Source: Hydrogenophilales bacterium (lineage in GTDB: Bacteria > Pseudomonadota > Gammaproteobacteria > Burkholderiales > Thiobacillaceae). From it: 64,000 nt of DNA. The stretch covers positions 3,282 to 67,281 of the forward strand of contig JAGXGP010000108.1 in NCBI GenBank assembly GCA_024636775.1, written 5' to 3'. This document shows, one piece after another, positions 1 to 64,000 of this stretch. The position numbers were made by a program, and so were the translations under genes. The number at the start of each line of letters is the position of its first letter. Positions within the stretch are counted from its first letter, which is position 1. The notes below the pieces were generated by a model. The model made no database searches, had not been told where the DNA came from, and was given only the letters and a program-made list of their open reading frames with translations.

Positions 1-2
1 TT

Positions 3-773
3 GTCGTCGCAGGCCTCATTATCGCGATCTGGCGGGTTGGCTTGCCACTGCACCGACGCGCCCGGATGAGCTACCTGGTCGGCGGGCTGAGCCTGTTCGG
101 AGCCATGACGCTGACCTATTGGGGTTCGCAATACATCCACTCCGGTCTGATCTCGGTGTTGTTCGGCCTATCCCCGCTGGTGACAGGTGTGCTGGCCTTG
201 TTGTGGCTGAAGGAAGAAGCATTAACTCCGAAAAAACTGCTCGGCATGCTGCTTGGGCTGGCCGGGCTGGCGGTGATTTTCGGCGACACGCATGAAATGG
301 GCGGCTCGCACGCCGTTGCCGGGGTCACGGCATTGTTGGCGGCGGTGCTGGTCTATTCCTCCGGTATGGTGTGGATCAAGCGTATCGGCGACGACAGTCC
401 GCCACTAGCGACTACTGCCGGCGCGTTGGCGGTGTCGCTACCGTTGTTCGGCATGGTGTGGTGGCTGATGGATGGCCATATCCCGGCCGCCATTCCGGCA
501 CGCGCCGAGGCCGCCATCGTCTATCTCGGCGTATTCGGCTCGGTGCTTGGCTTCGCGCTCTACTACTACATCATCAAGCACATGGAAACTGGCAAGGTAT
601 CGCTCATCACCTTGGTCACGCCCGTGATCGCATTGCTGCTCGGCAGCCTGCTCAATGGGGAGGACGTCAGCGTGCGGGTCTGGCTTGGCGCTGCCTGTAT
701 CGGGCTCGGCCTGACCATCCACCAATGGAAAAGCCTGGTGGCGCTGGCGCTTTCAAAACCAGTAGGAGACTAA
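3..773 (+). CDS. EamA/DMT family transporter (5' truncated by window edge)
   Basis: Frame is open from position 3; multiple TM helices; GSVLGFALYYYIIKH and LITLVTPVIALLLG are typical DMT motifs. Confidence 0.9.
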   Translation, partial: VVAGLIIAIWRVGLPLHRRARMSYLVGGLSLFGAMTLTYWGSQYIHSGLISVLFGLSPLVTGVLALLWLKEEALTPKKLLGMLLGLAGLAVIFGDTHEMGGSHAVAGVTALLAAVLVYSSGMVWIKRIGDDSPPLATTAGALAVSLPLFGMVWWLMDGHIPAAIPARAEAAIVYLGVFGSVLGFALYYYIIKHMETGKVSLITLVTPVIALLLGSLLNGEDVSVRVWLGAACIGLGLTIHQWKSLVALALSKPVGD

Positions 774-818
774 CATTTGTGTAGTAAGTCACATAAGCCA
801 AAATTGGAAGCTAAAAGC

Positions 819-848
819 AAAACGCCACCCCGGGGGGTGGCGTTTTTT
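819..848 (+). terminator. Rho-independent terminator (possibly bidirectional)
   Basis: AAAACGCCACCC-loop-GGGTGGCGTTTTTT hairpin with T tail after the EamA gene. Confidence 0.85.
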
Positions 849-951
849 CCAGATAACCAGGCAAGTGTCGCTTACTCGGCCTATATAGTCACTCCGTCCT
901 GAAACCGTGGTCTGCCCCCGTTGTGCGGCTTGTGCTATCGGCTTACATCAT

Positions 952-980
952 TTGACACTTGGTTCGGTCCGCTCTACGTT
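952..980 (+). promoter_or_regulatory. sigma70 promoter of the nuclease-helicase gene
   Basis: TTGACA-N17-TACGTT, ending 31 bp upstream of ATG 1012. Confidence 0.6.
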
Positions 981-1011
981 CAACTTTTTTGCATGGATGG
1001 TCATCATTTAA

Positions 1012-4000
1012 ATGCTCGGCCAATTCTCAGGTTTCTACAACAGTCTAGATGATGATCCGGCCAAGCGGGGCAAGCAATTCGAGCACTTCGTTAAATGGTT
1101 CCTGAAGACTGATCCTGAATGGTCAACACAAGTTGACCAAGTGTGGCTGTGGGAGGAGTGGCCGGAGCGCTGGGGCATGGATTGCGGGATTGATCTGGTG
1201 TTTCGGCACAAGAATGGTGAAAACTGGGCAGTGCAAGCCAAGTGCTATTCGCCCGATTACAACATCACCAAGCACGATGTGGATAAATTCCTCAGCGAAT
1301 CCAATCGAAAAGGCATACACAACCGTCTGCTGATTGCCACCACCGACCGCATCGGCAGCAACGCAAAGCAGGTCTGCGATGCACAAGAAAAACCCGTCAT
1401 ACGTTTTCTGCTCTCCGACTTTGAATGCTCCGCGCTGGACTATCCCGCCAACTTTGCCGCACTCTTGCAAGGTAAGCGCAAAGCCCGTCCCATGGCCCGC
1501 GATCACCAGAATGAGGCCATCACCGCCGTTGCAAAAGGACTGCAAGCCGAAGACCGTGGCCAGCTCATCATGGCCTGCGGCACAGGTAAAACTTACGTCA
1601 CTCTTTGGATCAAAGAGCATCTGGACGCGCAGCTCACTTTGGTGCTTGTCCCGTCATTGGGGCTGCTGTCCCAGCTTCTGCGCGAATGGACATTTGCCGC
1701 TGCCACCCCATTTGAAGTGCTGTGCGTCTGCTCGGATCAAACCGTCGGCACAAGAGGCAACGACGAAGCCATCCACAGCGTGACAGACTTGGCCTTTCCC
1801 GTTACCTCGGATGCCAACGAAGTAAAACGCTTTCTCAGCGGTGCAGGCAACCGCGTGGTTTTTTCTACCTACCAATCTTCCTCTGTAATCGCCGCAGCCC
1901 AATCTGACCCAGCCATCCCCGCATTCGATCTGGTCGTGGCGGACGAAGCCCACCGTTGTGCGGGCAAGGTCGGCAGCGACTTCACCGCCATCCTCGACAA
2001 CGCGCAAATACGCAGTGCCAAGCGGTTATTTGCCACCGCCACCCCCCGCACCTACTCTAGCAACGTCAAGAAAGCTGCCGAAGATCGCGGGGTCGAAGTA
2101 GTCGGCATGGATAACACCGCTCTGTTTGGCGGGGTGCTGTATGCCCTGCCGTTTGGTAAAGCCATCGAGAGCAAACTGCTCACCGATTACCGCGTCGTCA
2201 TCATCGGCGTCGACGACCCTACCATCGCGCAGTGGATCGCCAACCGCGAATGGGTCACTACCGGCACGGGAATCGAAACAGACAGCGAATCACTCGCAGC
2301 CCAGATCGGCCTGCTCAAAGCCGTCAAAGACTACGACCTCAAGCGCATCATCAGCTTCCATAGTCGCGTCAATCGCGCTGAATCCTTCACCTCCGACATC
2401 CGGCAAACCATGGCATGGGTCAGCGACGAACATCGCCCCAGTGGAACCCTGCGTACTGACTTCGTCTCCGGCAATATGCCCGCCAGCAAACGCAAGATCA
2501 AACTTGACCAACTCAAAGACCTGAGCTCGGACGAACGTGGTGTGCTGAGCAATGCGCGCTGCCTGTCAGAAGGCGTGGACGTACCCTCCCTCGATGGCGT
2601 GGCGTTCATTGACCCGCGCAGCAGCCAGGTGGACATCATCCAGGCTGTAGGCCGCGCTATACGTCGCAGTCCAGACAAAAAGATCGGCACCATTGTTCTA
2701 CCAGTGTTTATTGCCGCCAGGCAAAGTGCAGAAGACACCATTGAGACCAGTAATTTCAAACCTATCTGGGATGTGCTGAATGCTTTGAAAGCGCACGACG
2801 ATGTGCTGGCTTGTGAATTGGATGAAGTCAGGACGGAACTGGGGAGGAGACCGGGTGCAGGTGTCAGCGCAGGTGGGCTGGGCAAGATCGTGATTGATTT
2901 ACCAGCTACGGTGGATGCGAGTTTTGGTAGCGCGCTGCGCACTTATCTGGTTGAGAAAGTTACTGCTCCTTGGAGCTTCTGGTATGGGATGCTATTGGAA
3001 TATCAGAAACGTGAAGGGCATTGCTTCGTACCTGCTCGATATACAACGGCAGATGGTTATCGCCTTGGTCCGTGGGTAGGTCAACAGCGAATAACAAAGA
3101 ACAAAATGGCACTGGAACGCAAAAAACTACTAGAGGCTGTGCACAGCTGGAGTTGGGATACTTTGTCAGACAAATGGGATGAGGGATTTCACTATTTGGC
3201 AGAATACGCAAATCAGGAGGGGCATACAAAGGTACCCAAAGGTTACCAAACAGCAAATGGATATCGAGTTGGTGGTTGGGTAGGTTACCAACGTATTTGG
3301 TTTGAAAATCTATCGGCAGAACGAAAAGCCAAACTTGAAGCGTTACCCGGATGGAGTTGGAATACTTTATCGGACAAGTGGGAAGAAAGCTTCTGCCGAC
3401 TTAAGAAATTTGTTGAACGGGAGGGACATTCCAAGGTACTAGGCAATGTCAAATTGGCAGATGGTTTTCCGCTCGGAAAATGGGTGTTAAGGCAACGAAG
3501 AGTTAAAGGAGGCATGGCCCCGGAACGTATAACTCGGCTGGAAGAATTATCCGATTGGAGCTGGGATGTTCTCTCAGACAAGTGGGAAGAAAATTTTCGT
3601 CAACTCAACGAATTCGCAGAACATGAGGGGCATACCCAAGTCATACTGGATAACAAAACAGCAGATGGTTATCGACTCGACAGCTGGATACGCAGGCAAC
3701 GTGCAACAAAAGCCAGCCTATCCCAGAAACGTAAAGCGCTGCTCGAAGCATTGCCAGGTTGGAATTGGGATGTTCTTTCAGGCATGTGGGAAGAAGGCTT
3801 TCGTCATCTCAATGAATTCGTAGAACGTGAGGGACACGCCCAAGTTACATTGGATTACAAAACAGCAGATGGTTATCGACTTGGACTGTGGGTTGGCACT
3901 CAACGAAGAACAAGAGACAGCATGTTGCCGGTGCGTAAAGCCCGGCTTGAAAAATTATCCGATTGGAGCTGGGATGTTCTCTCAGACAAGTGGGAAGAAG

Positions 4001-4797
4001 GCTTTCGTCATCTCAACCAATTCGTAGAACGTGAGGGACATGCCCAGGTACCCCGCAATTTCAAAACGGTAGATGGTTATCACCTTGGACGGTGGGTTCG
4101 TCGCCAACACAACTCAACAAATTTATCTACTGAGCGGCAAGCCAGATTAGAAGCATTGTCCGGTTGGAAACTCAAACCTAATACAGATAAGTGGGAGGTG
4201 AGTTACAGCTATTTAACCGAATATGCTGCACGGGAAGGAAACGCTAAAGTTCCAAAAGCTTACAAACTAAACAATGGATATTCTCTTGGGGGATGGGTGC
4301 GAAGCCAGCGATCAAAAAGAGAGAATATGTCCTCGGAGAGGATAAATCGCTTGGAGGCATTACCCGGATGGTCTTGGGATACGTTGTCAGATATGTGGGA
4401 TGAAGGGTTACGATATTTAAAGGTATTTTCTGATCGTGAGGGGCACACCAAAGTTCGTCAAGATTACAAAGAAACAGATGAGTTTCGACTCGGCAGTTGG
4501 GTTCATACCCAAAAACAAGCAAAAGACAGAATGTCAGTGGAACGGAGGGCAAAATTGGAGTCGTTGCCTGGATGGAGTTGGATTGATAAATCTATGCAAT
4601 GGGATGAAGGGTTCAACTACCTTAGAGAATATGCAGATCGCGAGGGACATGCCAAGGTCACACAGCTTTTCAAAACAGCAGATGGATTCCTGCTCGGTAG
4701 ATGGGTAAATACTCAGCGAACTAAACAAATCAGCATGTTGCCGGAACGCAGAGCACGGCTGGAGGCTCTGCCGGGTTGGGTTTGGCGGGTTGAGTGA
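1012..4797 (+). CDS. Mrr-like restriction endonuclease + SF2 (DEAH) helicase + 9 helicase-associated (HA) repeats
   Basis: N-terminal FEHF..GIDLV..VQAK nuclease motif; Walker A MACGTGKT; DEAHR; motif VI QAVGRAIR; C-terminal WxEGF..L..F..REGH..V....DGY.LG.W...QR repeats. Confidence 0.9.
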   Translation: MLGQFSGFYNSLDDDPAKRGKQFEHFVKWFLKTDPEWSTQVDQVWLWEEWPERWGMDCGIDLVFRHKNGENWAVQAKCYSPDYNITKHDVDKFLSESNRKGIHNRLLIATTDRIGSNAKQVCDAQEKPVIRFLLSDFECSALDYPANFAALLQGKRKARPMARDHQNEAITAVAKGLQAEDRGQLIMACGTGKTYVTLWIKEHLDAQLTLVLVPSLGLLSQLLREWTFAAATPFEVLCVCSDQTVGTRGNDEAIHSVTDLAFPVTSDANEVKRFLSGAGNRVVFSTYQSSSVIAAAQSDPAIPAFDLVVADEAHRCAGKVGSDFTAILDNAQIRSAKRLFATATPRTYSSNVKKAAEDRGVEVVGMDNTALFGGVLYALPFGKAIESKLLTDYRVVIIGVDDPTIAQWIANREWVTTGTGIETDSESLAAQIGLLKAVKDYDLKRIISFHSRVNRAESFTSDIRQTMAWVSDEHRPSGTLRTDFVSGNMPASKRKIKLDQLKDLSSDERGVLSNARCLSEGVDVPSLDGVAFIDPRSSQVDIIQAVGRAIRRSPDKKIGTIVLPVFIAARQSAEDTIETSNFKPIWDVLNALKAHDDVLACELDEVRTELGRRPGAGVSAGGLGKIVIDLPATVDASFGSALRTYLVEKVTAPWSFWYGMLLEYQKREGHCFVPARYTTADGYRLGPWVGQQRITKNKMALERKKLLEAVHSWSWDTLSDKWDEGFHYLAEYANQEGHTKVPKGYQTANGYRVGGWVGYQRIWFENLSAERKAKLEALPGWSWNTLSDKWEESFCRLKKFVEREGHSKVLGNVKLADGFPLGKWVLRQRRVKGGMAPERITRLEELSDWSWDVLSDKWEENFRQLNEFAEHEGHTQVILDNKTADGYRLDSWIRRQRATKASLSQKRKALLEALPGWNWDVLSGMWEEGFRHLNEFVEREGHAQVTLDYKTADGYRLGLWVGTQRRTRDSMLPVRKARLEKLSDWSWDVLSDKWEEGFRHLNQFVEREGHAQVPRNFKTVDGYHLGRWVRRQHNSTNLSTERQARLEALSGWKLKPNTDKWEVSYSYLTEYAAREGNAKVPKAYKLNNGYSLGGWVRSQRSKRENMSSERINRLEALPGWSWDTLSDMWDEGLRYLKVFSDREGHTKVRQDYKETDEFRLGSWVHTQKQAKDRMSVERRAKLESLPGWSWIDKSMQWDEGFNYLREYADREGHAKVTQLFKTADGFLLGRWVNTQRTKQISMLPERRARLEALPGWVWRVE
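2971..4794 (+). repeat. Intragenic tandem array of nine ~204-bp (~68-aa) HA units
   Basis: Repeats visible in protein and DNA; 47-nt exact match between 3545-3591 and 3953-3999 (offset 408). Confidence 0.9.
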
Positions 4798-5176
4798 AAT
4801 CCAATCACGGTGCAATACGATTCGGCATCTTAGTAGGCGGACATTGATGTGTACCAGGTTGCGGGGGGCATGACTGACCGAAAAGGCCGGTTATGTGGAG
4901 CGCTACATAAGGCCGATGAGGCGACGGTCAACTCAAGCTTCGCCTTAGGCCGGTTCTCGGCCAAAGCCGTCGCGCACGGGCGTACTCGGAATTTTCTCTG
5001 GCGTCGGCTTTACGGATGCCTTTCCCAACAGCGGCTTCCTGTCACTACCTGCCGGTCACGACCGGAAGCTTCCCGGCAGTCAAGTCACTCTCTGCTATGA
5101 TTCCTCCGACACGCCCATTGCAGAGTAGGTCACGGTGACGCCAGTGCGCGCTAGAACATCCTAACCATGCGAAACT

Positions 5177-6496
5177 ATGCTACTGCTGCACATCTCTGAT
5201 ATTCACTTTCGTGCTCCTGAGTGCACGCAAGAGAATGACCCGAACCGGGCTTACCGCACGCGCATGATCCAGGACGCAAAAGCTCGGGCTCGCGCGTTAG
5301 GCGGCGTTGATGCAATCCTGGTCGGTGGTGATATCGCGTTTCGCGGCGTCCAGAGCGAATACACGGCTGCCTCGATGTGGCTCGAACAGTTAGCACGCGA
5401 GTCAGGGTGCCCCCTCGAACGCATCTTCGTCGTGCCGGGCAACCATGACATTGACAGAAGCCGCATCAGTGGAAGCCGTCAGATATGCAACATCCATAAG
5501 GCCATCAAGGACGCGACGCCCGCGTACCGCTATCGCGAATTGCAAGCCCAATTGGCCGAGGCTGCTACAGGCCGCGCACTGTTTGAGCCACTTGCTGCGT
5601 ACAACGAGTTTGCGGCCCGCTTCAACTGTCAGGTCTTTCACGAGCGGCTCGCGTGGAAGCAGGACCTTGTCTTGGCGCCGGGAATGACACTGCGTATCCA
5701 CGGATTCACCTCCACTTTGCTATCGGGAGCGGTGACCGAGGATGGTCAGAATGACAAGCAGCTTTCGCTCTACCTCAGCCCATGGCAAACCGCCCTGCTT
5801 GATCCCGACCCCAATATCGTGAACCTCGTGATGGCGCATCACCCACCTGACTGGCTCATGGACCAGGATGAAGTCGAGGATGCCGTCCATGGACGCGCTG
5901 CAATTCACTTGTGGGGTCACAAGCATCGGCAGCGGATCAACAAGGATGACCAGTACCTTCGCCTAGCTGCTGGCGCAGTCAATCCGGACGCCAGTGAGCC
6001 GGGGTGGCACCCAGCCTACAACCTTATCGAACTTTCCATTCAAGGGTTCGGGGCGGCACGCGCGCTGCACGTGAACGCACACCTCCTTGAATGGCAGACC
6101 AATCCAGAGCGTTACCGCGCCCGCCAAGACATCCAAGGTCGGGAAGTCTTCCAGCATTCGATCCTCTGTCCTGGCGACGACCACCCGACGACGCCCGCCA
6201 CCGGCCCTCCTGCGCCAAGTGCGGGACCGGCTTTAGTGGGCGCGACGGCGATTCCTGCACCTGCTCCTGATGTGGAGGCTGCTATGGGTGAAAAATACAC
6301 GCGTAATCTTGTCATTCGTTGGTGGGAATTGCCTATGGCCGCGCGCCGTGAAATCGCACTGCGCCTCGGCTTGATTTCTGAAGATGAAATCAGTCTACCT
6401 GAGCCCGAGCGATATGCGCGCGCCCTCATGCGGGCAAAGGAGCGCAATCAACTTGAACAAGTAGCTGAGGAGATCAACAAATGGCAGACGCAGTGA
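5177..6496 (+). CDS. Calcineurin-like metallophosphoesterase with small C-terminal helical adaptor domain (GAAD-like)
   Basis: DIH, GGD, PGNHD, HHP, GHKH motifs; Pro/Ala linker, then ~65-aa helical domain. Confidence 0.85.
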   Translation: MLLLHISDIHFRAPECTQENDPNRAYRTRMIQDAKARARALGGVDAILVGGDIAFRGVQSEYTAASMWLEQLARESGCPLERIFVVPGNHDIDRSRISGSRQICNIHKAIKDATPAYRYRELQAQLAEAATGRALFEPLAAYNEFAARFNCQVFHERLAWKQDLVLAPGMTLRIHGFTSTLLSGAVTEDGQNDKQLSLYLSPWQTALLDPDPNIVNLVMAHHPPDWLMDQDEVEDAVHGRAAIHLWGHKHRQRINKDDQYLRLAAGAVNPDASEPGWHPAYNLIELSIQGFGAARALHVNAHLLEWQTNPERYRARQDIQGREVFQHSILCPGDDHPTTPATGPPAPSAGPALVGATAIPAPAPDVEAAMGEKYTRNLVIRWWELPMAARREIALRLGLISEDEISLPEPERYARALMRAKERNQLEQVAEEINKWQTQ

Positions 6497-7584
6497 CAAA
6501 CGACAATGCCGAAGATGTAAAGCCAAGCCCATGGTTCTATGCATGGACAAAAGAGTTTCAACTCGGCGAAGGCAGCGAACTACTTAGCCAGCGTTGGCAA
6601 GCAATCAGCAGCTTTGCGGACACTGCCGAAGGCGCAGATGTCGAAGCCTTGGTACGCCTGGCAATAGGTAGCCGCCATGCGCCGTCATCTGACTGGCTTA
6701 CCAGCCTTGAAGAGTCCTTTCGCGAGGAATACCCTGCGTTCACTGTGAGCAGCAACGCACGCGAGTTGCAGGTGCTCTCGGCGTGCTGCCTCATACAGAT
6801 CAGTCAAGACCCAGAAAATGGCGCGGCCAATCTCGCGGCACTGGCCAGTGCCACCACCTCGGTCGCCGGGCAGCGCAAGTTCTCCTTACCCGGAGACTTG
6901 CCTCAAGTGGCCAACGAGGCGCTGCTATCGCTGTCCTTAAGTGTCGCGCGGCGCCCTAAGGTAGGGGCAGGGAGCCAATTCAAACAGTTGTTTGAAGCGG
7001 CTGTGCAACAGGCCAGAGCGCAACCGGATGTCGCCACTCTGATCGAGGCGATGGTGCTAGCTGGTAAAACGGTGACATCGGCTGTAAATAAGACGCAGCT
7101 GACCCTTCAAGCTCTGGCACAGCGGCTCGATCAGCAAGACGAAGAACTGCAGATGCTGTGGTGGTTGATCGGCGAGCACAGCGAGGATCTTGCTTGCAGT
7201 TTCGGTGACGTGCCCGACGCCGCGCGCCCTTTGGTGCTGGCCAAGGAGCTAGCTGACCATACGGTTCTGCCGCCCGGACCGCCCACAGTACGAGCCCTCC
7301 TGTCGCGGGCGAAGCTGGCAAGGCGTGGGAAAGTAGCATTGGTCGACGCAATAGCAGCCGCTCCGCTTGAGTGGCTGAAATCACACGTAGCTCCGGAAGG
7401 GGCGTCACCGGTTACGCAGCCGCTGCACTTCGCGGTCCTGCGTCAGCTGGAGACCGGCACAGGCAAGGCTTGGGTTGATGGCTGGGCAGCGACGACGGAT
7501 TTACCTGGGAATCTGTCCCTGCCGCCCTTGATACTCGCTGAGCTATTCTACCGCGAGCGCTTGCTCACGCGCCTGCTCGGGTGA
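6481..7584 (+). CDS. All-helical protein of GTPase-associated conflict system (GASH-like)
   Basis: Helical composition with a QDEELQMLWWLIG motif; overlaps both neighbours in the operon. Confidence 0.65.
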   Translation: MADAVTNDNAEDVKPSPWFYAWTKEFQLGEGSELLSQRWQAISSFADTAEGADVEALVRLAIGSRHAPSSDWLTSLEESFREEYPAFTVSSNARELQVLSACCLIQISQDPENGAANLAALASATTSVAGQRKFSLPGDLPQVANEALLSLSLSVARRPKVGAGSQFKQLFEAAVQQARAQPDVATLIEAMVLAGKTVTSAVNKTQLTLQALAQRLDQQDEELQMLWWLIGEHSEDLACSFGDVPDAARPLVLAKELADHTVLPPGPPTVRALLSRAKLARRGKVALVDAIAAAPLEWLKSHVAPEGASPVTQPLHFAVLRQLETGTGKAWVDGWAATTDLPGNLSLPPLILAELFYRERLLTRLLG

Positions 7585-8600
7585 GCATCATGGTCGACCC
7601 GAATCAAGTCATTCAATGCAGTAACCCGGACTGCAAGATCGCCGAAACCGGCCAGTGCGTTGAGGGCCTTGATCCTTCGGCATGCGGCAACTATGGCAAG
7701 CCGTTGCGGGTCATGGATATCGCACAGGAGGCGGAAGCTAGTTCAGGTCCAGAGATGGTGACGTTGCCGCACGCGAATCGCCTCGCGCCCGGTGAAGCAC
7801 GCGACCTGCTTCCGGAAGCCCGTACGCGCGTCATTGCGATTGTGGGGCCGCATGACTCAGGCAAGACAAGCCTAATCGCCAGCCTGTACGACCAGTTACA
7901 GGACGGGCCAATCGTGCCGTTTGCATTTCGCGGTTCACAAACCCTGCATGCCTTTGAACAAGCTTGTCATGATGCGCGAGCGGCATCCCAGCGCGGGACT
8001 CCGCACAGCGAGCGCACCAAGCGAGGCGAGGTGCGCTTCTTCCATCTTGGATTGCTGCATCAAGAGTCGTGCGAGGCACTGAGTCTGCTGCTCGGCGATC
8101 GGGCAGGAGAGGAGTATCGCGAGGCCGGCGATGACACGACATTGGCCGCGGAGTTCATCGAAGTCGAGCGGGCGGATGTTGTGACGCTCTTGGTTGACGG
8201 CAAGCGCTTGGCTCAAGATAGCCACCGGCATAATGCGCGTGAGGAACTGCTGCTGATTGTGCAATCGCTCAAGGATGCTGAGATCATCCCCAATGGTGCA
8301 CGCCTAGCCATAGTGCTGACCAAGTTTGATGCGGTGATGACTTCACCAAATGCAAAACGCGTGGAGGCTGATCTCGCGACAGCAGTTGCCCGCCTTAACG
8401 CGCATTTCGCTGATCGCTTTGCGAAGATTGAGGTCTTTCGCGTTGCCGCATCACCAACTGAACACGGGGTAGCGCGAGGCACCGGGGTCGCTGAATTGCT
8501 GAGCTTTTGGCTTGCAGACGTGTCGCCCACCTCTCTGCCGCATACATCGCAAGTATTGCCGGAGCGAGTCATCGCGCGTCTTGCGGAGGTTGGAGTCTAG
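7581..8600 (+). CDS. TRAFAC-class GTPase 1 with Cys-rich N-terminus
   Basis: G1 GPHDSGKTS, G3 DRAGE, G4 TKFD; N-terminal CxxxxC..C..C cluster. Confidence 0.8.
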   Translation: MSIMVDPNQVIQCSNPDCKIAETGQCVEGLDPSACGNYGKPLRVMDIAQEAEASSGPEMVTLPHANRLAPGEARDLLPEARTRVIAIVGPHDSGKTSLIASLYDQLQDGPIVPFAFRGSQTLHAFEQACHDARAASQRGTPHSERTKRGEVRFFHLGLLHQESCEALSLLLGDRAGEEYREAGDDTTLAAEFIEVERADVVTLLVDGKRLAQDSHRHNAREELLLIVQSLKDAEIIPNGARLAIVLTKFDAVMTSPNAKRVEADLATAVARLNAHFADRFAKIEVFRVAASPTEHGVARGTGVAELLSFWLADVSPTSLPHTSQVLPERVIARLAEVGV

Positions 8601-8602
8601 CC

Positions 8603-9466
8603 ATGACGAAGCGATCCATAGTGGTTCTAGGCCTTCCTGGGAGTGGGAAGACAACCTTCTTGGCGGCGCTGTGGCACCTCGTTTTCAGTCGTGAAACCGA
8701 GACCAAGTTGCGCTTTGGCAGTTTGAAGAGCGGCAACCTCAAGCATTTGAATGCCATAGCAGCACGATGGCGAAATGCACAGTTGCAAGAGCGAACCCTG
8801 CTATCGGGCAATCAGTTCGTCAGTATTAACTTGGTGACGGATGCCCCCCAGGCGGTCACCGTCACGTTCCCGGACATCGCCGGGGAGTCATACCGACAGA
8901 TGTGGGAAGAGCGCGAGTGCGAGAAGGTGGTAGCCGATACGCTGTCGCAAGGCAGCGTGCTGCTCTTCGTGCACGCAGACGACATCAAGCGTCCGCTGTG
9001 GATCGTAGATGTCGCCGCCATGGCGCGCGCTCTGGACTTGCCGGCTGACGAGGCTGCACAGCCTGTTCCGTGGAAGCCGAGCCTAGCGCCTACACAGGTG
9101 CAATTGGTTGGGCTGCTCAGCCTCCTTGGCGAGGCACCGCTGAATATTGGGCCGCGACGCCTTGTTGTCATGCTGTCAGCATGGGACAAAGCGAAGGGTG
9201 AGCGTCTGGCGCCACGTGAATTTCTTCGCGCGAAACTCCCCCTGCTCTCACAGTACCTGAACACGAATCCGAAGCTCTGGCAGTGGACGGTTTACGGTGT
9301 TAGCGCGCAGGGTGGTGAATACGACGATACGCAGCCCGGAGCTCAACTGAAGCAAGAAGCGCAGGACCTCCGCGCGGCTGACGAACCGTCGAGGCGCATT
9401 GAGCTGACGGATGGCGTCAGCACGTCCCACGACCTCACCGTTCCCCTTGCGTGGTTGATGCAGTGA
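8603..9466 (+). CDS. TRAFAC-class GTPase 2 (paralogue)
   Basis: G1 GLPGSGKTT, G3 DIAGE, G4-like SAWD, G5 VSA; ATG 2 bp after the GTPase 1 stop. Confidence 0.8.
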   Translation: MTKRSIVVLGLPGSGKTTFLAALWHLVFSRETETKLRFGSLKSGNLKHLNAIAARWRNAQLQERTLLSGNQFVSINLVTDAPQAVTVTFPDIAGESYRQMWEERECEKVVADTLSQGSVLLFVHADDIKRPLWIVDVAAMARALDLPADEAAQPVPWKPSLAPTQVQLVGLLSLLGEAPLNIGPRRLVVMLSAWDKAKGERLAPREFLRAKLPLLSQYLNTNPKLWQWTVYGVSAQGGEYDDTQPGAQLKQEAQDLRAADEPSRRIELTDGVSTSHDLTVPLAWLMQ

Positions 9467-11556
9467 TGGCGCGGCAGAGGATCGTCATACGACAGGCGGT
9501 TCACGGCTATGTCGAAGGACACCGGGAGTTGTGGAACTCTGCTCAGCTGAAGCAGCGGGACAGCAAGACCGTTCTCATATACAGCGACACATCAAGCTCG
9601 GGACTGCCGATTGGTGAAGGAGGCTATCTGACTGGCTACCCACTACCGGAGTCTGGCTACTACGCGTTGGCCCGCACTTGGCCAGCGCCCGAAATGCAGC
9701 GTCCCGGCGCAGTGTGGACCCATACGCTTTTCATTGAGTTCGCCGACGTTGCCAGGCTACGTGATGCGACAACCTTGTTGGCGCTATTCCGGCGCCCTGA
9801 GGCCACGTCGGGCTCAAAGAGTGAATCGAGCCGAGAAGATGTACTTGAACTCTCCGTCACTGAATCAGAACCACTCGACTTCGCTACGGAAAGCGATGAG
9901 ATCTGGTATCGGCAACTGCTCGTTGCTCTATATGGGTCACCGGATGCGAAGGCCGTCGCTGTCTGCGGTAGTGACGACGCGGCCCGCATTGAACGCAATG
10001 TGTTGACGTTCTGGTCACAGCAATGGCCGCGTCTGCGCCGCGCGATGCGATTCTGCACACTAACAACTGCCGATCGCTCGGCCCCAAAGAGCGTCTTTGA
10101 CCTGCAAATAGTTCCGGATTCCGAGCGCGGAGTTCGCAGCAAGTTTCCCTCCGCGACGTTTGCCCAAGACATAACAGTAGTCGCGGCCGATTGGCTTGAT
10201 CATCTTGTTCTTGACTCGAAGAAGCCAGGGGAGTCGGGATTACGCGATTTTCTGCAGCAAGCCGGAGCTGACCTTACAACAGGACGGCGTGCATTCGTTC
10301 CGCTAACGCGCTTGCACATGGCTCTGACCAATCGCACCTCTAGCCGCGATACGTGGAACGAAGCGCTGAGCTTGGTGCGCGAGGTATCGAGTGGGGAGCC
10401 GTCAACTGCCGCCCAACTGGTGCTCACAGCGGCCATTGGCAATGCCTCAAATCTCGATGCGCCGAGCCTAGAGTTCGCGCTGAGCAACCTCACACTTGTT
10501 GACCGGCAGCAGCTGGTCGCGAACGCGGGTGCGCTTGGTGTCGCCGTATGGCGCTTCGCGCCGCTCCGTCTGGCGCAACTCTGGGAGTCTGGCGGGCTGG
10601 GTCGTGAGGTCGCGAGTTCCGGACTGGATGCGATTGAGCCGGACGCGTTGCTTGAAGGCCTACCGGTCACAGGAGAGTTTGCCGATACTGCATTCAAACT
10701 GCGCCCTGAACTACTCACGAGCGCTGCGATTTGGCGTGCCGATCCAGCGCTCGCAACGCGAGCCATCCGCACAGCGGCGCGCAACGTCGAGATTGCGCCA
10801 CGCGCGCTCGATCAACTGATCGCCTCACAGTCAACTGAGTTGATACCGACCGCATTCGAGGCTTTTGGGAATGAGAATGTTTGGCGGCATCTCGCTACAG
10901 CTTTGACTTCGCGAGAGCAACATGCGCCTGCATTGCTTGATTGGCTACAGGCTGGAATGAAGTATCCGGGAACGGTTGCGCAAGTATTGGCATCTACGCG
11001 CGGTCTGGATCGATCGGCACTGGCGGCTATCGCACGCGCGAGTCATCCCGATCTCGTGCCAAACGATTTCGGCGATGACCCTTGGGTGATTGCAGTCCAA
11101 CCGACCGATGCTGGCGTGATTCCAGACGATGACGCATACCTTTTCAGCTACTTGCTGGCGCGCGCCTTCGGAGTGCGATCGCGGAACATTGTTGGGCTGG
11201 TAGAACTCGCCCTCAATGCTGTCAGTTTGGCAGCGGCGACGAATGTGCTAACCCAAAGCGCATGGCAATTACTTGCGCCTCATCTTCCGGAATCGCATGA
11301 CTGGCAATCTTGGGATCGCTACCAACGTTTGCTTGCCGGAGTTGGCCAGCTATATGTTCGGAAAAACCTTGCAGTCGATTCGTTCGGGCGCCTTGGACGC
11401 GACACTTCCGATTTCAATTGCATTGTGTCGGCTGCTGCCAAGGAATGGGGCGGACGTGGGTACCTGCGGGGTGTGAGGCGGGAGTTCAAGAGCTCCCATG
11501 ACTTTTCTAGTCAAAGGCGTCGCATTATCGAAGACGCGATTGGCTCGTGGTTCTAG
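9466..11556 (+). CDS. GTPase-associated protein 1 (GAP1-N1/M/C-like)
   Basis: QAVHGY..GH; YLTGYPL; ARTWPAPEMQRPGAVWTHTL; WSQQWPRLRR motifs; TGATG coupling to GTPase 2. Confidence 0.75.
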   Translation: MARQRIVIRQAVHGYVEGHRELWNSAQLKQRDSKTVLIYSDTSSSGLPIGEGGYLTGYPLPESGYYALARTWPAPEMQRPGAVWTHTLFIEFADVARLRDATTLLALFRRPEATSGSKSESSREDVLELSVTESEPLDFATESDEIWYRQLLVALYGSPDAKAVAVCGSDDAARIERNVLTFWSQQWPRLRRAMRFCTLTTADRSAPKSVFDLQIVPDSERGVRSKFPSATFAQDITVVAADWLDHLVLDSKKPGESGLRDFLQQAGADLTTGRRAFVPLTRLHMALTNRTSSRDTWNEALSLVREVSSGEPSTAAQLVLTAAIGNASNLDAPSLEFALSNLTLVDRQQLVANAGALGVAVWRFAPLRLAQLWESGGLGREVASSGLDAIEPDALLEGLPVTGEFADTAFKLRPELLTSAAIWRADPALATRAIRTAARNVEIAPRALDQLIASQSTELIPTAFEAFGNENVWRHLATALTSREQHAPALLDWLQAGMKYPGTVAQVLASTRGLDRSALAAIARASHPDLVPNDFGDDPWVIAVQPTDAGVIPDDDAYLFSYLLARAFGVRSRNIVGLVELALNAVSLAAATNVLTQSAWQLLAPHLPESHDWQSWDRYQRLLAGVGQLYVRKNLAVDSFGRLGRDTSDFNCIVSAAAKEWGGRGYLRGVRREFKSSHDFSSQRRRIIEDAIGSWF

Positions 11557-11724
11557 GGTCCAAAGAAAATAGCTGTTGCGATAAACACATACTGTGGCAA
11601 TTACAGCCGCAATTCTTCCGCGCAAGAGTACTTGCATAGAGGCAACCTCGACAGGAGCCGGTCGGCAAAAAGTTCCGAATGACAGCTTCCAAGCGACAAC
11701 GCCGAGCTCGCGACCGGCCGCTCT

Positions 11725-11756
11725 GGGTCGCTATGTATAGCTTTACATAGCGACCC
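11725..11756. repeat. Perfect 13-bp inverted repeat
   Basis: GGGTCGCTATGTA-tagctt-TACATAGCGACCC. Confidence 0.85.
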
Positions 11757-11830
11757 GTTGCAGCCATACGAAGCTCGGCCTGACCTACGTCTGAAATCAG
11801 CGGTAGAACCGCCATCCAAACATTAGAGGC

Positions 11831-11980
11831 GGATGCCGGGTCATCGGCCATTGCGGCGGCCGGTGGCGTCGCCCCATCTGAATGACCGGTGTCGCGCAGG
11901 TTGCCGACGTTTAGGGATTTCGCTGCCGAATGGCCGCTTTCGTCAGCAGCGAAAGACGGCAGCCGACCCAAAGCAGAGAC
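11831..11980 (+). repeat. Left copy of ~150-bp composite inverted repeat (three ~30-bp boxes)
   Basis: 11955-11977 matches the reverse complement of 17007-17029 at 22/23; 11881-11911 matches the reverse complement of 17074-17104 at 26/31; spacing is conserved. Confidence 0.75.
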
Positions 11981-11995
11981 TCACGGCCAATCCGG

Positions 11996-14962
11996 CTATT
12001 TGCCGCTGCGCTGCCGGTTCAGCGCCAGCAGGCGGCGCAGGATGACTTCGTCCTCCCATTGCGGGGTGTAATCATTCCAGCCGTAGGCTGTGGCTACGGC
12101 TTTGTCCAGGGTTTCATGCGCGAGAGCAAGCCACGACGGACGATGGTTGTAAAGGTTGGTGAGGGTGCGCTTTTTCAGCTCAGCCTCGTGACCGAGCTTG
12201 GCAACTGGACGCGTGGGGAACCCGGCAGCTTGTTCTTCGGGGGTGATGAGCCAGTCCGTCCATTCGGGCGGGTTCAGGTAGTGGTCGCGCAGCTTGATGA
12301 GCTCTTGTGCTGCAGTGGCGATGGCCTTGGCTTTCTCGTTGCCTTCGTATTTCGTCGCAGGGATGTCGGGCGTCAGGCCGTCTGGAAACGGGAAGGTTTC
12401 AAAGCAAGTTGTGTGTGTATAGCGAGGGTCATTGCCAACCCCCAGGCTCGTGCCGCGCCTTAACGCCCAAACCTCATGTATTCGAGACTGAAGCACTCCA
12501 ATGGTGGTGTCGTCATCACGGGCGACGACGACAAGTGCATCGCCGGGAGTAACAGCAGCCGATGTCCATGCGCAGAGATGGTGCTTTGATACTCGCGTGA
12601 TGGCGATGTAGCGTGATAGTCCGTGGAGGGCCATGAACATCTCTGGGCGAGGCCAAGCGAACTGCCACCACGGATACTTCTGGAAATCGTTGAAGCGGTC
12701 CGTATGCGGTCGATGCAAGCGCACATTCGAGATGGCTGCAAACGGCTTCTCAAACATGACGGCAGCCTTTTCATCGCGGCCTACAAAATTGACAATGAAC
12801 CTGTCGAGTGGGCGTGTCGTGATGTCATCCGTAATCAGATAGGGTCGAACAACTGCCGCCATTGGCTCCCCGTTCATTGTGGCTGGTTCCTGCAGTATTT
12901 TTCGAGCTACGCTCCCTTCCAAGTTAAAGCTGGCATCAGGCAAGCCAAGCTCTTCACGCAGCTTCCTCTTGACGGCCGCCGAAGGCGTCACACCCTGGAA
13001 TGACTTGTTAAGGTTTTCCCGCATTTTTGATGCTTTTGTCACATCAATGTCTGCAGTCAGGTCTGCGTGAATGACCGCGACCTCAAGTCCGTCCAGTTGT
13101 GGCTTCATGGCACTTTGTCCAAAGCCCGTCATAGACACGCGCACTGCAGCGCCGTTGTCCCACCATTCTTCATCGCTCCACGCAAGGAAAATGCGCGACT
13201 TCTCCAAGATGCGGCTGAGGACCTCGCGGTTCGCTCCGCCGCGTATGGAGTTGGTCGAAACCAACCCTGCTGCTTGCAATTGGCCCGCTTCCATCTGCAT
13301 CCGAGCTTTCTCAAACCAGAAGCAAACAAAGTCTGCACCGTCAAGACTGTTATCTCGATAGGCCAAGCGCACTGTATCCACATAGACATCGCCCAACTCA
13401 CCGCGCATCTTCTTGTTGCCGATAAAAGGTGGATTACCGACTATCACATCCGCCTTGGGCCACTGGGCTTGGCTGCCATCAGAGTTCACCAGCGCATCAC
13501 GGTGTTCGACGCCATCCAGTGGCTTGAGAATCGGGTTGCTTGCGTGTCGCCAGCCGTTCTGCCTGCACCACTGGATGTCGCCAATCCACACCGTGACCCG
13601 CGCCAGTTCTGCCGCGAACTCGTTGATTTCCAGGCCGAGTATGTTGTGCGGGCCGGTATGCAATTCCGTCTCGGCTTGAAGGCCCAGTTCCTGTGCCTCG
13701 ACCTGCGCGCGTTTTTCAACATCGCGCAGAGCCTTGAGCGCCAGATAAAGAAAGTTGCCGCTACCGCAAGCCGGGTCAAGCACGCGAAACTTGTTGAGAT
13801 GCAAAAGAAACCCGGTATAGCGCTTGTTAGCATCGTTCATCGCCCTGGTGCTCGCGGTCTTTGCGGCGGTGAGCTTGCGCTCCATTTCCTTCTTTGCTTG
13901 TGCGGTAGCTTTCACATCTAAGGCAGCGGCTTTCGCCTCGTCGAAGGCTCCAGCCTTGACTATGCACTTAGCAATTTTTTCGTGCGTCGCTTGCCATTCG
14001 GCCAGCAGCGGCTCACGCACCAGCGGATCGACAAGCTTTGCAATAGTGCCGGTGTCGGTGTAATGAGCGCCGAGCGCAGCGCGCTTTTTTCCAAGCCCTC
14101 GCTCAAACAGCGTGCCGAAAATGGTGGGGTCAATTGCACGCCAGTCCATATCGGCAGAGGCTGCACGCAGAGTTTCAAGGTCGCTGGCTGTCAGCACAGG
14201 GACGGCAATCTGCCTAAACAGGCCGCCATTGAACCATTCGATGTCGTCATTACCATAAACGCCTCGTGGTTTCTGCATGGCGTTGAACAGCGCGGCAATG
14301 CGATTGGCGGCCTTAGCTACGTCGCTTTTGGCGCTGGCAAGCAGGCCTGTGAAAATTCTCTCGGGCAACAGCCCTTCGTCTTCGGCAAACATGCAGAACA
14401 GGCATTGCACGAGGAAGTGCGCCACTCGGTTGCTGTCTTCCCCACGCTGGCGCATGGCATCGGCCAAGCCGGCAAAGCGCCTGGCCGCCTCTTCGGTGAC
14501 GGCGGCGGTGGATTTTTCGGGACGTAGCTTCAGCGGGTCGGTGAACACCCATTTGAGTCTTTGCCGTTTGCTGTCATCCACCAATTCTTCGATGCGGATT
14601 TCGCACGGTTCGTCGGGGTACCCGGTGAAGGCAGTGTGGATGATGATGCGCTCGCGGTCGCACACCACCAAGAGCGGCGGACTTTCGAGTTGCAGGGCGT
14701 AGTCTGTGAGTTGCTTGAGGGCTTTGTCCAGGTCACGGCCGGGCTTCTTATTTTCCCACGCGAAAAAGCCGCGCTTCCACACATCGGCCCAGCCATCGCC
14801 CCCGCCGGATTTCTTTGCGCCACGCTCGAAACAGTAATTGTTGGGGTCGCGCGGCTTATCAACGCCGAGCAGCTCGCACAGATCATCAAAATGTGCCTGC
14901 GCCCCGGCACGTTCAGTGAGTTTGTTGGATTGCCAGATTGTGATGAATTGGGCGGGCGTCAT
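11996..14962 (-). CDS. MmeI-like Type IIG/IIL restriction-modification enzyme (nuclease-N6A MTase-TRD)
   Basis: ADVWK..WENK nuclease motif; IFGTLFE; GAHYT; DPACGSGNF; GNPPF; C-terminal RYTHTTCFETFPFP and TLTNLYN. Confidence 0.85.
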   Translation of the reverse strand: MTPAQFITIWQSNKLTERAGAQAHFDDLCELLGVDKPRDPNNYCFERGAKKSGGGDGWADVWKRGFFAWENKKPGRDLDKALKQLTDYALQLESPPLLVVCDRERIIIHTAFTGYPDEPCEIRIEELVDDSKRQRLKWVFTDPLKLRPEKSTAAVTEEAARRFAGLADAMRQRGEDSNRVAHFLVQCLFCMFAEDEGLLPERIFTGLLASAKSDVAKAANRIAALFNAMQKPRGVYGNDDIEWFNGGLFRQIAVPVLTASDLETLRAASADMDWRAIDPTIFGTLFERGLGKKRAALGAHYTDTGTIAKLVDPLVREPLLAEWQATHEKIAKCIVKAGAFDEAKAAALDVKATAQAKKEMERKLTAAKTASTRAMNDANKRYTGFLLHLNKFRVLDPACGSGNFLYLALKALRDVEKRAQVEAQELGLQAETELHTGPHNILGLEINEFAAELARVTVWIGDIQWCRQNGWRHASNPILKPLDGVEHRDALVNSDGSQAQWPKADVIVGNPPFIGNKKMRGELGDVYVDTVRLAYRDNSLDGADFVCFWFEKARMQMEAGQLQAAGLVSTNSIRGGANREVLSRILEKSRIFLAWSDEEWWDNGAAVRVSMTGFGQSAMKPQLDGLEVAVIHADLTADIDVTKASKMRENLNKSFQGVTPSAAVKRKLREELGLPDASFNLEGSVARKILQEPATMNGEPMAAVVRPYLITDDITTRPLDRFIVNFVGRDEKAAVMFEKPFAAISNVRLHRPHTDRFNDFQKYPWWQFAWPRPEMFMALHGLSRYIAITRVSKHHLCAWTSAAVTPGDALVVVARDDDTTIGVLQSRIHEVWALRRGTSLGVGNDPRYTHTTCFETFPFPDGLTPDIPATKYEGNEKAKAIATAAQELIKLRDHYLNPPEWTDWLITPEEQAAGFPTRPVAKLGHEAELKKRTLTNLYNHRPSWLALAHETLDKAVATAYGWNDYTPQWEDEVILRRLLALNRQRSGK

Positions 14963-15204
14963 GGAGTTTTTAGAACTACATAGATATGCAGTAAATGGGT
15001 GGTGCGACGAAGGCTAACACTGAATCACACTGGGTTTTAACTCGCCACAGAAGTTCGACAGTTACCATTCGTTTGGTGGCAACCGGCTATTGGCGGACGT
15101 TGGCTCGCGACAGCTTTCAGGCTGGCAAGTGGATCAGGGATGGCTGTAGCCTTGGCACACCGTTGGGGCTTGCGTTTGAACTGGCTGAACATGTCTGCTG
15201 CTGA

Positions 15205-16863
15205 TTAAACGCCATATCTGCTGACCCGGATAGCGTTCAACAAACTCGTGGCTTTGATGCGCTCGAGCGCCTCCTTTGCCTTGGCCGTGATTTCAGCGTG
15301 CTCGCTGTCCGCCCACCGCAGCGACCACTTGATTAGGTTCGACAACTTGACGTCATCGTGCTCCTTCAGAAACATGGCATGGTACTCATCGACAGATGCT
15401 TTCATCATTGCTTCTAGGTGCTCAGGGTTGTAGCTGCTGTTCTTGGCTATAAAAATGACTGCCTCTTCCAACCCGGGTAGCTGCTTGAGTCCAGAGTGAA
15501 CGGTGTCGAAAGTGGCGCGCAGCTTGGTGTCGTCGATCGATCCGCCAAAAGGGTGTTCCTTCAAATCGAAAGTCGATGGCTTGGCTTTATTCGCGTGGAC
15601 GAACTTGTCGATCAGACTGTCGGCAAGGTCGTCTCGGTTTAGATCACGCAGCAACCGGACGGTGCCGTTGAGATCGTTGCTGCTGATGTGGGCTATCGCG
15701 TGGAGCGCGGTGTCATAAAGCTCCACGATGAACGCGTCCTGGTCGTCCGAGAACGAGTTATGGAAACGACGCCAAACCGTCGTGAAAGGCACGAGCATCT
15801 CGTTGCTGCGCAGCTCCTCGTTCAACTTCTTGGCAACTTCGACAAACCCGGTACCTTCGACGTAGCCGCGTTCGACGATACGAGCGATGGCCAAATCAAG
15901 GTCATCGACGTGTATGAAGCCGAAGGCCTTCAGCCGCTGCACCCAAGCCAAGGTCACAGAATCTTGCTCGGCTTCCTTTTTGAATGAGAGTAGGGCCTTG
16001 TTCCAGTTCTCGATGTCCTCAATCTTCGGCTTCGACACGTCGGGGGCATACGCGCACCAGCACAGCAATACGGTGGTCGCAATGGACGCCTCGATCACGT
16101 TGGAGTGCAAGCCCCCCATGGTCGCCACGATTCGCGTGATCAACTGATGCAGCTTGCGCAGGATCCGCACGTTCGTGATGCCAAGATCGACGACATGACG
16201 CAAGACGAGATCGCGATTTGGGAAAGTGGCATCAAACACGAGGTCGAAAGCCTCTTGAACCGTCGGTGCGTACAGCACCTCGAAGTCAATCGCTTTCTCG
16301 CGGTAGGCGCGGTATGCATCCTTTGCGCCGAGCTGTTCGGCATTGAAAATCAGGGCGACTTTGCAGCCGCGTTCCTCGCTCAACTCGGTGATCAGTCCCA
16401 GCACGTCCTCCGCCTTGATTGTGGTCTGGCGCTCGAAGTCGTCAAAGCACACCAAGGTGTCGCGGACAGCGCTGGGAGCTAGCGCTTCCAGGCCCAGCGA
16501 GACGCTGCTGCCATGAGGCAAGCTTTTCATCATCGAGCCAAATCGCTCGTACTGCCCTTTTAACCAGTCCTTTGCGATCGAGTTCCAGTGCTCGTTAATT
16601 GTGTCTAAGTCGAGCTTCTTACCGAGGGTGACCACCGCGACCGACTTGGTGAACAGCGACATCCGCAACTCGGCCATGCTATTGATGCCGAAGAGACTGA
16701 CATAGCAGTATTGTTTGAATTTGATGCCGTCCTTGTGAGCCAGCAGCGCCTCGCGCCAAGCGTAGGTTTTGCCGGTGCCCCAAGCTCCCGTCAGCGCTAG
16801 GACATTCGTTTCCGCGTTGCTCAGAAAGTCTTTTAATACCGCCTTGGTGATCTGTACGCTCAT
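15205..16863 (-). CDS. KAP-family-like P-loop NTPase
   Basis: Walker A GAWGTGKT, YVSLFG, Walker B CFDDFER, YREKAID, NVRIL. Confidence 0.8.
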   Translation of the reverse strand: MSVQITKAVLKDFLSNAETNVLALTGAWGTGKTYAWREALLAHKDGIKFKQYCYVSLFGINSMAELRMSLFTKSVAVVTLGKKLDLDTINEHWNSIAKDWLKGQYERFGSMMKSLPHGSSVSLGLEALAPSAVRDTLVCFDDFERQTTIKAEDVLGLITELSEERGCKVALIFNAEQLGAKDAYRAYREKAIDFEVLYAPTVQEAFDLVFDATFPNRDLVLRHVVDLGITNVRILRKLHQLITRIVATMGGLHSNVIEASIATTVLLCWCAYAPDVSKPKIEDIENWNKALLSFKKEAEQDSVTLAWVQRLKAFGFIHVDDLDLAIARIVERGYVEGTGFVEVAKKLNEELRSNEMLVPFTTVWRRFHNSFSDDQDAFIVELYDTALHAIAHISSNDLNGTVRLLRDLNRDDLADSLIDKFVHANKAKPSTFDLKEHPFGGSIDDTKLRATFDTVHSGLKQLPGLEEAVIFIAKNSSYNPEHLEAMMKASVDEYHAMFLKEHDDVKLSNLIKWSLRWADSEHAEITAKAKEALERIKATSLLNAIRVSRYGV

Positions 16864-17000
16864 CCCGCCCCCTATTTCTTGTTACGAATTGAAGGATACA
16901 GGGTTGACGAGGCTGGAAGGTGACGCGCTGCACGGGCAGCAATGGGTTCGGTCAGACCACGATATTGAGCGTCCGCTTGAAGGTACTTCAGCGAGTTCGG

Positions 17001-17150
17001 GCTGCATCTGCTTTGGGTCGGGTGCCGTCCCTCGCCGGTGACCAAATCTGCCGCTCAGGCAGAGTACCGCGTCAACGGCAGCAACCAGCGCGACTCCGGC
17101 CATTGGTTTTGGTTAGCGCCACCGGCAGCAATGGCCGACAAGCGGTCTCC
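17001..17150 (-). repeat. Right copy of ~150-bp composite inverted repeat
   Basis: Three boxes are reverse-complementary to those at 11831-11980; 16-nt and 43/44-nt spacers conserved. Confidence 0.75.
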
Positions 17151-17354
17151 ATGGGCTGCTGCGTAATCGCCTGTTCCACAAACTAAGGTAGGTGGCCAAC
17201 TTGAGTCTCAAGGGTGTCTTGTAAACTGGGCCGGTCCACTTTGCCTGCGCAATTGTCTATCGTGATCGAGTCAGGTGGTTAATCACCAAAATTGGCGCAT
17301 AGATGTAGGGTCTAAAATGCATCCAGACACCTCACCCAAAGTAAGGGCAAGGGT

Positions 17355-17531
17355 ATGAAATACATTCAGGTACTTACGATCCTGTTTCTCTTATTCACGA
17401 GCAAACGTTACCGAGAGAAGTGGCGACAGGCGCGTGAAGGACTTTCAGATGCGACTGATGGAGCAGAAGCGTGCGTGCGCCAGCTGAGAGCTAGGCATAA
17501 CGGCGGCAAGCCAAACTTACGACTGCGTTAA
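17355..17531 (+). CDS. Possible small protein (58 aa, hydrophobic N-terminus)
   Basis: MKYIQVLTILFLLFTSKRYREKW...; purine-rich upstream sequence; below the ORF-track length cut-off. Confidence 0.3.
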   Translation: MKYIQVLTILFLLFTSKRYREKWRQAREGLSDATDGAEACVRQLRARHNGGKPNLRLR

Positions 17532-17835
17532 GCTGTCGCCAAGGGGAGATGTTTACCAATTCCGGCTTCAGCCCTGATCTGATTCCGCCTCGGAACAAAT
17601 AACTCACCGTTACAGAAGAAGGCATAACATGGATGCCAATAAACAAACTGTTGCTATGCAGCAAGATAAGAGCCACGTGAAATTGAAGCCGAGACCAATC
17701 GTGAGCATGAACTTGACAAGCTGCTATGCGAAAATGCTCCTGAAAACGTACATTTCCAGATCGGTTTTTGTAAATATGTTGGGCGTTATCCATCAATTGA
17801 GTGAGCTTAAACGGATGAAGTTTCAGTAGTTCAAA

Positions 17836-18069
17836 ATGGGTAAAACACGAATCATGATCGATCAGATACGCGAACAGAAACGCCGTCGGCAAGCAAACAA
17901 AATCAGTGTCGAATTGACCGCCTCTGGCCGCAATGCCCCACCGGCTGACTCAAACTTGGAAGAGTGGGTTCCTGTGGTGGATATAGACTCAAACAAGACA
18001 ATCTGGTTTCCCAAGGATTTGTACAACGAGTACCAACGGTTGCGCTTTTCAGATGCAGGTGAACCATAA
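17836..18069 (+). CDS. Hypothetical protein (77 aa)
   Basis: ORF with protein-like composition; no recognisable family. Confidence 0.35.
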   Translation: MGKTRIMIDQIREQKRRRQANKISVELTASGRNAPPADSNLEEWVPVVDIDSNKTIWFPKDLYNEYQRLRFSDAGEP

Positions 18070-18128
18070 CGTATAAGCAAAATGAGTTAGGGAAAAGCCA
18101 GAAGTGGTTTTCTGGGTCCGTGATCGTT

Positions 18129-18150
18129 TTTTCATGAATTTCCATGAAAA
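18129..18150. promoter_or_regulatory. Palindrome upstream of the tRNA promoter
   Basis: TTTTCATG-N6-CATGAAAA, followed by a TAAAAT -10-like hexamer before the tRNA. Confidence 0.35.
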
Positions 18151-18186
18151 TAACCGCGCATGCGCTCTGGTAAAATTATTGCCCAT

Positions 18187-18262
18187 GGGGGCATAGCTCA
18201 GCTGGGAGAGCGTCTGGTTCGCAATCAGAAGGTCGGGAGTTCGATCCTCCCTGTCTCCACCA
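18187..18262 (+). tRNA. tRNA-Ala (anticodon CGC)
   Basis: 76-nt cloverleaf; acceptor GGGGGCA/TGTCTCC with G3-U70; anticodon loop TTCGCAA; TTCGATC T-loop; encoded CCA. Confidence 0.95.
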
Positions 18263-18684
18263 TCAATTTCAAGGCTTAGGTGGGATCACTGGGCGCGATA
18301 CAAACGCTCTAGCGTGATCCACGAGCCCTATCTTTGGCATCGAGGTATCCAGCGGTTACAGCCGGCAGCGCCGTACACCTGACTGGAAACACTCTCGACG
18401 TGACAGGAGCGGAAACAGCCTCACGTAGGAGAGGGCGGGGGAGTGTTTTCGTCCCCTGCCCCACCCGACGGCTCGCGGGCGAAAGCGGGGCTTGGGGCCG
18501 CACCCCAATCCAGCCACAACATGGCTCTCGAAGCGGACCATAGACTAAAAGGCAAAGTCATAGCTTGCGCTAGGCATCACGGGGGGGGAAGTGTGCACCT
18601 GCGGCTTCTTCCCCGGTACGGGCGGAAGCAAAGCAGCTTTTCCAGTTCCTCCAAGACGAAAAAAGCTCACCGATGACCAACCCT

Positions 18685-19362
18685 TTAAAAACGCGGAGGG
18701 CTTCCGTTCAACGCCTTGATGGATATTTCACGTGCCTGTTGCTGTTGCAAATCTCGCTGTGATTGTGACAGTTGCGCGAGCATTTGCAGCTTGTTGGCCT
18801 CGTTCTGCATCATCACTTGTTCGGCCTGAATGCGGCCTTGCAAATCGGCTATATCCTTGGCGTCCGGGGTTGCATTCACCATGTCGAGCAACACCTGAAT
18901 ATCAGCGAAGCGGCGGCTGGCTTCTTTGTATGCTTCTTCCGAGGTTGCGCGGTTGATGGCCGCTTGCTTGGCCATACCTTCGAAAGCCTTTGCCACGTCA
19001 CTGCCGGAGAGTAGGCCGGTATCCTCGATGCCAACGACTTTTGCCGCCGCGCGAATTGCCGCCCAGTTGCCAATGCCGTTGTTCAGGATCGTCTGATAGT
19101 CGGCAGGAAGATATTGGCGCGCAGCCGGATTGTTCGCCAGGCTTGCCATTCCGCGCACGCCATTCAGGTTCTGGTATTGCCGCTTCATCTGGTCAAGTTG
19201 CTCTATCATTTGTTGCGCCTGCTTACCCCATGCGATGACCTGCTGGACTTGCTGCGCGATGCTGGTTGAGTCAATGACCGGAATCCCGGCATGGGACGCA
19301 TTGCCCACCGATAGGCCGAAGAAAAGGGCGGCGATGCCTAAAAGTTTTTTCCGCATGTTCAT
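18685..19362 (-). CDS. virB5: Type IV secretion minor pilin VirB5
   Basis: Signal peptide; GIPVID; coiled coil; DAKDIADLQGRIQAEQ motif; strong RBS AAGGAG. Confidence 0.9.
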   Translation of the reverse strand: MNMRKKLLGIAALFFGLSVGNASHAGIPVIDSTSIAQQVQQVIAWGKQAQQMIEQLDQMKRQYQNLNGVRGMASLANNPAARQYLPADYQTILNNGIGNWAAIRAAAKVVGIEDTGLLSGSDVAKAFEGMAKQAAINRATSEEAYKEASRRFADIQVLLDMVNATPDAKDIADLQGRIQAEQVMMQNEANKLQMLAQLSQSQRDLQQQQAREISIKALNGSPPRF

Positions 19363-19415
19363 ACAATTCTCCTTTGCTGTTGACCGAAGTTATTTTCGCG
19401 GACGCGAAAATCGCA

Positions 19416-20474
19416 TCAGGATGCGCGGCGTATGCGATTGCCTCCACTGATCTTGCGATAGACCGCCTGAGGCGTAGCGGCCACAGTACGGGCCGCATTC
19501 GTGGCAATCCGAACATCCGACCGAACTCGGTTGAATGCCCGGCGCATGTTGGTAGGCCGCGTTGCCGACAACGCGCCGGAGACGCCTCCGCTTGCTTTCG
19601 CGTATGACCAGCGCACCGCGCCCAGGGTGGAAACGGCGACACCGCCGCTTAGCGAAGATGCAATGGATGGCATTTGAACCAGCGCGAGAACACCAATTGC
19701 GCTCAACGCCAGCATTGGGAAGATTTCACTGTAGTTGGGATCGGAGCCCCCAGCCGCCGCGTAGGCGCCGAAAACGGCATCGAGGTACATACTGATGATG
19801 GCGAACAGCAGTTTGATCGTGGCGGCAGCCAGCATGACCAGAAACACAAAGTTCAGCGCCTGCCCGATCCACACATCGAAGAAACGCTTGGTGCCTTCAA
19901 ATATCGTCGCCAGGATGAAAATCGGGCCGACTGCCAGCAACACAGCCAGCGCGATTTTTGAGAGCACCAGCAGGAATGCTGCATAAAGCGTGGTGACGAT
20001 CCCGAACAGCCAGACCACCCAAGCCGCCGCGATCATTCCGTAGTCGGGGAGCAGACCCGGCGAGGCGAGGCCCTTTTCCTGATAGAGCTTGCCGAAGTCG
20101 TACATCTTCCCGAACAGCGTATCCAGAAAATTCGCATTGGTTGTGCTGTCGCTGTTGCCGCTGGCGATCAGGCTTGCCAGGGCCTCCGGAGTATTCCACA
20201 GGAAATCGGAAAAGTAGCTGTTATAAAGCCCAACATTCGTCGCCAATCCAACGATGATTGCTAGCCGCACAATCCGTCCAATCCCATCCGTGACCGGCTC
20301 CGAGATGATGCCCCGCATCATCGACCAGCCCCACAACATCACGTAGATCATGACAAGGGTTGTCGCAACGCCCGAAAAGCCGCCAACAATGTTCGATGAG
20401 GTGTCACTGACGTAGGTCGTCAGGACGCCAGAGACTAGGTTGATCGTGTCGGTGAAGAAATGGAAGTCGGCCAT
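19416..20474 (-). CDS. virB6: Type IV secretion inner-membrane protein VirB6/TrbL
   Basis: Polytopic; SKIALAVLLAVGPIFI..F..T.RFFDVW and QMPSIASSLSGG motifs. Confidence 0.9.
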   Translation of the reverse strand: MADFHFFTDTINLVSGVLTTYVSDTSSNIVGGFSGVATTLVMIYVMLWGWSMMRGIISEPVTDGIGRIVRLAIIVGLATNVGLYNSYFSDFLWNTPEALASLIASGNSDSTTNANFLDTLFGKMYDFGKLYQEKGLASPGLLPDYGMIAAAWVVWLFGIVTTLYAAFLLVLSKIALAVLLAVGPIFILATIFEGTKRFFDVWIGQALNFVFLVMLAAATIKLLFAIISMYLDAVFGAYAAAGGSDPNYSEIFPMLALSAIGVLALVQMPSIASSLSGGVAVSTLGAVRWSYAKASGGVSGALSATRPTNMRRAFNRVRSDVRIATNAARTVAATPQAVYRKISGGNRIRRAS

Positions 20475-20476
20475 GA

Positions 20477-20797
20477 TTACTTCCGTTTTGTTTTTGCAGG
20501 TTCAGCGGCGGAAAACTGTTTTTTTGTGCCCGCTAGGCACATAGCGAGGATGCCGCAGAACATTGCGCCGAAACCGACCATTGATTTTAAGGGGGCCGCA
20601 TCGAACAGCACAGCCATCCCTTCGCGGATGAATAGTATCCACGTGAATAGAAGGCAAACGTGAAGCACCGTGCCGCCTGCGTTTTGCATAGACAGAAGCC
20701 AGGCCACACCTTCACGTTTTACGATGATCAGAAGTCGCCAGCTCAATGCCGCCGCCGCTGCCGTTGCCCCTGTCATTGCGAAAAAAGTCAAAATCAT
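20477..20797 (-). CDS. Small membrane protein, first gene of the virB6-virB5 operon
   Basis: About three hydrophobic segments; GGAGA RBS before ATG 20797; 2-bp gap to virB6. Confidence 0.6.
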   Translation of the reverse strand: MILTFFAMTGATAAAAALSWRLLIIVKREGVAWLLSMQNAGGTVLHVCLLFTWILFIREGMAVLFDAAPLKSMVGFGAMFCGILAMCLAGTKKQFSAAEPAKTKRK

Positions 20798-20817
20798 AGC
20801 GTTTTCTCCAGATTGGC

Positions 20818-20841
20818 TTGACAAGCGATTTCGCTTGTCAA
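20818..20841. promoter_or_regulatory. Perfect 11-bp palindrome containing TTGACA on both strands (operator/promoter)
   Basis: TTGACAAGCGA-tt-TCGCTTGTCAA, 20 bp upstream of the operon start. Confidence 0.55.
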
Positions 20842-21152
20842 TATACATATAAATGCTACTGCGAATATATATTGTTTGCATAATTCTATGACAATACTTG
20901 AGCTAGCGATAGTGGCACTTTCGGCGCAGCATTTTGAAGCGAGGAATATGGTGGGTCGTACGAATATAGGAAAGGCGCACGCTCCGAATTTGTATTACAA
21001 ACGTCCCGCATAAGTCTGATTTATGTATTGATTCCGTTCGGACAATGGCCGCGTGCCGCCTTGCTTCTGTCTTGCGTCAGTTCTGTTTTTGTTTTGGTTA
21101 TGTCCGGGAAATGTCCCATTGATGTACAGGGGAACGACGGGGGTTAAACCTA

Positions 21153-21202
21153 GGGCAGGATAGGCGTGTACGCCGCTATTTGGTACGAACCATACCAAAT
21201 AG
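21153..21202 (-). other. MOB-P/IncP-like origin of transfer (oriT)
   Basis: Minus strand reads CCTATCCTGCCC, the RP4-type nic core (YATCCTG^Y), preceded by the perfect IR CTATTTGGTA-N7-TACCAAATAG. Confidence 0.65.
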
Positions 21203-21534
21203 ACACCCCCTTTCGTTCCTAGCGCGCATGTGGCAGACATTCCGCCCAGTAGTCATCCATATGTGATGCGACAGTGCGCCGGTTTTCTTCGTGGTTCGCT
21301 CGACTTTTGTCTAGGAGCGCAAGCATCCAATGACAAGGTGGTAACGCCATAACCATTCCAGCAGTGAGCGGGGGAGCCCCCTGCCCTGGCGCTCCGCGTG
21401 GCTAGGTGGCCCAGCGGATGTATGCAAGACGTCAATTTTTTCGAATAAAATTGCAAACAAACATCAATTAATTATATTTTGCATTAGCATTATTATATAA
21501 AATGCGGTTTCATTTCTTTTTCAGATTGAGCACA

Positions 21535-21807
21535 ATGAAGCTGACGCAGAAATTTTTGGCGATGGCCGCCGCAACCCAATCGCTGGAGCGAACCGAAATT
21601 CACGCGACAGCGAAAGGGTTCACCGTGACGGCCAAGCTACGCAAGCAGGAACCTGAAAAGCTGTTTACCGACCGAGGGGAAGTAAGGGCCTTCAAGTCTT
21701 GGAATACCTGCATGCGTTACCTGCGTTCGATAGGCGTTACCCATGTGACTGTCGATATGACTGAATGGATACCGGAAGCGCTTTCCGTCAAAGAACAGAA
21801 GGAGTAG
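21535..21807 (+). CDS. Small mobile-element protein (plasmid ParC-like hypothetical)
   Basis: RGEVRAFKSW.TC..YL..IGV..VTVD pattern recalls small plasmid/ICE proteins. Confidence 0.55.
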   Translation: MKLTQKFLAMAAATQSLERTEIHATAKGFTVTAKLRKQEPEKLFTDRGEVRAFKSWNTCMRYLRSIGVTHVTVDMTEWIPEALSVKEQKE

Positions 21808-21810
21808 CGA

Positions 21811-22395
21811 ATGCAAAAACTGGTCGTGTTATCAGTCGTCCTGATTCTGGCGGCGTGCGGAGAAAAGCAACTTACCGAATCGGACTTCAAGGCCGCGTTG
21901 GATAAAGGATTCGAGAAAGAAGGCCCGATATGTGTGCCGCTCGACAAAAGCTTCCCAGCAACAATAAATCAGATGGAGCAGAAGTTTGGCGTTGGCCGGA
22001 CGCTGACGGCTCTTGAAGGCGCGGGTCTGTTGTCTTCAGCGACGGATGGCAAAGTCAGGCGTTATGAAGTAACGGACGCGGGACAAAAATTCTACACCGA
22101 GCGCGACGGGCAGTCCGTTGGCCTGACCGTGCAAAAGGTGAAGCACGGTTTCATGTGCTTCGCTGATATGCGCTCGGACAAGGTTGTCCGGTGGGATGCC
22201 CAAGCCGATCAGGGCTTTTCCGTTACTTACACATACCGGCTTGAGAACGTTGCGCCGTGGGCGTCTGCCCCGAGCGTCATTCAAGCCATGCCCAAGCTAG
22301 CAATTTGGATCAACGGCGCGCTGAAAACCGAGCGCAAGATTTTCATCAGAAAGACCGCGAGCGGTCTTGAGGCGATAGAGAACAACAGCCTTTGA
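21811..22395 (+). CDS. Lipoprotein of unknown function
   Basis: Lipobox LAAC after a hydrophobic signal; AAGGAG RBS. Confidence 0.75.
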   Translation: MQKLVVLSVVLILAACGEKQLTESDFKAALDKGFEKEGPICVPLDKSFPATINQMEQKFGVGRTLTALEGAGLLSSATDGKVRRYEVTDAGQKFYTERDGQSVGLTVQKVKHGFMCFADMRSDKVVRWDAQADQGFSVTYTYRLENVAPWASAPSVIQAMPKLAIWINGALKTERKIFIRKTASGLEAIENNSL

Positions 22396-22419
22396 GCCGG
22401 CCAAGTCGAACGCGAACCA

Positions 22420-22643
22420 TAGAGGGAAAGCCATAAAGACAATCAGCCTGCGAGAAGTTTATGCGTTGTGCGACCAGGCGAACTGGGTATGCGCTGCAAT
22501 TAGAGATTGGCGGCGAGCGGCACGAGGTTTCCGGCGACGACAGGGCATGCCTGTATTTCCGCACCATCGAGCACGTCCTTGACTTGCTGATCGACGCACC
22601 GGAACTTGCATCTGTCCCCCGACTGGAATCAAACTTAATTTAG
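22420..22643 (+). pseudogene. Possible degraded small gene, weakly similar to 21535-21807
   Basis: RBS followed by ATA instead of ATG, then a frame change into the GYALQLEIGG...LYFRTIEHVLDLL frame. Confidence 0.3.
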
Positions 22644-23765
22644 TCGCTTAGCCAAGTCCTCAGCGCGCGGATGGTAATACCGCATGAGCATACGCGGATC
22701 TTTGTGCCCCGTAATTTTCGTCAGCTCATGCATGGGGAAGATCGAGGCCAGACGCGAGATGGCCTCGTGCCGCAAGTCGTGAAACCGTAGGTCAGTCAGA
22801 AATTTGCCATCAGGCCGCTGCTTGGCTGCCTTGCATTCCTTAATGTAGAGCTTGCGGGCACGCGATACGGCACGCTCAAAGGCTCTGGTGACAGCATCGC
22901 TGCGAATCCTGAATACCCGGCCGACGTTGGCCTCCTCACTATCGCCTGACTCGTCCCAGGAGTCATCACCAACGTCTTTTAGCGCTTTAAGCACCGCAAC
23001 GGCGCGCGAGGATAGGGGCACGTCACGGGTACTGCCGTTCTTCGTGGACGGAAGGTGCGCCACTCGACGGTTGAGGTCAATGTGTTCCCACCGCAGCGTC
23101 ACGATTTCGCCCCGGCGCATTGCCGTTTCGACAGCAAGCCAGATGATGGACGGCAGCAGCGCCGAACCGCTGGCGGCCACGGCCCGTTCAAGTTCGCCAT
23201 CCTGCGGGCCACGATCCGATTCACCAACTTCTGAACATTGAGCGTCGTGACCCAAATCGCCAGTGGCGATGCGCCGTGTTCGCGCGTTGTTAGGTTGAGG
23301 CTTGCGCACCAACTCAACCGGGTTGGAGAGACTCTCCATGCCCCATTCTTTACGGGCGATATTGAAAACATGAGAAAGCACCGCCAAGCGGCGCAGTACC
23401 GTCGCGGGCTTGTAGTCTTTTAGCCACTCATCACGCAACCTCGCCACATCCGCGCCGCGAATTCCTGCCAAGGGCCGCTTCGCTAAGTCCACAGCTTTAA
23501 TGGTGCGAAGCATCGACCCTTCCTGAGCTGCGCCCTTCTTCGCGGGCACAATTTCAGTTTCGTACCGTATGAGTGCCTCAAAGAGCGTTGTAGCCTCAGC
23601 TTCACCACGACTGACCCAGATACCTCGAGACATCTCGGATTCGTTCATTTTTGCCCAAGCTTCGGCTTCGGCTTTAGTGTTGAATGTTTTGCTCTGAGCC
23701 GGGTAGCCACGTCGGCGAATCTGCGCTTCCCACTGGTGTTGACCACGCTTTCGTATTGTCGCCAT
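22635..23765 (-). CDS. Tyrosine recombinase/integrase (Rci/phage-integrase-like)
   Basis: Catalytic R (TAMRRGE), K (TKNG), HDLR, GH and Y (MLMRYYH); N-terminal arm-binding MATIRKRG..WEAQIRRRG. Confidence 0.95.
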   Translation of the reverse strand: MATIRKRGQHQWEAQIRRRGYPAQSKTFNTKAEAEAWAKMNESEMSRGIWVSRGEAEATTLFEALIRYETEIVPAKKGAAQEGSMLRTIKAVDLAKRPLAGIRGADVARLRDEWLKDYKPATVLRRLAVLSHVFNIARKEWGMESLSNPVELVRKPQPNNARTRRIATGDLGHDAQCSEVGESDRGPQDGELERAVAASGSALLPSIIWLAVETAMRRGEIVTLRWEHIDLNRRVAHLPSTKNGSTRDVPLSSRAVAVLKALKDVGDDSWDESGDSEEANVGRVFRIRSDAVTRAFERAVSRARKLYIKECKAAKQRPDGKFLTDLRFHDLRHEAISRLASIFPMHELTKITGHKDPRMLMRYYHPRAEDLAKRLN

Positions 23766-23858
23766 TATCTTTGCCAACTCTTTCAGGGTGTGGCAATATT
23801 GTGGCAAATAATCATATGTTAAGCAATTAACATTGATTTATATGCCTATGTTTTTACA

Positions 23859-23903
23859 TTCGCAATGCAGAGGTCGGGAGTTCGATCCTCCTCCGCTCCA
23901 CCA
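23859..23903 (+). other. att site: 3' half of a tRNA-Ala(CGC)
   Basis: TTCGCAATGCAGAGGTCGGGAGTTCGATCCTCCTCCGCTCCACCA; shares a 21-nt T-arm segment and CTCCACCA with the tRNA at 18187. Confidence 0.85.
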
Positions 23904-23935
23904 CATTCGAATGTGGCACCTAAACGTACATATTC

Positions 23936-23960
23936 CAAAAAAGACCCGCCATAAGGCGGG
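23936..23960 (-). terminator. Rho-independent terminator downstream of the PEP-CTERM gene
   Basis: CCCGCC-ataa-GGCGGG hairpin with a T run on the minus strand. Confidence 0.55.
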
Positions 23961-24098
23961 CCAAGGATGCGCGTGAACGCATTCGGTACAGCGTGAACCC
24001 GGCATCGCCCGGATGAGCAAAGCAGTTTTGAGGCGGATCACACCTTGAACCCTGGCAACTTAATTCGCCAGTATCCATTTTAATTATGTCTGCATTAT

Positions 24099-25040
24099 TT
24101 ATGCGTGAAGGGTGCGACGGCGCTTGGTCGCCCACCCGACCAGCCCCAGCCCCGCCAGCATCATGGCGTAGGTTTCTGCCTCGGGGACGGCCTGGACGTA
24201 CAATCCAGAAGAACTCAGCAACTGCGACCCAACCGGCAATGCCAGGCTGTCACTCAGGGAAGTCAAGGTGAAATCCGCCATGCCACCGTTCACGGCATTG
24301 ACGCCGAGCATGACCGTCAGGGCGAAAGGCTTATCGTAGGCAAAGGTAAATTCGCCTTCAAGCTCCTGTCCCAGCGCCGATTTACCCTTGCCCGACAGGC
24401 TGAAACTCTGGTTGACGAGAGCTTGGCTATTGTCGGCTTCGCCGCATAGGATGTAGCAGTTGGTGCTGGGGGTATAGCCTATATTCAGGCTGAAGCTTGC
24501 CGATCCGTTTTTGCCCGAAGACAGTACGCCGTCCAGCATGGAGGCAAAGCTCGCCGTGCCGGTCCCGGTTCCGCCGGAAATCACGAACCAGTCGCTCCAC
24601 GTCGAGCTAGCGCCGGCAGCGCTGCTGCCGTTGCCGCTGCCCGCAACCCACTTGGTTTCCACACGCGCCTTGGCCAAACCGGTTTCCGCAAAGGCTTCGG
24701 CGCGATAGCCATAGCCTTTGCGATTCAGCTCCAGCTCCACCAACGAGCCATCCGGACTCGAGTCGCTTTCGCTGAAATTGCCGCTGCTCGTCCCGACGGA
24801 ATAATTCATGCTCCCATTTGCGCTGGATGATGCGGGAGGCGGCTGGATAATGAGACCTGGATTCTGGATGGTGTTGCCTGGATTCCGGACGGAGATCGAT
24901 CCCGCATTCACGATACGGTCTGTGATCCCTCTACCGGTTGTGATCGTAACGCTCGCCTGGGCGCCGACGCTAGCCATCACCAGACCTGCCAGGAGCAGGG
25001 ATTGAGGTAAACCAACCTGTTTTACTTTCACGCGCTTCAT
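24099..25040 (-). CDS. PEP-CTERM sorting-domain surface protein
   Basis: Signal peptide; Ser/Gly-rich body; C-terminal VPEAETYAMMLAGLGLVGWATKRRR. Confidence 0.9.
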   Translation of the reverse strand: MKRVKVKQVGLPQSLLLAGLVMASVGAQASVTITTGRGITDRIVNAGSISVRNPGNTIQNPGLIIQPPPASSSANGSMNYSVGTSSGNFSESDSSPDGSLVELELNRKGYGYRAEAFAETGLAKARVETKWVAGSGNGSSAAGASSTWSDWFVISGGTGTGTASFASMLDGVLSSGKNGSASFSLNIGYTPSTNCYILCGEADNSQALVNQSFSLSGKGKSALGQELEGEFTFAYDKPFALTVMLGVNAVNGGMADFTLTSLSDSLALPVGSQLLSSSGLYVQAVPEAETYAMMLAGLGLVGWATKRRRTLHA

Positions 25041-25139
25041 GGATTGCTCCTTTGATTGATATGGATGTTCGAAAAACGGCTGGATGCCCGCCCACGCAAA
25101 TCACGCAAATCTCCAGTCGAAAGCTGTAAAACCGTTCAG

Positions 25140-25720
25140 CCTTGCGGCCGCCTACCCACTGCCGGTTCGCTGGACGCAACCGCGCCCGAGCCAACAAAAC
25201 TCAGCGCACGCCAGAGGGATCTGCAAAAAAAAACGCAGCGCCTTACAGGCGTGCGCATGAGATATCGCTGGACTGTCGTCCAGCGAAACAGAAAGGGACG
25301 GGCATGGGAGATACCCCGTCCTGGCGCCCAGACATCGACGCCCACTGCTATTCACGCGCACTGCTTGTACTTTATTTTTTGCAGATTTTCGGTCTGGAAA
25401 CGCCGGTGCTACGCCCGGCTTGCGCTACCAGTCCCGCTGCTTTTATCTACAATATCTATCCACCTTGCGGCATACCACGCATCCGGCTCACCGATCCAGC
25501 ACACCGGATCGCCAAGCCCAAACACACGCCAAAACGGAATCTGCAATAGAAAATTCGCGCAGCACCATCTCGGCGTGCGCATGGGATATCGCTGAATGGA
25601 GATTCAACGATCACAGGATGCAGCAAGCCCTGGGAGAGAGCCTGCCTGGGCATCTGAACAACGATGCCCACTGCTTTTCACGCGCACTGCTTATTGCTTT
25701 ATTTTGTCCAGCTTTTGCAT
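25140..25720. repeat. Degenerate tandem duplication, period ~325 bp
   Basis: 25248-25270 vs 25572-25594 match at 22/23; 25336-25366 vs 25662-25692 match at 29/31. Confidence 0.75.
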
Positions 25721-26139
25721 TTCGTCGCGGGCTTCGAATCTGTTGTTCGAATGCTTCCGCGACTGAGGTGAATCTTATCGGGGGAATATGTCAGGGCTTC
25801 GGGTTGAAATGCGCGTGGTAATGAGCTTTTCGGCTCATAACAACGATGTGGCGAATCAGCAGACACGGTGGCATCGGCACATCGCCATCGTTGACGCCGC
25901 TATCACTGGCGGATGCCACGCTGAAAATCTGCATCAGCGATTACGCCGCCCTTTACTGATTGAGCCCGGCTTCGTGGCTTCGAGCGTGCAGAGGTCCGCA
26001 GTGTTCAGAGCGACGGTTTAGGGACTGATGTTGCACACGGTGGGTGTCTGCAAGGCGATACCCGCCGGCATCAGGAACCGGCGTCACGCCTGCCTTGATC
26101 TGCGCGGATGTGAGGGGTGAGCTTTAAGCTGGTTCAGCA

Positions 26140-26386
26140 CGGCGATGAAATGTGCGCGGCTGAGGTTCAATTCCATTTCGGCCACGGGCTTTCAACGTTG
26201 ACGATTACACTTCGCACCACCAGAAGGGGCTGGAATGCTTTCAGCGGCGCGAGTTTGAATTCGAGCTGCTAATCGATCCCTGCAGGGTGGCCCGGGCGTC
26301 ACCGATCCGATTCCTTGACCCAGCATGAGATACGCCTTCACCATGCGCTGACGTCCCGCCATGTTTACAGCGGATACGTTATCCAT
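26140..26386 (-). pseudogene. Remnant of a NarX/PilJ-type N-terminal sensory-domain gene
   Basis: AVNMAGRQRM..KAYLMLGQG resembles the INxAGRQRMLSQR P-box with an internal deletion; the frame then breaks. Confidence 0.5.
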
Positions 26387-26453
26387 CTGTATCTTCGTCG
26401 CCAGGAACCATACGAAAACCGCCTAACAAATGCGGGCAGACTGAACGGGTCCG

Positions 26454-28091
26454 TCAAGCCCGGCCGCTGTCACTCCTGGCCGCCTCGACCACCTGCTCTA
26501 TGGATTCAAATGGCCGGCCGATCGCAAAGCCCTGGGCGTAATCCATTCCCAGCGAGCGGATCAACTCCAGCGCCATTGAATCTTCAACCGATTTGGCGGC
26601 TACTTCCATTTGGATGTCATGCAGCATGTCGGACATGTTTTTCACCAAGCCCTGCATTTTGGGTTTATCGGCAAGATCCCGGGTCAGGGTAGGGTGGATT
26701 TTCACCATGTCGACCGACAGGCCTTCCAGGTAATGCATGGACGTTGAGCCCACCCCGAAATCATCCAGTATTAGCGAGCAACCAAACGCCTTGATCTGGG
26801 CAGCGATCTCGCGCACTTTCCCCATGTTTTGCAACGCCGACATTTCAGCTATTTCAAAGCGAATCGTGTCATGCTGGCCCGGGTACTCCTGCAGCACCGC
26901 TTCCATTTGGGTCAGCAGATTTTCATCCTGTACGGTTTTGGCTGACAGGTTGACCGACACCCACACACTCTGGCTCGACGGAACGAGCGGCGTAAGTCTG
27001 CGCAAGGCTTTTCGGATGACCATGAGATCGATGACCGAGCTCAGGTTGGCGCGCTCGGCCGATTCCAGAAACAGGCCGGGTGAAATCAGATGCCCTTCAC
27101 GGTCTTCCATGCGCAGTAAGGCTTCGTAACCATCGGTCTGGCCGGTCTTGAGGTTCAGCAAGGGCTGGTACAACAACAAGAACTGATCGTTGTTCAGCGC
27201 GCGGCGAATGCGCGCTTCCCATTGCAGGTTGGCCTGCACGTGCTCAATTTCCGGTGCGGAGCCGCCATAAATACGCCAGCATCCTCTTCCGGCTTTTTTC
27301 GCCTCGTACATGGCCGCGTCGGCGCAAATCACGAGTTCGTGGGTGTCACGGGTGTGCTCTGGTACAGAGGCCAGCCCCACGCTGATGGAAGGCTGGAACG
27401 ATTCAGCACCGAAAACAAACTCAGCCTCGGAAAATGCAGTTATGACTTTATTGGCGACATGATGCGCTTGCGTGCCGGTTGTTTCCGGCAAAAACGCAAC
27501 GAATTCATCCCCCCCCCAGCGCGCGATCATGTCGGTGGTCCGTAAGGTCTGGCTCAGCACGTTAGCGGTCGAGGTCAGGTAATGATCGCCGGCCTCATGT
27601 CCATAATTGTCATTAATGCGTTTGAATTTATCCAGATCGAGAAACAGCAAGGTGCCTTTACGATTGTAGCGATCTGAATATTTCAACCAGCTGTCCAGAG
27701 TGTCCTGAAATCGGCGGCGATTCAGTAAGCCGGTCAGCGCATCGTGATCGGCCATATGGCTGATCAACTCATTGGCTTTGCGCGACTCATCCAGCGCGGT
27801 GCGCAGGGATTCGGTTTTATCGTAGACCTGTTGTTCAAGTGAATCGGCAAAATAGCGGATGTGATCCTGCCGGATGCCGGCAAATCGTGCAGCAAGCCCC
27901 AAAAACAAGGGGGCCGTATCGATCACATACAACAGGGTATTTGTATGGGCTTGCCTGATAACTTCAACCAGGGTGCTTGCCGCGCCAAGGTCTTCCACAA
28001 AGAACAAAAACAATATGGAAAAGACGGGAAAGCAAATGCCGAATACCGCACCATAAAGGGTATATTTGTTCGCCTCACTCCAGCTATTCAT
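26454..28091 (-). CDS. Membrane-anchored GGDEF-EAL protein
   Basis: Two TM helices; DALTGLLNRR; WGGDEF; EAL and DDFG motifs; GGAGG RBS before ATG 28091. Confidence 0.9.
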   Translation of the reverse strand: MNSWSEANKYTLYGAVFGICFPVFSILFLFFVEDLGAASTLVEVIRQAHTNTLLYVIDTAPLFLGLAARFAGIRQDHIRYFADSLEQQVYDKTESLRTALDESRKANELISHMADHDALTGLLNRRRFQDTLDSWLKYSDRYNRKGTLLFLDLDKFKRINDNYGHEAGDHYLTSTANVLSQTLRTTDMIARWGGDEFVAFLPETTGTQAHHVANKVITAFSEAEFVFGAESFQPSISVGLASVPEHTRDTHELVICADAAMYEAKKAGRGCWRIYGGSAPEIEHVQANLQWEARIRRALNNDQFLLLYQPLLNLKTGQTDGYEALLRMEDREGHLISPGLFLESAERANLSSVIDLMVIRKALRRLTPLVPSSQSVWVSVNLSAKTVQDENLLTQMEAVLQEYPGQHDTIRFEIAEMSALQNMGKVREIAAQIKAFGCSLILDDFGVGSTSMHYLEGLSVDMVKIHPTLTRDLADKPKMQGLVKNMSDMLHDIQMEVAAKSVEDSMALELIRSLGMDYAQGFAIGRPFESIEQVVEAARSDSGRA

Positions 28092-28419
28092 GCTGCCTCC
28101 AAAACTGCCCCCGGCTGTATTTGATATGTGGGTGCCTTTTATTTTAAGCACCTTTATCACGAATATGCTCCAATCCATTGTTACTTCGGTTATTTCGAAA
28201 CAACAGTGTCTTTTTTGTCCTTTCCGGCCTTTTGCGCGTGGCACGGGCAAAGTGGACCTCAACCAAAGCTTGATCAAGCCTGCACGCTATATTTAGCGTG
28301 CCTACTCATGCAAGGCAGAACACGCCGGCATCCAATCGTGCATTTAGCCAATATAATGATCACAAACCCAATGATTGCGGGTCATTCCACTCAAGTTTTG
28401 ATGTAAAGAAGAAGTAGCC

Positions 28420-28689
28420 ATGTCTGAAGCAAACCCTGAATTACAAAATGAGGTCGCAGGCCTCATCGTCTCTGCCCTTAACCTTGACGTCAGCCCCGAA
28501 GAAATTCCAGCCGATACCCCACTCTACGGTGATGGCCTGGGACTCGACTCGATCGACATACTGGAAGTGGCGCTGGTGGTGTCCAAGCGGTATGGATTCC
28601 AGTTGCGCGCTGACAATGCGGACAACGTGAAAATTTTCAGCTCGCTGGCCAGCCTGACTCAACACATCGCGGCGAACAAAACCAAATGA
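28420..28689 (+). CDS. Acyl carrier protein (XanC/ApeE-like)
   Basis: GLGLDSIDILE phosphopantetheine motif. Confidence 0.9.
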   Translation: MSEANPELQNEVAGLIVSALNLDVSPEEIPADTPLYGDGLGLDSIDILEVALVVSKRYGFQLRADNADNVKIFSSLASLTQHIAANKTK

Positions 28690-29363
28690 GCATTCCCCTG
28701 GCACGCGCGGTCCGTTGGGGCGTTATCGCTGCCGGGGCGATTACTTACCCTGTTCTGGCGCACTACAGTACGACCCCCGCCGCAGTCACGTCGATGCCCT
28801 GGCTTGGGGTCGGTACTTCACTGACACCCTCGCTTGCCATCCTGCTTTTCATGACCTGGAATTCACCCAGGAAGCCCGCCATGCTGCTGCTGTGCGCGGT
28901 CGTCGGCATGTTGCTGTGGGGATTCTGGGGCATGCTGGAACGCAATTTCACTTGGGCCTATTTCATCCAGCATGCCGGCACGAACCTGATGCTGGCGGCG
29001 ATGTTCGGGATGACGCTGACGCGCGGCCGGCAAGCCTTGTGCTCCCGTTTTGCCGAAGCCGTGCACGGCAGCCTGGAACCCGAGGTGTTGCGTTACACGC
29101 GCCAGCTCACGTTGGCCTGGACGCTGTTTTTCATCTCGGTCAGCGGGGTTTCCGCCCTGCTGTTTGCCTTTGCCCCGATTGAAACCTGGTCGGTTTTTGC
29201 CAACTTTCTGACCTTTCCGCTGGTCATTTTGATGTTTGTCGTCGAATTTCTGGTTCGCCTGCGCAAGCTGCCGAATCTGGAACGGCACAACATTCTGGAC
29301 GGCGTACGGGCTTTCTGGAAGCCCTCTCAAGAGCGTTCTGCAGACACGCCGCCAGTTCGCTAG
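28686..29363 (+). CDS. Aryl-polyene cluster membrane protein
   Basis: FG.TL..G....SRFA and YTR.LT.AW..FF motifs; cluster context. Confidence 0.8.
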   Translation: MSIPLARAVRWGVIAAGAITYPVLAHYSTTPAAVTSMPWLGVGTSLTPSLAILLFMTWNSPRKPAMLLLCAVVGMLLWGFWGMLERNFTWAYFIQHAGTNLMLAAMFGMTLTRGRQALCSRFAEAVHGSLEPEVLRYTRQLTLAWTLFFISVSGVSALLFAFAPIETWSVFANFLTFPLVILMFVVEFLVRLRKLPNLERHNILDGVRAFWKPSQERSADTPPVR

Positions 29364-29379
29364 TCAGGTTTCGTTTGCC

Positions 29380-30741
29380 ATGTCGACCCTGCCGCTCATC
29401 GCCCACCGCACACTCGACGCCATCGTTGCGTGGCGTCATTGTGCACCTGTCAGCGCGAGGCAGTTCTTGAGCGAAGTGGATTACGTTGTCAGTCTGTTGC
29501 CGCAAGGCCGGCATGTGCTGAACCTGTGCAGCGACCGTTACCGTTTCGCGGTTTCGCTGGCGGCCTGTATTGTCAGTGGTCGCGTCAGCCTGTTGCCCTC
29601 CACCCACACCGCGGAAACAGTTCGGCAGATGCAGCGCATCAGCCCGGACGTGTTTTGCATCACTGACCAGGCAAACAGCAGCGCGTATTTACCTACCTTC
29701 CGCTACCCCGAGTCGGTGCCGGCGGCCGCGGCGAATCCAGCCATTCCCGCAATCGAGTGTGATCAGGTGATCGCCGAGGTATTCACCTCCGGCTCGAGCG
29801 GTCTGCCGGTCCCCCACACCAAGCGCTGGGGCAGTCTGGTGAAGAACGCGCGAGCCGAAGCTGAGCGGCTAGGCGTGAACACCACCCATGCCATTCTCGG
29901 CACCGTGCCGCCGCAACACATGTATGGCCTGGAATCGACGGTTCTGATGCCATGGCAAAGTGGCGCCGCGCTGCATGCTGGCCACCCGTTTTACCCCGCG
30001 GATATTTGCGCCCAGCTGGCCGAATTGCCGCGTCCCCGAATGCTGGTGACCACACCCTTCCATCTGCGCACCCTGCTCACGGATCAGGCGACGCTGCCGG
30101 CGGTTGACCAGTTGCTCTCGGCCACCGCCCCGCTGTCGCAAACCCTGGCATGCGAGGCCGAAGCGCGTTTTGGCGCGCCATTGCACGAAATTTACGGGTG
30201 CACCGAGGCCGGACAAATCGCCTCGCGCCGCACCGCCGTCGATATCGAATGGCAGACGCTGCCGAATGTGGTGTTGGACCGCGATACGGAAACGCTATGG
30301 GCAGTAGGCGGCCACATCGACGCCCCCACCCCGCTGAGCGACGTGATCGAACTCCTCGGCGACGGCCCGAAGTGGACGCATTTTCTGCTCCTCGGCCGCC
30401 ATGCCGATCTCGTCAATATCGCTGGCAAGCGTACCTCGCTGGCCTACCTCAATCATCAGCTGAACGCCATTCCTGGCGTACTCGACGGCGTTTTTCTGCA
30501 ACCCGAACGGGTCCACGCTGAAGACATCGGTCGGCTCACCGCGCTGGTGGTGGCCCCCAGCCTCACCCCTGCCGCGCTGATCCAGGCACTGCGCGAGTGC
30601 ATCGACCCGACTTTTTTGCCGCGGCCGTTATTGTTTGTTGACACCCTGCCGCGCAACGCCACCGGCAAGCTGCCCGAACAGATGGCGCGCAATCTGCTGG
30701 CCAGCCTGCAGGCCCCGCCGACAAACCGGGTGCTGTCATGA
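29380..30741 (+). CDS. AMP-binding aryl/acyl-ACP ligase (XanA2-like)
   Basis: FTSGSSGLP, YGCTEAG, LPRNATGK motifs. Confidence 0.85.
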   Translation: MSTLPLIAHRTLDAIVAWRHCAPVSARQFLSEVDYVVSLLPQGRHVLNLCSDRYRFAVSLAACIVSGRVSLLPSTHTAETVRQMQRISPDVFCITDQANSSAYLPTFRYPESVPAAAANPAIPAIECDQVIAEVFTSGSSGLPVPHTKRWGSLVKNARAEAERLGVNTTHAILGTVPPQHMYGLESTVLMPWQSGAALHAGHPFYPADICAQLAELPRPRMLVTTPFHLRTLLTDQATLPAVDQLLSATAPLSQTLACEAEARFGAPLHEIYGCTEAGQIASRRTAVDIEWQTLPNVVLDRDTETLWAVGGHIDAPTPLSDVIELLGDGPKWTHFLLLGRHADLVNIAGKRTSLAYLNHQLNAIPGVLDGVFLQPERVHAEDIGRLTALVVAPSLTPAALIQALRECIDPTFLPRPLLFVDTLPRNATGKLPEQMARNLLASLQAPPTNRVLS

Positions 30742-31052
30742 GCGAGTCCATGCTGACTTTGACCATCCCGGCTGACCATCCAGCGTACGCCGGGCACTTT
30801 CCGGGGCAGCCCATCCTTCCCGGCGTCGTGCTGCTCGATGCCGCGATGCATGCCCTGGCCAAGGTGCAGGGCAGCCCGGCCGCAAGCGGACAAATCAAGT
30901 CGGCGAAATTTCTCAGCCCGGTATTACCCGGCGAACCGCTGGCGCTGTATTACTCCGCGTCGGCCGCGGGCGGATTTCGATTCGAACTCCGCAGCGATGC
31001 GCGCGTGGTCGCGAGTGGTGCCGTCGATTTCGCGCAGGCCTCGCTGGGATGA
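30738..31052 (+). CDS. FabA/FabZ-like hotdog dehydratase
   Basis: HPAYAGHFPGQPILPGV. Confidence 0.85.
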   Translation: MSESMLTLTIPADHPAYAGHFPGQPILPGVVLLDAAMHALAKVQGSPAASGQIKSAKFLSPVLPGEPLALYYSASAAGGFRFELRSDARVVASGAVDFAQASLG

Positions 31053-31990
31053 ACGCATCGGAACCGCAACCTGCCCACTCGCCCACCCCGCAGGCGGAAT
31101 GGGCACAACGTCCAGAACGCAGCAACCAAATCATGCTGCAAGTCATCAGCTGGATTTCACTGCATCTGGGACGTGCACCTGCCCGCATCATGCTGGCTGG
31201 GATCAGTCTCTATTTTCTGCTTTTCTCGCCGGCGGACAGGGCCAATTCGCGCGCCTATCTGCGCCGGGCGCTGGGGCGCGAACCGCGTCTCGCCGACTTG
31301 TTTCGACACTTTCACAGTTTTGCCTCCACCATCCACGACCGGATTTTTCTGCTGAATGGGCGCTTCGACCTGTTTGAGATCGAGGTGCACGGCAAGGCTG
31401 TCATCGATGAGGTGCTGGCGGCTGGGCGCGGCGCATTTCTGATGGGGGCACACATGGGCAGCTTTGAGGTGACGCGCGCCATCGGTCGCAACCAACCCGA
31501 TCTTAAAGTGGCGATGGTCATGTACGAGGACAACGCCCGCAAGCTCAACGCCGCGCTGGCTGCCATCAACCCGGCGGCAGTGCTGGAGATTATTCCGCTG
31601 GGGCAGATCGACTCGATGCTGCGGGTGCAATCCAGCCTCGATGACGGCGTGGCACTCGGCATCCTGAGCGACCGTACGCTCAGCGGCGACCCCACGCTGC
31701 GACTGCCCTTTCTGGGCGCCGATGCCGAGTTTCCAGTCGGCCCCATGCGCCTGGCTGCCATGCTGAAACGGCCGGTGCTGTTCATGAGCGGACTCTATCT
31801 GGGCGGTAACCGCTACGCCGTTCATTTCGAGCAGCTGGCCGATTTCAGTGACCTCGAACGGGCCGGGCGCGATGCCGCCATCCACACTGCAGTCGCAGCC
31901 TATGCCACCTGTCTGGAACGCCATTGCCGCACCGCGCCCTATAACTGGTTTAACTTCTTCGATTTCTGGCGCCCCAAGGATGCCGCCTAA
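31049..31990 (+). CDS. LpxL-like acyltransferase
   Basis: GAHMGSFE motif; C-terminal PYNWFNFFDFW. Confidence 0.85.
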   Translation: MNASEPQPAHSPTPQAEWAQRPERSNQIMLQVISWISLHLGRAPARIMLAGISLYFLLFSPADRANSRAYLRRALGREPRLADLFRHFHSFASTIHDRIFLLNGRFDLFEIEVHGKAVIDEVLAAGRGAFLMGAHMGSFEVTRAIGRNQPDLKVAMVMYEDNARKLNAALAAINPAAVLEIIPLGQIDSMLRVQSSLDDGVALGILSDRTLSGDPTLRLPFLGADAEFPVGPMRLAAMLKRPVLFMSGLYLGGNRYAVHFEQLADFSDLERAGRDAAIHTAVAAYATCLERHCRTAPYNWFNFFDFWRPKDAA

Positions 31991-31993
31991 ACC

Positions 31994-32578
31994 ATGACCC
32001 CATCCGCTTATTTACGACTCGCCGCGCTGGCTTTGCTGGCACTGTTTCTCAGCCCGACCGTGCAGGCCGCACCGCTGAGCATTGCGCAGTTGATGGCCAA
32101 CCTGGCGAAGAATCCGCAAGGTGCCGCCACCTTCACCGAGAAAAAATTCATTTCCATCCTCGAGCAGCCCGTCGAGTCATCCGGCGAACTGCTGTTCATC
32201 GCGCCTTCCCGCCTGGAAAAGCGCACCCTGAAGCCACGCCCCGAGTCCATGGTGCTCGACGGCGAAACGCTCACATTGGAACGCGGCCGCCGCAAGCACG
32301 TCCTGCAGCTCAAGGACTACCCGGAGGTGGCCGGCATGATCGAGAGCATTCGCGCCACGCTGGCCGGGGACCGCAAGGCGCTGGAACGGGTTTACCACTT
32401 GGCCCTGGATGGCGACACTGAACGCTGGACGCTGGTCCTCACGCCACTCGACGCCAAGGTCGGCAAGGTCATCGCACGTATCCGGATGAGCGGCAGCCGG
32501 GATGGGGTACGCAGCGTCGAAATTCTCCAGGCGGATGGCGACAGCTCGTTGATGACGATCGAAAAGCTGGCATCGTAA
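31994..32578 (+). CDS. LolA-like periplasmic carrier
   Basis: Signal peptide; FTEKK..L..P..SSG.L...P. Confidence 0.8.
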   Translation: MTPSAYLRLAALALLALFLSPTVQAAPLSIAQLMANLAKNPQGAATFTEKKFISILEQPVESSGELLFIAPSRLEKRTLKPRPESMVLDGETLTLERGRRKHVLQLKDYPEVAGMIESIRATLAGDRKALERVYHLALDGDTERWTLVLTPLDAKVGKVIARIRMSGSRDGVRSVEILQADGDSSLMTIEKLAS

Positions 32579-34932
32579 TGGTCCAATCGCGCCGTCATGG
32601 CATCACCGCCATCGTGCTATGGCTGCTTTTTTTGCTGGCTTGCGCCGGCGTCATTAGCCGCACCCACTTCACCACTGACTTGTCGGCCTTTTTGCCGCGC
32701 TCCCCCACGCCCGAGCAACAGTTGCTCATGGATCAACTGCGTGACGGCCTGGCCTCGCGCCTGATTCTGGTGGGCATAGAAGGCGCCGACGCACCCACTC
32801 GCGCCCGGCTTTCCATACAAACCGCCTTGCGACTGCGCGCCGACCCGGCTTTTGTCGGCGTCAATAATGGCGAGCCGGTCAACGCCGAGCGCGACCGCGC
32901 CTTTCTGTTTGACCATCGTTACCTGCTGAGCCCGGCCGTGTCGCCAGAACGCTTTAGCATTGACGGCCTGCATGCTGCCTTGGGCGACAGCATCGATCTG
33001 CTGGCCTCGCCCGCCGGCTTGATGGTCAAATCCATCCTGCCGCGCGACCCGACCGGCGAAATGGTGCAATTGCTCGATCAGCTCAACAGCGGCTCCCAGC
33101 CAAATCTGGTGGATGGCGCATGGGCATCTCGCGACGGCACCCGCGCCTTGATGCTGATGCAAACGCGCGCATCGGGCAGCGACACCGATGCCCAGCAAAG
33201 CGCCATGGCCGCCATTCAGCAGGCGTTCGACCAGGCCGCTGGCACGAACGCCTCCGCCCAGCTGGTGATGACTGGTCCCGGCGTGTTTTCGGTGACCTCG
33301 CGCGACACCATCAAGCGCCAGGTCACCCGTCTGTCCATCATCAGCCTGACCCTCATCGCCACGCTGCTGTTGCTGGTTTATCGATCCTTCAGCGCACTGG
33401 GATTGGGGTTGCTGCCCGTGATCAGCGGCGCGCTGGCGGGCATTGCGGCAGTCAGCCTGGGTTTTGGCGAGGTGCACGGCATCACGCTAGGATTTGGCAC
33501 GGCCCTGATCGGCGAGGCGGTGGATTATTCCATCTATCTGTTTGTGCAATCGGAACAGAACCGTGCCGATCGGCAAAACTGGCTCAAGCGCCACTGGCCC
33601 ACCATCCGCCTCGGCGTGCTGACCTCGATCTTCGGCTTTGCCTCGCTGTTGCTGTCCGGCTTTCCGGGTTTGGCACAACTCGGCTTGTACGCCATTGCCG
33701 GACTGGTCGCGGCTGCAACGGTGACACGCTTCGTCCTGCCTTCGCTGCTGCCGGCCAACTTCCGAATTCATGATGTTTCGGCGATCGGTCTCACCCTGTC
33801 TCGCTGGGTGAATCGCGCGGCCGTCTTGCGCTGGCCTGCCCTGATGGTGTTGATGGCGGCCTGCATCATCGTGGTCGTTAATCGCGACAGCATATGGAAT
33901 GACAAAATCGCGTCGCTCAGTCCAGTGTCGCAAGCCGATGTGGAGCTTGATACCCGTTTGCGCGCCGACATGGGTGCGCCGGATGTGCGCTATCTGGTCG
34001 TCGTCTCGGGTGTGGATCAGGAAGCCGTATTGCGTGCATCCGAGCAGGTATCCACGCGGCTGCAAACCCTGGTCGAGCAAGGCGAACTCGCCGGGTTCGA
34101 GAGCCCCAGCCGTTATCTTCCCAGCACGGACATGCAGCGCGCGCGCCAGGCCAGCCTGCCCAATCGCCCCGAACTGGAAACACGGCTGGCGCAGGCCGTT
34201 CAAGGTCACCCTGTGCGCGCAGAATTGTTTGCGCCGTTTCTGGACGATGCCACTGCTGCGAAAAAGCAACCCTTGCTGCAAACAGCCGACCTGCAGCAGA
34301 CCTCAATGGCGATGGCGGTCGATGCCTTGCTGATTCAGCAAAAGCAGCAATGGCGCGCCTTGCTGCCCCTGACCGCACCCGAAGGCGTCGACATCAACGC
34401 CGATCACCTGCGGGCGGCATTGGACGGCATGCCTGATGTGCTGTTTGTGGACATGAAGGCCGAGTCGGATCGCCTGTATTCGGGCTACTTGAAGGAAGCC
34501 ATCGGGTTGTCGCTTGGCGGGCTGGCGGCCATTATCGGTTTGCTGCTGGTGGTGTTTCGTTCGCCCCTGCGGGTGCTACGCATCATCGCGCCACTGGCCG
34601 CTGCGGTCATTACTGTCACGGCAGGATTAAGCCTGCTCGGCCAGCAAATGATCATCTTGCATTTGGTGGGTTTGTTGCTGGTGGTTGCCGTGGGCTCGAA
34701 TTACGCGCTGTTTTTTGATCGGCCCGATCCGCACACGCCCATCCTGCCGCGCACACTGGCTTCGATGCTGTTTGCCAGTCTCACCACCGTCGCCGGTTTT
34801 GGCCTGCTGGCGTTTTCCAGCGTATCCCTCTTGCAGGCAATGGGCGTGACTGTCGCGCCGGGCGTCCTGCTGGCGTTGTTGTATTCGGCGATTTTTGCCC
34901 GCCAATCCAAGGCAAGTTCATCCCATGTTTAA
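32578..34932 (+). CDS. MMPL/RND-family exporter
   Basis: Two TM clusters with periplasmic loops; GEAVDYSIY. Confidence 0.85.
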   Translation: MVQSRRHGITAIVLWLLFLLACAGVISRTHFTTDLSAFLPRSPTPEQQLLMDQLRDGLASRLILVGIEGADAPTRARLSIQTALRLRADPAFVGVNNGEPVNAERDRAFLFDHRYLLSPAVSPERFSIDGLHAALGDSIDLLASPAGLMVKSILPRDPTGEMVQLLDQLNSGSQPNLVDGAWASRDGTRALMLMQTRASGSDTDAQQSAMAAIQQAFDQAAGTNASAQLVMTGPGVFSVTSRDTIKRQVTRLSIISLTLIATLLLLVYRSFSALGLGLLPVISGALAGIAAVSLGFGEVHGITLGFGTALIGEAVDYSIYLFVQSEQNRADRQNWLKRHWPTIRLGVLTSIFGFASLLLSGFPGLAQLGLYAIAGLVAAATVTRFVLPSLLPANFRIHDVSAIGLTLSRWVNRAAVLRWPALMVLMAACIIVVVNRDSIWNDKIASLSPVSQADVELDTRLRADMGAPDVRYLVVVSGVDQEAVLRASEQVSTRLQTLVEQGELAGFESPSRYLPSTDMQRARQASLPNRPELETRLAQAVQGHPVRAELFAPFLDDATAAKKQPLLQTADLQQTSMAMAVDALLIQQKQQWRALLPLTAPEGVDINADHLRAALDGMPDVLFVDMKAESDRLYSGYLKEAIGLSLGGLAAIIGLLLVVFRSPLRVLRIIAPLAAAVITVTAGLSLLGQQMIILHLVGLLLVVAVGSNYALFFDRPDPHTPILPRTLASMLFASLTTVAGFGLLAFSSVSLLQAMGVTVAPGVLLALLYSAIFARQSKASSSHV

Positions 34933-35728
34933 TTCAGCCTGGAACCCCACCCTGTTGATCCGCGCGACCTTCGTGCTGCATGGGCTGGCGTTGCTGGCCG
35001 TGATCGTAGCGCCGGCGCAATGGCGCTGGGTGCTGGGCGCCTTGATCGTCAATCACCTGTTGCTGACTGCCACAGGATTATGGCCGCGCAGCACCTGGCT
35101 TGGACCGAACTGGTTAAGGCTGCCCGCCGCCGCCACGGCACGAAATGAAATCGCGCTGACTATCGATGATGGTCCCGACCCCCTGGTGACGCCGCAAGTG
35201 CTGGACATTCTGGATCGACATGGCGCACAAGCCACGTTTTTTTGTGTCGGCGAAAAGGCGGCGCGCTACCCGGATCTGTGTCGGGAAATCATCCGCCGCG
35301 GTCATTCCGTGGAAAACCATAGCCAACACCACCGCCACACCTTTTCCCTGCTGGGTCCGCGGGGTTTCAGGCGTGAACTGGAAGCCGCACAACACACGCT
35401 CAGCCAGATCACCGGTCAACGCCCTGTGTTTTTTCGGGCCCCGGCCGGCTTGCGCAATCCGTTTCTCGATCCCGTTCTGGCACAGCTTGGCTTAACACTC
35501 GCCAGCTGGTCGGCACGGGGTTTCGACACCCGGATCGGTGATACCAAGCGGGTCAAGCATGCGCTATTACATGGGCTGCGGGCGGGAGCGATCTTGTTGT
35601 TGCACGATGGCAATGCCGCACGAACATCCCATGGCGTTCCGGTTATTCTCGACGTGCTGCCAGCCGTGCTGGAGTCAGCCGCCGCCGCTGGATTGAACTT
35701 TGTCAGCTTGCGAAATGCCCACTCATGA
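34925..35728 (+). CDS. Polysaccharide deacetylase (NodB/CE4)
   Basis: TIDDGP, HSQHH, FRAPAG, ILLLHD. Confidence 0.9.
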   Translation: MFNSAWNPTLLIRATFVLHGLALLAVIVAPAQWRWVLGALIVNHLLLTATGLWPRSTWLGPNWLRLPAAATARNEIALTIDDGPDPLVTPQVLDILDRHGAQATFFCVGEKAARYPDLCREIIRRGHSVENHSQHHRHTFSLLGPRGFRRELEAAQHTLSQITGQRPVFFRAPAGLRNPFLDPVLAQLGLTLASWSARGFDTRIGDTKRVKHALLHGLRAGAILLLHDGNAARTSHGVPVILDVLPAVLESAAAAGLNFVSLRNAHS

Positions 35729-35794
35729 CCGCCACACAACACATGGCTCGGCGCAGTCGCGTCCCGGAGCGCTCACTTTGAAATCAGGACAACC

Positions 35795-36472
35795 TTGAAA
35801 ACCAGTCAGCCAACGCCCTGGTATCGACAGATAGCAGCAGCACTCACCCAACACAAGCTGCTGAAAGCAATCGGCACGCCGCTTTTTATCGCCGTGTTTT
35901 TCGGCGCGTATTTCTACGTGCTGAAAAACCCGGTCTACCCGACCACGGTGATGCCACTGACCTGGCTGGATCAGATGATCAATTTTCAGCCGCAGGCCAT
36001 GTCGCTGTATGCCTCATTGTGGGTGTATGTTTCGCTGCCCCCGGCCCTGCTCACGGCGCGGCACGAAGTCTATCGGTATGTCATGGGGATGACCGGAACC
36101 TGCCTGGCTGGACTGTTTGTTTTTTTCTTCTGGCCCACCGCCGTTCCCGCAGCCGATATCGACTGGGCTCTCTATCCTGGCGTGGATTTTCTCAAGAACA
36201 TCGATGCCGCAGGCAATGCCTTCCCTTCGCTGCATGTCGCCACGGCCTTTTTTTCGGGGATCTGGCTGGATCACCTGCTACGTCGGTTCGGCGCACCAAG
36301 GTGGAGCCGGCTATTAAACTGGGTATGGTGTATCGGTATCATTTATTCCACCCTCGCCACCCGCCAGCATGTGGCGGTCGATGTGTGGGGCGGTATGGCG
36401 CTGGGGGGCATGGTGGCCTGGTTGTCATTGCGACGGTATGCGAACATCGCACGAAGTCCCGACCGGACGTGA
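35795..36472 (+). CDS. PAP2-family membrane phosphatase/phosphotransferase
   Basis: NAFPSLH and STLATRQH..VD. Confidence 0.85.
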   Translation: MKTSQPTPWYRQIAAALTQHKLLKAIGTPLFIAVFFGAYFYVLKNPVYPTTVMPLTWLDQMINFQPQAMSLYASLWVYVSLPPALLTARHEVYRYVMGMTGTCLAGLFVFFFWPTAVPAADIDWALYPGVDFLKNIDAAGNAFPSLHVATAFFSGIWLDHLLRRFGAPRWSRLLNWVWCIGIIYSTLATRQHVAVDVWGGMALGGMVAWLSLRRYANIARSPDRT

Positions 36473-36528
36473 AGAACCCCGCCGGTGAAATCAATTACAA
36501 ACGCTCTACATCTGAATAGGTTGACGGG

Positions 36529-37722
36529 TTGAATACGCTCTGGCTTTCTCACTTCACCGCAACCAGTGCCATCGGTTGCGGCCTTGAACCCACTCACGCA
36601 GCATTGCGTCAACAGCGCGGCGGGCTGGTGCCGTGCGCGTTCGACACGGTCGACCTGAACACGTTTGTGGGGGAGGTTGCGGGGGTGGATAGCGTGCAGC
36701 TTCCCGCGCACCTGACCGACTTTGACTGCCGCAACAACCGGCTCGCCTTCCTGGGCTTGCAACAGGATGGCTTCATGGCTGCAGTGGAAGCCGCGATCGG
36801 TCGCCATGGCCGGCGGCGTGTCGCCGTATTGCTTGGCACCAGCACAGCAGGGGTTTTGCAGTCCGAGCAGGCGTACCGCCGACGCGATCTGACGAACGGT
36901 GAACTCCCCGCAGACTTCAACTATCGCACCACCCATAACGCCTATTCGGTTGCCGATTTCGTGCGCAATGTCTTCAAACTGGAAGGCCCGGCCGCCGTAG
37001 TCTCGACTGCGTGTTCATCCAGCGCCAAGGTGTTCGCCTCGGCAGCACGCATGATGGAAGCCGGGCTCATCGACGCAGCCATCGTCGGGGGCGTCGATTC
37101 GCTGTGCCTGACCACGTTGTACGGATTCAACTCGCTGGAACTGCTGTCCGCCACGCCATGCCGGCCGTTCGATGCGGACCGCTCCGGCATTTCCATCGGT
37201 GAAGCGTCCGCGTTCATTCTGCTTGAACGCCCGCCCAGCACCCTGGACGCCAACGCGGTGCTGCTCCTCGGCGCGGGTGAGTCCAGCGATGCTTACCATA
37301 TGTCTTCGCCGCATCCCGACGGCCTGGGCGCCCAAATGGCGATGGCCGGCGCGTTGAAAGCGGCCGGCCTGCAGGCTGGCGCGATCGATTACATCAACCT
37401 GCACGGCACCGCGACGCCCAGCAACGATGCGGCCGAAGGCAAAGCCGTGGCCACGCTGTTCGGCGACCGTGTGCCGTGCAGTTCCACCAAGGGTGCGACC
37501 GGCCATACCCTCGGCGCGGCTGGCGGACTGGAAGCGATCATTGGTGCATTGGCGCTGCAGCAGGGGTTTCTGCCGGGGGGCGTCAACACCATCAACATCG
37601 ACCCCACCATTCCCATCCAGTATCTCAACGCCAACCGTGACTCAGCTCCGCAACGTGTGTTGAGCAACTCCTTCGGCTTTGGCGGCACCAATTGCAGCCT
37701 CGTTCTAGGGCGGGCCGGGTGA
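36529..37722 (+). CDS. Beta-ketoacyl-ACP synthase (aryl-polyene KS)
   Basis: TACSSS, HGTAT, KGATGHTLGAAG, SNSFGFGG. Confidence 0.9.
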   Translation: MNTLWLSHFTATSAIGCGLEPTHAALRQQRGGLVPCAFDTVDLNTFVGEVAGVDSVQLPAHLTDFDCRNNRLAFLGLQQDGFMAAVEAAIGRHGRRRVAVLLGTSTAGVLQSEQAYRRRDLTNGELPADFNYRTTHNAYSVADFVRNVFKLEGPAAVVSTACSSSAKVFASAARMMEAGLIDAAIVGGVDSLCLTTLYGFNSLELLSATPCRPFDADRSGISIGEASAFILLERPPSTLDANAVLLLGAGESSDAYHMSSPHPDGLGAQMAMAGALKAAGLQAGAIDYINLHGTATPSNDAAEGKAVATLFGDRVPCSSTKGATGHTLGAAGGLEAIIGALALQQGFLPGGVNTINIDPTIPIQYLNANRDSAPQRVLSNSFGFGGTNCSLVLGRAG

Positions 37723-37723
37723 T

Positions 37724-38536
37724 ATGACGAACCCCAACACGATATTGACTGCTTGGATTGAGGGCGTCGGCCTGCTCGGCCCCGGCTTGCCGGATTGGCC
37801 CACCGCCCAAGGCGTGCTGACTGGCGATGCCGCTTACGTACCCAGCCCCATCACGGCTCCACCGCCGCAGGGTTTGCCGCCAGCAGAGCGGCGGCGCGCG
37901 GGCGTGTCGGTCAAGGTGGCGCTTGCGGTGGCACAAGAGGCCATCGCCATGGGCCAGCTCGATGCCCGCCAGCTCTCTACAGTGTTTGCGTCTTCAGGCG
38001 CGGATGGTGACAACTGCAACGCCATCTGCGCGGTGCTGGCCTCCGAGGATCGGCATATTTCGCCGACCCGCTTCCACAATTCGGTGCACAACGCGCCTGC
38101 AGGCTATTGGGGCATCGCCTCCGGGGCGATGGCGCCGGCCACCGTGCTTTGCGTCTATGACAGTTGTTTCAGCGCCGGTCTGTTGGAGGCACTGACCCAG
38201 GTCACCGTCGAGGGCAGTACCGCCCTGCTGATTGCCTACGATTCGCCTTACCCCGAACCGCTGAATGCCAAGCGGCCCCTGCCCAGTGCCATGGGGATTG
38301 CCCTGGCGCTGACATCGCAGAAAAGCGCACAGTCGATGGCGCAGATCCAGGTCAGCCTGACCGACACCGAACCCGATGTGCTGGCCGATCCCGGACTCGA
38401 TGCCCTGCGCCTTGCAATTCCGGCGGCACGCGGGCTGCCCTTGCTGCAGGCCTTGGCGCGCAAGCAAGCCCGTGAAGTTGTACTCGACTATCTCGAACCG
38501 CTGCGGCTAAACGTGGCCATCGAACCATGCCGCTAG
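37724..38536 (+). CDS. Ketosynthase chain-length-factor-like protein
   Basis: ERRR and SPTRFHNSVHNAPAGYW; no catalytic Cys. Confidence 0.85.
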   Translation: MTNPNTILTAWIEGVGLLGPGLPDWPTAQGVLTGDAAYVPSPITAPPPQGLPPAERRRAGVSVKVALAVAQEAIAMGQLDARQLSTVFASSGADGDNCNAICAVLASEDRHISPTRFHNSVHNAPAGYWGIASGAMAPATVLCVYDSCFSAGLLEALTQVTVEGSTALLIAYDSPYPEPLNAKRPLPSAMGIALALTSQKSAQSMAQIQVSLTDTEPDVLADPGLDALRLAIPAARGLPLLQALARKQAREVVLDYLEPLRLNVAIEPCR

Positions 38537-38991
38537 ACCACGCCTGGCTGCTCGCCCACATTCCGCATCAGGGCAGCATGTGTCTGCTCGATGTTGTCAC
38601 GGACTGGGATGATCAGCACATCCGCTGCACCGCCAGCAGTCATCGCCTCGCCGACAATCCGCTGCGCGCGCATGACCGGCTGGGTGTGGCCTGCGGAATC
38701 GAATATGCGGCCCAGGCCATGGCGGCCCACGGTGCGCTGTTGGCCGCCAGCGGCAGTTCACCCGGCGCCGGCTACCTGGCCAGTGTGCGCAGTGTCGATT
38801 GTCAGGTGGCACGACTGGACGACATCCACGCCGATCTGGACATCGAGGCGGAGCGTCTTTCGGGAGACGACAACCTCATTCTGTATGGCTTTCGCGTCAG
38901 CGCCGCCGGTCGCGATTTAATGACCGGCCGCGCGACAGTGGTGCTCAATGCCGAAAAACTGAAAACCGATCAATCAAGGAACCCCCTATGA
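38527..38991 (+). CDS. Hotdog-fold dehydratase (ApeP-like)
   Basis: IPHQGSMCLLD; IEYAAQAMAAHG. Confidence 0.85.
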   Translation: MPLDHAWLLAHIPHQGSMCLLDVVTDWDDQHIRCTASSHRLADNPLRAHDRLGVACGIEYAAQAMAAHGALLAASGSSPGAGYLASVRSVDCQVARLDDIHADLDIEAERLSGDDNLILYGFRVSAAGRDLMTGRATVVLNAEKLKTDQSRNPL

Positions 38992-39707
38992 AACGTGCGC
39001 TGGTTACCGGGGGCAGTGGCGGCATCGGTTCAGCGATTTGTCGTCGACTCGCTGCCGATGGATACGCTGTCATCATCCATGCCAACACCAACCTGACCAG
39101 GGCACAGGCGCTGGCTGAAGCCATCCGGGCAAGTGGCGGCCAGGCCGAAGCCATCGCCTTCAATATCACGGATGCCGAAGCCAGCCGGATTGCACTGGAA
39201 ACCTTGATTGCAGACAGTCCGATTCAGGTGCTGGTGAACAACGCCGGCATCCACGATGATGCGGTGTTCCCCGGCATGAGCGCTGTCCAATGGCACACGG
39301 TGCTGGACGTCTCACTGAACGGCTTTTTCAATGTGACCCAACCACTGTCGTTGTCGATGATCCGCAGCCGTTGGGGCCGCATCATCAACATCACCTCCAT
39401 CGCCGGCATCACCGGCAACCGCGGGCAGACCAACTACGCAGCCGCCAAGGGTGCCTTGCACGCCGCAACCAAAACGCTCTCGCTGGAAATGGCGAGCCGC
39501 GGGGTCACGGTCAACGCGGTGGCGCCGGGCATCATTCAAACCGACATGATCGAGGGCGTGTTTGATGCCAAGGCGATCGCGAATATGGTGCCGATGAAGC
39601 GCGCCGGCCGGCCGGAAGAAGTGGCGGATCTGGTCGGCTTTCTGGCCTCCGAACAAGCGAGCTACATCACCGGCCAAATCATTTCGGTAAACGGCGGCAT
39701 GATCTGA
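38988..39707 (+). CDS. fabG: 3-oxoacyl-ACP reductase
   Basis: TGGSGGIG, NNAG, YAAAK, NAVAPG. Confidence 0.9.
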   Translation: MKRALVTGGSGGIGSAICRRLAADGYAVIIHANTNLTRAQALAEAIRASGGQAEAIAFNITDAEASRIALETLIADSPIQVLVNNAGIHDDAVFPGMSAVQWHTVLDVSLNGFFNVTQPLSLSMIRSRWGRIINITSIAGITGNRGQTNYAAAKGALHAATKTLSLEMASRGVTVNAVAPGIIQTDMIEGVFDAKAIANMVPMKRAGRPEEVADLVGFLASEQASYITGQIISVNGGMI

Positions 39708-41026
39708 TGTCTGCCGCGCCTGTGCCGTCGCTCGCCGTGCATCAGGCCGAGGTCATGCTGTTTTTTACCCTTCTGCAGCTGGCCGTGATCGTGCTGGCCG
39801 CTCGACTGGGTGGCCTGCTGGCGCAGCGCGTCGGTCAGTCGCCGGCGGTGGGCGAAATCATTGTCGGTATTCTGTTGGGGCCATCGCTGTTTGGCCTCTT
39901 GGCACCCGATCTGTTTCAAACCGTTTTTCACTCGACGCCCCCCGCGCCGATGCAGATGCTGTCGCAGATCGGTCTGATTCTGCTGATGTTCCAGATCGGC
40001 CTGGAATTTGATTTCGCGCACCTCACCGACCGTCACAACCGCCGTGCCGTCGCCACCATCGCCACGGCAGGCATGGTGGCGCCGTTCGTGCTGGGGTTTG
40101 GATTTGGGTATTGGACGGCACCGATGCTTTCGCCTGGCATCGACCCGCTCGCCACAGCGCTCTTCATCGCCACCGCATTCTCCATCACCGCCCTGCCCAT
40201 CCTCGGCCGCATGATGATCGAATTCAAAATCACCCGCCTACCTATTGGTGTTATCGCTATCAGCGCCGCCGCGATCAACGACGTCATCGGCTGGCTGCTG
40301 CTTGCGCTGGTCACCGCGCTGACGCTGGCACAGTTCAGTGCCGCCGCCTTTGCTGGCAAGGTGTTGCTGGTCGCGGGTTTCTTTGCGGTCTGGTGGTGGG
40401 CCGTACGGCCGCTGATGAAGCGCATCATCCGTCGCAGCCAGGCCGGCGCCGTACCGGTTGGCGAAAAGGCGGGCCGCGGCAAGCTCACCCACAACCTGCT
40501 CGGCATTCTGCTTGCCGCCATTTTCATCTCGGCGATGACCACGTATCAGATCGGTATTTTCGCCATCTTTGGCGGCTTCATGATGGGCGTGATCCTGCAC
40601 GACGAACACGAACTCGTCGACGCCTGGAAAGAACGCATCGGTCACTTCGTCATGGTTTTTTTCCTGCCGATTTTCTTCACCTATACCGGCCTGCGCACAC
40701 ATATCGGCAGCCTCGATTCGGCCGCTGCATGGGGGTGGTGTGTGCTCCTGATCGCACTGGCAACACTGGGGAAATTTGGCGCCAGCTATCTTGCTGCGCG
40801 CTGGGCGGGGATGTCACATGTTGAGGGAAAACTGCTCGGCATCATGATGAACACCCGCGCCCTGATGGAGCTAATCGTCATCAACATCGGCTACGACCTC
40901 GGCGTCATCTCGCAGCAGGTGTTCACCATGCTGGTGCTGATGGCGATTTTCAGCACGGTGATCACGACGCCGGGCTTGCGGCGGTGGTTGCCGAAGATAG
41001 GGGTGACGGTGGCGGGGCGACATTGA
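39707..41026 (+). CDS. Cation:proton antiporter (CPA2-like)
   Basis: GEIIVGILLGPS, SITALPIL, AAAIND, MNTRALMEL. Confidence 0.9.
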   Translation: MSAAPVPSLAVHQAEVMLFFTLLQLAVIVLAARLGGLLAQRVGQSPAVGEIIVGILLGPSLFGLLAPDLFQTVFHSTPPAPMQMLSQIGLILLMFQIGLEFDFAHLTDRHNRRAVATIATAGMVAPFVLGFGFGYWTAPMLSPGIDPLATALFIATAFSITALPILGRMMIEFKITRLPIGVIAISAAAINDVIGWLLLALVTALTLAQFSAAAFAGKVLLVAGFFAVWWWAVRPLMKRIIRRSQAGAVPVGEKAGRGKLTHNLLGILLAAIFISAMTTYQIGIFAIFGGFMMGVILHDEHELVDAWKERIGHFVMVFFLPIFFTYTGLRTHIGSLDSAAAWGWCVLLIALATLGKFGASYLAARWAGMSHVEGKLLGIMMNTRALMELIVINIGYDLGVISQQVFTMLVLMAIFSTVITTPGLRRWLPKIGVTVAGRH

Positions 41027-41099
41027 GGTGCGTCCGCTCAGCTCGGCGTTGCGTAGACTCAAAGAGTAACCTTCATTCACCACCGCGCTGGCTTTGACT

Positions 41100-41332
41100 T
41101 TCTCCCCCTCGCAGCCCCGCCGGAAACTGAGCCTGCCGGGTGGATCAGCGGCAAAGGTGTTTGAGACCCGCTCACAAAAAACAAATTTAAAACAGCAAAA
41201 GCGGGGCGAGTTCTTTGTCGCCCACCCGGCAGGCTCGGTTTCCGGGAATTCGGGGATGTTGGGGTCGCCTTCTTTTGGTCACTTTTCTAGGCGAGACAAG
41301 AAAAGTGACTATCAGCCGGGCTACCCCCGGCC
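41100..41332. repeat. Intergenic hairpin-rich element (REP/MITE-like)
   Basis: GTCACTTTTCT-N10-AGAAAAGTGAC (41278-41309) and GCCGGG..CCCGGC hairpins between convergent genes. Confidence 0.45.
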
Positions 41333-41425
41333 CACGGTCAGCCGTTCTGCAATATTCCCGGCTATAACCTACCCCCGGAGTGCTCGTTATGATGAAGCGA
41401 ACGGATGCCTATTGCAGCGCGCGAT

Positions 41426-42214
41426 TCAGCCCGGCTTAACCGCCTGATATTCAGCAAAAATCGACAGCGCGGGCGTTTCAATGTGGCGTTTTGCGCCGCT
41501 GAATCCCGCATCCGTCAGCGTATCAATCACCCCGCTCGGCGGTACGCAGGCTTCGATGGTGTCCCAGTAATAACGCCACAGCTTGGCCGACTCGGCACTG
41601 CTGCCAACCAGTCGGGCGAGCACCGGCACGACCCCGCGCATGTAGCTTTTGAGCAGGAACTGGCTCCAGGCGCGCTCCGGCTTGGTGATTTCGAGTAGGC
41701 ACAAACGGCCACCCGGCTTGAGTACGCGGTGAAATTCGCTGAACGCGGCGGAGAGGTCGCCGATATGGCGTAGCGCGTAGCCCATGCTGAGGAAGTCGAA
41801 ACTGGCATCAGGAAACGGGATGGATTCTGCCCGGCCTTCCACCAGCTGCACGCCGGGCAAATCGGCTTGCGACATCATGCCCACACTGGGGTCGACACCA
41901 ATCACCAGCGCGGGATCGCCCACCAGTTTCACGGCTTCGCGCGCCACCAGACCGGTGCCGACGCCAATGTCGACAATACGCATGCCGGGTTTCAGTCCCG
42001 CCCGTTGCAGGGCCTGATTGCGATACCAGGGGCCACTACCCAGCGCCAGCAGACGATCGATGCGGTCGTAATCCGAAGCGGTGCGATCGAAGATCTTGCC
42101 GACGAAACCGCGGCGTTCTTGTTCACTGTTGTAATACTCAGTCAGAGGGGGATGGGGTTCGTGGGAAATGGGGTGCTCCGTTCTGTTTGTGGGGGTCGAT
42201 GATGAATCAGTCAA
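41426..42214 (-). CDS. UbiE/COQ5-like SAM methyltransferase
   Basis: FD..A..YD; VDIGVGTG; RVLKPGG. Confidence 0.9.
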   Translation of the reverse strand: MTDSSSTPTNRTEHPISHEPHPPLTEYYNSEQERRGFVGKIFDRTASDYDRIDRLLALGSGPWYRNQALQRAGLKPGMRIVDIGVGTGLVAREAVKLVGDPALVIGVDPSVGMMSQADLPGVQLVEGRAESIPFPDASFDFLSMGYALRHIGDLSAAFSEFHRVLKPGGRLCLLEITKPERAWSQFLLKSYMRGVVPVLARLVGSSAESAKLWRYYWDTIEACVPPSGVIDTLTDAGFSGAKRHIETPALSIFAEYQAVKPG

Positions 42215-42821
42215 GCTGCCACACCATGCCGAGATTCAGGCCCAATACGTCGATACCCGGATTGGGATTGGTCATTCCAAGATTGGAATGATGGGTGAAA
42301 TAAGCAGCTGCGGTGATCGCCTGCTTTTTGGTGAACTGGTAACGCGTGCCCAGCTGGCTAAACCAGTTGAAGGTGAAGTCCTGGCCTTGCCCGCCGGGGG
42401 TATTGTTCGAATTGGTGAAACCGGCGCCGCCGCCGATCTCGAAAAACAGTGCGGATTTTTGATCCGCTGCCCACCACTCCAGGCTGGGCGCTCCGGCAAT
42501 ACCCACAAAATAGTCTTCTGCGCCCTTCAAATACGATTCATAGAGAACCGACACACGATGACGCACCGTCAACCGGGCGCCACTGTCACCCTGCCACAGG
42601 TCGAACATGGCAGGCGAGCGCCAGGCCACCTGAAGGGGCGCGATGGTGTAGTCCAGCGGGGTGTTGTTCCGGATTTTTTTCAGATAACCCGCCTCGACGG
42701 CCACTTCCCATTTATCGGCGGGGTGAATCGGGGTCTCTGCGAGTGCAGACACGCTCAGCACGCAGGTGAAAGCTAGCGCACCATGCAGTGCCAATCGAAG
42801 GGGGAGAAACAAGGTAGGCAT
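42207..42821 (-). CDS. PagL-like outer-membrane acyloxyacyl hydrolase
   Basis: Signal peptide; beta-barrel pattern; HHSN..M..PNPGID. Confidence 0.8.
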   Translation of the reverse strand: MPTLFLPLRLALHGALAFTCVLSVSALAETPIHPADKWEVAVEAGYLKKIRNNTPLDYTIAPLQVAWRSPAMFDLWQGDSGARLTVRHRVSVLYESYLKGAEDYFVGIAGAPSLEWWAADQKSALFFEIGGGAGFTNSNNTPGGQGQDFTFNWFSQLGTRYQFTKKQAITAAAYFTHHSNLGMTNPNPGIDVLGLNLGMVWQLD

Positions 42822-42974
42822 GGGCTTGATTTGATTCCTGATGGGTAGGCCGTTACTTGAGGCAAGGGTAAAAAATCGAATTAATCAGGTCAGGCCAGCT
42901 GGCAAACTGTAGTCGCAAACATCAAATTGCCTGCCGTTCGGACGATGCAACAAAACATGATCTCTCATGATAGG

Positions 42975-43745
42975 TCAGGCCCTGAGGCGCCGCAGCACAA
43001 GCCATGGCAGGCGCAGCAAAAACCCCAGCATCAGCCGGGTATGCATCCAGGTCAATAAGGCGTTGTCGCGCAGATAGTTGAAATGAGACACCCCGCCCTC
43101 GTCAGCGCGCAGGTACTTCACCGGCGCCGGCAGATTGACGGGGCGCACGCCGCGCCAGCACAAACGCACGACGGCCTCGGGGTCGAAATCAAACCGGCGC
43201 ATCCAGCGCTGGCCGCGCATCACCTGACGCAGTGGCTCAACCGGATAAACCCGAAAGCCATACAGCGAATCGCCGATGCCCGCCCACAGGGTTTCCAGAT
43301 TGGCCCAGCCGTTGGACACCTTGCGGCCCTGCACGCGCAGCGCGGGGGCATCAGCATCGAACACCGGCACGCCGAGCACCATCGCATCGGGCGATTGTTG
43401 GGATGCGGCCATGAACGCAGGAATCAAATCGGCGGGATGCTGACCATCGGAGTCCATCGTCAGGGCGTGGGTGTAACCCTGCTGGGCTGCCAGGTCCAAT
43501 CCGTGCTGCACGGCGGCGCCTTTGCCCTGGTTTTCGGGCAGCACCCACACCTTGAGGCCGGGGTCGGTTGCCGCCATGTCTTTCAATCCGTCAGCGGTCC
43601 CATCGGTGCTGCCGTCCACCACGACCCACACGGGCGCCCAGTGGGTGCGTGCCGCCCGCACGGTTTCATAGACTTGTTCACCCGGGTTGTAGCTGGGGAT
43701 CAACACCAGATGGCTGGCGGAAATCGTTATCTCAGGTGCGGTCAT
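42975..43745 (-). CDS. Glycosyltransferase family 2
   Basis: IPSYN, VVDGSTD, NQGKGAA, DSDGQH. Confidence 0.9.
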   Translation of the reverse strand: MTAPEITISASHLVLIPSYNPGEQVYETVRAARTHWAPVWVVVDGSTDGTADGLKDMAATDPGLKVWVLPENQGKGAAVQHGLDLAAQQGYTHALTMDSDGQHPADLIPAFMAASQQSPDAMVLGVPVFDADAPALRVQGRKVSNGWANLETLWAGIGDSLYGFRVYPVEPLRQVMRGQRWMRRFDFDPEAVVRLCWRGVRPVNLPAPVKYLRADEGGVSHFNYLRDNALLTWMHTRLMLGFLLRLPWLVLRRLRA

Positions 43746-44563
43746 GATGTCTGCACGGCGTCACATTCCGGCGCCTGCGGGGCCTCGGGCGACAAAAAAT
43801 GAGGGGCATGGCGTAGCTGGTCAATGAAATAGCACTCGAGATCCGCAGTGAAGGTGCCGGTCTTTTCTGGCGGATCAAACCGACGACCCAGACGAACATG
43901 GAAGGTGACTGGAAACGACGGGCAACGGAACAACGGCCAGCCCTTGCCCAGGAAGGCCGAGTCGGTTTCGATGAATACAGTCTGGATCGGCACCTTGGCC
44001 CGGATGGCGATCAGCGCGGTGGTGCCCTTGCAGTGGTTGATCGGCCAGCGGGTCGTGCGCGTACTCTCCGGAAAGACCAGCAAGTGGCTGCCATTTTTCA
44101 GATCGGCCACCGATTGCTTGATCATACTCAACTGGGCGTCGTTGCGTATGTGGCCCGCCAACCGGGCGGCTGCGCCAAAGAAGAGATTGTCAAACACGTC
44201 AGCCTTGACGATGCACGCAATGTTGGGAAGCCGTGAAATGACCAACAGGGCATCGAGCAGACAGGGGTGGTTGGGCGCGATGAGCATCGGGCCTTCGGTT
44301 CGCAGGGCGTCGAGTTCGGTGAGGTCGAAGCGACAGGCGCCAATCAGCGTGAGCGCGTGAAGGAAAAAACGGGTCAAGTGTGTGGATGCCCTGCGCCCGA
44401 AGGAACTGGCCCAGCGCTTTGGCAACACATGGATAAGCGGCACGGCGATCAGCATCCAGGCCAGGCAAATCGTGCCGAGCAACCCCAGTCCCAGCCACAG
44501 CACGCCATATTCATGGCTGCGACGCAACCAGCGCTTCGGCAAGGACATCATTTCAGCGCGCAT
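43742..44563 (-). CDS. Lysophospholipid (PlsC-like) acyltransferase
   Basis: NHPCLLD (HX4D); FPESTR. Confidence 0.9.
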   Translation of the reverse strand: MRAEMMSLPKRWLRRSHEYGVLWLGLGLLGTICLAWMLIAVPLIHVLPKRWASSFGRRASTHLTRFFLHALTLIGACRFDLTELDALRTEGPMLIAPNHPCLLDALLVISRLPNIACIVKADVFDNLFFGAAARLAGHIRNDAQLSMIKQSVADLKNGSHLLVFPESTRTTRWPINHCKGTTALIAIRAKVPIQTVFIETDSAFLGKGWPLFRCPSFPVTFHVRLGRRFDPPEKTGTFTADLECYFIDQLRHAPHFLSPEAPQAPECDAVQTS

Positions 44564-44632
44564 GGATGGTGCGGCTGAAATTCAACAGCGCAAACAAAGG
44601 AAAGGAAGAACAGCATCGGGGCATCGGGGCGG

Positions 44633-45694
44633 TTAATCCGGCTTCGACTTGTCGAGCGGCGTAAGGTGCCCACCCGAGGCCTCGATTTCAACCAGCAAAT
44701 CCGCCCGGCAAATGTCAGCCTGCAGGAAAACCACCGACACCGGTTTATCAAAATAGTCGGCTATTTCGCGGCGTACCTGTGCCAGGTTTTCCGGATTGCG
44801 GACGTAGACCTTGTAGACAAACTGGTCGAGCCGAAAGTCAGCCTGTGTGGCCTGGCGATTGGCTTCCTCGACCACCGCTGCGATGTTTTGCAGGCATTCC
44901 CGCGTTTGCGCGGCCACATCGCCATGATGCAAGGTCTGATGGCCCACGATGCTGGCGGTGCCGGAAACGAACAACACGTCACGCCCGCCCAGGTTGGCCA
45001 GCCCGGCACGCGCAAAGGTGGGCGTGCGGGGGCCATATTGGCTGGGATAATGATAGGCACTGACCTGGCGCGGATTTTCAATGCCCAGCACCTTAGCCCG
45101 TGTCGCCAGAAAGGCAATATTCAGGCCGCCCGTGGCGGAACCCAGTGCACACGCAGCCGGCACGCCATCGATGACAGACCGGCCATGCGCCAGGAATGCT
45201 TCCTGACGGCCAATGTTGAACTGGCGATAGCGCTCGATATGGTGACTTTCCGCATTGATCCCGGAAAAGTAATTCCATACCCGAAACAGCGATGTGTAGC
45301 CTTGCGCTTCGAGTAACGCGAAGATGCGTTGATAGGCCGTTTCTGTTGCGGACTGCAACGGCGAGTGCCCCTCCTTGGAAGCGTTCACAGCCATTTCGTC
45401 GAGGCTCAGGCAGCCAAACAACAGGGTCTCGTTTTGGCGGTAACGAATCGCGCCCAACTGTCCGGACGTCAATGGCTCATCGCTGTGCCAGACCTCGCAA
45501 TGGCCCTCTTCTGATGACGGCATCGCCATATCCACCGAAAGAAAAGGCAAACCCAGCTTGCTGGGCGCCATCGCCTGATGCGAAAAGCACATGCCTCCCA
45601 GCACGCTGCCGGATTCGGCCGGCGTCAACTCAGCAAGCTGGGAGGCAGACAGATACTCCAGCCGCAAAATCGCTTCCCCCGGCTTCATTGGCAA
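44633..45694 (-). CDS. FkbO/Hyg5/XanB2-like chorismatase
   Basis: RVWNY, PAACA, IENPRQVSAY.YP..YG..P.FAR, SGTASIVG, DICRADLLVEIE. Confidence 0.85.
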   Translation of the reverse strand: MPMKPGEAILRLEYLSASQLAELTPAESGSVLGGMCFSHQAMAPSKLGLPFLSVDMAMPSSEEGHCEVWHSDEPLTSGQLGAIRYRQNETLLFGCLSLDEMAVNASKEGHSPLQSATETAYQRIFALLEAQGYTSLFRVWNYFSGINAESHHIERYRQFNIGRQEAFLAHGRSVIDGVPAACALGSATGGLNIAFLATRAKVLGIENPRQVSAYHYPSQYGPRTPTFARAGLANLGGRDVLFVSGTASIVGHQTLHHGDVAAQTRECLQNIAAVVEEANRQATQADFRLDQFVYKVYVRNPENLAQVRREIADYFDKPVSVVFLQADICRADLLVEIEASGGHLTPLDKSKPD

Positions 45695-47022
45695 TTGGCG
45701 CCTTCTGGGTTATCCACGTAGCGAACATTCTGTTTGCGGCGCTTCCAGGCTGCGACCGTATGCCTCAGGTTGCCCAGAGACGCCAGGTAATAAATCGTTT
45801 TGAATGCCCATAGCGAAGGCCAGATCGGCGTTTTCCCGTAGATGTCGCCGGCGAGAACAGAAAGCAGTGCCTCCTTGACCCGAAAGATGTTGCGCGGCGA
45901 CATGAACAGGTTGCGCATGGTCGGATTGGTGACGCGGTAGATAAACCAGGAAAATTCCTTGGGCCCGTGTTTCACCACCTTGTCGAACTGCTTGAGCGCC
46001 ATTGCGGATTTTTCCGGTTGGCGCAGACAGACATCAACGGCATCGGCGCCCACAAACGCGCTCTGCATGGCCAGCATCACGCCGGATGAAAAAACCGGAT
46101 CGATGAACGCATAGGCATCGCCCAACAGCAGGTATCGGGCGCCGTGGGTACGGTCACAGGAATAAGAGAAATTGCCGGTGGCCTCCACCTCCGACATCAA
46201 CTCAGCGTGACGCAATCGCTCTGCCAGTGCAGGGCACTGCGCGATCAGGTCCATCAGAAAATCAGCCGGCGGCTTGTTGCGGGTTTTCATGATGTGCGGC
46301 CAGACCACCGCGCCGACACTGGTGCTGCCATCTGACAGCGGTATGAACCAGAACCAGCCGTGCTCAAACCAGAAAATGCTGATGTGGCCTGCCTGCCGGC
46401 CTTCAAGCCGCTGCGCGCCTTTGAAATGCCCATACAGGGCAGCACTGTTGTGGCGGGGATTGCGTTGTTTCACCTTTAACTGGTTGCCCAGCAAGGTATC
46501 GCGACCCGACGCATCAAGCAGAAAACGGCAGCGCCAAGTTTCGCGTGCACCGCTGTCGTGTTCGGCGTGGACAACGGCACCCGCGTCGTTGGGCAGCCAT
46601 TCCACGTTGCGCACGCGGCAGCCTTCAATGACTTCAGCGCCTTTACGCGCTGCATTACGAATCAGGATTTCGTCAAAATCGGATCGCCGCACCTGAAATG
46701 AGCGCGGCATGGATTTATCCCAGGCGTCACCAAATTCAAATACCTGACGGTGTTCGTGCCAGGGCGAAACGAATTCCGCCCCCCATTTCTCCATGCCGAT
46801 GGCCTCGATCTCATCGCGCACGCCCAGTGTGTCGAACAGCGGCAAATTGGCCGGCAACAAGGATTCGCCGATGTGAAACCGGGGGTGATGCGCTTTTTCC
46901 AGCAGCGTGACCTGATGCCCCTTTTCTGCCAGCAGCGCGGCGGCGGTCGAGCCCGCGGGGCCACCGCCGATCACCAGCACATCGCAGTGGTGCTCGGCTA
47001 AGCGTGCAGTTTCGTTCAACAT
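45685..47022 (-). CDS. FAD-dependent halogenase-like oxidoreductase (XanJ-like)
   Basis: GGGPAG, HIGESL, WFWFIP (WxWxIP), GDAYAFIDPVFSSG. Confidence 0.8.
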   Translation of the reverse strand: MLNETARLAEHHCDVLVIGGGPAGSTAAALLAEKGHQVTLLEKAHHPRFHIGESLLPANLPLFDTLGVRDEIEAIGMEKWGAEFVSPWHEHRQVFEFGDAWDKSMPRSFQVRRSDFDEILIRNAARKGAEVIEGCRVRNVEWLPNDAGAVVHAEHDSGARETWRCRFLLDASGRDTLLGNQLKVKQRNPRHNSAALYGHFKGAQRLEGRQAGHISIFWFEHGWFWFIPLSDGSTSVGAVVWPHIMKTRNKPPADFLMDLIAQCPALAERLRHAELMSEVEATGNFSYSCDRTHGARYLLLGDAYAFIDPVFSSGVMLAMQSAFVGADAVDVCLRQPEKSAMALKQFDKVVKHGPKEFSWFIYRVTNPTMRNLFMSPRNIFRVKEALLSVLAGDIYGKTPIWPSLWAFKTIYYLASLGNLRHTVAAWKRRKQNVRYVDNPEGANCQ

Positions 47023-47440
47023 GGGACGTTCCTTGATTGGTGACAGCACGGCGAAGAGATCCGTCCGCGTGAACTACATAACCCCCAAAGTTTACCCAAA
47101 CAAGTCGTGTACGTGTAGCGCATCCGTACACTCCTTTCCAGAATCTTGCTCATCAAGGCGGTCATGGCGTTACCGAAGACCTGTTCTGTCTAGCGATATA
47201 ACGGCATTCGGTGGACACAGGCAAGACACATCCGTGTAAGGGGCATGGCTATAAACCCCCTGTCTGCTTCGGGGTTAGAATAACCGCCTTCTTTCAAAGC
47301 ACTGCAAGTCGTTGATACATTGGCGGGCATGTTACGGTTTAAACCGCCGCCCGCTCACGCAAAGCCGCCTTCAGGATTCATCATGGTTACGGCTCGAGTT
47401 CACGGCGCGGCAGTCGCAGCAATCAGGGAATTGAATAAAA

Positions 47441-48511
47441 ATGAGCATTCTGGTGACGGGTGGTGCAGGCTTTATCGGGGCAAATTTTGTGCTGGACTGG
47501 CTGGCCCAGTCAGACGAAGCCGTCATTAATCTTGACCTGCTGACCTACGCCGGCAATCGCGAAAGCCTGGCCTCGCTGGACGACGATGCGCGGCATATTT
47601 TTGTGCAGGGTGACATCGGCGACGCCACGCTGGTGGCCCAATTGCTCGCCCAGCATCAACCCCGCGCCATGATCAATTTCGCCGCCGAGAGCCATGTCGA
47701 CCGTTCCATCCACGGTCCGGAAGACTTCGTCCAGACCAATATTGTGGGCACGTTTCGCCTGCTGGAAGCGGTGCGTGCCCACTGGAACGGCCTGCAGGGC
47801 GATGCCAGGCAAGACTTCCGCTTTCTGCATGTCTCCACTGATGAAGTCTATGGCTCACTCAGCAAAGACGATCCGGCTTTTACCGAAACCCACCGCTACG
47901 CGCCCAACAGCCCGTATTCCGCGAGCAAGGCCGCCAGCGACCACCTGGTGCGGGCCTATCATCACACCTACGGCTTGCCGGTGCTCACCACCAACTGCTC
48001 CAACAACTACGGGCCGTATCAGTTTCCGGAAAAGCTTATCCCGCTGATGATCGTCAATGCCCTCGCGGGGAAACCTCTGCCAGTGTATGGCGACGGCCAG
48101 CAAATCCGCGACTGGCTCTACGTCACCGACCATTGCAGCGCGATTCGACGCGTACTGGAAGCCGGCATCGTCGGCGAGATCTACAACATTGGCGGCTGGA
48201 ATGAAAAACCCAACCTCGACATCGTCCACATCATTTGCACCCTGCTCGACGAATTCCACGCTCGGGCAGACGGCCAACCGTATTCCGAGCAAATTACCTA
48301 CGTCACCGACCGCCCTGGTCATGATCGCCGCTACGCCATCGACGCCAGCAAAATGGCGAGCGAACTCGGCTGGAAGCCCGCCGAAACCTTCGACACCGGC
48401 ATACGCAAAACCGTGAAGTGGTATCTGGACAACCCGGACTGGATCGCGCACGTCCAGTCCGGTACGTATCGCGAGTGGGTCGAAAAAAACTACAGCGGAC
48501 GCGCCGCGTGA
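47441..48511 (+). CDS. rfbB: dTDP-glucose 4,6-dehydratase
   Basis: [28 protein letters not shown]. Confidence 0.97.
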
Positions 48512-49410
48512 AAATCTTGCTATTCGGTAAAAATGGCCAGGTCGGCTGGGAATTGCAGCGCAGCCTGGCGCCGCTGGGCGAACTGGTGGCGCTGGCGTCC
48601 GACAGCCAGGCACTGTGCGGCGATTTGACCGACCTGGCGGGCATCGCCCAGACAGTTCGCGCGGTCGCTCCGGACGTCATCGTCAATGCCGCCGCCCATA
48701 CTGCGGTCGACCGCGCCGAGAGCGAACCCGAGCTGGCCCGCGCCCTCAATGCACTGGCGCCGGGCGTACTGGCCCAAGAGGCCCAACGCAGCGGGGCCTG
48801 GCTGATTCACTATTCCACCGATTATGTATTTGACGGCAGCGGCGACACGCCGTGGCTGGAAACCGACCCCACGGGTCCACTCAACGTCTACGGTCAAACC
48901 AAACTGGAAGGCGAAGCCGCCATACGGGCCTCGGGTTGCCAGCACCTCATTTTCCGCACCAGCTGGGTCTACGCCGCACGCGGCGGCAATTTCGCCAAAA
49001 CCATGCTGCGTCTGGCCCGGGAGCGCGATCATCTCGCCGTCATCAACGACCAGATCGGTGCGCCTACCGGGGCCGATCTGCTGGCAGACGTCACCGCCCA
49101 CGCCATTCGCTCCGCGATGCAGCGCCCTGAGCTTGGCGGCCTCTATCACCTCGCGGCCGGTGGCCAGACTTCCTGGTATGACTATGCTCGCTTCGTGATC
49201 GAATTTGCTCGCCAGGCGGATGCCGGGATCAAGGTTGCATCAGACGCTATTCAAGCTGTCCCCAGCAGCGCGTTTCCCACCGCCGCCCAACGTCCACTTA
49301 ACTCGCGCCTGGACACCCGAAAACTACAAACCACCTTCAATCTGCAGCTGCCTCACTGGCAAGATGGCATCACCCGCATGCTGACCGAAACGCTCGAGAA
49401 ATCCTCATGA
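48508..49410 (+). CDS. rfbD: dTDP-4-dehydrorhamnose reductase
   Basis: [20 protein letters not shown]; GTG start overlaps the rfbB stop. Confidence 0.95.
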
Positions 49411-50291
49411 CCCAACGCAAAGGCATCATCCTCGCTGGCGGTTCCGGCACCCGGTTGCACCCTGCCACGCTGGCCATCAGCAAGCAGCTGTTGCCGGTGT
49501 TCGACAAGCCCATGATCTACTACCCGCTCAGCACGCTGATGCTGGCAGGGATACGCGACATTCTCATCATCTCCACCCCCCACGACACCCCACGCTTCGA
49601 GCAACTGCTGGGCGATGGCGCGCAATGGGGCCTGAATCTACAATACGCCGTGCAACCTTCGCCTGATGGTCTGGCGCAAGCCTTCCTCATCGGGGAATCC
49701 TTCATTGGCGATGACCTGACGACCCTGGTGCTGGGCGATAACATCTTCTATGGCCATGACTTCCATTTGCTATTGAATAGCGCGGTAATACGCACGGAAG
49801 GTGCCAGCGTCTTCGCCTACCATGTGCAAGACCCCGAACGCTATGGCGTGGCCGAATTCGAAGCCAGCGGCAAAGTGCTCTCACTGGAAGAAAAGCCCCA
49901 ACACCCCAAATCCAGTTATGCGGTGACCGGCCTCTATTTCTACGACCGACAAGTGGTCGAGCTGGCGAAAAGCCTTAAACCCTCGCCGCGCGGCGAGCTG
50001 GAAATCACGGACCTCAATCGCTTGTATCTGGAACAAGGGTCGCTCAATGTTGAAATCATGGGCCGAGGTTATGCCTGGCTGGACACCGGCACCCACGAAT
50101 CGCTGCTCGAGGCCAGCCAGTTCATTGCCACCCTGGAAAACCGCCAGGGCCTTAAGGTCGCCTGCCCGGAGGAGATCGCCTACCGGCATCAGTGGATCGA
50201 CGCCGCCCAGCTTGAAAAGCTGGCGCAGCCGCTGAGTAAAAACGGCTATGGGCAGTATTTGATGCGCATCCTCAAGGAAAAAGTCTTCTGA
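49407..50291 (+). CDS. rfbA: Glucose-1-phosphate thymidylyltransferase
   Basis: [26 protein letters not shown]. Confidence 0.97.
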
Positions 50292-50836
50292 TGAAAGCCA
50301 CACCGCTTGCCATCCCCGACGTCATCCTGCTCGAACCCAAGGTATTTGGCGATGAGCGAGGCTTCTTTTTCGAAAGCTTCAATCAAGCCAGGTTTGAAGC
50401 CGCAATCGGCAGGCACGTGGACTTTGTGCAGGACAACCATTCGCGTTCGGCCAAAAACGTGTTGCGTGGCCTGCACTATCAAGTCCATCAACCCCAGGGC
50501 AAGCTGGTACGCGTCGTCCAGGGTGAAGTGTTCGATGTGGCGGTCGATATCCGCAAATCCTCGCCCACCTTTGGGCAATGGGTCGGCGAAATGCTGTCGG
50601 CTGAGAACAACTGCCAAATGTGGGTACCAGAAGGCTTTGCGCATGGCTTTGTCGTGCTCTCGGAAACGGCGGAGTTTCTCTACAAAACCACCGATTACTA
50701 CGCGCCGGAACACGAGCGCTGCATTGCCTGGAATGACCCGGCCATCGCAATTCCGTGGCCCCATGTCGGCGTACCCGCACTTTCCGCCAAGGACCAGCAG
50801 GGCAAAGCGCTCGCCGAAGCCGAACACTTTGCATGA
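50291..50836 (+). CDS. rfbC: dTDP-4-dehydrorhamnose 3,5-epimerase
   Basis: DERGFFFE, QDNHS, LRGLHYQ, GFAHGF. Confidence 0.97.
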   Translation: MKATPLAIPDVILLEPKVFGDERGFFFESFNQARFEAAIGRHVDFVQDNHSRSAKNVLRGLHYQVHQPQGKLVRVVQGEVFDVAVDIRKSSPTFGQWVGEMLSAENNCQMWVPEGFAHGFVVLSETAEFLYKTTDYYAPEHERCIAWNDPAIAIPWPHVGVPALSAKDQQGKALAEAEHFA

Positions 50837-51075
50837 CGCCAGCCCCGGCCTGAACACCCGGCCAGTGCCCTGACGATATTCAAGCAAGCCCAGCCTGGCC
50901 GGAATTTTCCGGGGGTTCTGAACTCCAATTCCGGGTTCCTCGCGATTCCTATCCCTTGCTGAAACAAGGGGCACACGTTGCTCCAACCGTCAGACGGGAT
51001 TAAAATGCCGCACTTTTCGCTTTAATTTTGCGGCTTGCCTCCGGGCAGGCCGCTGTTGCCTGAGCACACAGAACT

Positions 51076-56968
<5,893 letters not shown>

Positions 56969-57033
56969 CCCGCCACATGCGCATGGACGATCATCGTCCA
57001 TGCGCTGTTCACCGAGAGGGGAATGCTGAAGCC

Positions 57034-58494
57034 ATGCCACCGATTTTTACGCGGATGCTGCCTGGCCCCTATTACCCCCGCTCGTTCACCATCCTGGTCA
57101 TTGTGGCCATGGGTGTGCTGACCGTCCCGCTCGCCAGCGGGTTGATCAACGCAATACACATTCTGCAGGGCGTGGTCGACACCCAACGCCAGTTCACCCG
57201 CTCCAGCCTCGCCATCACGCGTGACGTGCGGCTGGTGGTTGAATCGATTAACGAGCTGCAGCGCGCTGCCGGGCAGTACCACTTACTGCAGGATGCGGAC
57301 TTTGCCTCCACGCTTCGTATGCGCTACGAGGACCTGCGTGCGCAATTGAACAGGCTTGATACGCAACTTGTCGACACGCCTTCCCGCGTCACCCTGACCC
57401 AGCTTGAAACGCGCAGCCGGGCGCTGTATCCCCAGCTAAAACCCGGCACGTTCCTCGACAGCACGCAATTCCATACGCTTAACCCCAGCTTCGACGTACT
57501 CCACACGTCAGCGCGCACCCTGCAATCGCAATCCGACGCTGCGGTGCAGCAGGAACTGCTGACGCTTGAGACCAAGGTCAAATCCACCCGCCAGCGCCTC
57601 ATTGTGCTAGCGCTGGCGCTGATTCCGTTGACGCTGGTGCTCGCCACGGTCTTTTCCTGGATGATCAACCGTCCGATCAAGCAGCTCAAGGCTTCGATCC
57701 AGCAATTGGGACGGGCCAATCTGGATCCCTTGCCGGCCATCAGCGGGCCGCAAGACATGATCGAGCTTGGGCGCGAAATAGACTGGTTGCGGCAGCGATT
57801 ACAAGCGCTGGAAGAACAGAAACTGCGTTTTCTACGTCATGTCTCGCATGAACTGAAAACGCCGCTCGCTTCTCTGCGTGAGGGTGTCGGCCTCCTCAGC
57901 GACGAACTTGCGGGGAACCTGAATACAGGCCAGCGCAGTATTGTTGAAATCATGGACAGCAGCAGCCGTGAATTGCAACGACGTATTGAAGACCTGCTAC
58001 GGTACAGCAATCTGGTACGAGACGACACGCAGCCGCCGGCGACGCCACAATCCCTGCCCGACGTCCTCACAACGGTTCTGGCACGGCACCAGTTGCCGTT
58101 GAACGCACGCCGTATTCAGGTCGACACCCACATCGCAGCCACCACCCTCCATGTTGATCGCAGTCAGCTGGAGACCATCCTCGACAACCTACTGTCGAAC
58201 GCAATCAAATTCAGTCCTGAAGATGGCCGCATTCTGGTGGATAGCGCTCTCGTCAACGGGTCCGTTACGCTATGGGTTTGTGATCAGGGTCGGGGCATCC
58301 CGGAAGCCGAACAAAGCCAAATATTCGAACCTTTCTTTCAAGGCGCACACCAACCCGACAGCGCGATCAAGGGCAGTGGGCTAGGCTTGTCGATCGTGCG
58401 AGAATATTTGCTGGATGCCGGTGGCCAAATTGAAGTCATCGCGCGCCCTCCTTGGACAACCTGTTTCCGCTTAACCTGGCCCGCGCCCTCATGA
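57034..58494 (+). CDS. Sensor histidine kinase (GlrK/QseE-like)
   Basis: Two TM helices; HAMP; FLRHVSHELKTPLAS; NLLSNA; GSGLGL. Confidence 0.9.
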   Translation: MPPIFTRMLPGPYYPRSFTILVIVAMGVLTVPLASGLINAIHILQGVVDTQRQFTRSSLAITRDVRLVVESINELQRAAGQYHLLQDADFASTLRMRYEDLRAQLNRLDTQLVDTPSRVTLTQLETRSRALYPQLKPGTFLDSTQFHTLNPSFDVLHTSARTLQSQSDAAVQQELLTLETKVKSTRQRLIVLALALIPLTLVLATVFSWMINRPIKQLKASIQQLGRANLDPLPAISGPQDMIELGREIDWLRQRLQALEEQKLRFLRHVSHELKTPLASLREGVGLLSDELAGNLNTGQRSIVEIMDSSSRELQRRIEDLLRYSNLVRDDTQPPATPQSLPDVLTTVLARHQLPLNARRIQVDTHIAATTLHVDRSQLETILDNLLSNAIKFSPEDGRILVDSALVNGSVTLWVCDQGRGIPEAEQSQIFEPFFQGAHQPDSAIKGSGLGLSIVREYLLDAGGQIEVIARPPWTTCFRLTWPAPS

Positions 58495-58958
58495 AACTCA
58501 ACTCCGGATTGCTCGCAGGTCTGTTGCTGACACTCAGCGCCTGCACGCTCCTTCCCGAAATGCCCAGTCCACGGGTGCGCCAGGCCGACCCCGTCACATT
58601 TTCATTGCTCAACGAGTTGGCGCGCGTGTCAGCCTTGTCTGGCGAGCAACGTCGGCGTGAGTTGGCCGACCTGGACGGCGTCCGCATGAACGACAGCCGA
58701 CGTTTTCAGCTGGCGGCCCTGCTCGAACGCGAAGACAGCGTGGAGGCGCTCGAACGCAGCCTGAAAATGCTGGCCGCCATGAACGAGGACGATGCACGCT
58801 CACAATCCCTGATCGATCTGATGAAAAAATCGCTCAAGGCACGCATCGAAAACAAACAGATCATCACGCGAAATGCGGAATTGCAGGACAAACTCGACCA
58901 GATCAAAGCCCTGGAAAAATCCTTGCAGCAACGCAACGCGCCACTCAAAACCCCATGA
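58491..58958 (+). CDS. QseG-like lipoprotein
   Basis: LSAC lipobox; C-terminal LQDKLDQIKALEKSL; located between kinase and regulator. Confidence 0.75.
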   Translation: MKLNSGLLAGLLLTLSACTLLPEMPSPRVRQADPVTFSLLNELARVSALSGEQRRRELADLDGVRMNDSRRFQLAALLEREDSVEALERSLKMLAAMNEDDARSQSLIDLMKKSLKARIENKQIITRNAELQDKLDQIKALEKSLQQRNAPLKTP

Positions 58959-60307
58959 AAAAACCGCAAATCTTGCTGGTGGACGACGATGCAGGCTTAC
59001 GCAAGCTGATCACGCTGCGGCTGGAGGCCAACGGATTCCGGGTCGAGGCAGTTGATAGCGGCGAAGCTGCATTGGGTCAACTCGCGGTCACGCGCCCGGA
59101 AGCCGTGTTGACCGACATGCAAATGAACGGCATGGACGGCATGGCACTGTTTAATGCCATTCATGCACGCGACCCGTCATTGCCCGTGATTGTGCTCACC
59201 GCGCACGGCACGATTCCCGATGCCGTCGCTGCGACCCAGCGTGGACTATTCGGTTACCTGACCAAACCCTACGATGCCCCCACCCTGATCGAACTGCTGA
59301 AGCGCGCCACCCGGCTGGCGGGCAGCAGTCCCGACGCCATCGACAACAGCTGGCGCGACGAAATCGTTACCGCCAGCCCAGCCATGGACACCCTGCTGGC
59401 AGAAGCCCGGCTGGCCGCACAGAGCGACGCCGCATTACTGATCCAGGGTGAGTCAGGCACCGGTAAAGAGCTGCTAGCGCGCGCGATACATCGTGCCAGT
59501 CCACGCCATGCCAAGCCGTTCGTCGCGATCAACTGCGGGGCGATCCCGGCCGAGCTGCTCGAATCCGAACTGTTTGGTCACGTAAAAGGTGCCTTTACGG
59601 GTGCTGGACGCGACCATCCCGGCCTGTTCCTGAGCGCGCAGGGCGGTACCGTTTTCCTCGACGAGATTGGCGACATGCCCGCTGCGCTGCAGGTCAAGCT
59701 GCTGCGCGTGCTGCAGGAATGCGAAGTGCGGTCGGTCGGCTCGACAGAAACGCGTGCCGTCGATGTGCGCATCCTGTCCGCCACTCATCGCAATCTGGAA
59801 GAAGCCATTGCCAGCAGCGCCTTCCGCGAAGACCTGTATTACCGCCTGAACGTGGTCAACCTGATGCTGCCGCCGCTGCGCGAGCGACGCGAAGACATTC
59901 CGCTTTTGGCCCAGCATTTTCTGTCCACCCTGACAGAAAAATACCGGCGGCGCATTCACGCCTTCGCCCCCGATGCGCTGGACATGCTGACGGCCGCCGA
60001 CTGGCCGGGCAATATCCGGCAGTTGCAAAACGTGCTCGAGCAATGCTGTGCACTGTGCACCACGGCAACCATCCCGGCCACGCTGGTTTCACGCGCCCTG
60101 CGTGACAAACCCGCCGAGATCCAGCCGTTGGCCGAGGCCCGCAGCGCATTCGAACGCGATTACCTCATCACCTTGCTGAAACTGACCCACGGTCATGTCA
60201 GTGAAGTGGCACGTCTGGCCGGACGCAACCGTACCGAAGTGTATCGACTGCTGCAGCGCCACGGTTTGACCCCCGCTTTATTCAAGGATCGCGACGAACC
60301 GGCTTGA
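58955..60307 (+). CDS. glrR: sigma54-dependent response regulator (GlrR/QseF-like)
   Basis: REC domain; GESGTGKE; GAFTGA; C-terminal ARLAGRNRTEVYRLLQRH. Confidence 0.85.
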   Translation: MKKPQILLVDDDAGLRKLITLRLEANGFRVEAVDSGEAALGQLAVTRPEAVLTDMQMNGMDGMALFNAIHARDPSLPVIVLTAHGTIPDAVAATQRGLFGYLTKPYDAPTLIELLKRATRLAGSSPDAIDNSWRDEIVTASPAMDTLLAEARLAAQSDAALLIQGESGTGKELLARAIHRASPRHAKPFVAINCGAIPAELLESELFGHVKGAFTGAGRDHPGLFLSAQGGTVFLDEIGDMPAALQVKLLRVLQECEVRSVGSTETRAVDVRILSATHRNLEEAIASSAFREDLYYRLNVVNLMLPPLRERREDIPLLAQHFLSTLTEKYRRRIHAFAPDALDMLTAADWPGNIRQLQNVLEQCCALCTTATIPATLVSRALRDKPAEIQPLAEARSAFERDYLITLLKLTHGHVSEVARLAGRNRTEVYRLLQRHGLTPALFKDRDEPA

Positions 60308-60308
60308 T

Positions 60309-60416
60309 TGTCGTGCAGAGGCGACACCTGAGGGATGCAGTTCAGGTGTATACCGGACAAATTGAACGCCACCCCATGATTTAAAAGCCTTTATTTGCCA
60401 TGGCACGCCCCCTGCT
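60309..60416 (+). promoter_or_regulatory. GlrR-type UAS plus sigma54 promoter
   Basis: TGTC-N10-GACA at 60309-60326; TGGCACG-N4-CTGC at 60401-60415. Confidence 0.7.
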
Positions 60417-60468
60417 TAGGGATGGATACGCACCTTTGCGCAGACATCCACTTCAAGAGGAGACCACC

Positions 60469-60636
60469 ATGTTCGGATGGGCCATTTCATTTTTAACCAT
60501 TGCCATCATCGCTGGAATTTTCGGCTTCTCCGGAGTCGCCGGCACTGTTGCGGGTGTCGCAAAAATCCTGTTTGTCGTGGGTTTGCTGATGTTTCTTGTT
60601 TTACTGGTTACTGGCCGCCGCACGCCGCCACTCTAA
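60469..60636 (+). CDS. DUF1328 (YtjA-like) small membrane protein
   Basis: [24 protein letters not shown]....VAKILF. Confidence 0.9.
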
Positions 60637-60770
60637 TAACCCCAACCGTCCACCGAATAGGGGAGCCCGGCTCCCTGTTTTGTTATGGATACCGGGAAGG
60701 CTTGGCAAGTCGTCGCCCAGCAACAAAAATATGATTTTAAATCAAACAGTTGCATAAGTTGGCGTGTTTG

Positions 60771-60888
60771 CGTCGCTCTCAAGCGACAAATCGCCTCCTA
60801 ATCCCGGTTTATTCTCCAGGAAAATGCCCATCCCTATGACATAACGGTTTGATTTTCTTTGGCTTGTTTGATCTGGCACGGTCATTGC
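60771..60888 (+). promoter_or_regulatory. Second GlrR-type UAS plus sigma54 promoter
   Basis: CGTC-N10-GACA at 60771-60788; TGGCACG-N4-TTGC at 60874-60888. Confidence 0.7.
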
Positions 60889-60938
60889 GCAGAAACTGCC
60901 AGTGACCCTCAACAACCAACCCAAATCAGGAGAGAGAC

Positions 60939-61427
60939 ATGAAAATGCTTGCGCAGTCCATGCTGATTTTAATACTGGTCGCCACACTGGGCGCCTTCAC
61001 CGCCACCGCCCCCATGGCAGGCCTTGTCGCCCCCCCTTTCAACGCCTATGACAGCAATGCGGATGGCGCGATCAGCATGGAAGAGTTTCAGGCCCAGGGT
61101 GGACTGGTGAAGTCTTTCCACGATAGCGACATGAATCGTGACTTGAGCCTGAGCAAGGATGAGCTTGCCGCTGCAAGCGCGAGCACCGATCGCATCATGT
61201 CCACCCGGTTCATCGACGATGCCTGGATTACCGCCAAAGTGAAAACCATGCTGCTGAAAGACGACATCGTGAAGGGACTGAGCGTTAACGTGGAAACCAG
61301 CAAAGGCATGGTCCAGTTGTCCGGCTGGGTCAATCACGCGTTTCAGATTGACCAGGCAGAACGTGTCGCACGTAGCATCAATGGCGTAAAAAGCGTCAGA
61401 AACGACCTGCAACTCAACAAGCGTTAA
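60939..61427 (+). CDS. Secreted EF-hand + BON-domain protein (OsmY-like)
   Basis: DSNADGAISMEE and DMNRDLSLSKDE EF-hand-like loops; DDAWITAKVK...V.LSG.V BON domain. Confidence 0.85.
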   Translation: MKMLAQSMLILILVATLGAFTATAPMAGLVAPPFNAYDSNADGAISMEEFQAQGGLVKSFHDSDMNRDLSLSKDELAAASASTDRIMSTRFIDDAWITAKVKTMLLKDDIVKGLSVNVETSKGMVQLSGWVNHAFQIDQAERVARSINGVKSVRNDLQLNKR

Positions 61428-61467
61428 TCACGCTTAGCCTTCACGACCGCTCCGAACTTCAATCAGG

Positions 61468-61857
61468 ATGATTATCATGCCTTTCAGCCCCCCCTCCCTC
61501 AATGCCGAGCACATGAAACCGCACCCAATGCATGACGCTGAGTCGGAGACCGCCCCCCAACGATCCTGGCGCAGGCACACCTGGCGTGTCTGGATTGCGG
61601 CGTTGGCCATTTTGACGGCATTTCTGCTGTTGAATGGGTGCGAGAAAAAAGGCACGGCTGAGCAAGCGGGTGCACAGGTTGACGAGGCTGCGCGCGGCAT
61701 GAATGACCCAGTGGATACGATAAACCAGCTCGCCCCACCCCAGGCAGGTCCCGCAGAGGAAATGGGGCGTACGCTGGATGAGCCGGTTGAACACCCTGGC
61801 GAAAAAACTGAGCCCATGGGTGATGCAATGCAAAATCAGCAAAAAACCACGCCGTAA
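61468..61857 (+). CDS. Hypothetical lipoprotein-like protein
   Basis: Hydrophobic segment ending LNGC; GTAEQAG/GPAEEMG repeats; start uncertain. Confidence 0.6.
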   Translation: MIIMPFSPPSLNAEHMKPHPMHDAESETAPQRSWRRHTWRVWIAALAILTAFLLLNGCEKKGTAEQAGAQVDEAARGMNDPVDTINQLAPPQAGPAEEMGRTLDEPVEHPGEKTEPMGDAMQNQQKTTP

Positions 61858-61874
61858 CAACACGAGCGGGACTC

Positions 61875-61903
61875 AAAAAAACCGGGGCAGAAGCCCCGGC
61901 AAA
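61875..61903. terminator. Terminator between convergent genes
   Basis: A run followed by CCGGGGC-agaa-GCCCCGG. Confidence 0.7.
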
Positions 61904-61923
61904 TTACGTCCAATAAAATTGGA

Positions 61924-63081
61924 TCAGAATTTGTAGCTATACATGAGCTGTGCGTTCAGCTGGCTGTGCTTGATCTGCATGCCGCCATTACCACCCAACG
62001 ACATGGCTGGACCGGTGCCGGTTACGCGCATTTCAGGTACGTAGGCCAGACCAAAATTGACTTCGGATTGCGCGCTGACAACATAACCAAAGCCTGCCGT
62101 GTAGTGATGTTCCACGATGGCCGGCCACAGGTGCGTCACATATTGGCTCGGAATCGGATTCTTGCCGTAGTTGTAACCAACCCGAGCCGTCAGCGCGTCA
62201 TTGACCTTGTATGACATGCCCAGGGCCACCACAACTTGGTCGTCCCAATCCTGTTTGAACGGCACCGTGCCACCGGGGGTCACGATGGTGACAGTATTCA
62301 TGCTGTTGCTCCACAGCACATCTTTAATGTCTGCTGCCAGCATAAGCCGATCATTTGCCTGCCAGGCCAAACCCAAAGCAACGACAGCCGGCATATCGAA
62401 ACCTTTCACCGTGTAGCCATCGCCCTTGAGATTGGGCAGGTTGCCCGCGGTCTGATATACCCCGCCCAAGGTCAGTGTTTTATTCAACTTGTAGGTAAAG
62501 CCCAGCTTGCCTGCCAGGCTGTAACCCTTGGCGGCACCCGTGAAGTCGCTGTCATCCTTGAAATTGATCCCGGCGGCACCCATCACCAGATCCATCCCTG
62601 CCCATACAACATCCACACTGCCGCCTATGTTCAGGCGATCATTCACCGCATACGCCAGCGGGAAAATCAGCCGACCCACACCGACCTGCGCCATGTCGCC
62701 ATTGGCGTATTCCGTGCCCATGCCACCCTGGCCATAAATGCCCGCGCCATAGGTCAGCTTGCCCTGTTTCTTCACATAGCCGAAAGCCGGCATATAGAAC
62801 GCATCCGCGCTGGACTCGCCCGCCGTTCCGGGTGCGGACACATCAGGTCCGACAAAACCAGCCATGACATCAATCCGGCTACCCGGCGCCATCAAGCCCA
62901 GAGTTGCCGGGTTGTTGGCCATGGCTGCCGATCCATTGTCATATGCCATGGCGGCGCCGCCCATCGCAGACGCGATCGGTCCATAGCCTTCCATCAACAT
63001 ACCGTTGGTGGCCAACGCCGAGCTGGGCAGCGCGACACATATCACGGCCATGCTGGCCACGAGTTTCTTCAGTTTCATCAA
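61924..63081 (-). CDS. FadL/OmpP1/TodX outer-membrane transporter
   Basis: ATNG..MEGYGP...AMGG; NNPA; terminal YSYKF. Confidence 0.9.
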   Translation of the reverse strand: MMKLKKLVASMAVICVALPSSALATNGMLMEGYGPIASAMGGAAMAYDNGSAAMANNPATLGLMAPGSRIDVMAGFVGPDVSAPGTAGESSADAFYMPAFGYVKKQGKLTYGAGIYGQGGMGTEYANGDMAQVGVGRLIFPLAYAVNDRLNIGGSVDVVWAGMDLVMGAAGINFKDDSDFTGAAKGYSLAGKLGFTYKLNKTLTLGGVYQTAGNLPNLKGDGYTVKGFDMPAVVALGLAWQANDRLMLAADIKDVLWSNSMNTVTIVTPGGTVPFKQDWDDQVVVALGMSYKVNDALTARVGYNYGKNPIPSQYVTHLWPAIVEHHYTAGFGYVVSAQSEVNFGLAYVPEMRVTGTGPAMSLGGNGGMQIKHSQLNAQLMYSYKF

Positions 63082-63220
63082 GATTCCCTACGAGATGGTT
63101 ACTTATGCAAGACATTCAATTCGCGTTTTGAGGTGGTGCCGGTCTGTTGGCGGCACCCGGAACTTCAGTCACCTGACAGTGTATCGACAGCACGCAGAAG
63201 AACTTAAGCCCTGCATCACC

Positions 63221-63245
63221 GTTACATTGCGTTACACCTTGTTAC
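63221..63245. promoter_or_regulatory. Three GTTAC direct repeats, 10-bp period (OmpR-family-like box)
   Basis: GTTACattgcGTTACaccttGTTAC between divergent genes. Confidence 0.4.
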
Positions 63246-63344
63246 GGCACTCAAACATAACGCTTACACCGCGCGCCTAAAGTGCAGTTGTCCGCTGACG
63301 CACCACACACCAGCGGCCTCACTTAACGGAATAGGAGCGACACC

Positions 63345-63860
63345 ATGAAAACCCAACTGATGAACAAAACCCTCGTTGCACTGGCGCTCGGCAGCTTGGT
63401 AATGATCACAAGCGGCGCCCACGCCAACGACTCGCGTAACAGCAATGGATATGGCAATCGCAATGCTGCCGTCGTGCAGATCGAAGTTGCAACCCAGCGC
63501 AGCCGCCATGAATCGCGTGAACCCGCGTTCCAGCACAAGCATCACAACCAAAGGGGTCACGCCTACCAGCAAAGTCAGAAATTCAGCCAGCAGGTCAATG
63601 CGCGCCAAAATCGTCAAATGGATCGCATTCAGGCAGGCAAGCGTTCCGGAAGTTTGACCCGGTACGAGTTCCGCGAGTTGATGCATGAACAACGCCATAT
63701 ACGTTCCATGGAGCAGAATTTCCTTGCGGACGGCATCATCAACCCACGTGAGTTCCAACGTTTGGACCGCGCACTGGACCAGGCCAACCGCAGCATCCGC
63801 TCAGAAAAGCATGACCTGCAGGCCCGCAACAATCATGGCTACAATTCCCGCTGGAACTAA
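63345..63860 (+). CDS. Secreted hypothetical protein (RQ..RI..G..SG.LT..E type)
   Basis: Signal peptide; helical repeat; RBS AGGAG. Confidence 0.75.
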   Translation: MKTQLMNKTLVALALGSLVMITSGAHANDSRNSNGYGNRNAAVVQIEVATQRSRHESREPAFQHKHHNQRGHAYQQSQKFSQQVNARQNRQMDRIQAGKRSGSLTRYEFRELMHEQRHIRSMEQNFLADGIINPREFQRLDRALDQANRSIRSEKHDLQARNNHGYNSRWN

Positions 63861-63952
63861 GTCGGCAGGGCGTGCGCCACGCACGCCTGCCACTACAGTT
63901 AAGCGGTTTTCAGTCGTTATTGTTCAACCCCAAAAATTGTAAGGAGCCCTCC

Positions 63953-64000
63953 ATGAAAATCTCCGCCGCCCTTGCGCTGGCCGCCATGATCGGCTCCGGC
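63953..64000 (+). CDS. Start of a secreted protein (3' truncated)
   Basis: AAGGAG RBS; MKISAALALAAMIGSG. Confidence 0.6.
   Translation, partial: MKISAALALAAMIGSG

Follow-up and report, generated by a model that had tools for sequence, protein, structure and literature searches.

Results

The repeat unit in the window

The window (the whole 64,000-nt stretch of DNA that we analyzed, belonging to the genome here termed G000) contains an MmeI-like type IIG restriction-modification gene and a PDC-S49 gene, enclosed by two full and mutually inverted copies of an intergenic element that we call E1 (Table 1). Pfam and PADLOC scans of this cassette detected no transposase gene, and there was no target-site duplication around it, the flanks reading ...gggtca on the left and caagcg... 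on the right. In the inverted copy B, the outward-facing TCGGCC terminus, which reads GGCCGA on the + strand, has its last base at 17138.

A preliminary description of this DNA had rightly noticed a repeat here, but took as its unit a palindromic box of ~30 bp (AAYGDCNGS-N12-14-SCNGHCRTT) that would cluster in the spacers between the defense modules. When we scored this consensus over the whole window, perfect matches (18/18) were found only at 11881-11911 and 17074-17104, so that seven of the nine boxes listed do not fit it; 17/18 matches were located among the housekeeping genes as well (43914, 47496 and 62326). The two fitting boxes are one and the same sub-segment of E1, which ruled out the 30-bp box as the unit. 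The real unit is E1, a ~130-nt non-coding element with four 9-bp boxes (AAYGNCMGN) in alternating orientation, and these are what the earlier reader saw.

A full E1 copy is present in only two of the four spacers. With a profile built from 23 copies, no E1 was found in the spacers 4798-5176 and 14963-15204, and a position matrix gave nothing significant for E1 at one of the listed boxes, 15072-15101. The isolated terminus fragment in the first of these spacers, which falls within another listed box (4945-4974) and is missed by the full-length profile, scored 16.4 bits on a matrix of the 16-nt terminus; given the genome-wide rate of that matrix (0.0125 per kb), 0.005 occurrences would be expected in the spacer.

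Table 1. Positions of E1 copies, companion repeats and genes in the window
Feature	Position	Strand	Remarks
Isolated E1 terminus fragment, TCGGCCAAAGCCGTCG	4957..4972	+	16 nt; spacer preceding GTPase-associated operon
Palindrome, GGGTCGCTATGTA-N6-TACATAGCGACCC	11716..11765		Directly left of E2, overlapping E2 start
E2	11751..11843	+	Modular repeat block of ~105 nt; abuts E1 copy A
E1-bounded cassette	11844..17138		5295 bp; one of 17 outward-facing inverted pairs
E1 copy A	11844..11977	+	Full, ~130 nt; BLAST and profile matches; terminus TCGGCCATT at 11844, inner end ...CGACCCAAAG at 11977
MmeI-like type IIG restriction-modification gene	11996-14962	-	
Module breakpoint, MmeI-like vs PDC-S49 gene	15075..15084		No significant E1 copy there
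PDC-S49 gene	15205-16863	-	
E1 copy B	17007..17138	-	Second subtype; 73% identical to copy A
Inner junction motif, GACCCAAAGCAGA	17007..17019	-	Common to E1-less PDC-S49 locus of G071

Sequence properties of E1 and its companions

Pairwise comparison of about 27 copies showed that E1 is a discrete unit, since homology ends within 0-8 nt of both edges (for copy A, homology to about 25 others does so), with TCGGCCATT... (TCGGCC) at the outer end and ...CGACCC at the inner one. The element is GC-rich and strictly intergenic, and its copies are very divergent (50-90% identity); closer relatives of copy B, with 88-93% identity, occur in G050, G076, G062 and G049. E1 must be non-coding because single-base indels separate otherwise conserved copies; these indels, together with the absence of any 3-nt periodicity in the variation, ruled out a coding fragment. 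A structured RNA was ruled out as well: single-sequence folds were no better than shuffled controls (z about -1.2), the RNAalifold consensus (-5.1 kcal/mol, covariation term -0.04) showed no conserved hairpin, and Rfam 15 gave tRNA-Ala as the sole match in the window at or above the gathering score and nothing below E=1 at 11500-12100. Literature searches with the terminal sequence returned chance matches only, and the titles and abstracts retrieved for Thiobacillus intergenic repeats contained nothing relevant.

Adjoining copy A is a different block, E2, which starts with CGACCCGTTGCAG; E2 copies end in GGGTCATCGGCC, extending 6-14 nt into the E1 terminus. Copies with 89-95% identity were found in G002, G010 (two), G011 (three) and G043, some of them followed by E1 and some not. 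A repeat search combined with reading of the sequence located the GGGTCG/CGACCC junction motif in the arms of the palindrome at the left of E2. E2 and a further block, E3, are modular companions of E1 with which they have junction motifs in common.

Distribution

E1 was detected in 49 of 61 Thiobacillus genomes, at 1-10 copies each, and in one of 400 genomes from the rest of the class; the exact 22-nt terminus was present in 81 metagenome contigs. One copy resides on the megaplasmid of Acidithiobacillus caldus SM-1, where the ~130-nt element is currently annotated as a 41-aa hypothetical protein. We discarded a phage or plasmid origin, there being no phage match and, among plasmids, only the A. 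caldus match. Many copies lie at contig ends, implying that E1 breaks metagenome assemblies.

The source genome has about 9-10 family members. It had been supposed that the repeats occur only between defense modules, but this does not hold genome-wide, since other G000 copies adjoin pgi, a Crp-type regulator, ArsR-rhodanese, AsmA, an EgtB-like/aminotransferase pair and a P4-type integrase. By our own tally, 19 of 25 copies come after a gene or tRNA that has the same orientation (in one case a tRNA 3' end is 60 nt away); E1 is frequently found just behind core genes or a tRNA, and in about half of the copies a co-oriented gene begins 80-270 nt further downstream. Islands with E1 hold several other repeat families, and the inner end of E1 is interrupted at nearly the same position by an IS (rve transposase) in G023 and by a reverse-transcriptase gene in G062.

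One copy lies 91 nt past glmS, despite the lack of any Tn7-like association. Tn7-like ends were excluded because no E1 occurs within about 10 kb of the TniQ/TnsA genes of G062, G076 and G045; neither TniQ nor TnsA was found in G000. Tn7-like ends have TGT...ACA termini and generate 5-bp duplications, whereas E1 has TCGGCC termini and no duplication.

Pair layout and cargo

Pairs were counted among de-duplicated neighboring E1 copies no more than 12 kb apart, in genomes that are related to one another; since MAG assemblies break at repeats, the counts are incomplete. In 17 pairs the copies are inverted with the TCGGCC terminus outward (+,-), at a spacing of 1.1-7.9 kb. The opposite arrangement (-,+) was observed three times, at a spacing of only 41-700 nt, and we read these pairs as back-to-back ends; 12 pairs have the same orientation. 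Nested +,+,-,- layouts occur at two loci (L156 and L195), and truncated copies mostly retain the outer half (at least 13, vs about 5). Were E1 distributed uniformly over the genome, by our arithmetic about 3.8 close pairs would be expected, against 17 or more observed.

The inverted pairs frame passenger genes without a transposase, as is the rule for mobile insertion cassettes. Among all the cargo genes scanned, the one exception to the absence of transposase domains was a truncated integrase fragment in L143. All-against-all BLASTP of neighbors and cargo revealed no protein common to E1 cassettes that could be the candidate enzyme; three proteins of ~560 aa adjoining E1 ends turned out to be mutually unrelated, and the cargo itself is unrelated between cassettes. 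No E1 pair enclosing a transposase or recombinase gene, i.e., no autonomous partner, was found among 135 copies from genus and metagenome loci in the sampled collections. At 16 complete pairs the longest direct repeat was 2 nt, and there was no sign of palindromic targets (flank symmetry 6.4/14, control 5.6/14).

Since neither a recombinase nor a transposase is encoded within the modules, an enzyme, if there is one, has to work in trans. The suggestion that a specific recombinase would co-occur with the repeats found no support, as none co-occurs with E1; the integrase at 22635-23807, put forward as a candidate, has no E1 copy adjoining it. Of the trans-acting recombination-site system originally proposed, the framed gene modules and an enzyme that would act in trans are supported, whereas the 30-bp palindrome, the defense-specificity and the co-occurring recombinase are not.

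Defense cargo includes, besides the two genes in the window, a Cap4-nuclease gene, AAA_21-DUF4435 plus Schlafen, and a DEAD helicase plus PLD pair; ThsB sits between two direct E1 copies. Other cargo or neighboring genes include those for PepSY/ApbE, GMC oxidoreductase, porin, GNAT and nitroreductase/LysR, as well as glmS, queA-tRNA, pgi and cobW. Defense cargo is frequent, but metabolic cargo is found equally often, and the family is not defense-specific.

Breakpoints between genomes

A 5.3-kb segment that is 99.1% identical in G002 and G024, two different species, ends exactly at the TCGGCC terminus, and the outer flanks differ. Core-gene homology stops at or within a few nt of this terminus beside pgi, and also in the comparison of G071 with G073; near a GGDEF-EAL gene and the queA tRNA, homology is lost some 60-110 nt before E1 is reached. 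The expectation that module boundaries coincide with the repeats found support, inasmuch as homology between genomes breaks at E1 edges. At five loci (queA-tRNA, GGDEF-EAL, pgi, the G071 PDC-S49 unit and the G014 unit) no empty site was found and everything beyond the E1 terminus is replaced, so that we never obtained a clean filled/empty pair.

The two ends of one cassette often belong to different E1 subtypes. Across species, a small secreted-protein gene (cl4) has four or five strongly dissimilar subtypes attached to it, a pattern closer to exchange at a site than to the joint transfer of a transposon end and its cargo.

The window cassette was not found elsewhere as a single transferred unit, and its two genes differ in their nearest relatives. 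Homology to G055 (88%, in the MmeI 5' part) ends at 15075; homology to G071 (95%, in the PDC-S49 segment) spans 15084 to 17019, entering the inner end of E1 copy B by 12 nt before it stops. The PDC-S49 gene of G071 is framed by 17-nt inverted remnants, GGGTCRTCGGCCRAAGC. At the cl4 loci, too, homology runs into the inner end of E1 and then stops.

Discussion

We favor, while allowing it about an even chance of being right, the interpretation that E1 is the cis-acting end sequence of Thiobacillus-wide small gene cassettes that lack a transposase and are moved in trans. A cassette would consist of 1-8 kb of arbitrary cargo between two ~130-bp inverted E1 copies whose TCGGCC termini always point outward and whose CGACCC ends point to the cargo. 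The four alternating boxes and the terminal ~60 nt would be putative binding sites for a trans-encoded transposase or recombinase, which could move, invert or exchange the cassettes; defense genes may be over-represented simply as typical accessory cargo. The family looks undescribed, and more like hitch-hiking mobile cassettes than like a defense-specific recombination system. Inverted pairs with a fixed outward end, nesting and outer-half truncations are no less compatible with transposon-like ends than with recombination sites. Points against our interpretation are the missing autonomous element, target-site duplications and empty sites, the 12 same-orientation pairs, the differing subtypes at the two ends of a cassette, and the separate acquisition of parts of the window cassette, whose internal breakpoint has no E1.

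The closest parallel is with MICs (MIC231 of Bacillus cereus, mic-qnrS2) and TIME-COMP, in which transposase-less, varied passenger genes lie between inverted transposon-type ends and are presumed to be moved in trans (PMC5444012, PMC6542083, PMC13367494). However, the ends of MICs and TIMEs are the 20-40-bp inverted repeats of an established IS or Tn3 partner, and their insertion duplicates the target site, whereas the E1 ends are ~130 bp long with four alternating boxes, often differ in subtype, produce no duplication and have no known partner.

It is also conceivable, though rather improbable, that E1 or its 6-13-nt cores (TCGGCC, CGACCC) are the target of a host recombinase, the modules being shuffled and not transposed. 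By analogy with XerCD and the dif modules on Acinetobacter plasmids, such an enzyme would exchange or invert modules between sites. This would account for the mosaic structure (depending on the species, E1 subtypes A, C, D and E are found joined to the cl4 region, and the far flank differs too) and for the breakpoints within short motifs that the two partners share: GGCCGA, located on the cargo side in the G002/G024 comparison and on the flank side in G071 vs G073, and GGGTC in the G071 PDC-S49 case. It would also agree with the inversion of the cl4 module relative to the same 290-aa flank gene (G024 vs G071 and G074), the coexistence of inverted and direct pairs, the terminus-only fragments at junctions without an E1 body, and the absence of target-site duplications. 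On the other hand, no recombinase is linked to E1, which is present in complete genomes without IntI (G007, G009) and absent from the IntI-bearing complete genome G020. The element is long (130 nt), very divergent (50-90% identity), and devoid of an obvious core-spacer-core architecture or, by eye, of any dif-like AT-rich XerC/D motif; an orientation bias such as the 17:3 seen here, and the nesting of pairs, would be expected of transposon ends.

The dif (pdif) modules of Acinetobacter plasmids resemble E1 cassettes in that accessory modules, including toxin-antitoxin and resistance genes, lie between oppositely oriented sites, which insertion sequences target, and are shuffled by a host enzyme in trans (PMC6449649, PMC13141974, PMC10132070). 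Yet pdif sites measure 28 bp, have a known XerC/XerD sequence and are located on plasmids, whereas E1 is chromosomal, GC-rich and 130 nt long, shows no dif-like motif and has no recombinase linked to it. We are doubtful of the broader proposition that E1 and its short cores are the sites of an undescribed chromosomal recombination system acting in trans, neither integron nor Xer, that exchanges, inverts and nests modules, many of them anti-phage. If true, Thiobacillus would have on its chromosome an equivalent of the Acinetobacter dif modules, based on a new kind of 130-bp multi-box site.

We similarly regard as unlikely that E1, E2 and E3 are passive intergenic repeats of the MITE, REP/BIME or NIME type, a selfish or neutral mosaic that accumulates where it is tolerated, for instance at gene 3' ends or in variable islands, and takes no part in gene movement. 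The low copy number, the strictly intergenic location and the many single copies beside housekeeping genes would be well explained, as would the junction motifs that E2 and E3 share with E1, the interruptions of the E1 inner end in G023 and G062, and the other repeat families in the same islands; even the excess of close pairs (at least 17, where 3.8 are expected) could simply reflect the islands. Passive repeats do not predict, however, the 17:3 outward bias, the different spacing of the two pair types (1-8 kb vs 41-700 nt), the nesting, or a block of 99% identity that ends exactly at the terminus. E1 is no classical MITE, since its ends (TCGGCC... and ...CGACCC) are not mutual inverted repeats and there are no flanking duplications.

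With REP/REPIN, E1 shares the short alternating palindromic boxes and the intergenic location at gene 3' ends, but its copy number (1-10 per genome) is tens of times lower and it shows neither a conserved hairpin nor REP doublet symmetry. We rejected a REP/REPIN-RAYT system also because G000 (87% complete) has no RAYT gene, as no PF01797 match was obtained. The NIMEs (Neisseria intergenic mosaic elements) are RS blocks bounded by dRS3. Like E1, E2 and E3, they and the BIME/BOX-type mosaic repeats are modular intergenic blocks joined via short shared junction motifs, at which mobile elements insert, and different blocks can occupy the same locus across strains. E1 differs from them in having no sequence similarity to them, a far lower copy number and a consistent inverted-pair layout around cargo.

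A role of E1 as cis-regulatory DNA or a small RNA (3'-UTR stabilizer, operator cluster or promoter module) is very improbable. Its orientation bias relative to the upstream gene, the co-oriented genes that often follow it, and the four conserved 9-bp boxes, which resemble protein-binding sites, would suit such a role, but the predicted folds are weak and without covariation, no Rfam family matches, a U-tract terminator is missing, the neighboring genes are functionally unrelated, and the E1 subtypes diverge far faster than their flanks.

Finally, we give practically no credence to E1 copies being unusual attC sites, or an attC cluster lacking its integrase: although G000 encodes an integron integrase (C67:5825-6763, 394 bits vs a cut-off of 265), as do 40 of the 61 Thiobacillus genomes, and although E1, like attC, usually comes after a gene, the array adjoining the integrase in G055 uses canonical attC (GCCTAAC...GTTAGGC, 60-85 nt), the profile detects no E1 in the ~20 kb around the integrase genes of G055, G020, G071 and G049, E1 occurs in genomes where no IntI was found, and its copies, mostly inverted and not direct, have neither RYYYAAC (R'') and GTTRRRY (R') ends nor a conserved hairpin. 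The resemblance to integron cassettes lies in a gene followed by a 60-140-nt non-coding site with ends better conserved than the middle, in the frequency of defense cargo, and in a recombinase encoded elsewhere. The preliminary description was right in setting these repeats apart from attC, and from CRISPR too: the repeat search showed no regular 24-48-nt array in the window, and E1 copies are inverted and kilobases apart.

If E1 does represent the ends of cassettes moved in trans, small mobile units can be delimited easily from sequence; such units carry defense genes (type IIG restriction-modification, PDC-S49, Cap4-type nuclease, OLD-like ATPases) as well as metabolic genes in Thiobacillus, a genus of environmentally important sulfur oxidizers. 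For annotation, E1 would be recorded as non-coding, in place of the hypothetical protein now called in A. caldus. The same interpretation, if true, points to an enzyme able to process long multi-box ends and leave no target duplications. Whether transposase or recombinase, it is this enzyme that would constitute the true discovery.

Definition of the E1 Element

A repeat search of the window returned a 46-nt inverted match (11932-11977 versus 17007-17052). Extension of this match yielded an element of ~130 nt, which we call E1, and a BLAST search of the whole genome (G000, a Thiobacillus assembly of 2.8 Mb in 159 contigs, 87% complete) located two further copies on contig C141. The copies in the window, E1-A and E1-B, are 73% identical. 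An alignment of 23 copies showed that the edges are sharp, from TCGGCCATT through CGACCC, and that four 9-bp boxes (AAYGNCMGN) of alternating orientation lie within the element; hereafter the TCGGCC end is the outer terminus and the CGACCC end the inner one. In nearly all pairwise comparisons the homology between copies terminated at the E1 edges, implying that E1 is independent of both flanks.

The preliminary description had listed nine ~30-bp quasi-palindromic boxes as candidate recombination sites, noticed only in the spacers between defence modules. This is confirmed in part. The repeat is real, but what was given as its unit and its reach is incorrect; the four 9-bp boxes of E1 account for the earlier sighting. 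When the proposed consensus was scored along the window, it was matched in full only at 11881-11911 and 17074-17104, which are homologous parts of E1, and the other seven boxes failed. Matches to 17 of its 18 positions also turned up in the housekeeping half. Nor is the repeat confined to those spacers: elsewhere in G000, E1 copies lie beside pgi, AsmA, a Crp-type regulator, ArsR-rhodanese, an EgtB-like/aminotransferase pair and a P4-type integrase.

The window holds four defence-type modules. A profile of the 23 copies found no E1 in the spacers 4798-5176 and 14963-15204. A 16-nt terminus matrix detected a fragment, TCGGCCAAAGCCGTCG, at 4957-4972 (16.4 bits, 0.005 expected) and no significant match in 14963-15204. 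A gapless 26-nt matrix gave a weak terminus match at 17915-17940 on the minus strand (15.1 bits), in a small ORF on the stretch that separates E1-B from tRNA-Ala; it could be a decayed E1 end or chance. Two companion blocks, E2 (11751-11843) and E3, have junction motifs in common with E1. Palindromes of the TTATGT/TACATA type adjoin E1-type junction motifs at 4880-4916 (TTATGTGGAGCGCTACATAA) and 11716-11765 (GGGTCGCTATGTA..TACATAGCGACCC).

Features of the window, the Acidithiobacillus copy and the cargo of outward-facing (+,-) E1 units (G, Thiobacillus genomes; L, genomic or metagenomic loci)
Feature	Location	Strand	Content
Mrr-helicase-HA gene	1012-4797	+	defence-type module
GTPase-associated operon	5177-11556	+	defence-type module of five genes: metallophosphatase-GAAD, GASH, DO-GTPase2, DO-GTPase1, GAP1-N1 proteins
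E1-A	11844-11977	+	
MmeI-like gene	11996-14962	-	type IIG R-M, defence-type module
PDC-S49 gene	15205-16863	-	defence-type module
E1-B	17007-17138	-	
tRNA-Ala	18187-18262		
A. caldus E1 copy	L081 8048-8173 (NC_015851.1 54084-54209)		overlaps 'hypothetical protein' WP_264318542.1
(+,-) unit	window		MmeI-like R-M, PDC-S49
(+,-) unit	G050		two unknown ORFs; adjoining ThsB between two direct E1 copies
(+,-) unit	G072		Cap4-nuclease-domain gene
(+,-) unit	L229		AAA_21-DUF4435, Schlafen-AlbA_2
(+,-) unit	L195, outer pair of nested copies		DEAD helicase, PLD
(+,-) unit	L195, nested inner		alpha/beta hydrolase
(+,-) unit	L178		GMC oxidoreductase
(+,-) unit	L163		desuccinylase, porin
(+,-) units	G002, G024, G074		cl4 (small secreted protein), PepSY, DUF2271, flavoprotein reductase, ApbE
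(+,-) unit	G051		GNAT acetyltransferases
(+,-) unit	G012		nitroreductase, EamA, LysR, cyclase

Distribution and Neighbours

A covariance model that used sequence alone, trained on 29 members covering every E1 subtype, gave 1-10 copies each in 49 of 61 Thiobacillus genomes, G000 having 10 and one complete genome (G020) none. The genomes with 8-10 copies are G000, G014, G050, G070 and G074; those in which none was found include, besides G020, G003, G019 and G063. Among 400 genomes of the class from outside the genus, a single one held a copy, and the exact 22-nt terminus occurred on 81 metagenome contigs. The Acidithiobacillus caldus SM-1 megaplasmid carries one full copy, overlapping an annotated 41-aa ORF that is probably a spurious call on the non-coding repeat. 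Neighbours in other genomes include LysR, queA with a tRNA, a GGDEF-EAL gene, ankyrin, SoxA, photolyase, allophanate hydrolase, PepSY, HipA, glmS, cobW and a LuxR-type response regulator. By our tally, 19 of 25 copies follow a gene or tRNA that has their own orientation.

Single-base indels between well-conserved copies ruled out a coding sequence. Rfam gave no match to E1, single-sequence folds were not better than those of shuffles, and RNAalifold found no conserved structure. No phage match was obtained, the 87% complete assembly of G000 has no RAYT gene, and the Tn7-type loci (TniQ, TnsA) of three E1-rich genomes contain no E1.

Other repeat families are present in these genomes. One 164-nt repeat (L025 14121-14285) recurs at 90-96% identity in at least nine Thiobacillus genomes, and a 150-nt inverted pair (L025 9464-9614 and 10585-10736) occupies the same island; both are distinct from E1. 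A unit of ~390 nt (L124 5789-6175, contig C79 of G000), often near E1 copies, overlaps the start of a 117-aa ORF without a Pfam match and is present, 80-91% identical, in ten or more genomes; in G055 (C1:2948677-2949029 and 2953903-2954238) it adjoins an MmeI-like homologue.

Paired Copies and Breakpoints

E1 copies cluster: for the copy numbers counted, uniform placement would give ~3.8 pairs within 12 kb, and many more were observed. Among 135 distinct copies in all DNA examined, de-duplicated neighbouring pairs at most 12 kb apart comprised 17 inverted (+,-) pairs with TCGGCC termini outward, spaced 1.1-7.9 kb, 12 pairs of the same orientation, and three (-,+) pairs only 41-700 nt apart, which we read as back-to-back ends of adjacent units. 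Nested +,+,-,- layouts appeared on two metagenome contigs, and truncated copies mostly keep the outer half. Scanned cargo genes contained no transposase domain, and different units had no protein in common.

Comparison with other Thiobacillus genomes bore out the proposal that the repeat marks module boundaries. Over 15084-17019, the segment with the PDC-S49 gene, the window matches G071 at 95% identity, and the match enters E1-B from its inner end and stops after 12 nt; the G071 gene has, in place of E1 copies, 17-nt inverted remnants of the E1 terminus on its two sides. Since identity to G071 begins at 15084 and an 88% match to G055 (13961-15075) ends just before it, a genuine junction between modules lies at 15075-15084, where no E1 is detectable. 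Between G002 and G024, a 5.3-kb segment of 99.1% identity ends exactly at the TCGGCC terminus. Core-gene homology also ends no more than a few nt from this terminus beside pgi and at the G071/G073 junction; next to the queA tRNA and the GGDEF-EAL gene, ~60-110 nt still separate its end from E1.

Another Thiobacillus species (G071) has a PDC-S49 gene 95-97% identical to that of the window, whose protein is 85% identical to a Comamonadaceae MAG homologue and 75% to one from Cupriavidus sp. YR651 (L055-L057). Such comparisons point to a single-gene module that has recently spread by horizontal transfer. The 99.1% segment, common to two species (L143 1040-6314; L141 8202-2929), is a five-gene periplasmic module encoding a small secreted protein, PepSY, DUF2271, a PepSY_TM-flavodoxin reductase and ApbE; its orientation relative to a shared flank gene in G024 is the opposite of that in G071 and G074.

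The inner end of E1 is abutted by an rve-type transposase gene in G023 (L024 ~8127-8135) and by a 574-aa reverse-transcriptase gene in G062 (L052 ~7988-8001). The points at which the element is interrupted almost coincide, lying between ..CCGAC and TGCGGATTCA in G023 and between ..CCGA and TTGCGAATTCA in G062, which suggests an insertion hot spot within E1.

Interpretation

We give roughly an even chance to the reading that E1 forms the ends of transposase-less cargo cassettes moved in trans. It is the best account because the fixed end faces outward, the pairs enclose 1-8 kb of unrelated cargo, units nest, truncated copies retain the outer half, and identity blocks end at the terminus. No target-site duplication was seen at E1 pairs, no autonomous partner was found, and several searches returned no clean empty site.

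Upstream of cl4, the E1 copies of five species (~130 nt each) fall into four or five strongly divergent subtypes, yet the junction motifs at their edges (...TTYGGGTCG and ...WTGGCCGA) are the same throughout. Such a mosaic of subtypes, along with the short cores that both recombination partners share, speaks for E1 as a site of site-specific exchange, a reading that we nevertheless consider unlikely; a transposon-type end is no less likely than a recombination site. A passive mosaic repeat, to which the outward-facing pairs and terminus-bounded identity blocks are less readily assigned, seems to us similarly improbable. A regulatory element or an integron attC is very improbable. The attC sites of an integrase-adjacent array in G055 are canonical (GCCTAAC...GTTAGGC), and the E1 profile found no match in the regions searched beside four integron integrase genes. 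As the earlier view held, the repeat is neither an integron site nor CRISPR. Bona fide integron integrases (above the TIGR02249 cut-off) are encoded in G000 and in 40 of 61 Thiobacillus genomes. That of G000 (C67:5825-6763, outside the window) sits at a contig end, in a variable region between pgi and tRNA-queA; the G055 array spans ~10 kb (L100, G055:C1:1241000-1260999).

As cassette ends, E1 copies would depend on an enzyme encoded elsewhere, and the units they frame would belong to the mobile insertion cassettes, in which transposase-less cargo likewise lies between two ends. The preliminary interpretation is therefore supported in part. The suggested recombinase acting in trans survives in that any enzyme must act in trans, but no recombinase is linked to E1. 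Capture specific to defence genes has to be abandoned, because non-defence genes also occur as cargo and as neighbours: defence genes are a common cargo of E1 units, though far from an exclusive one.
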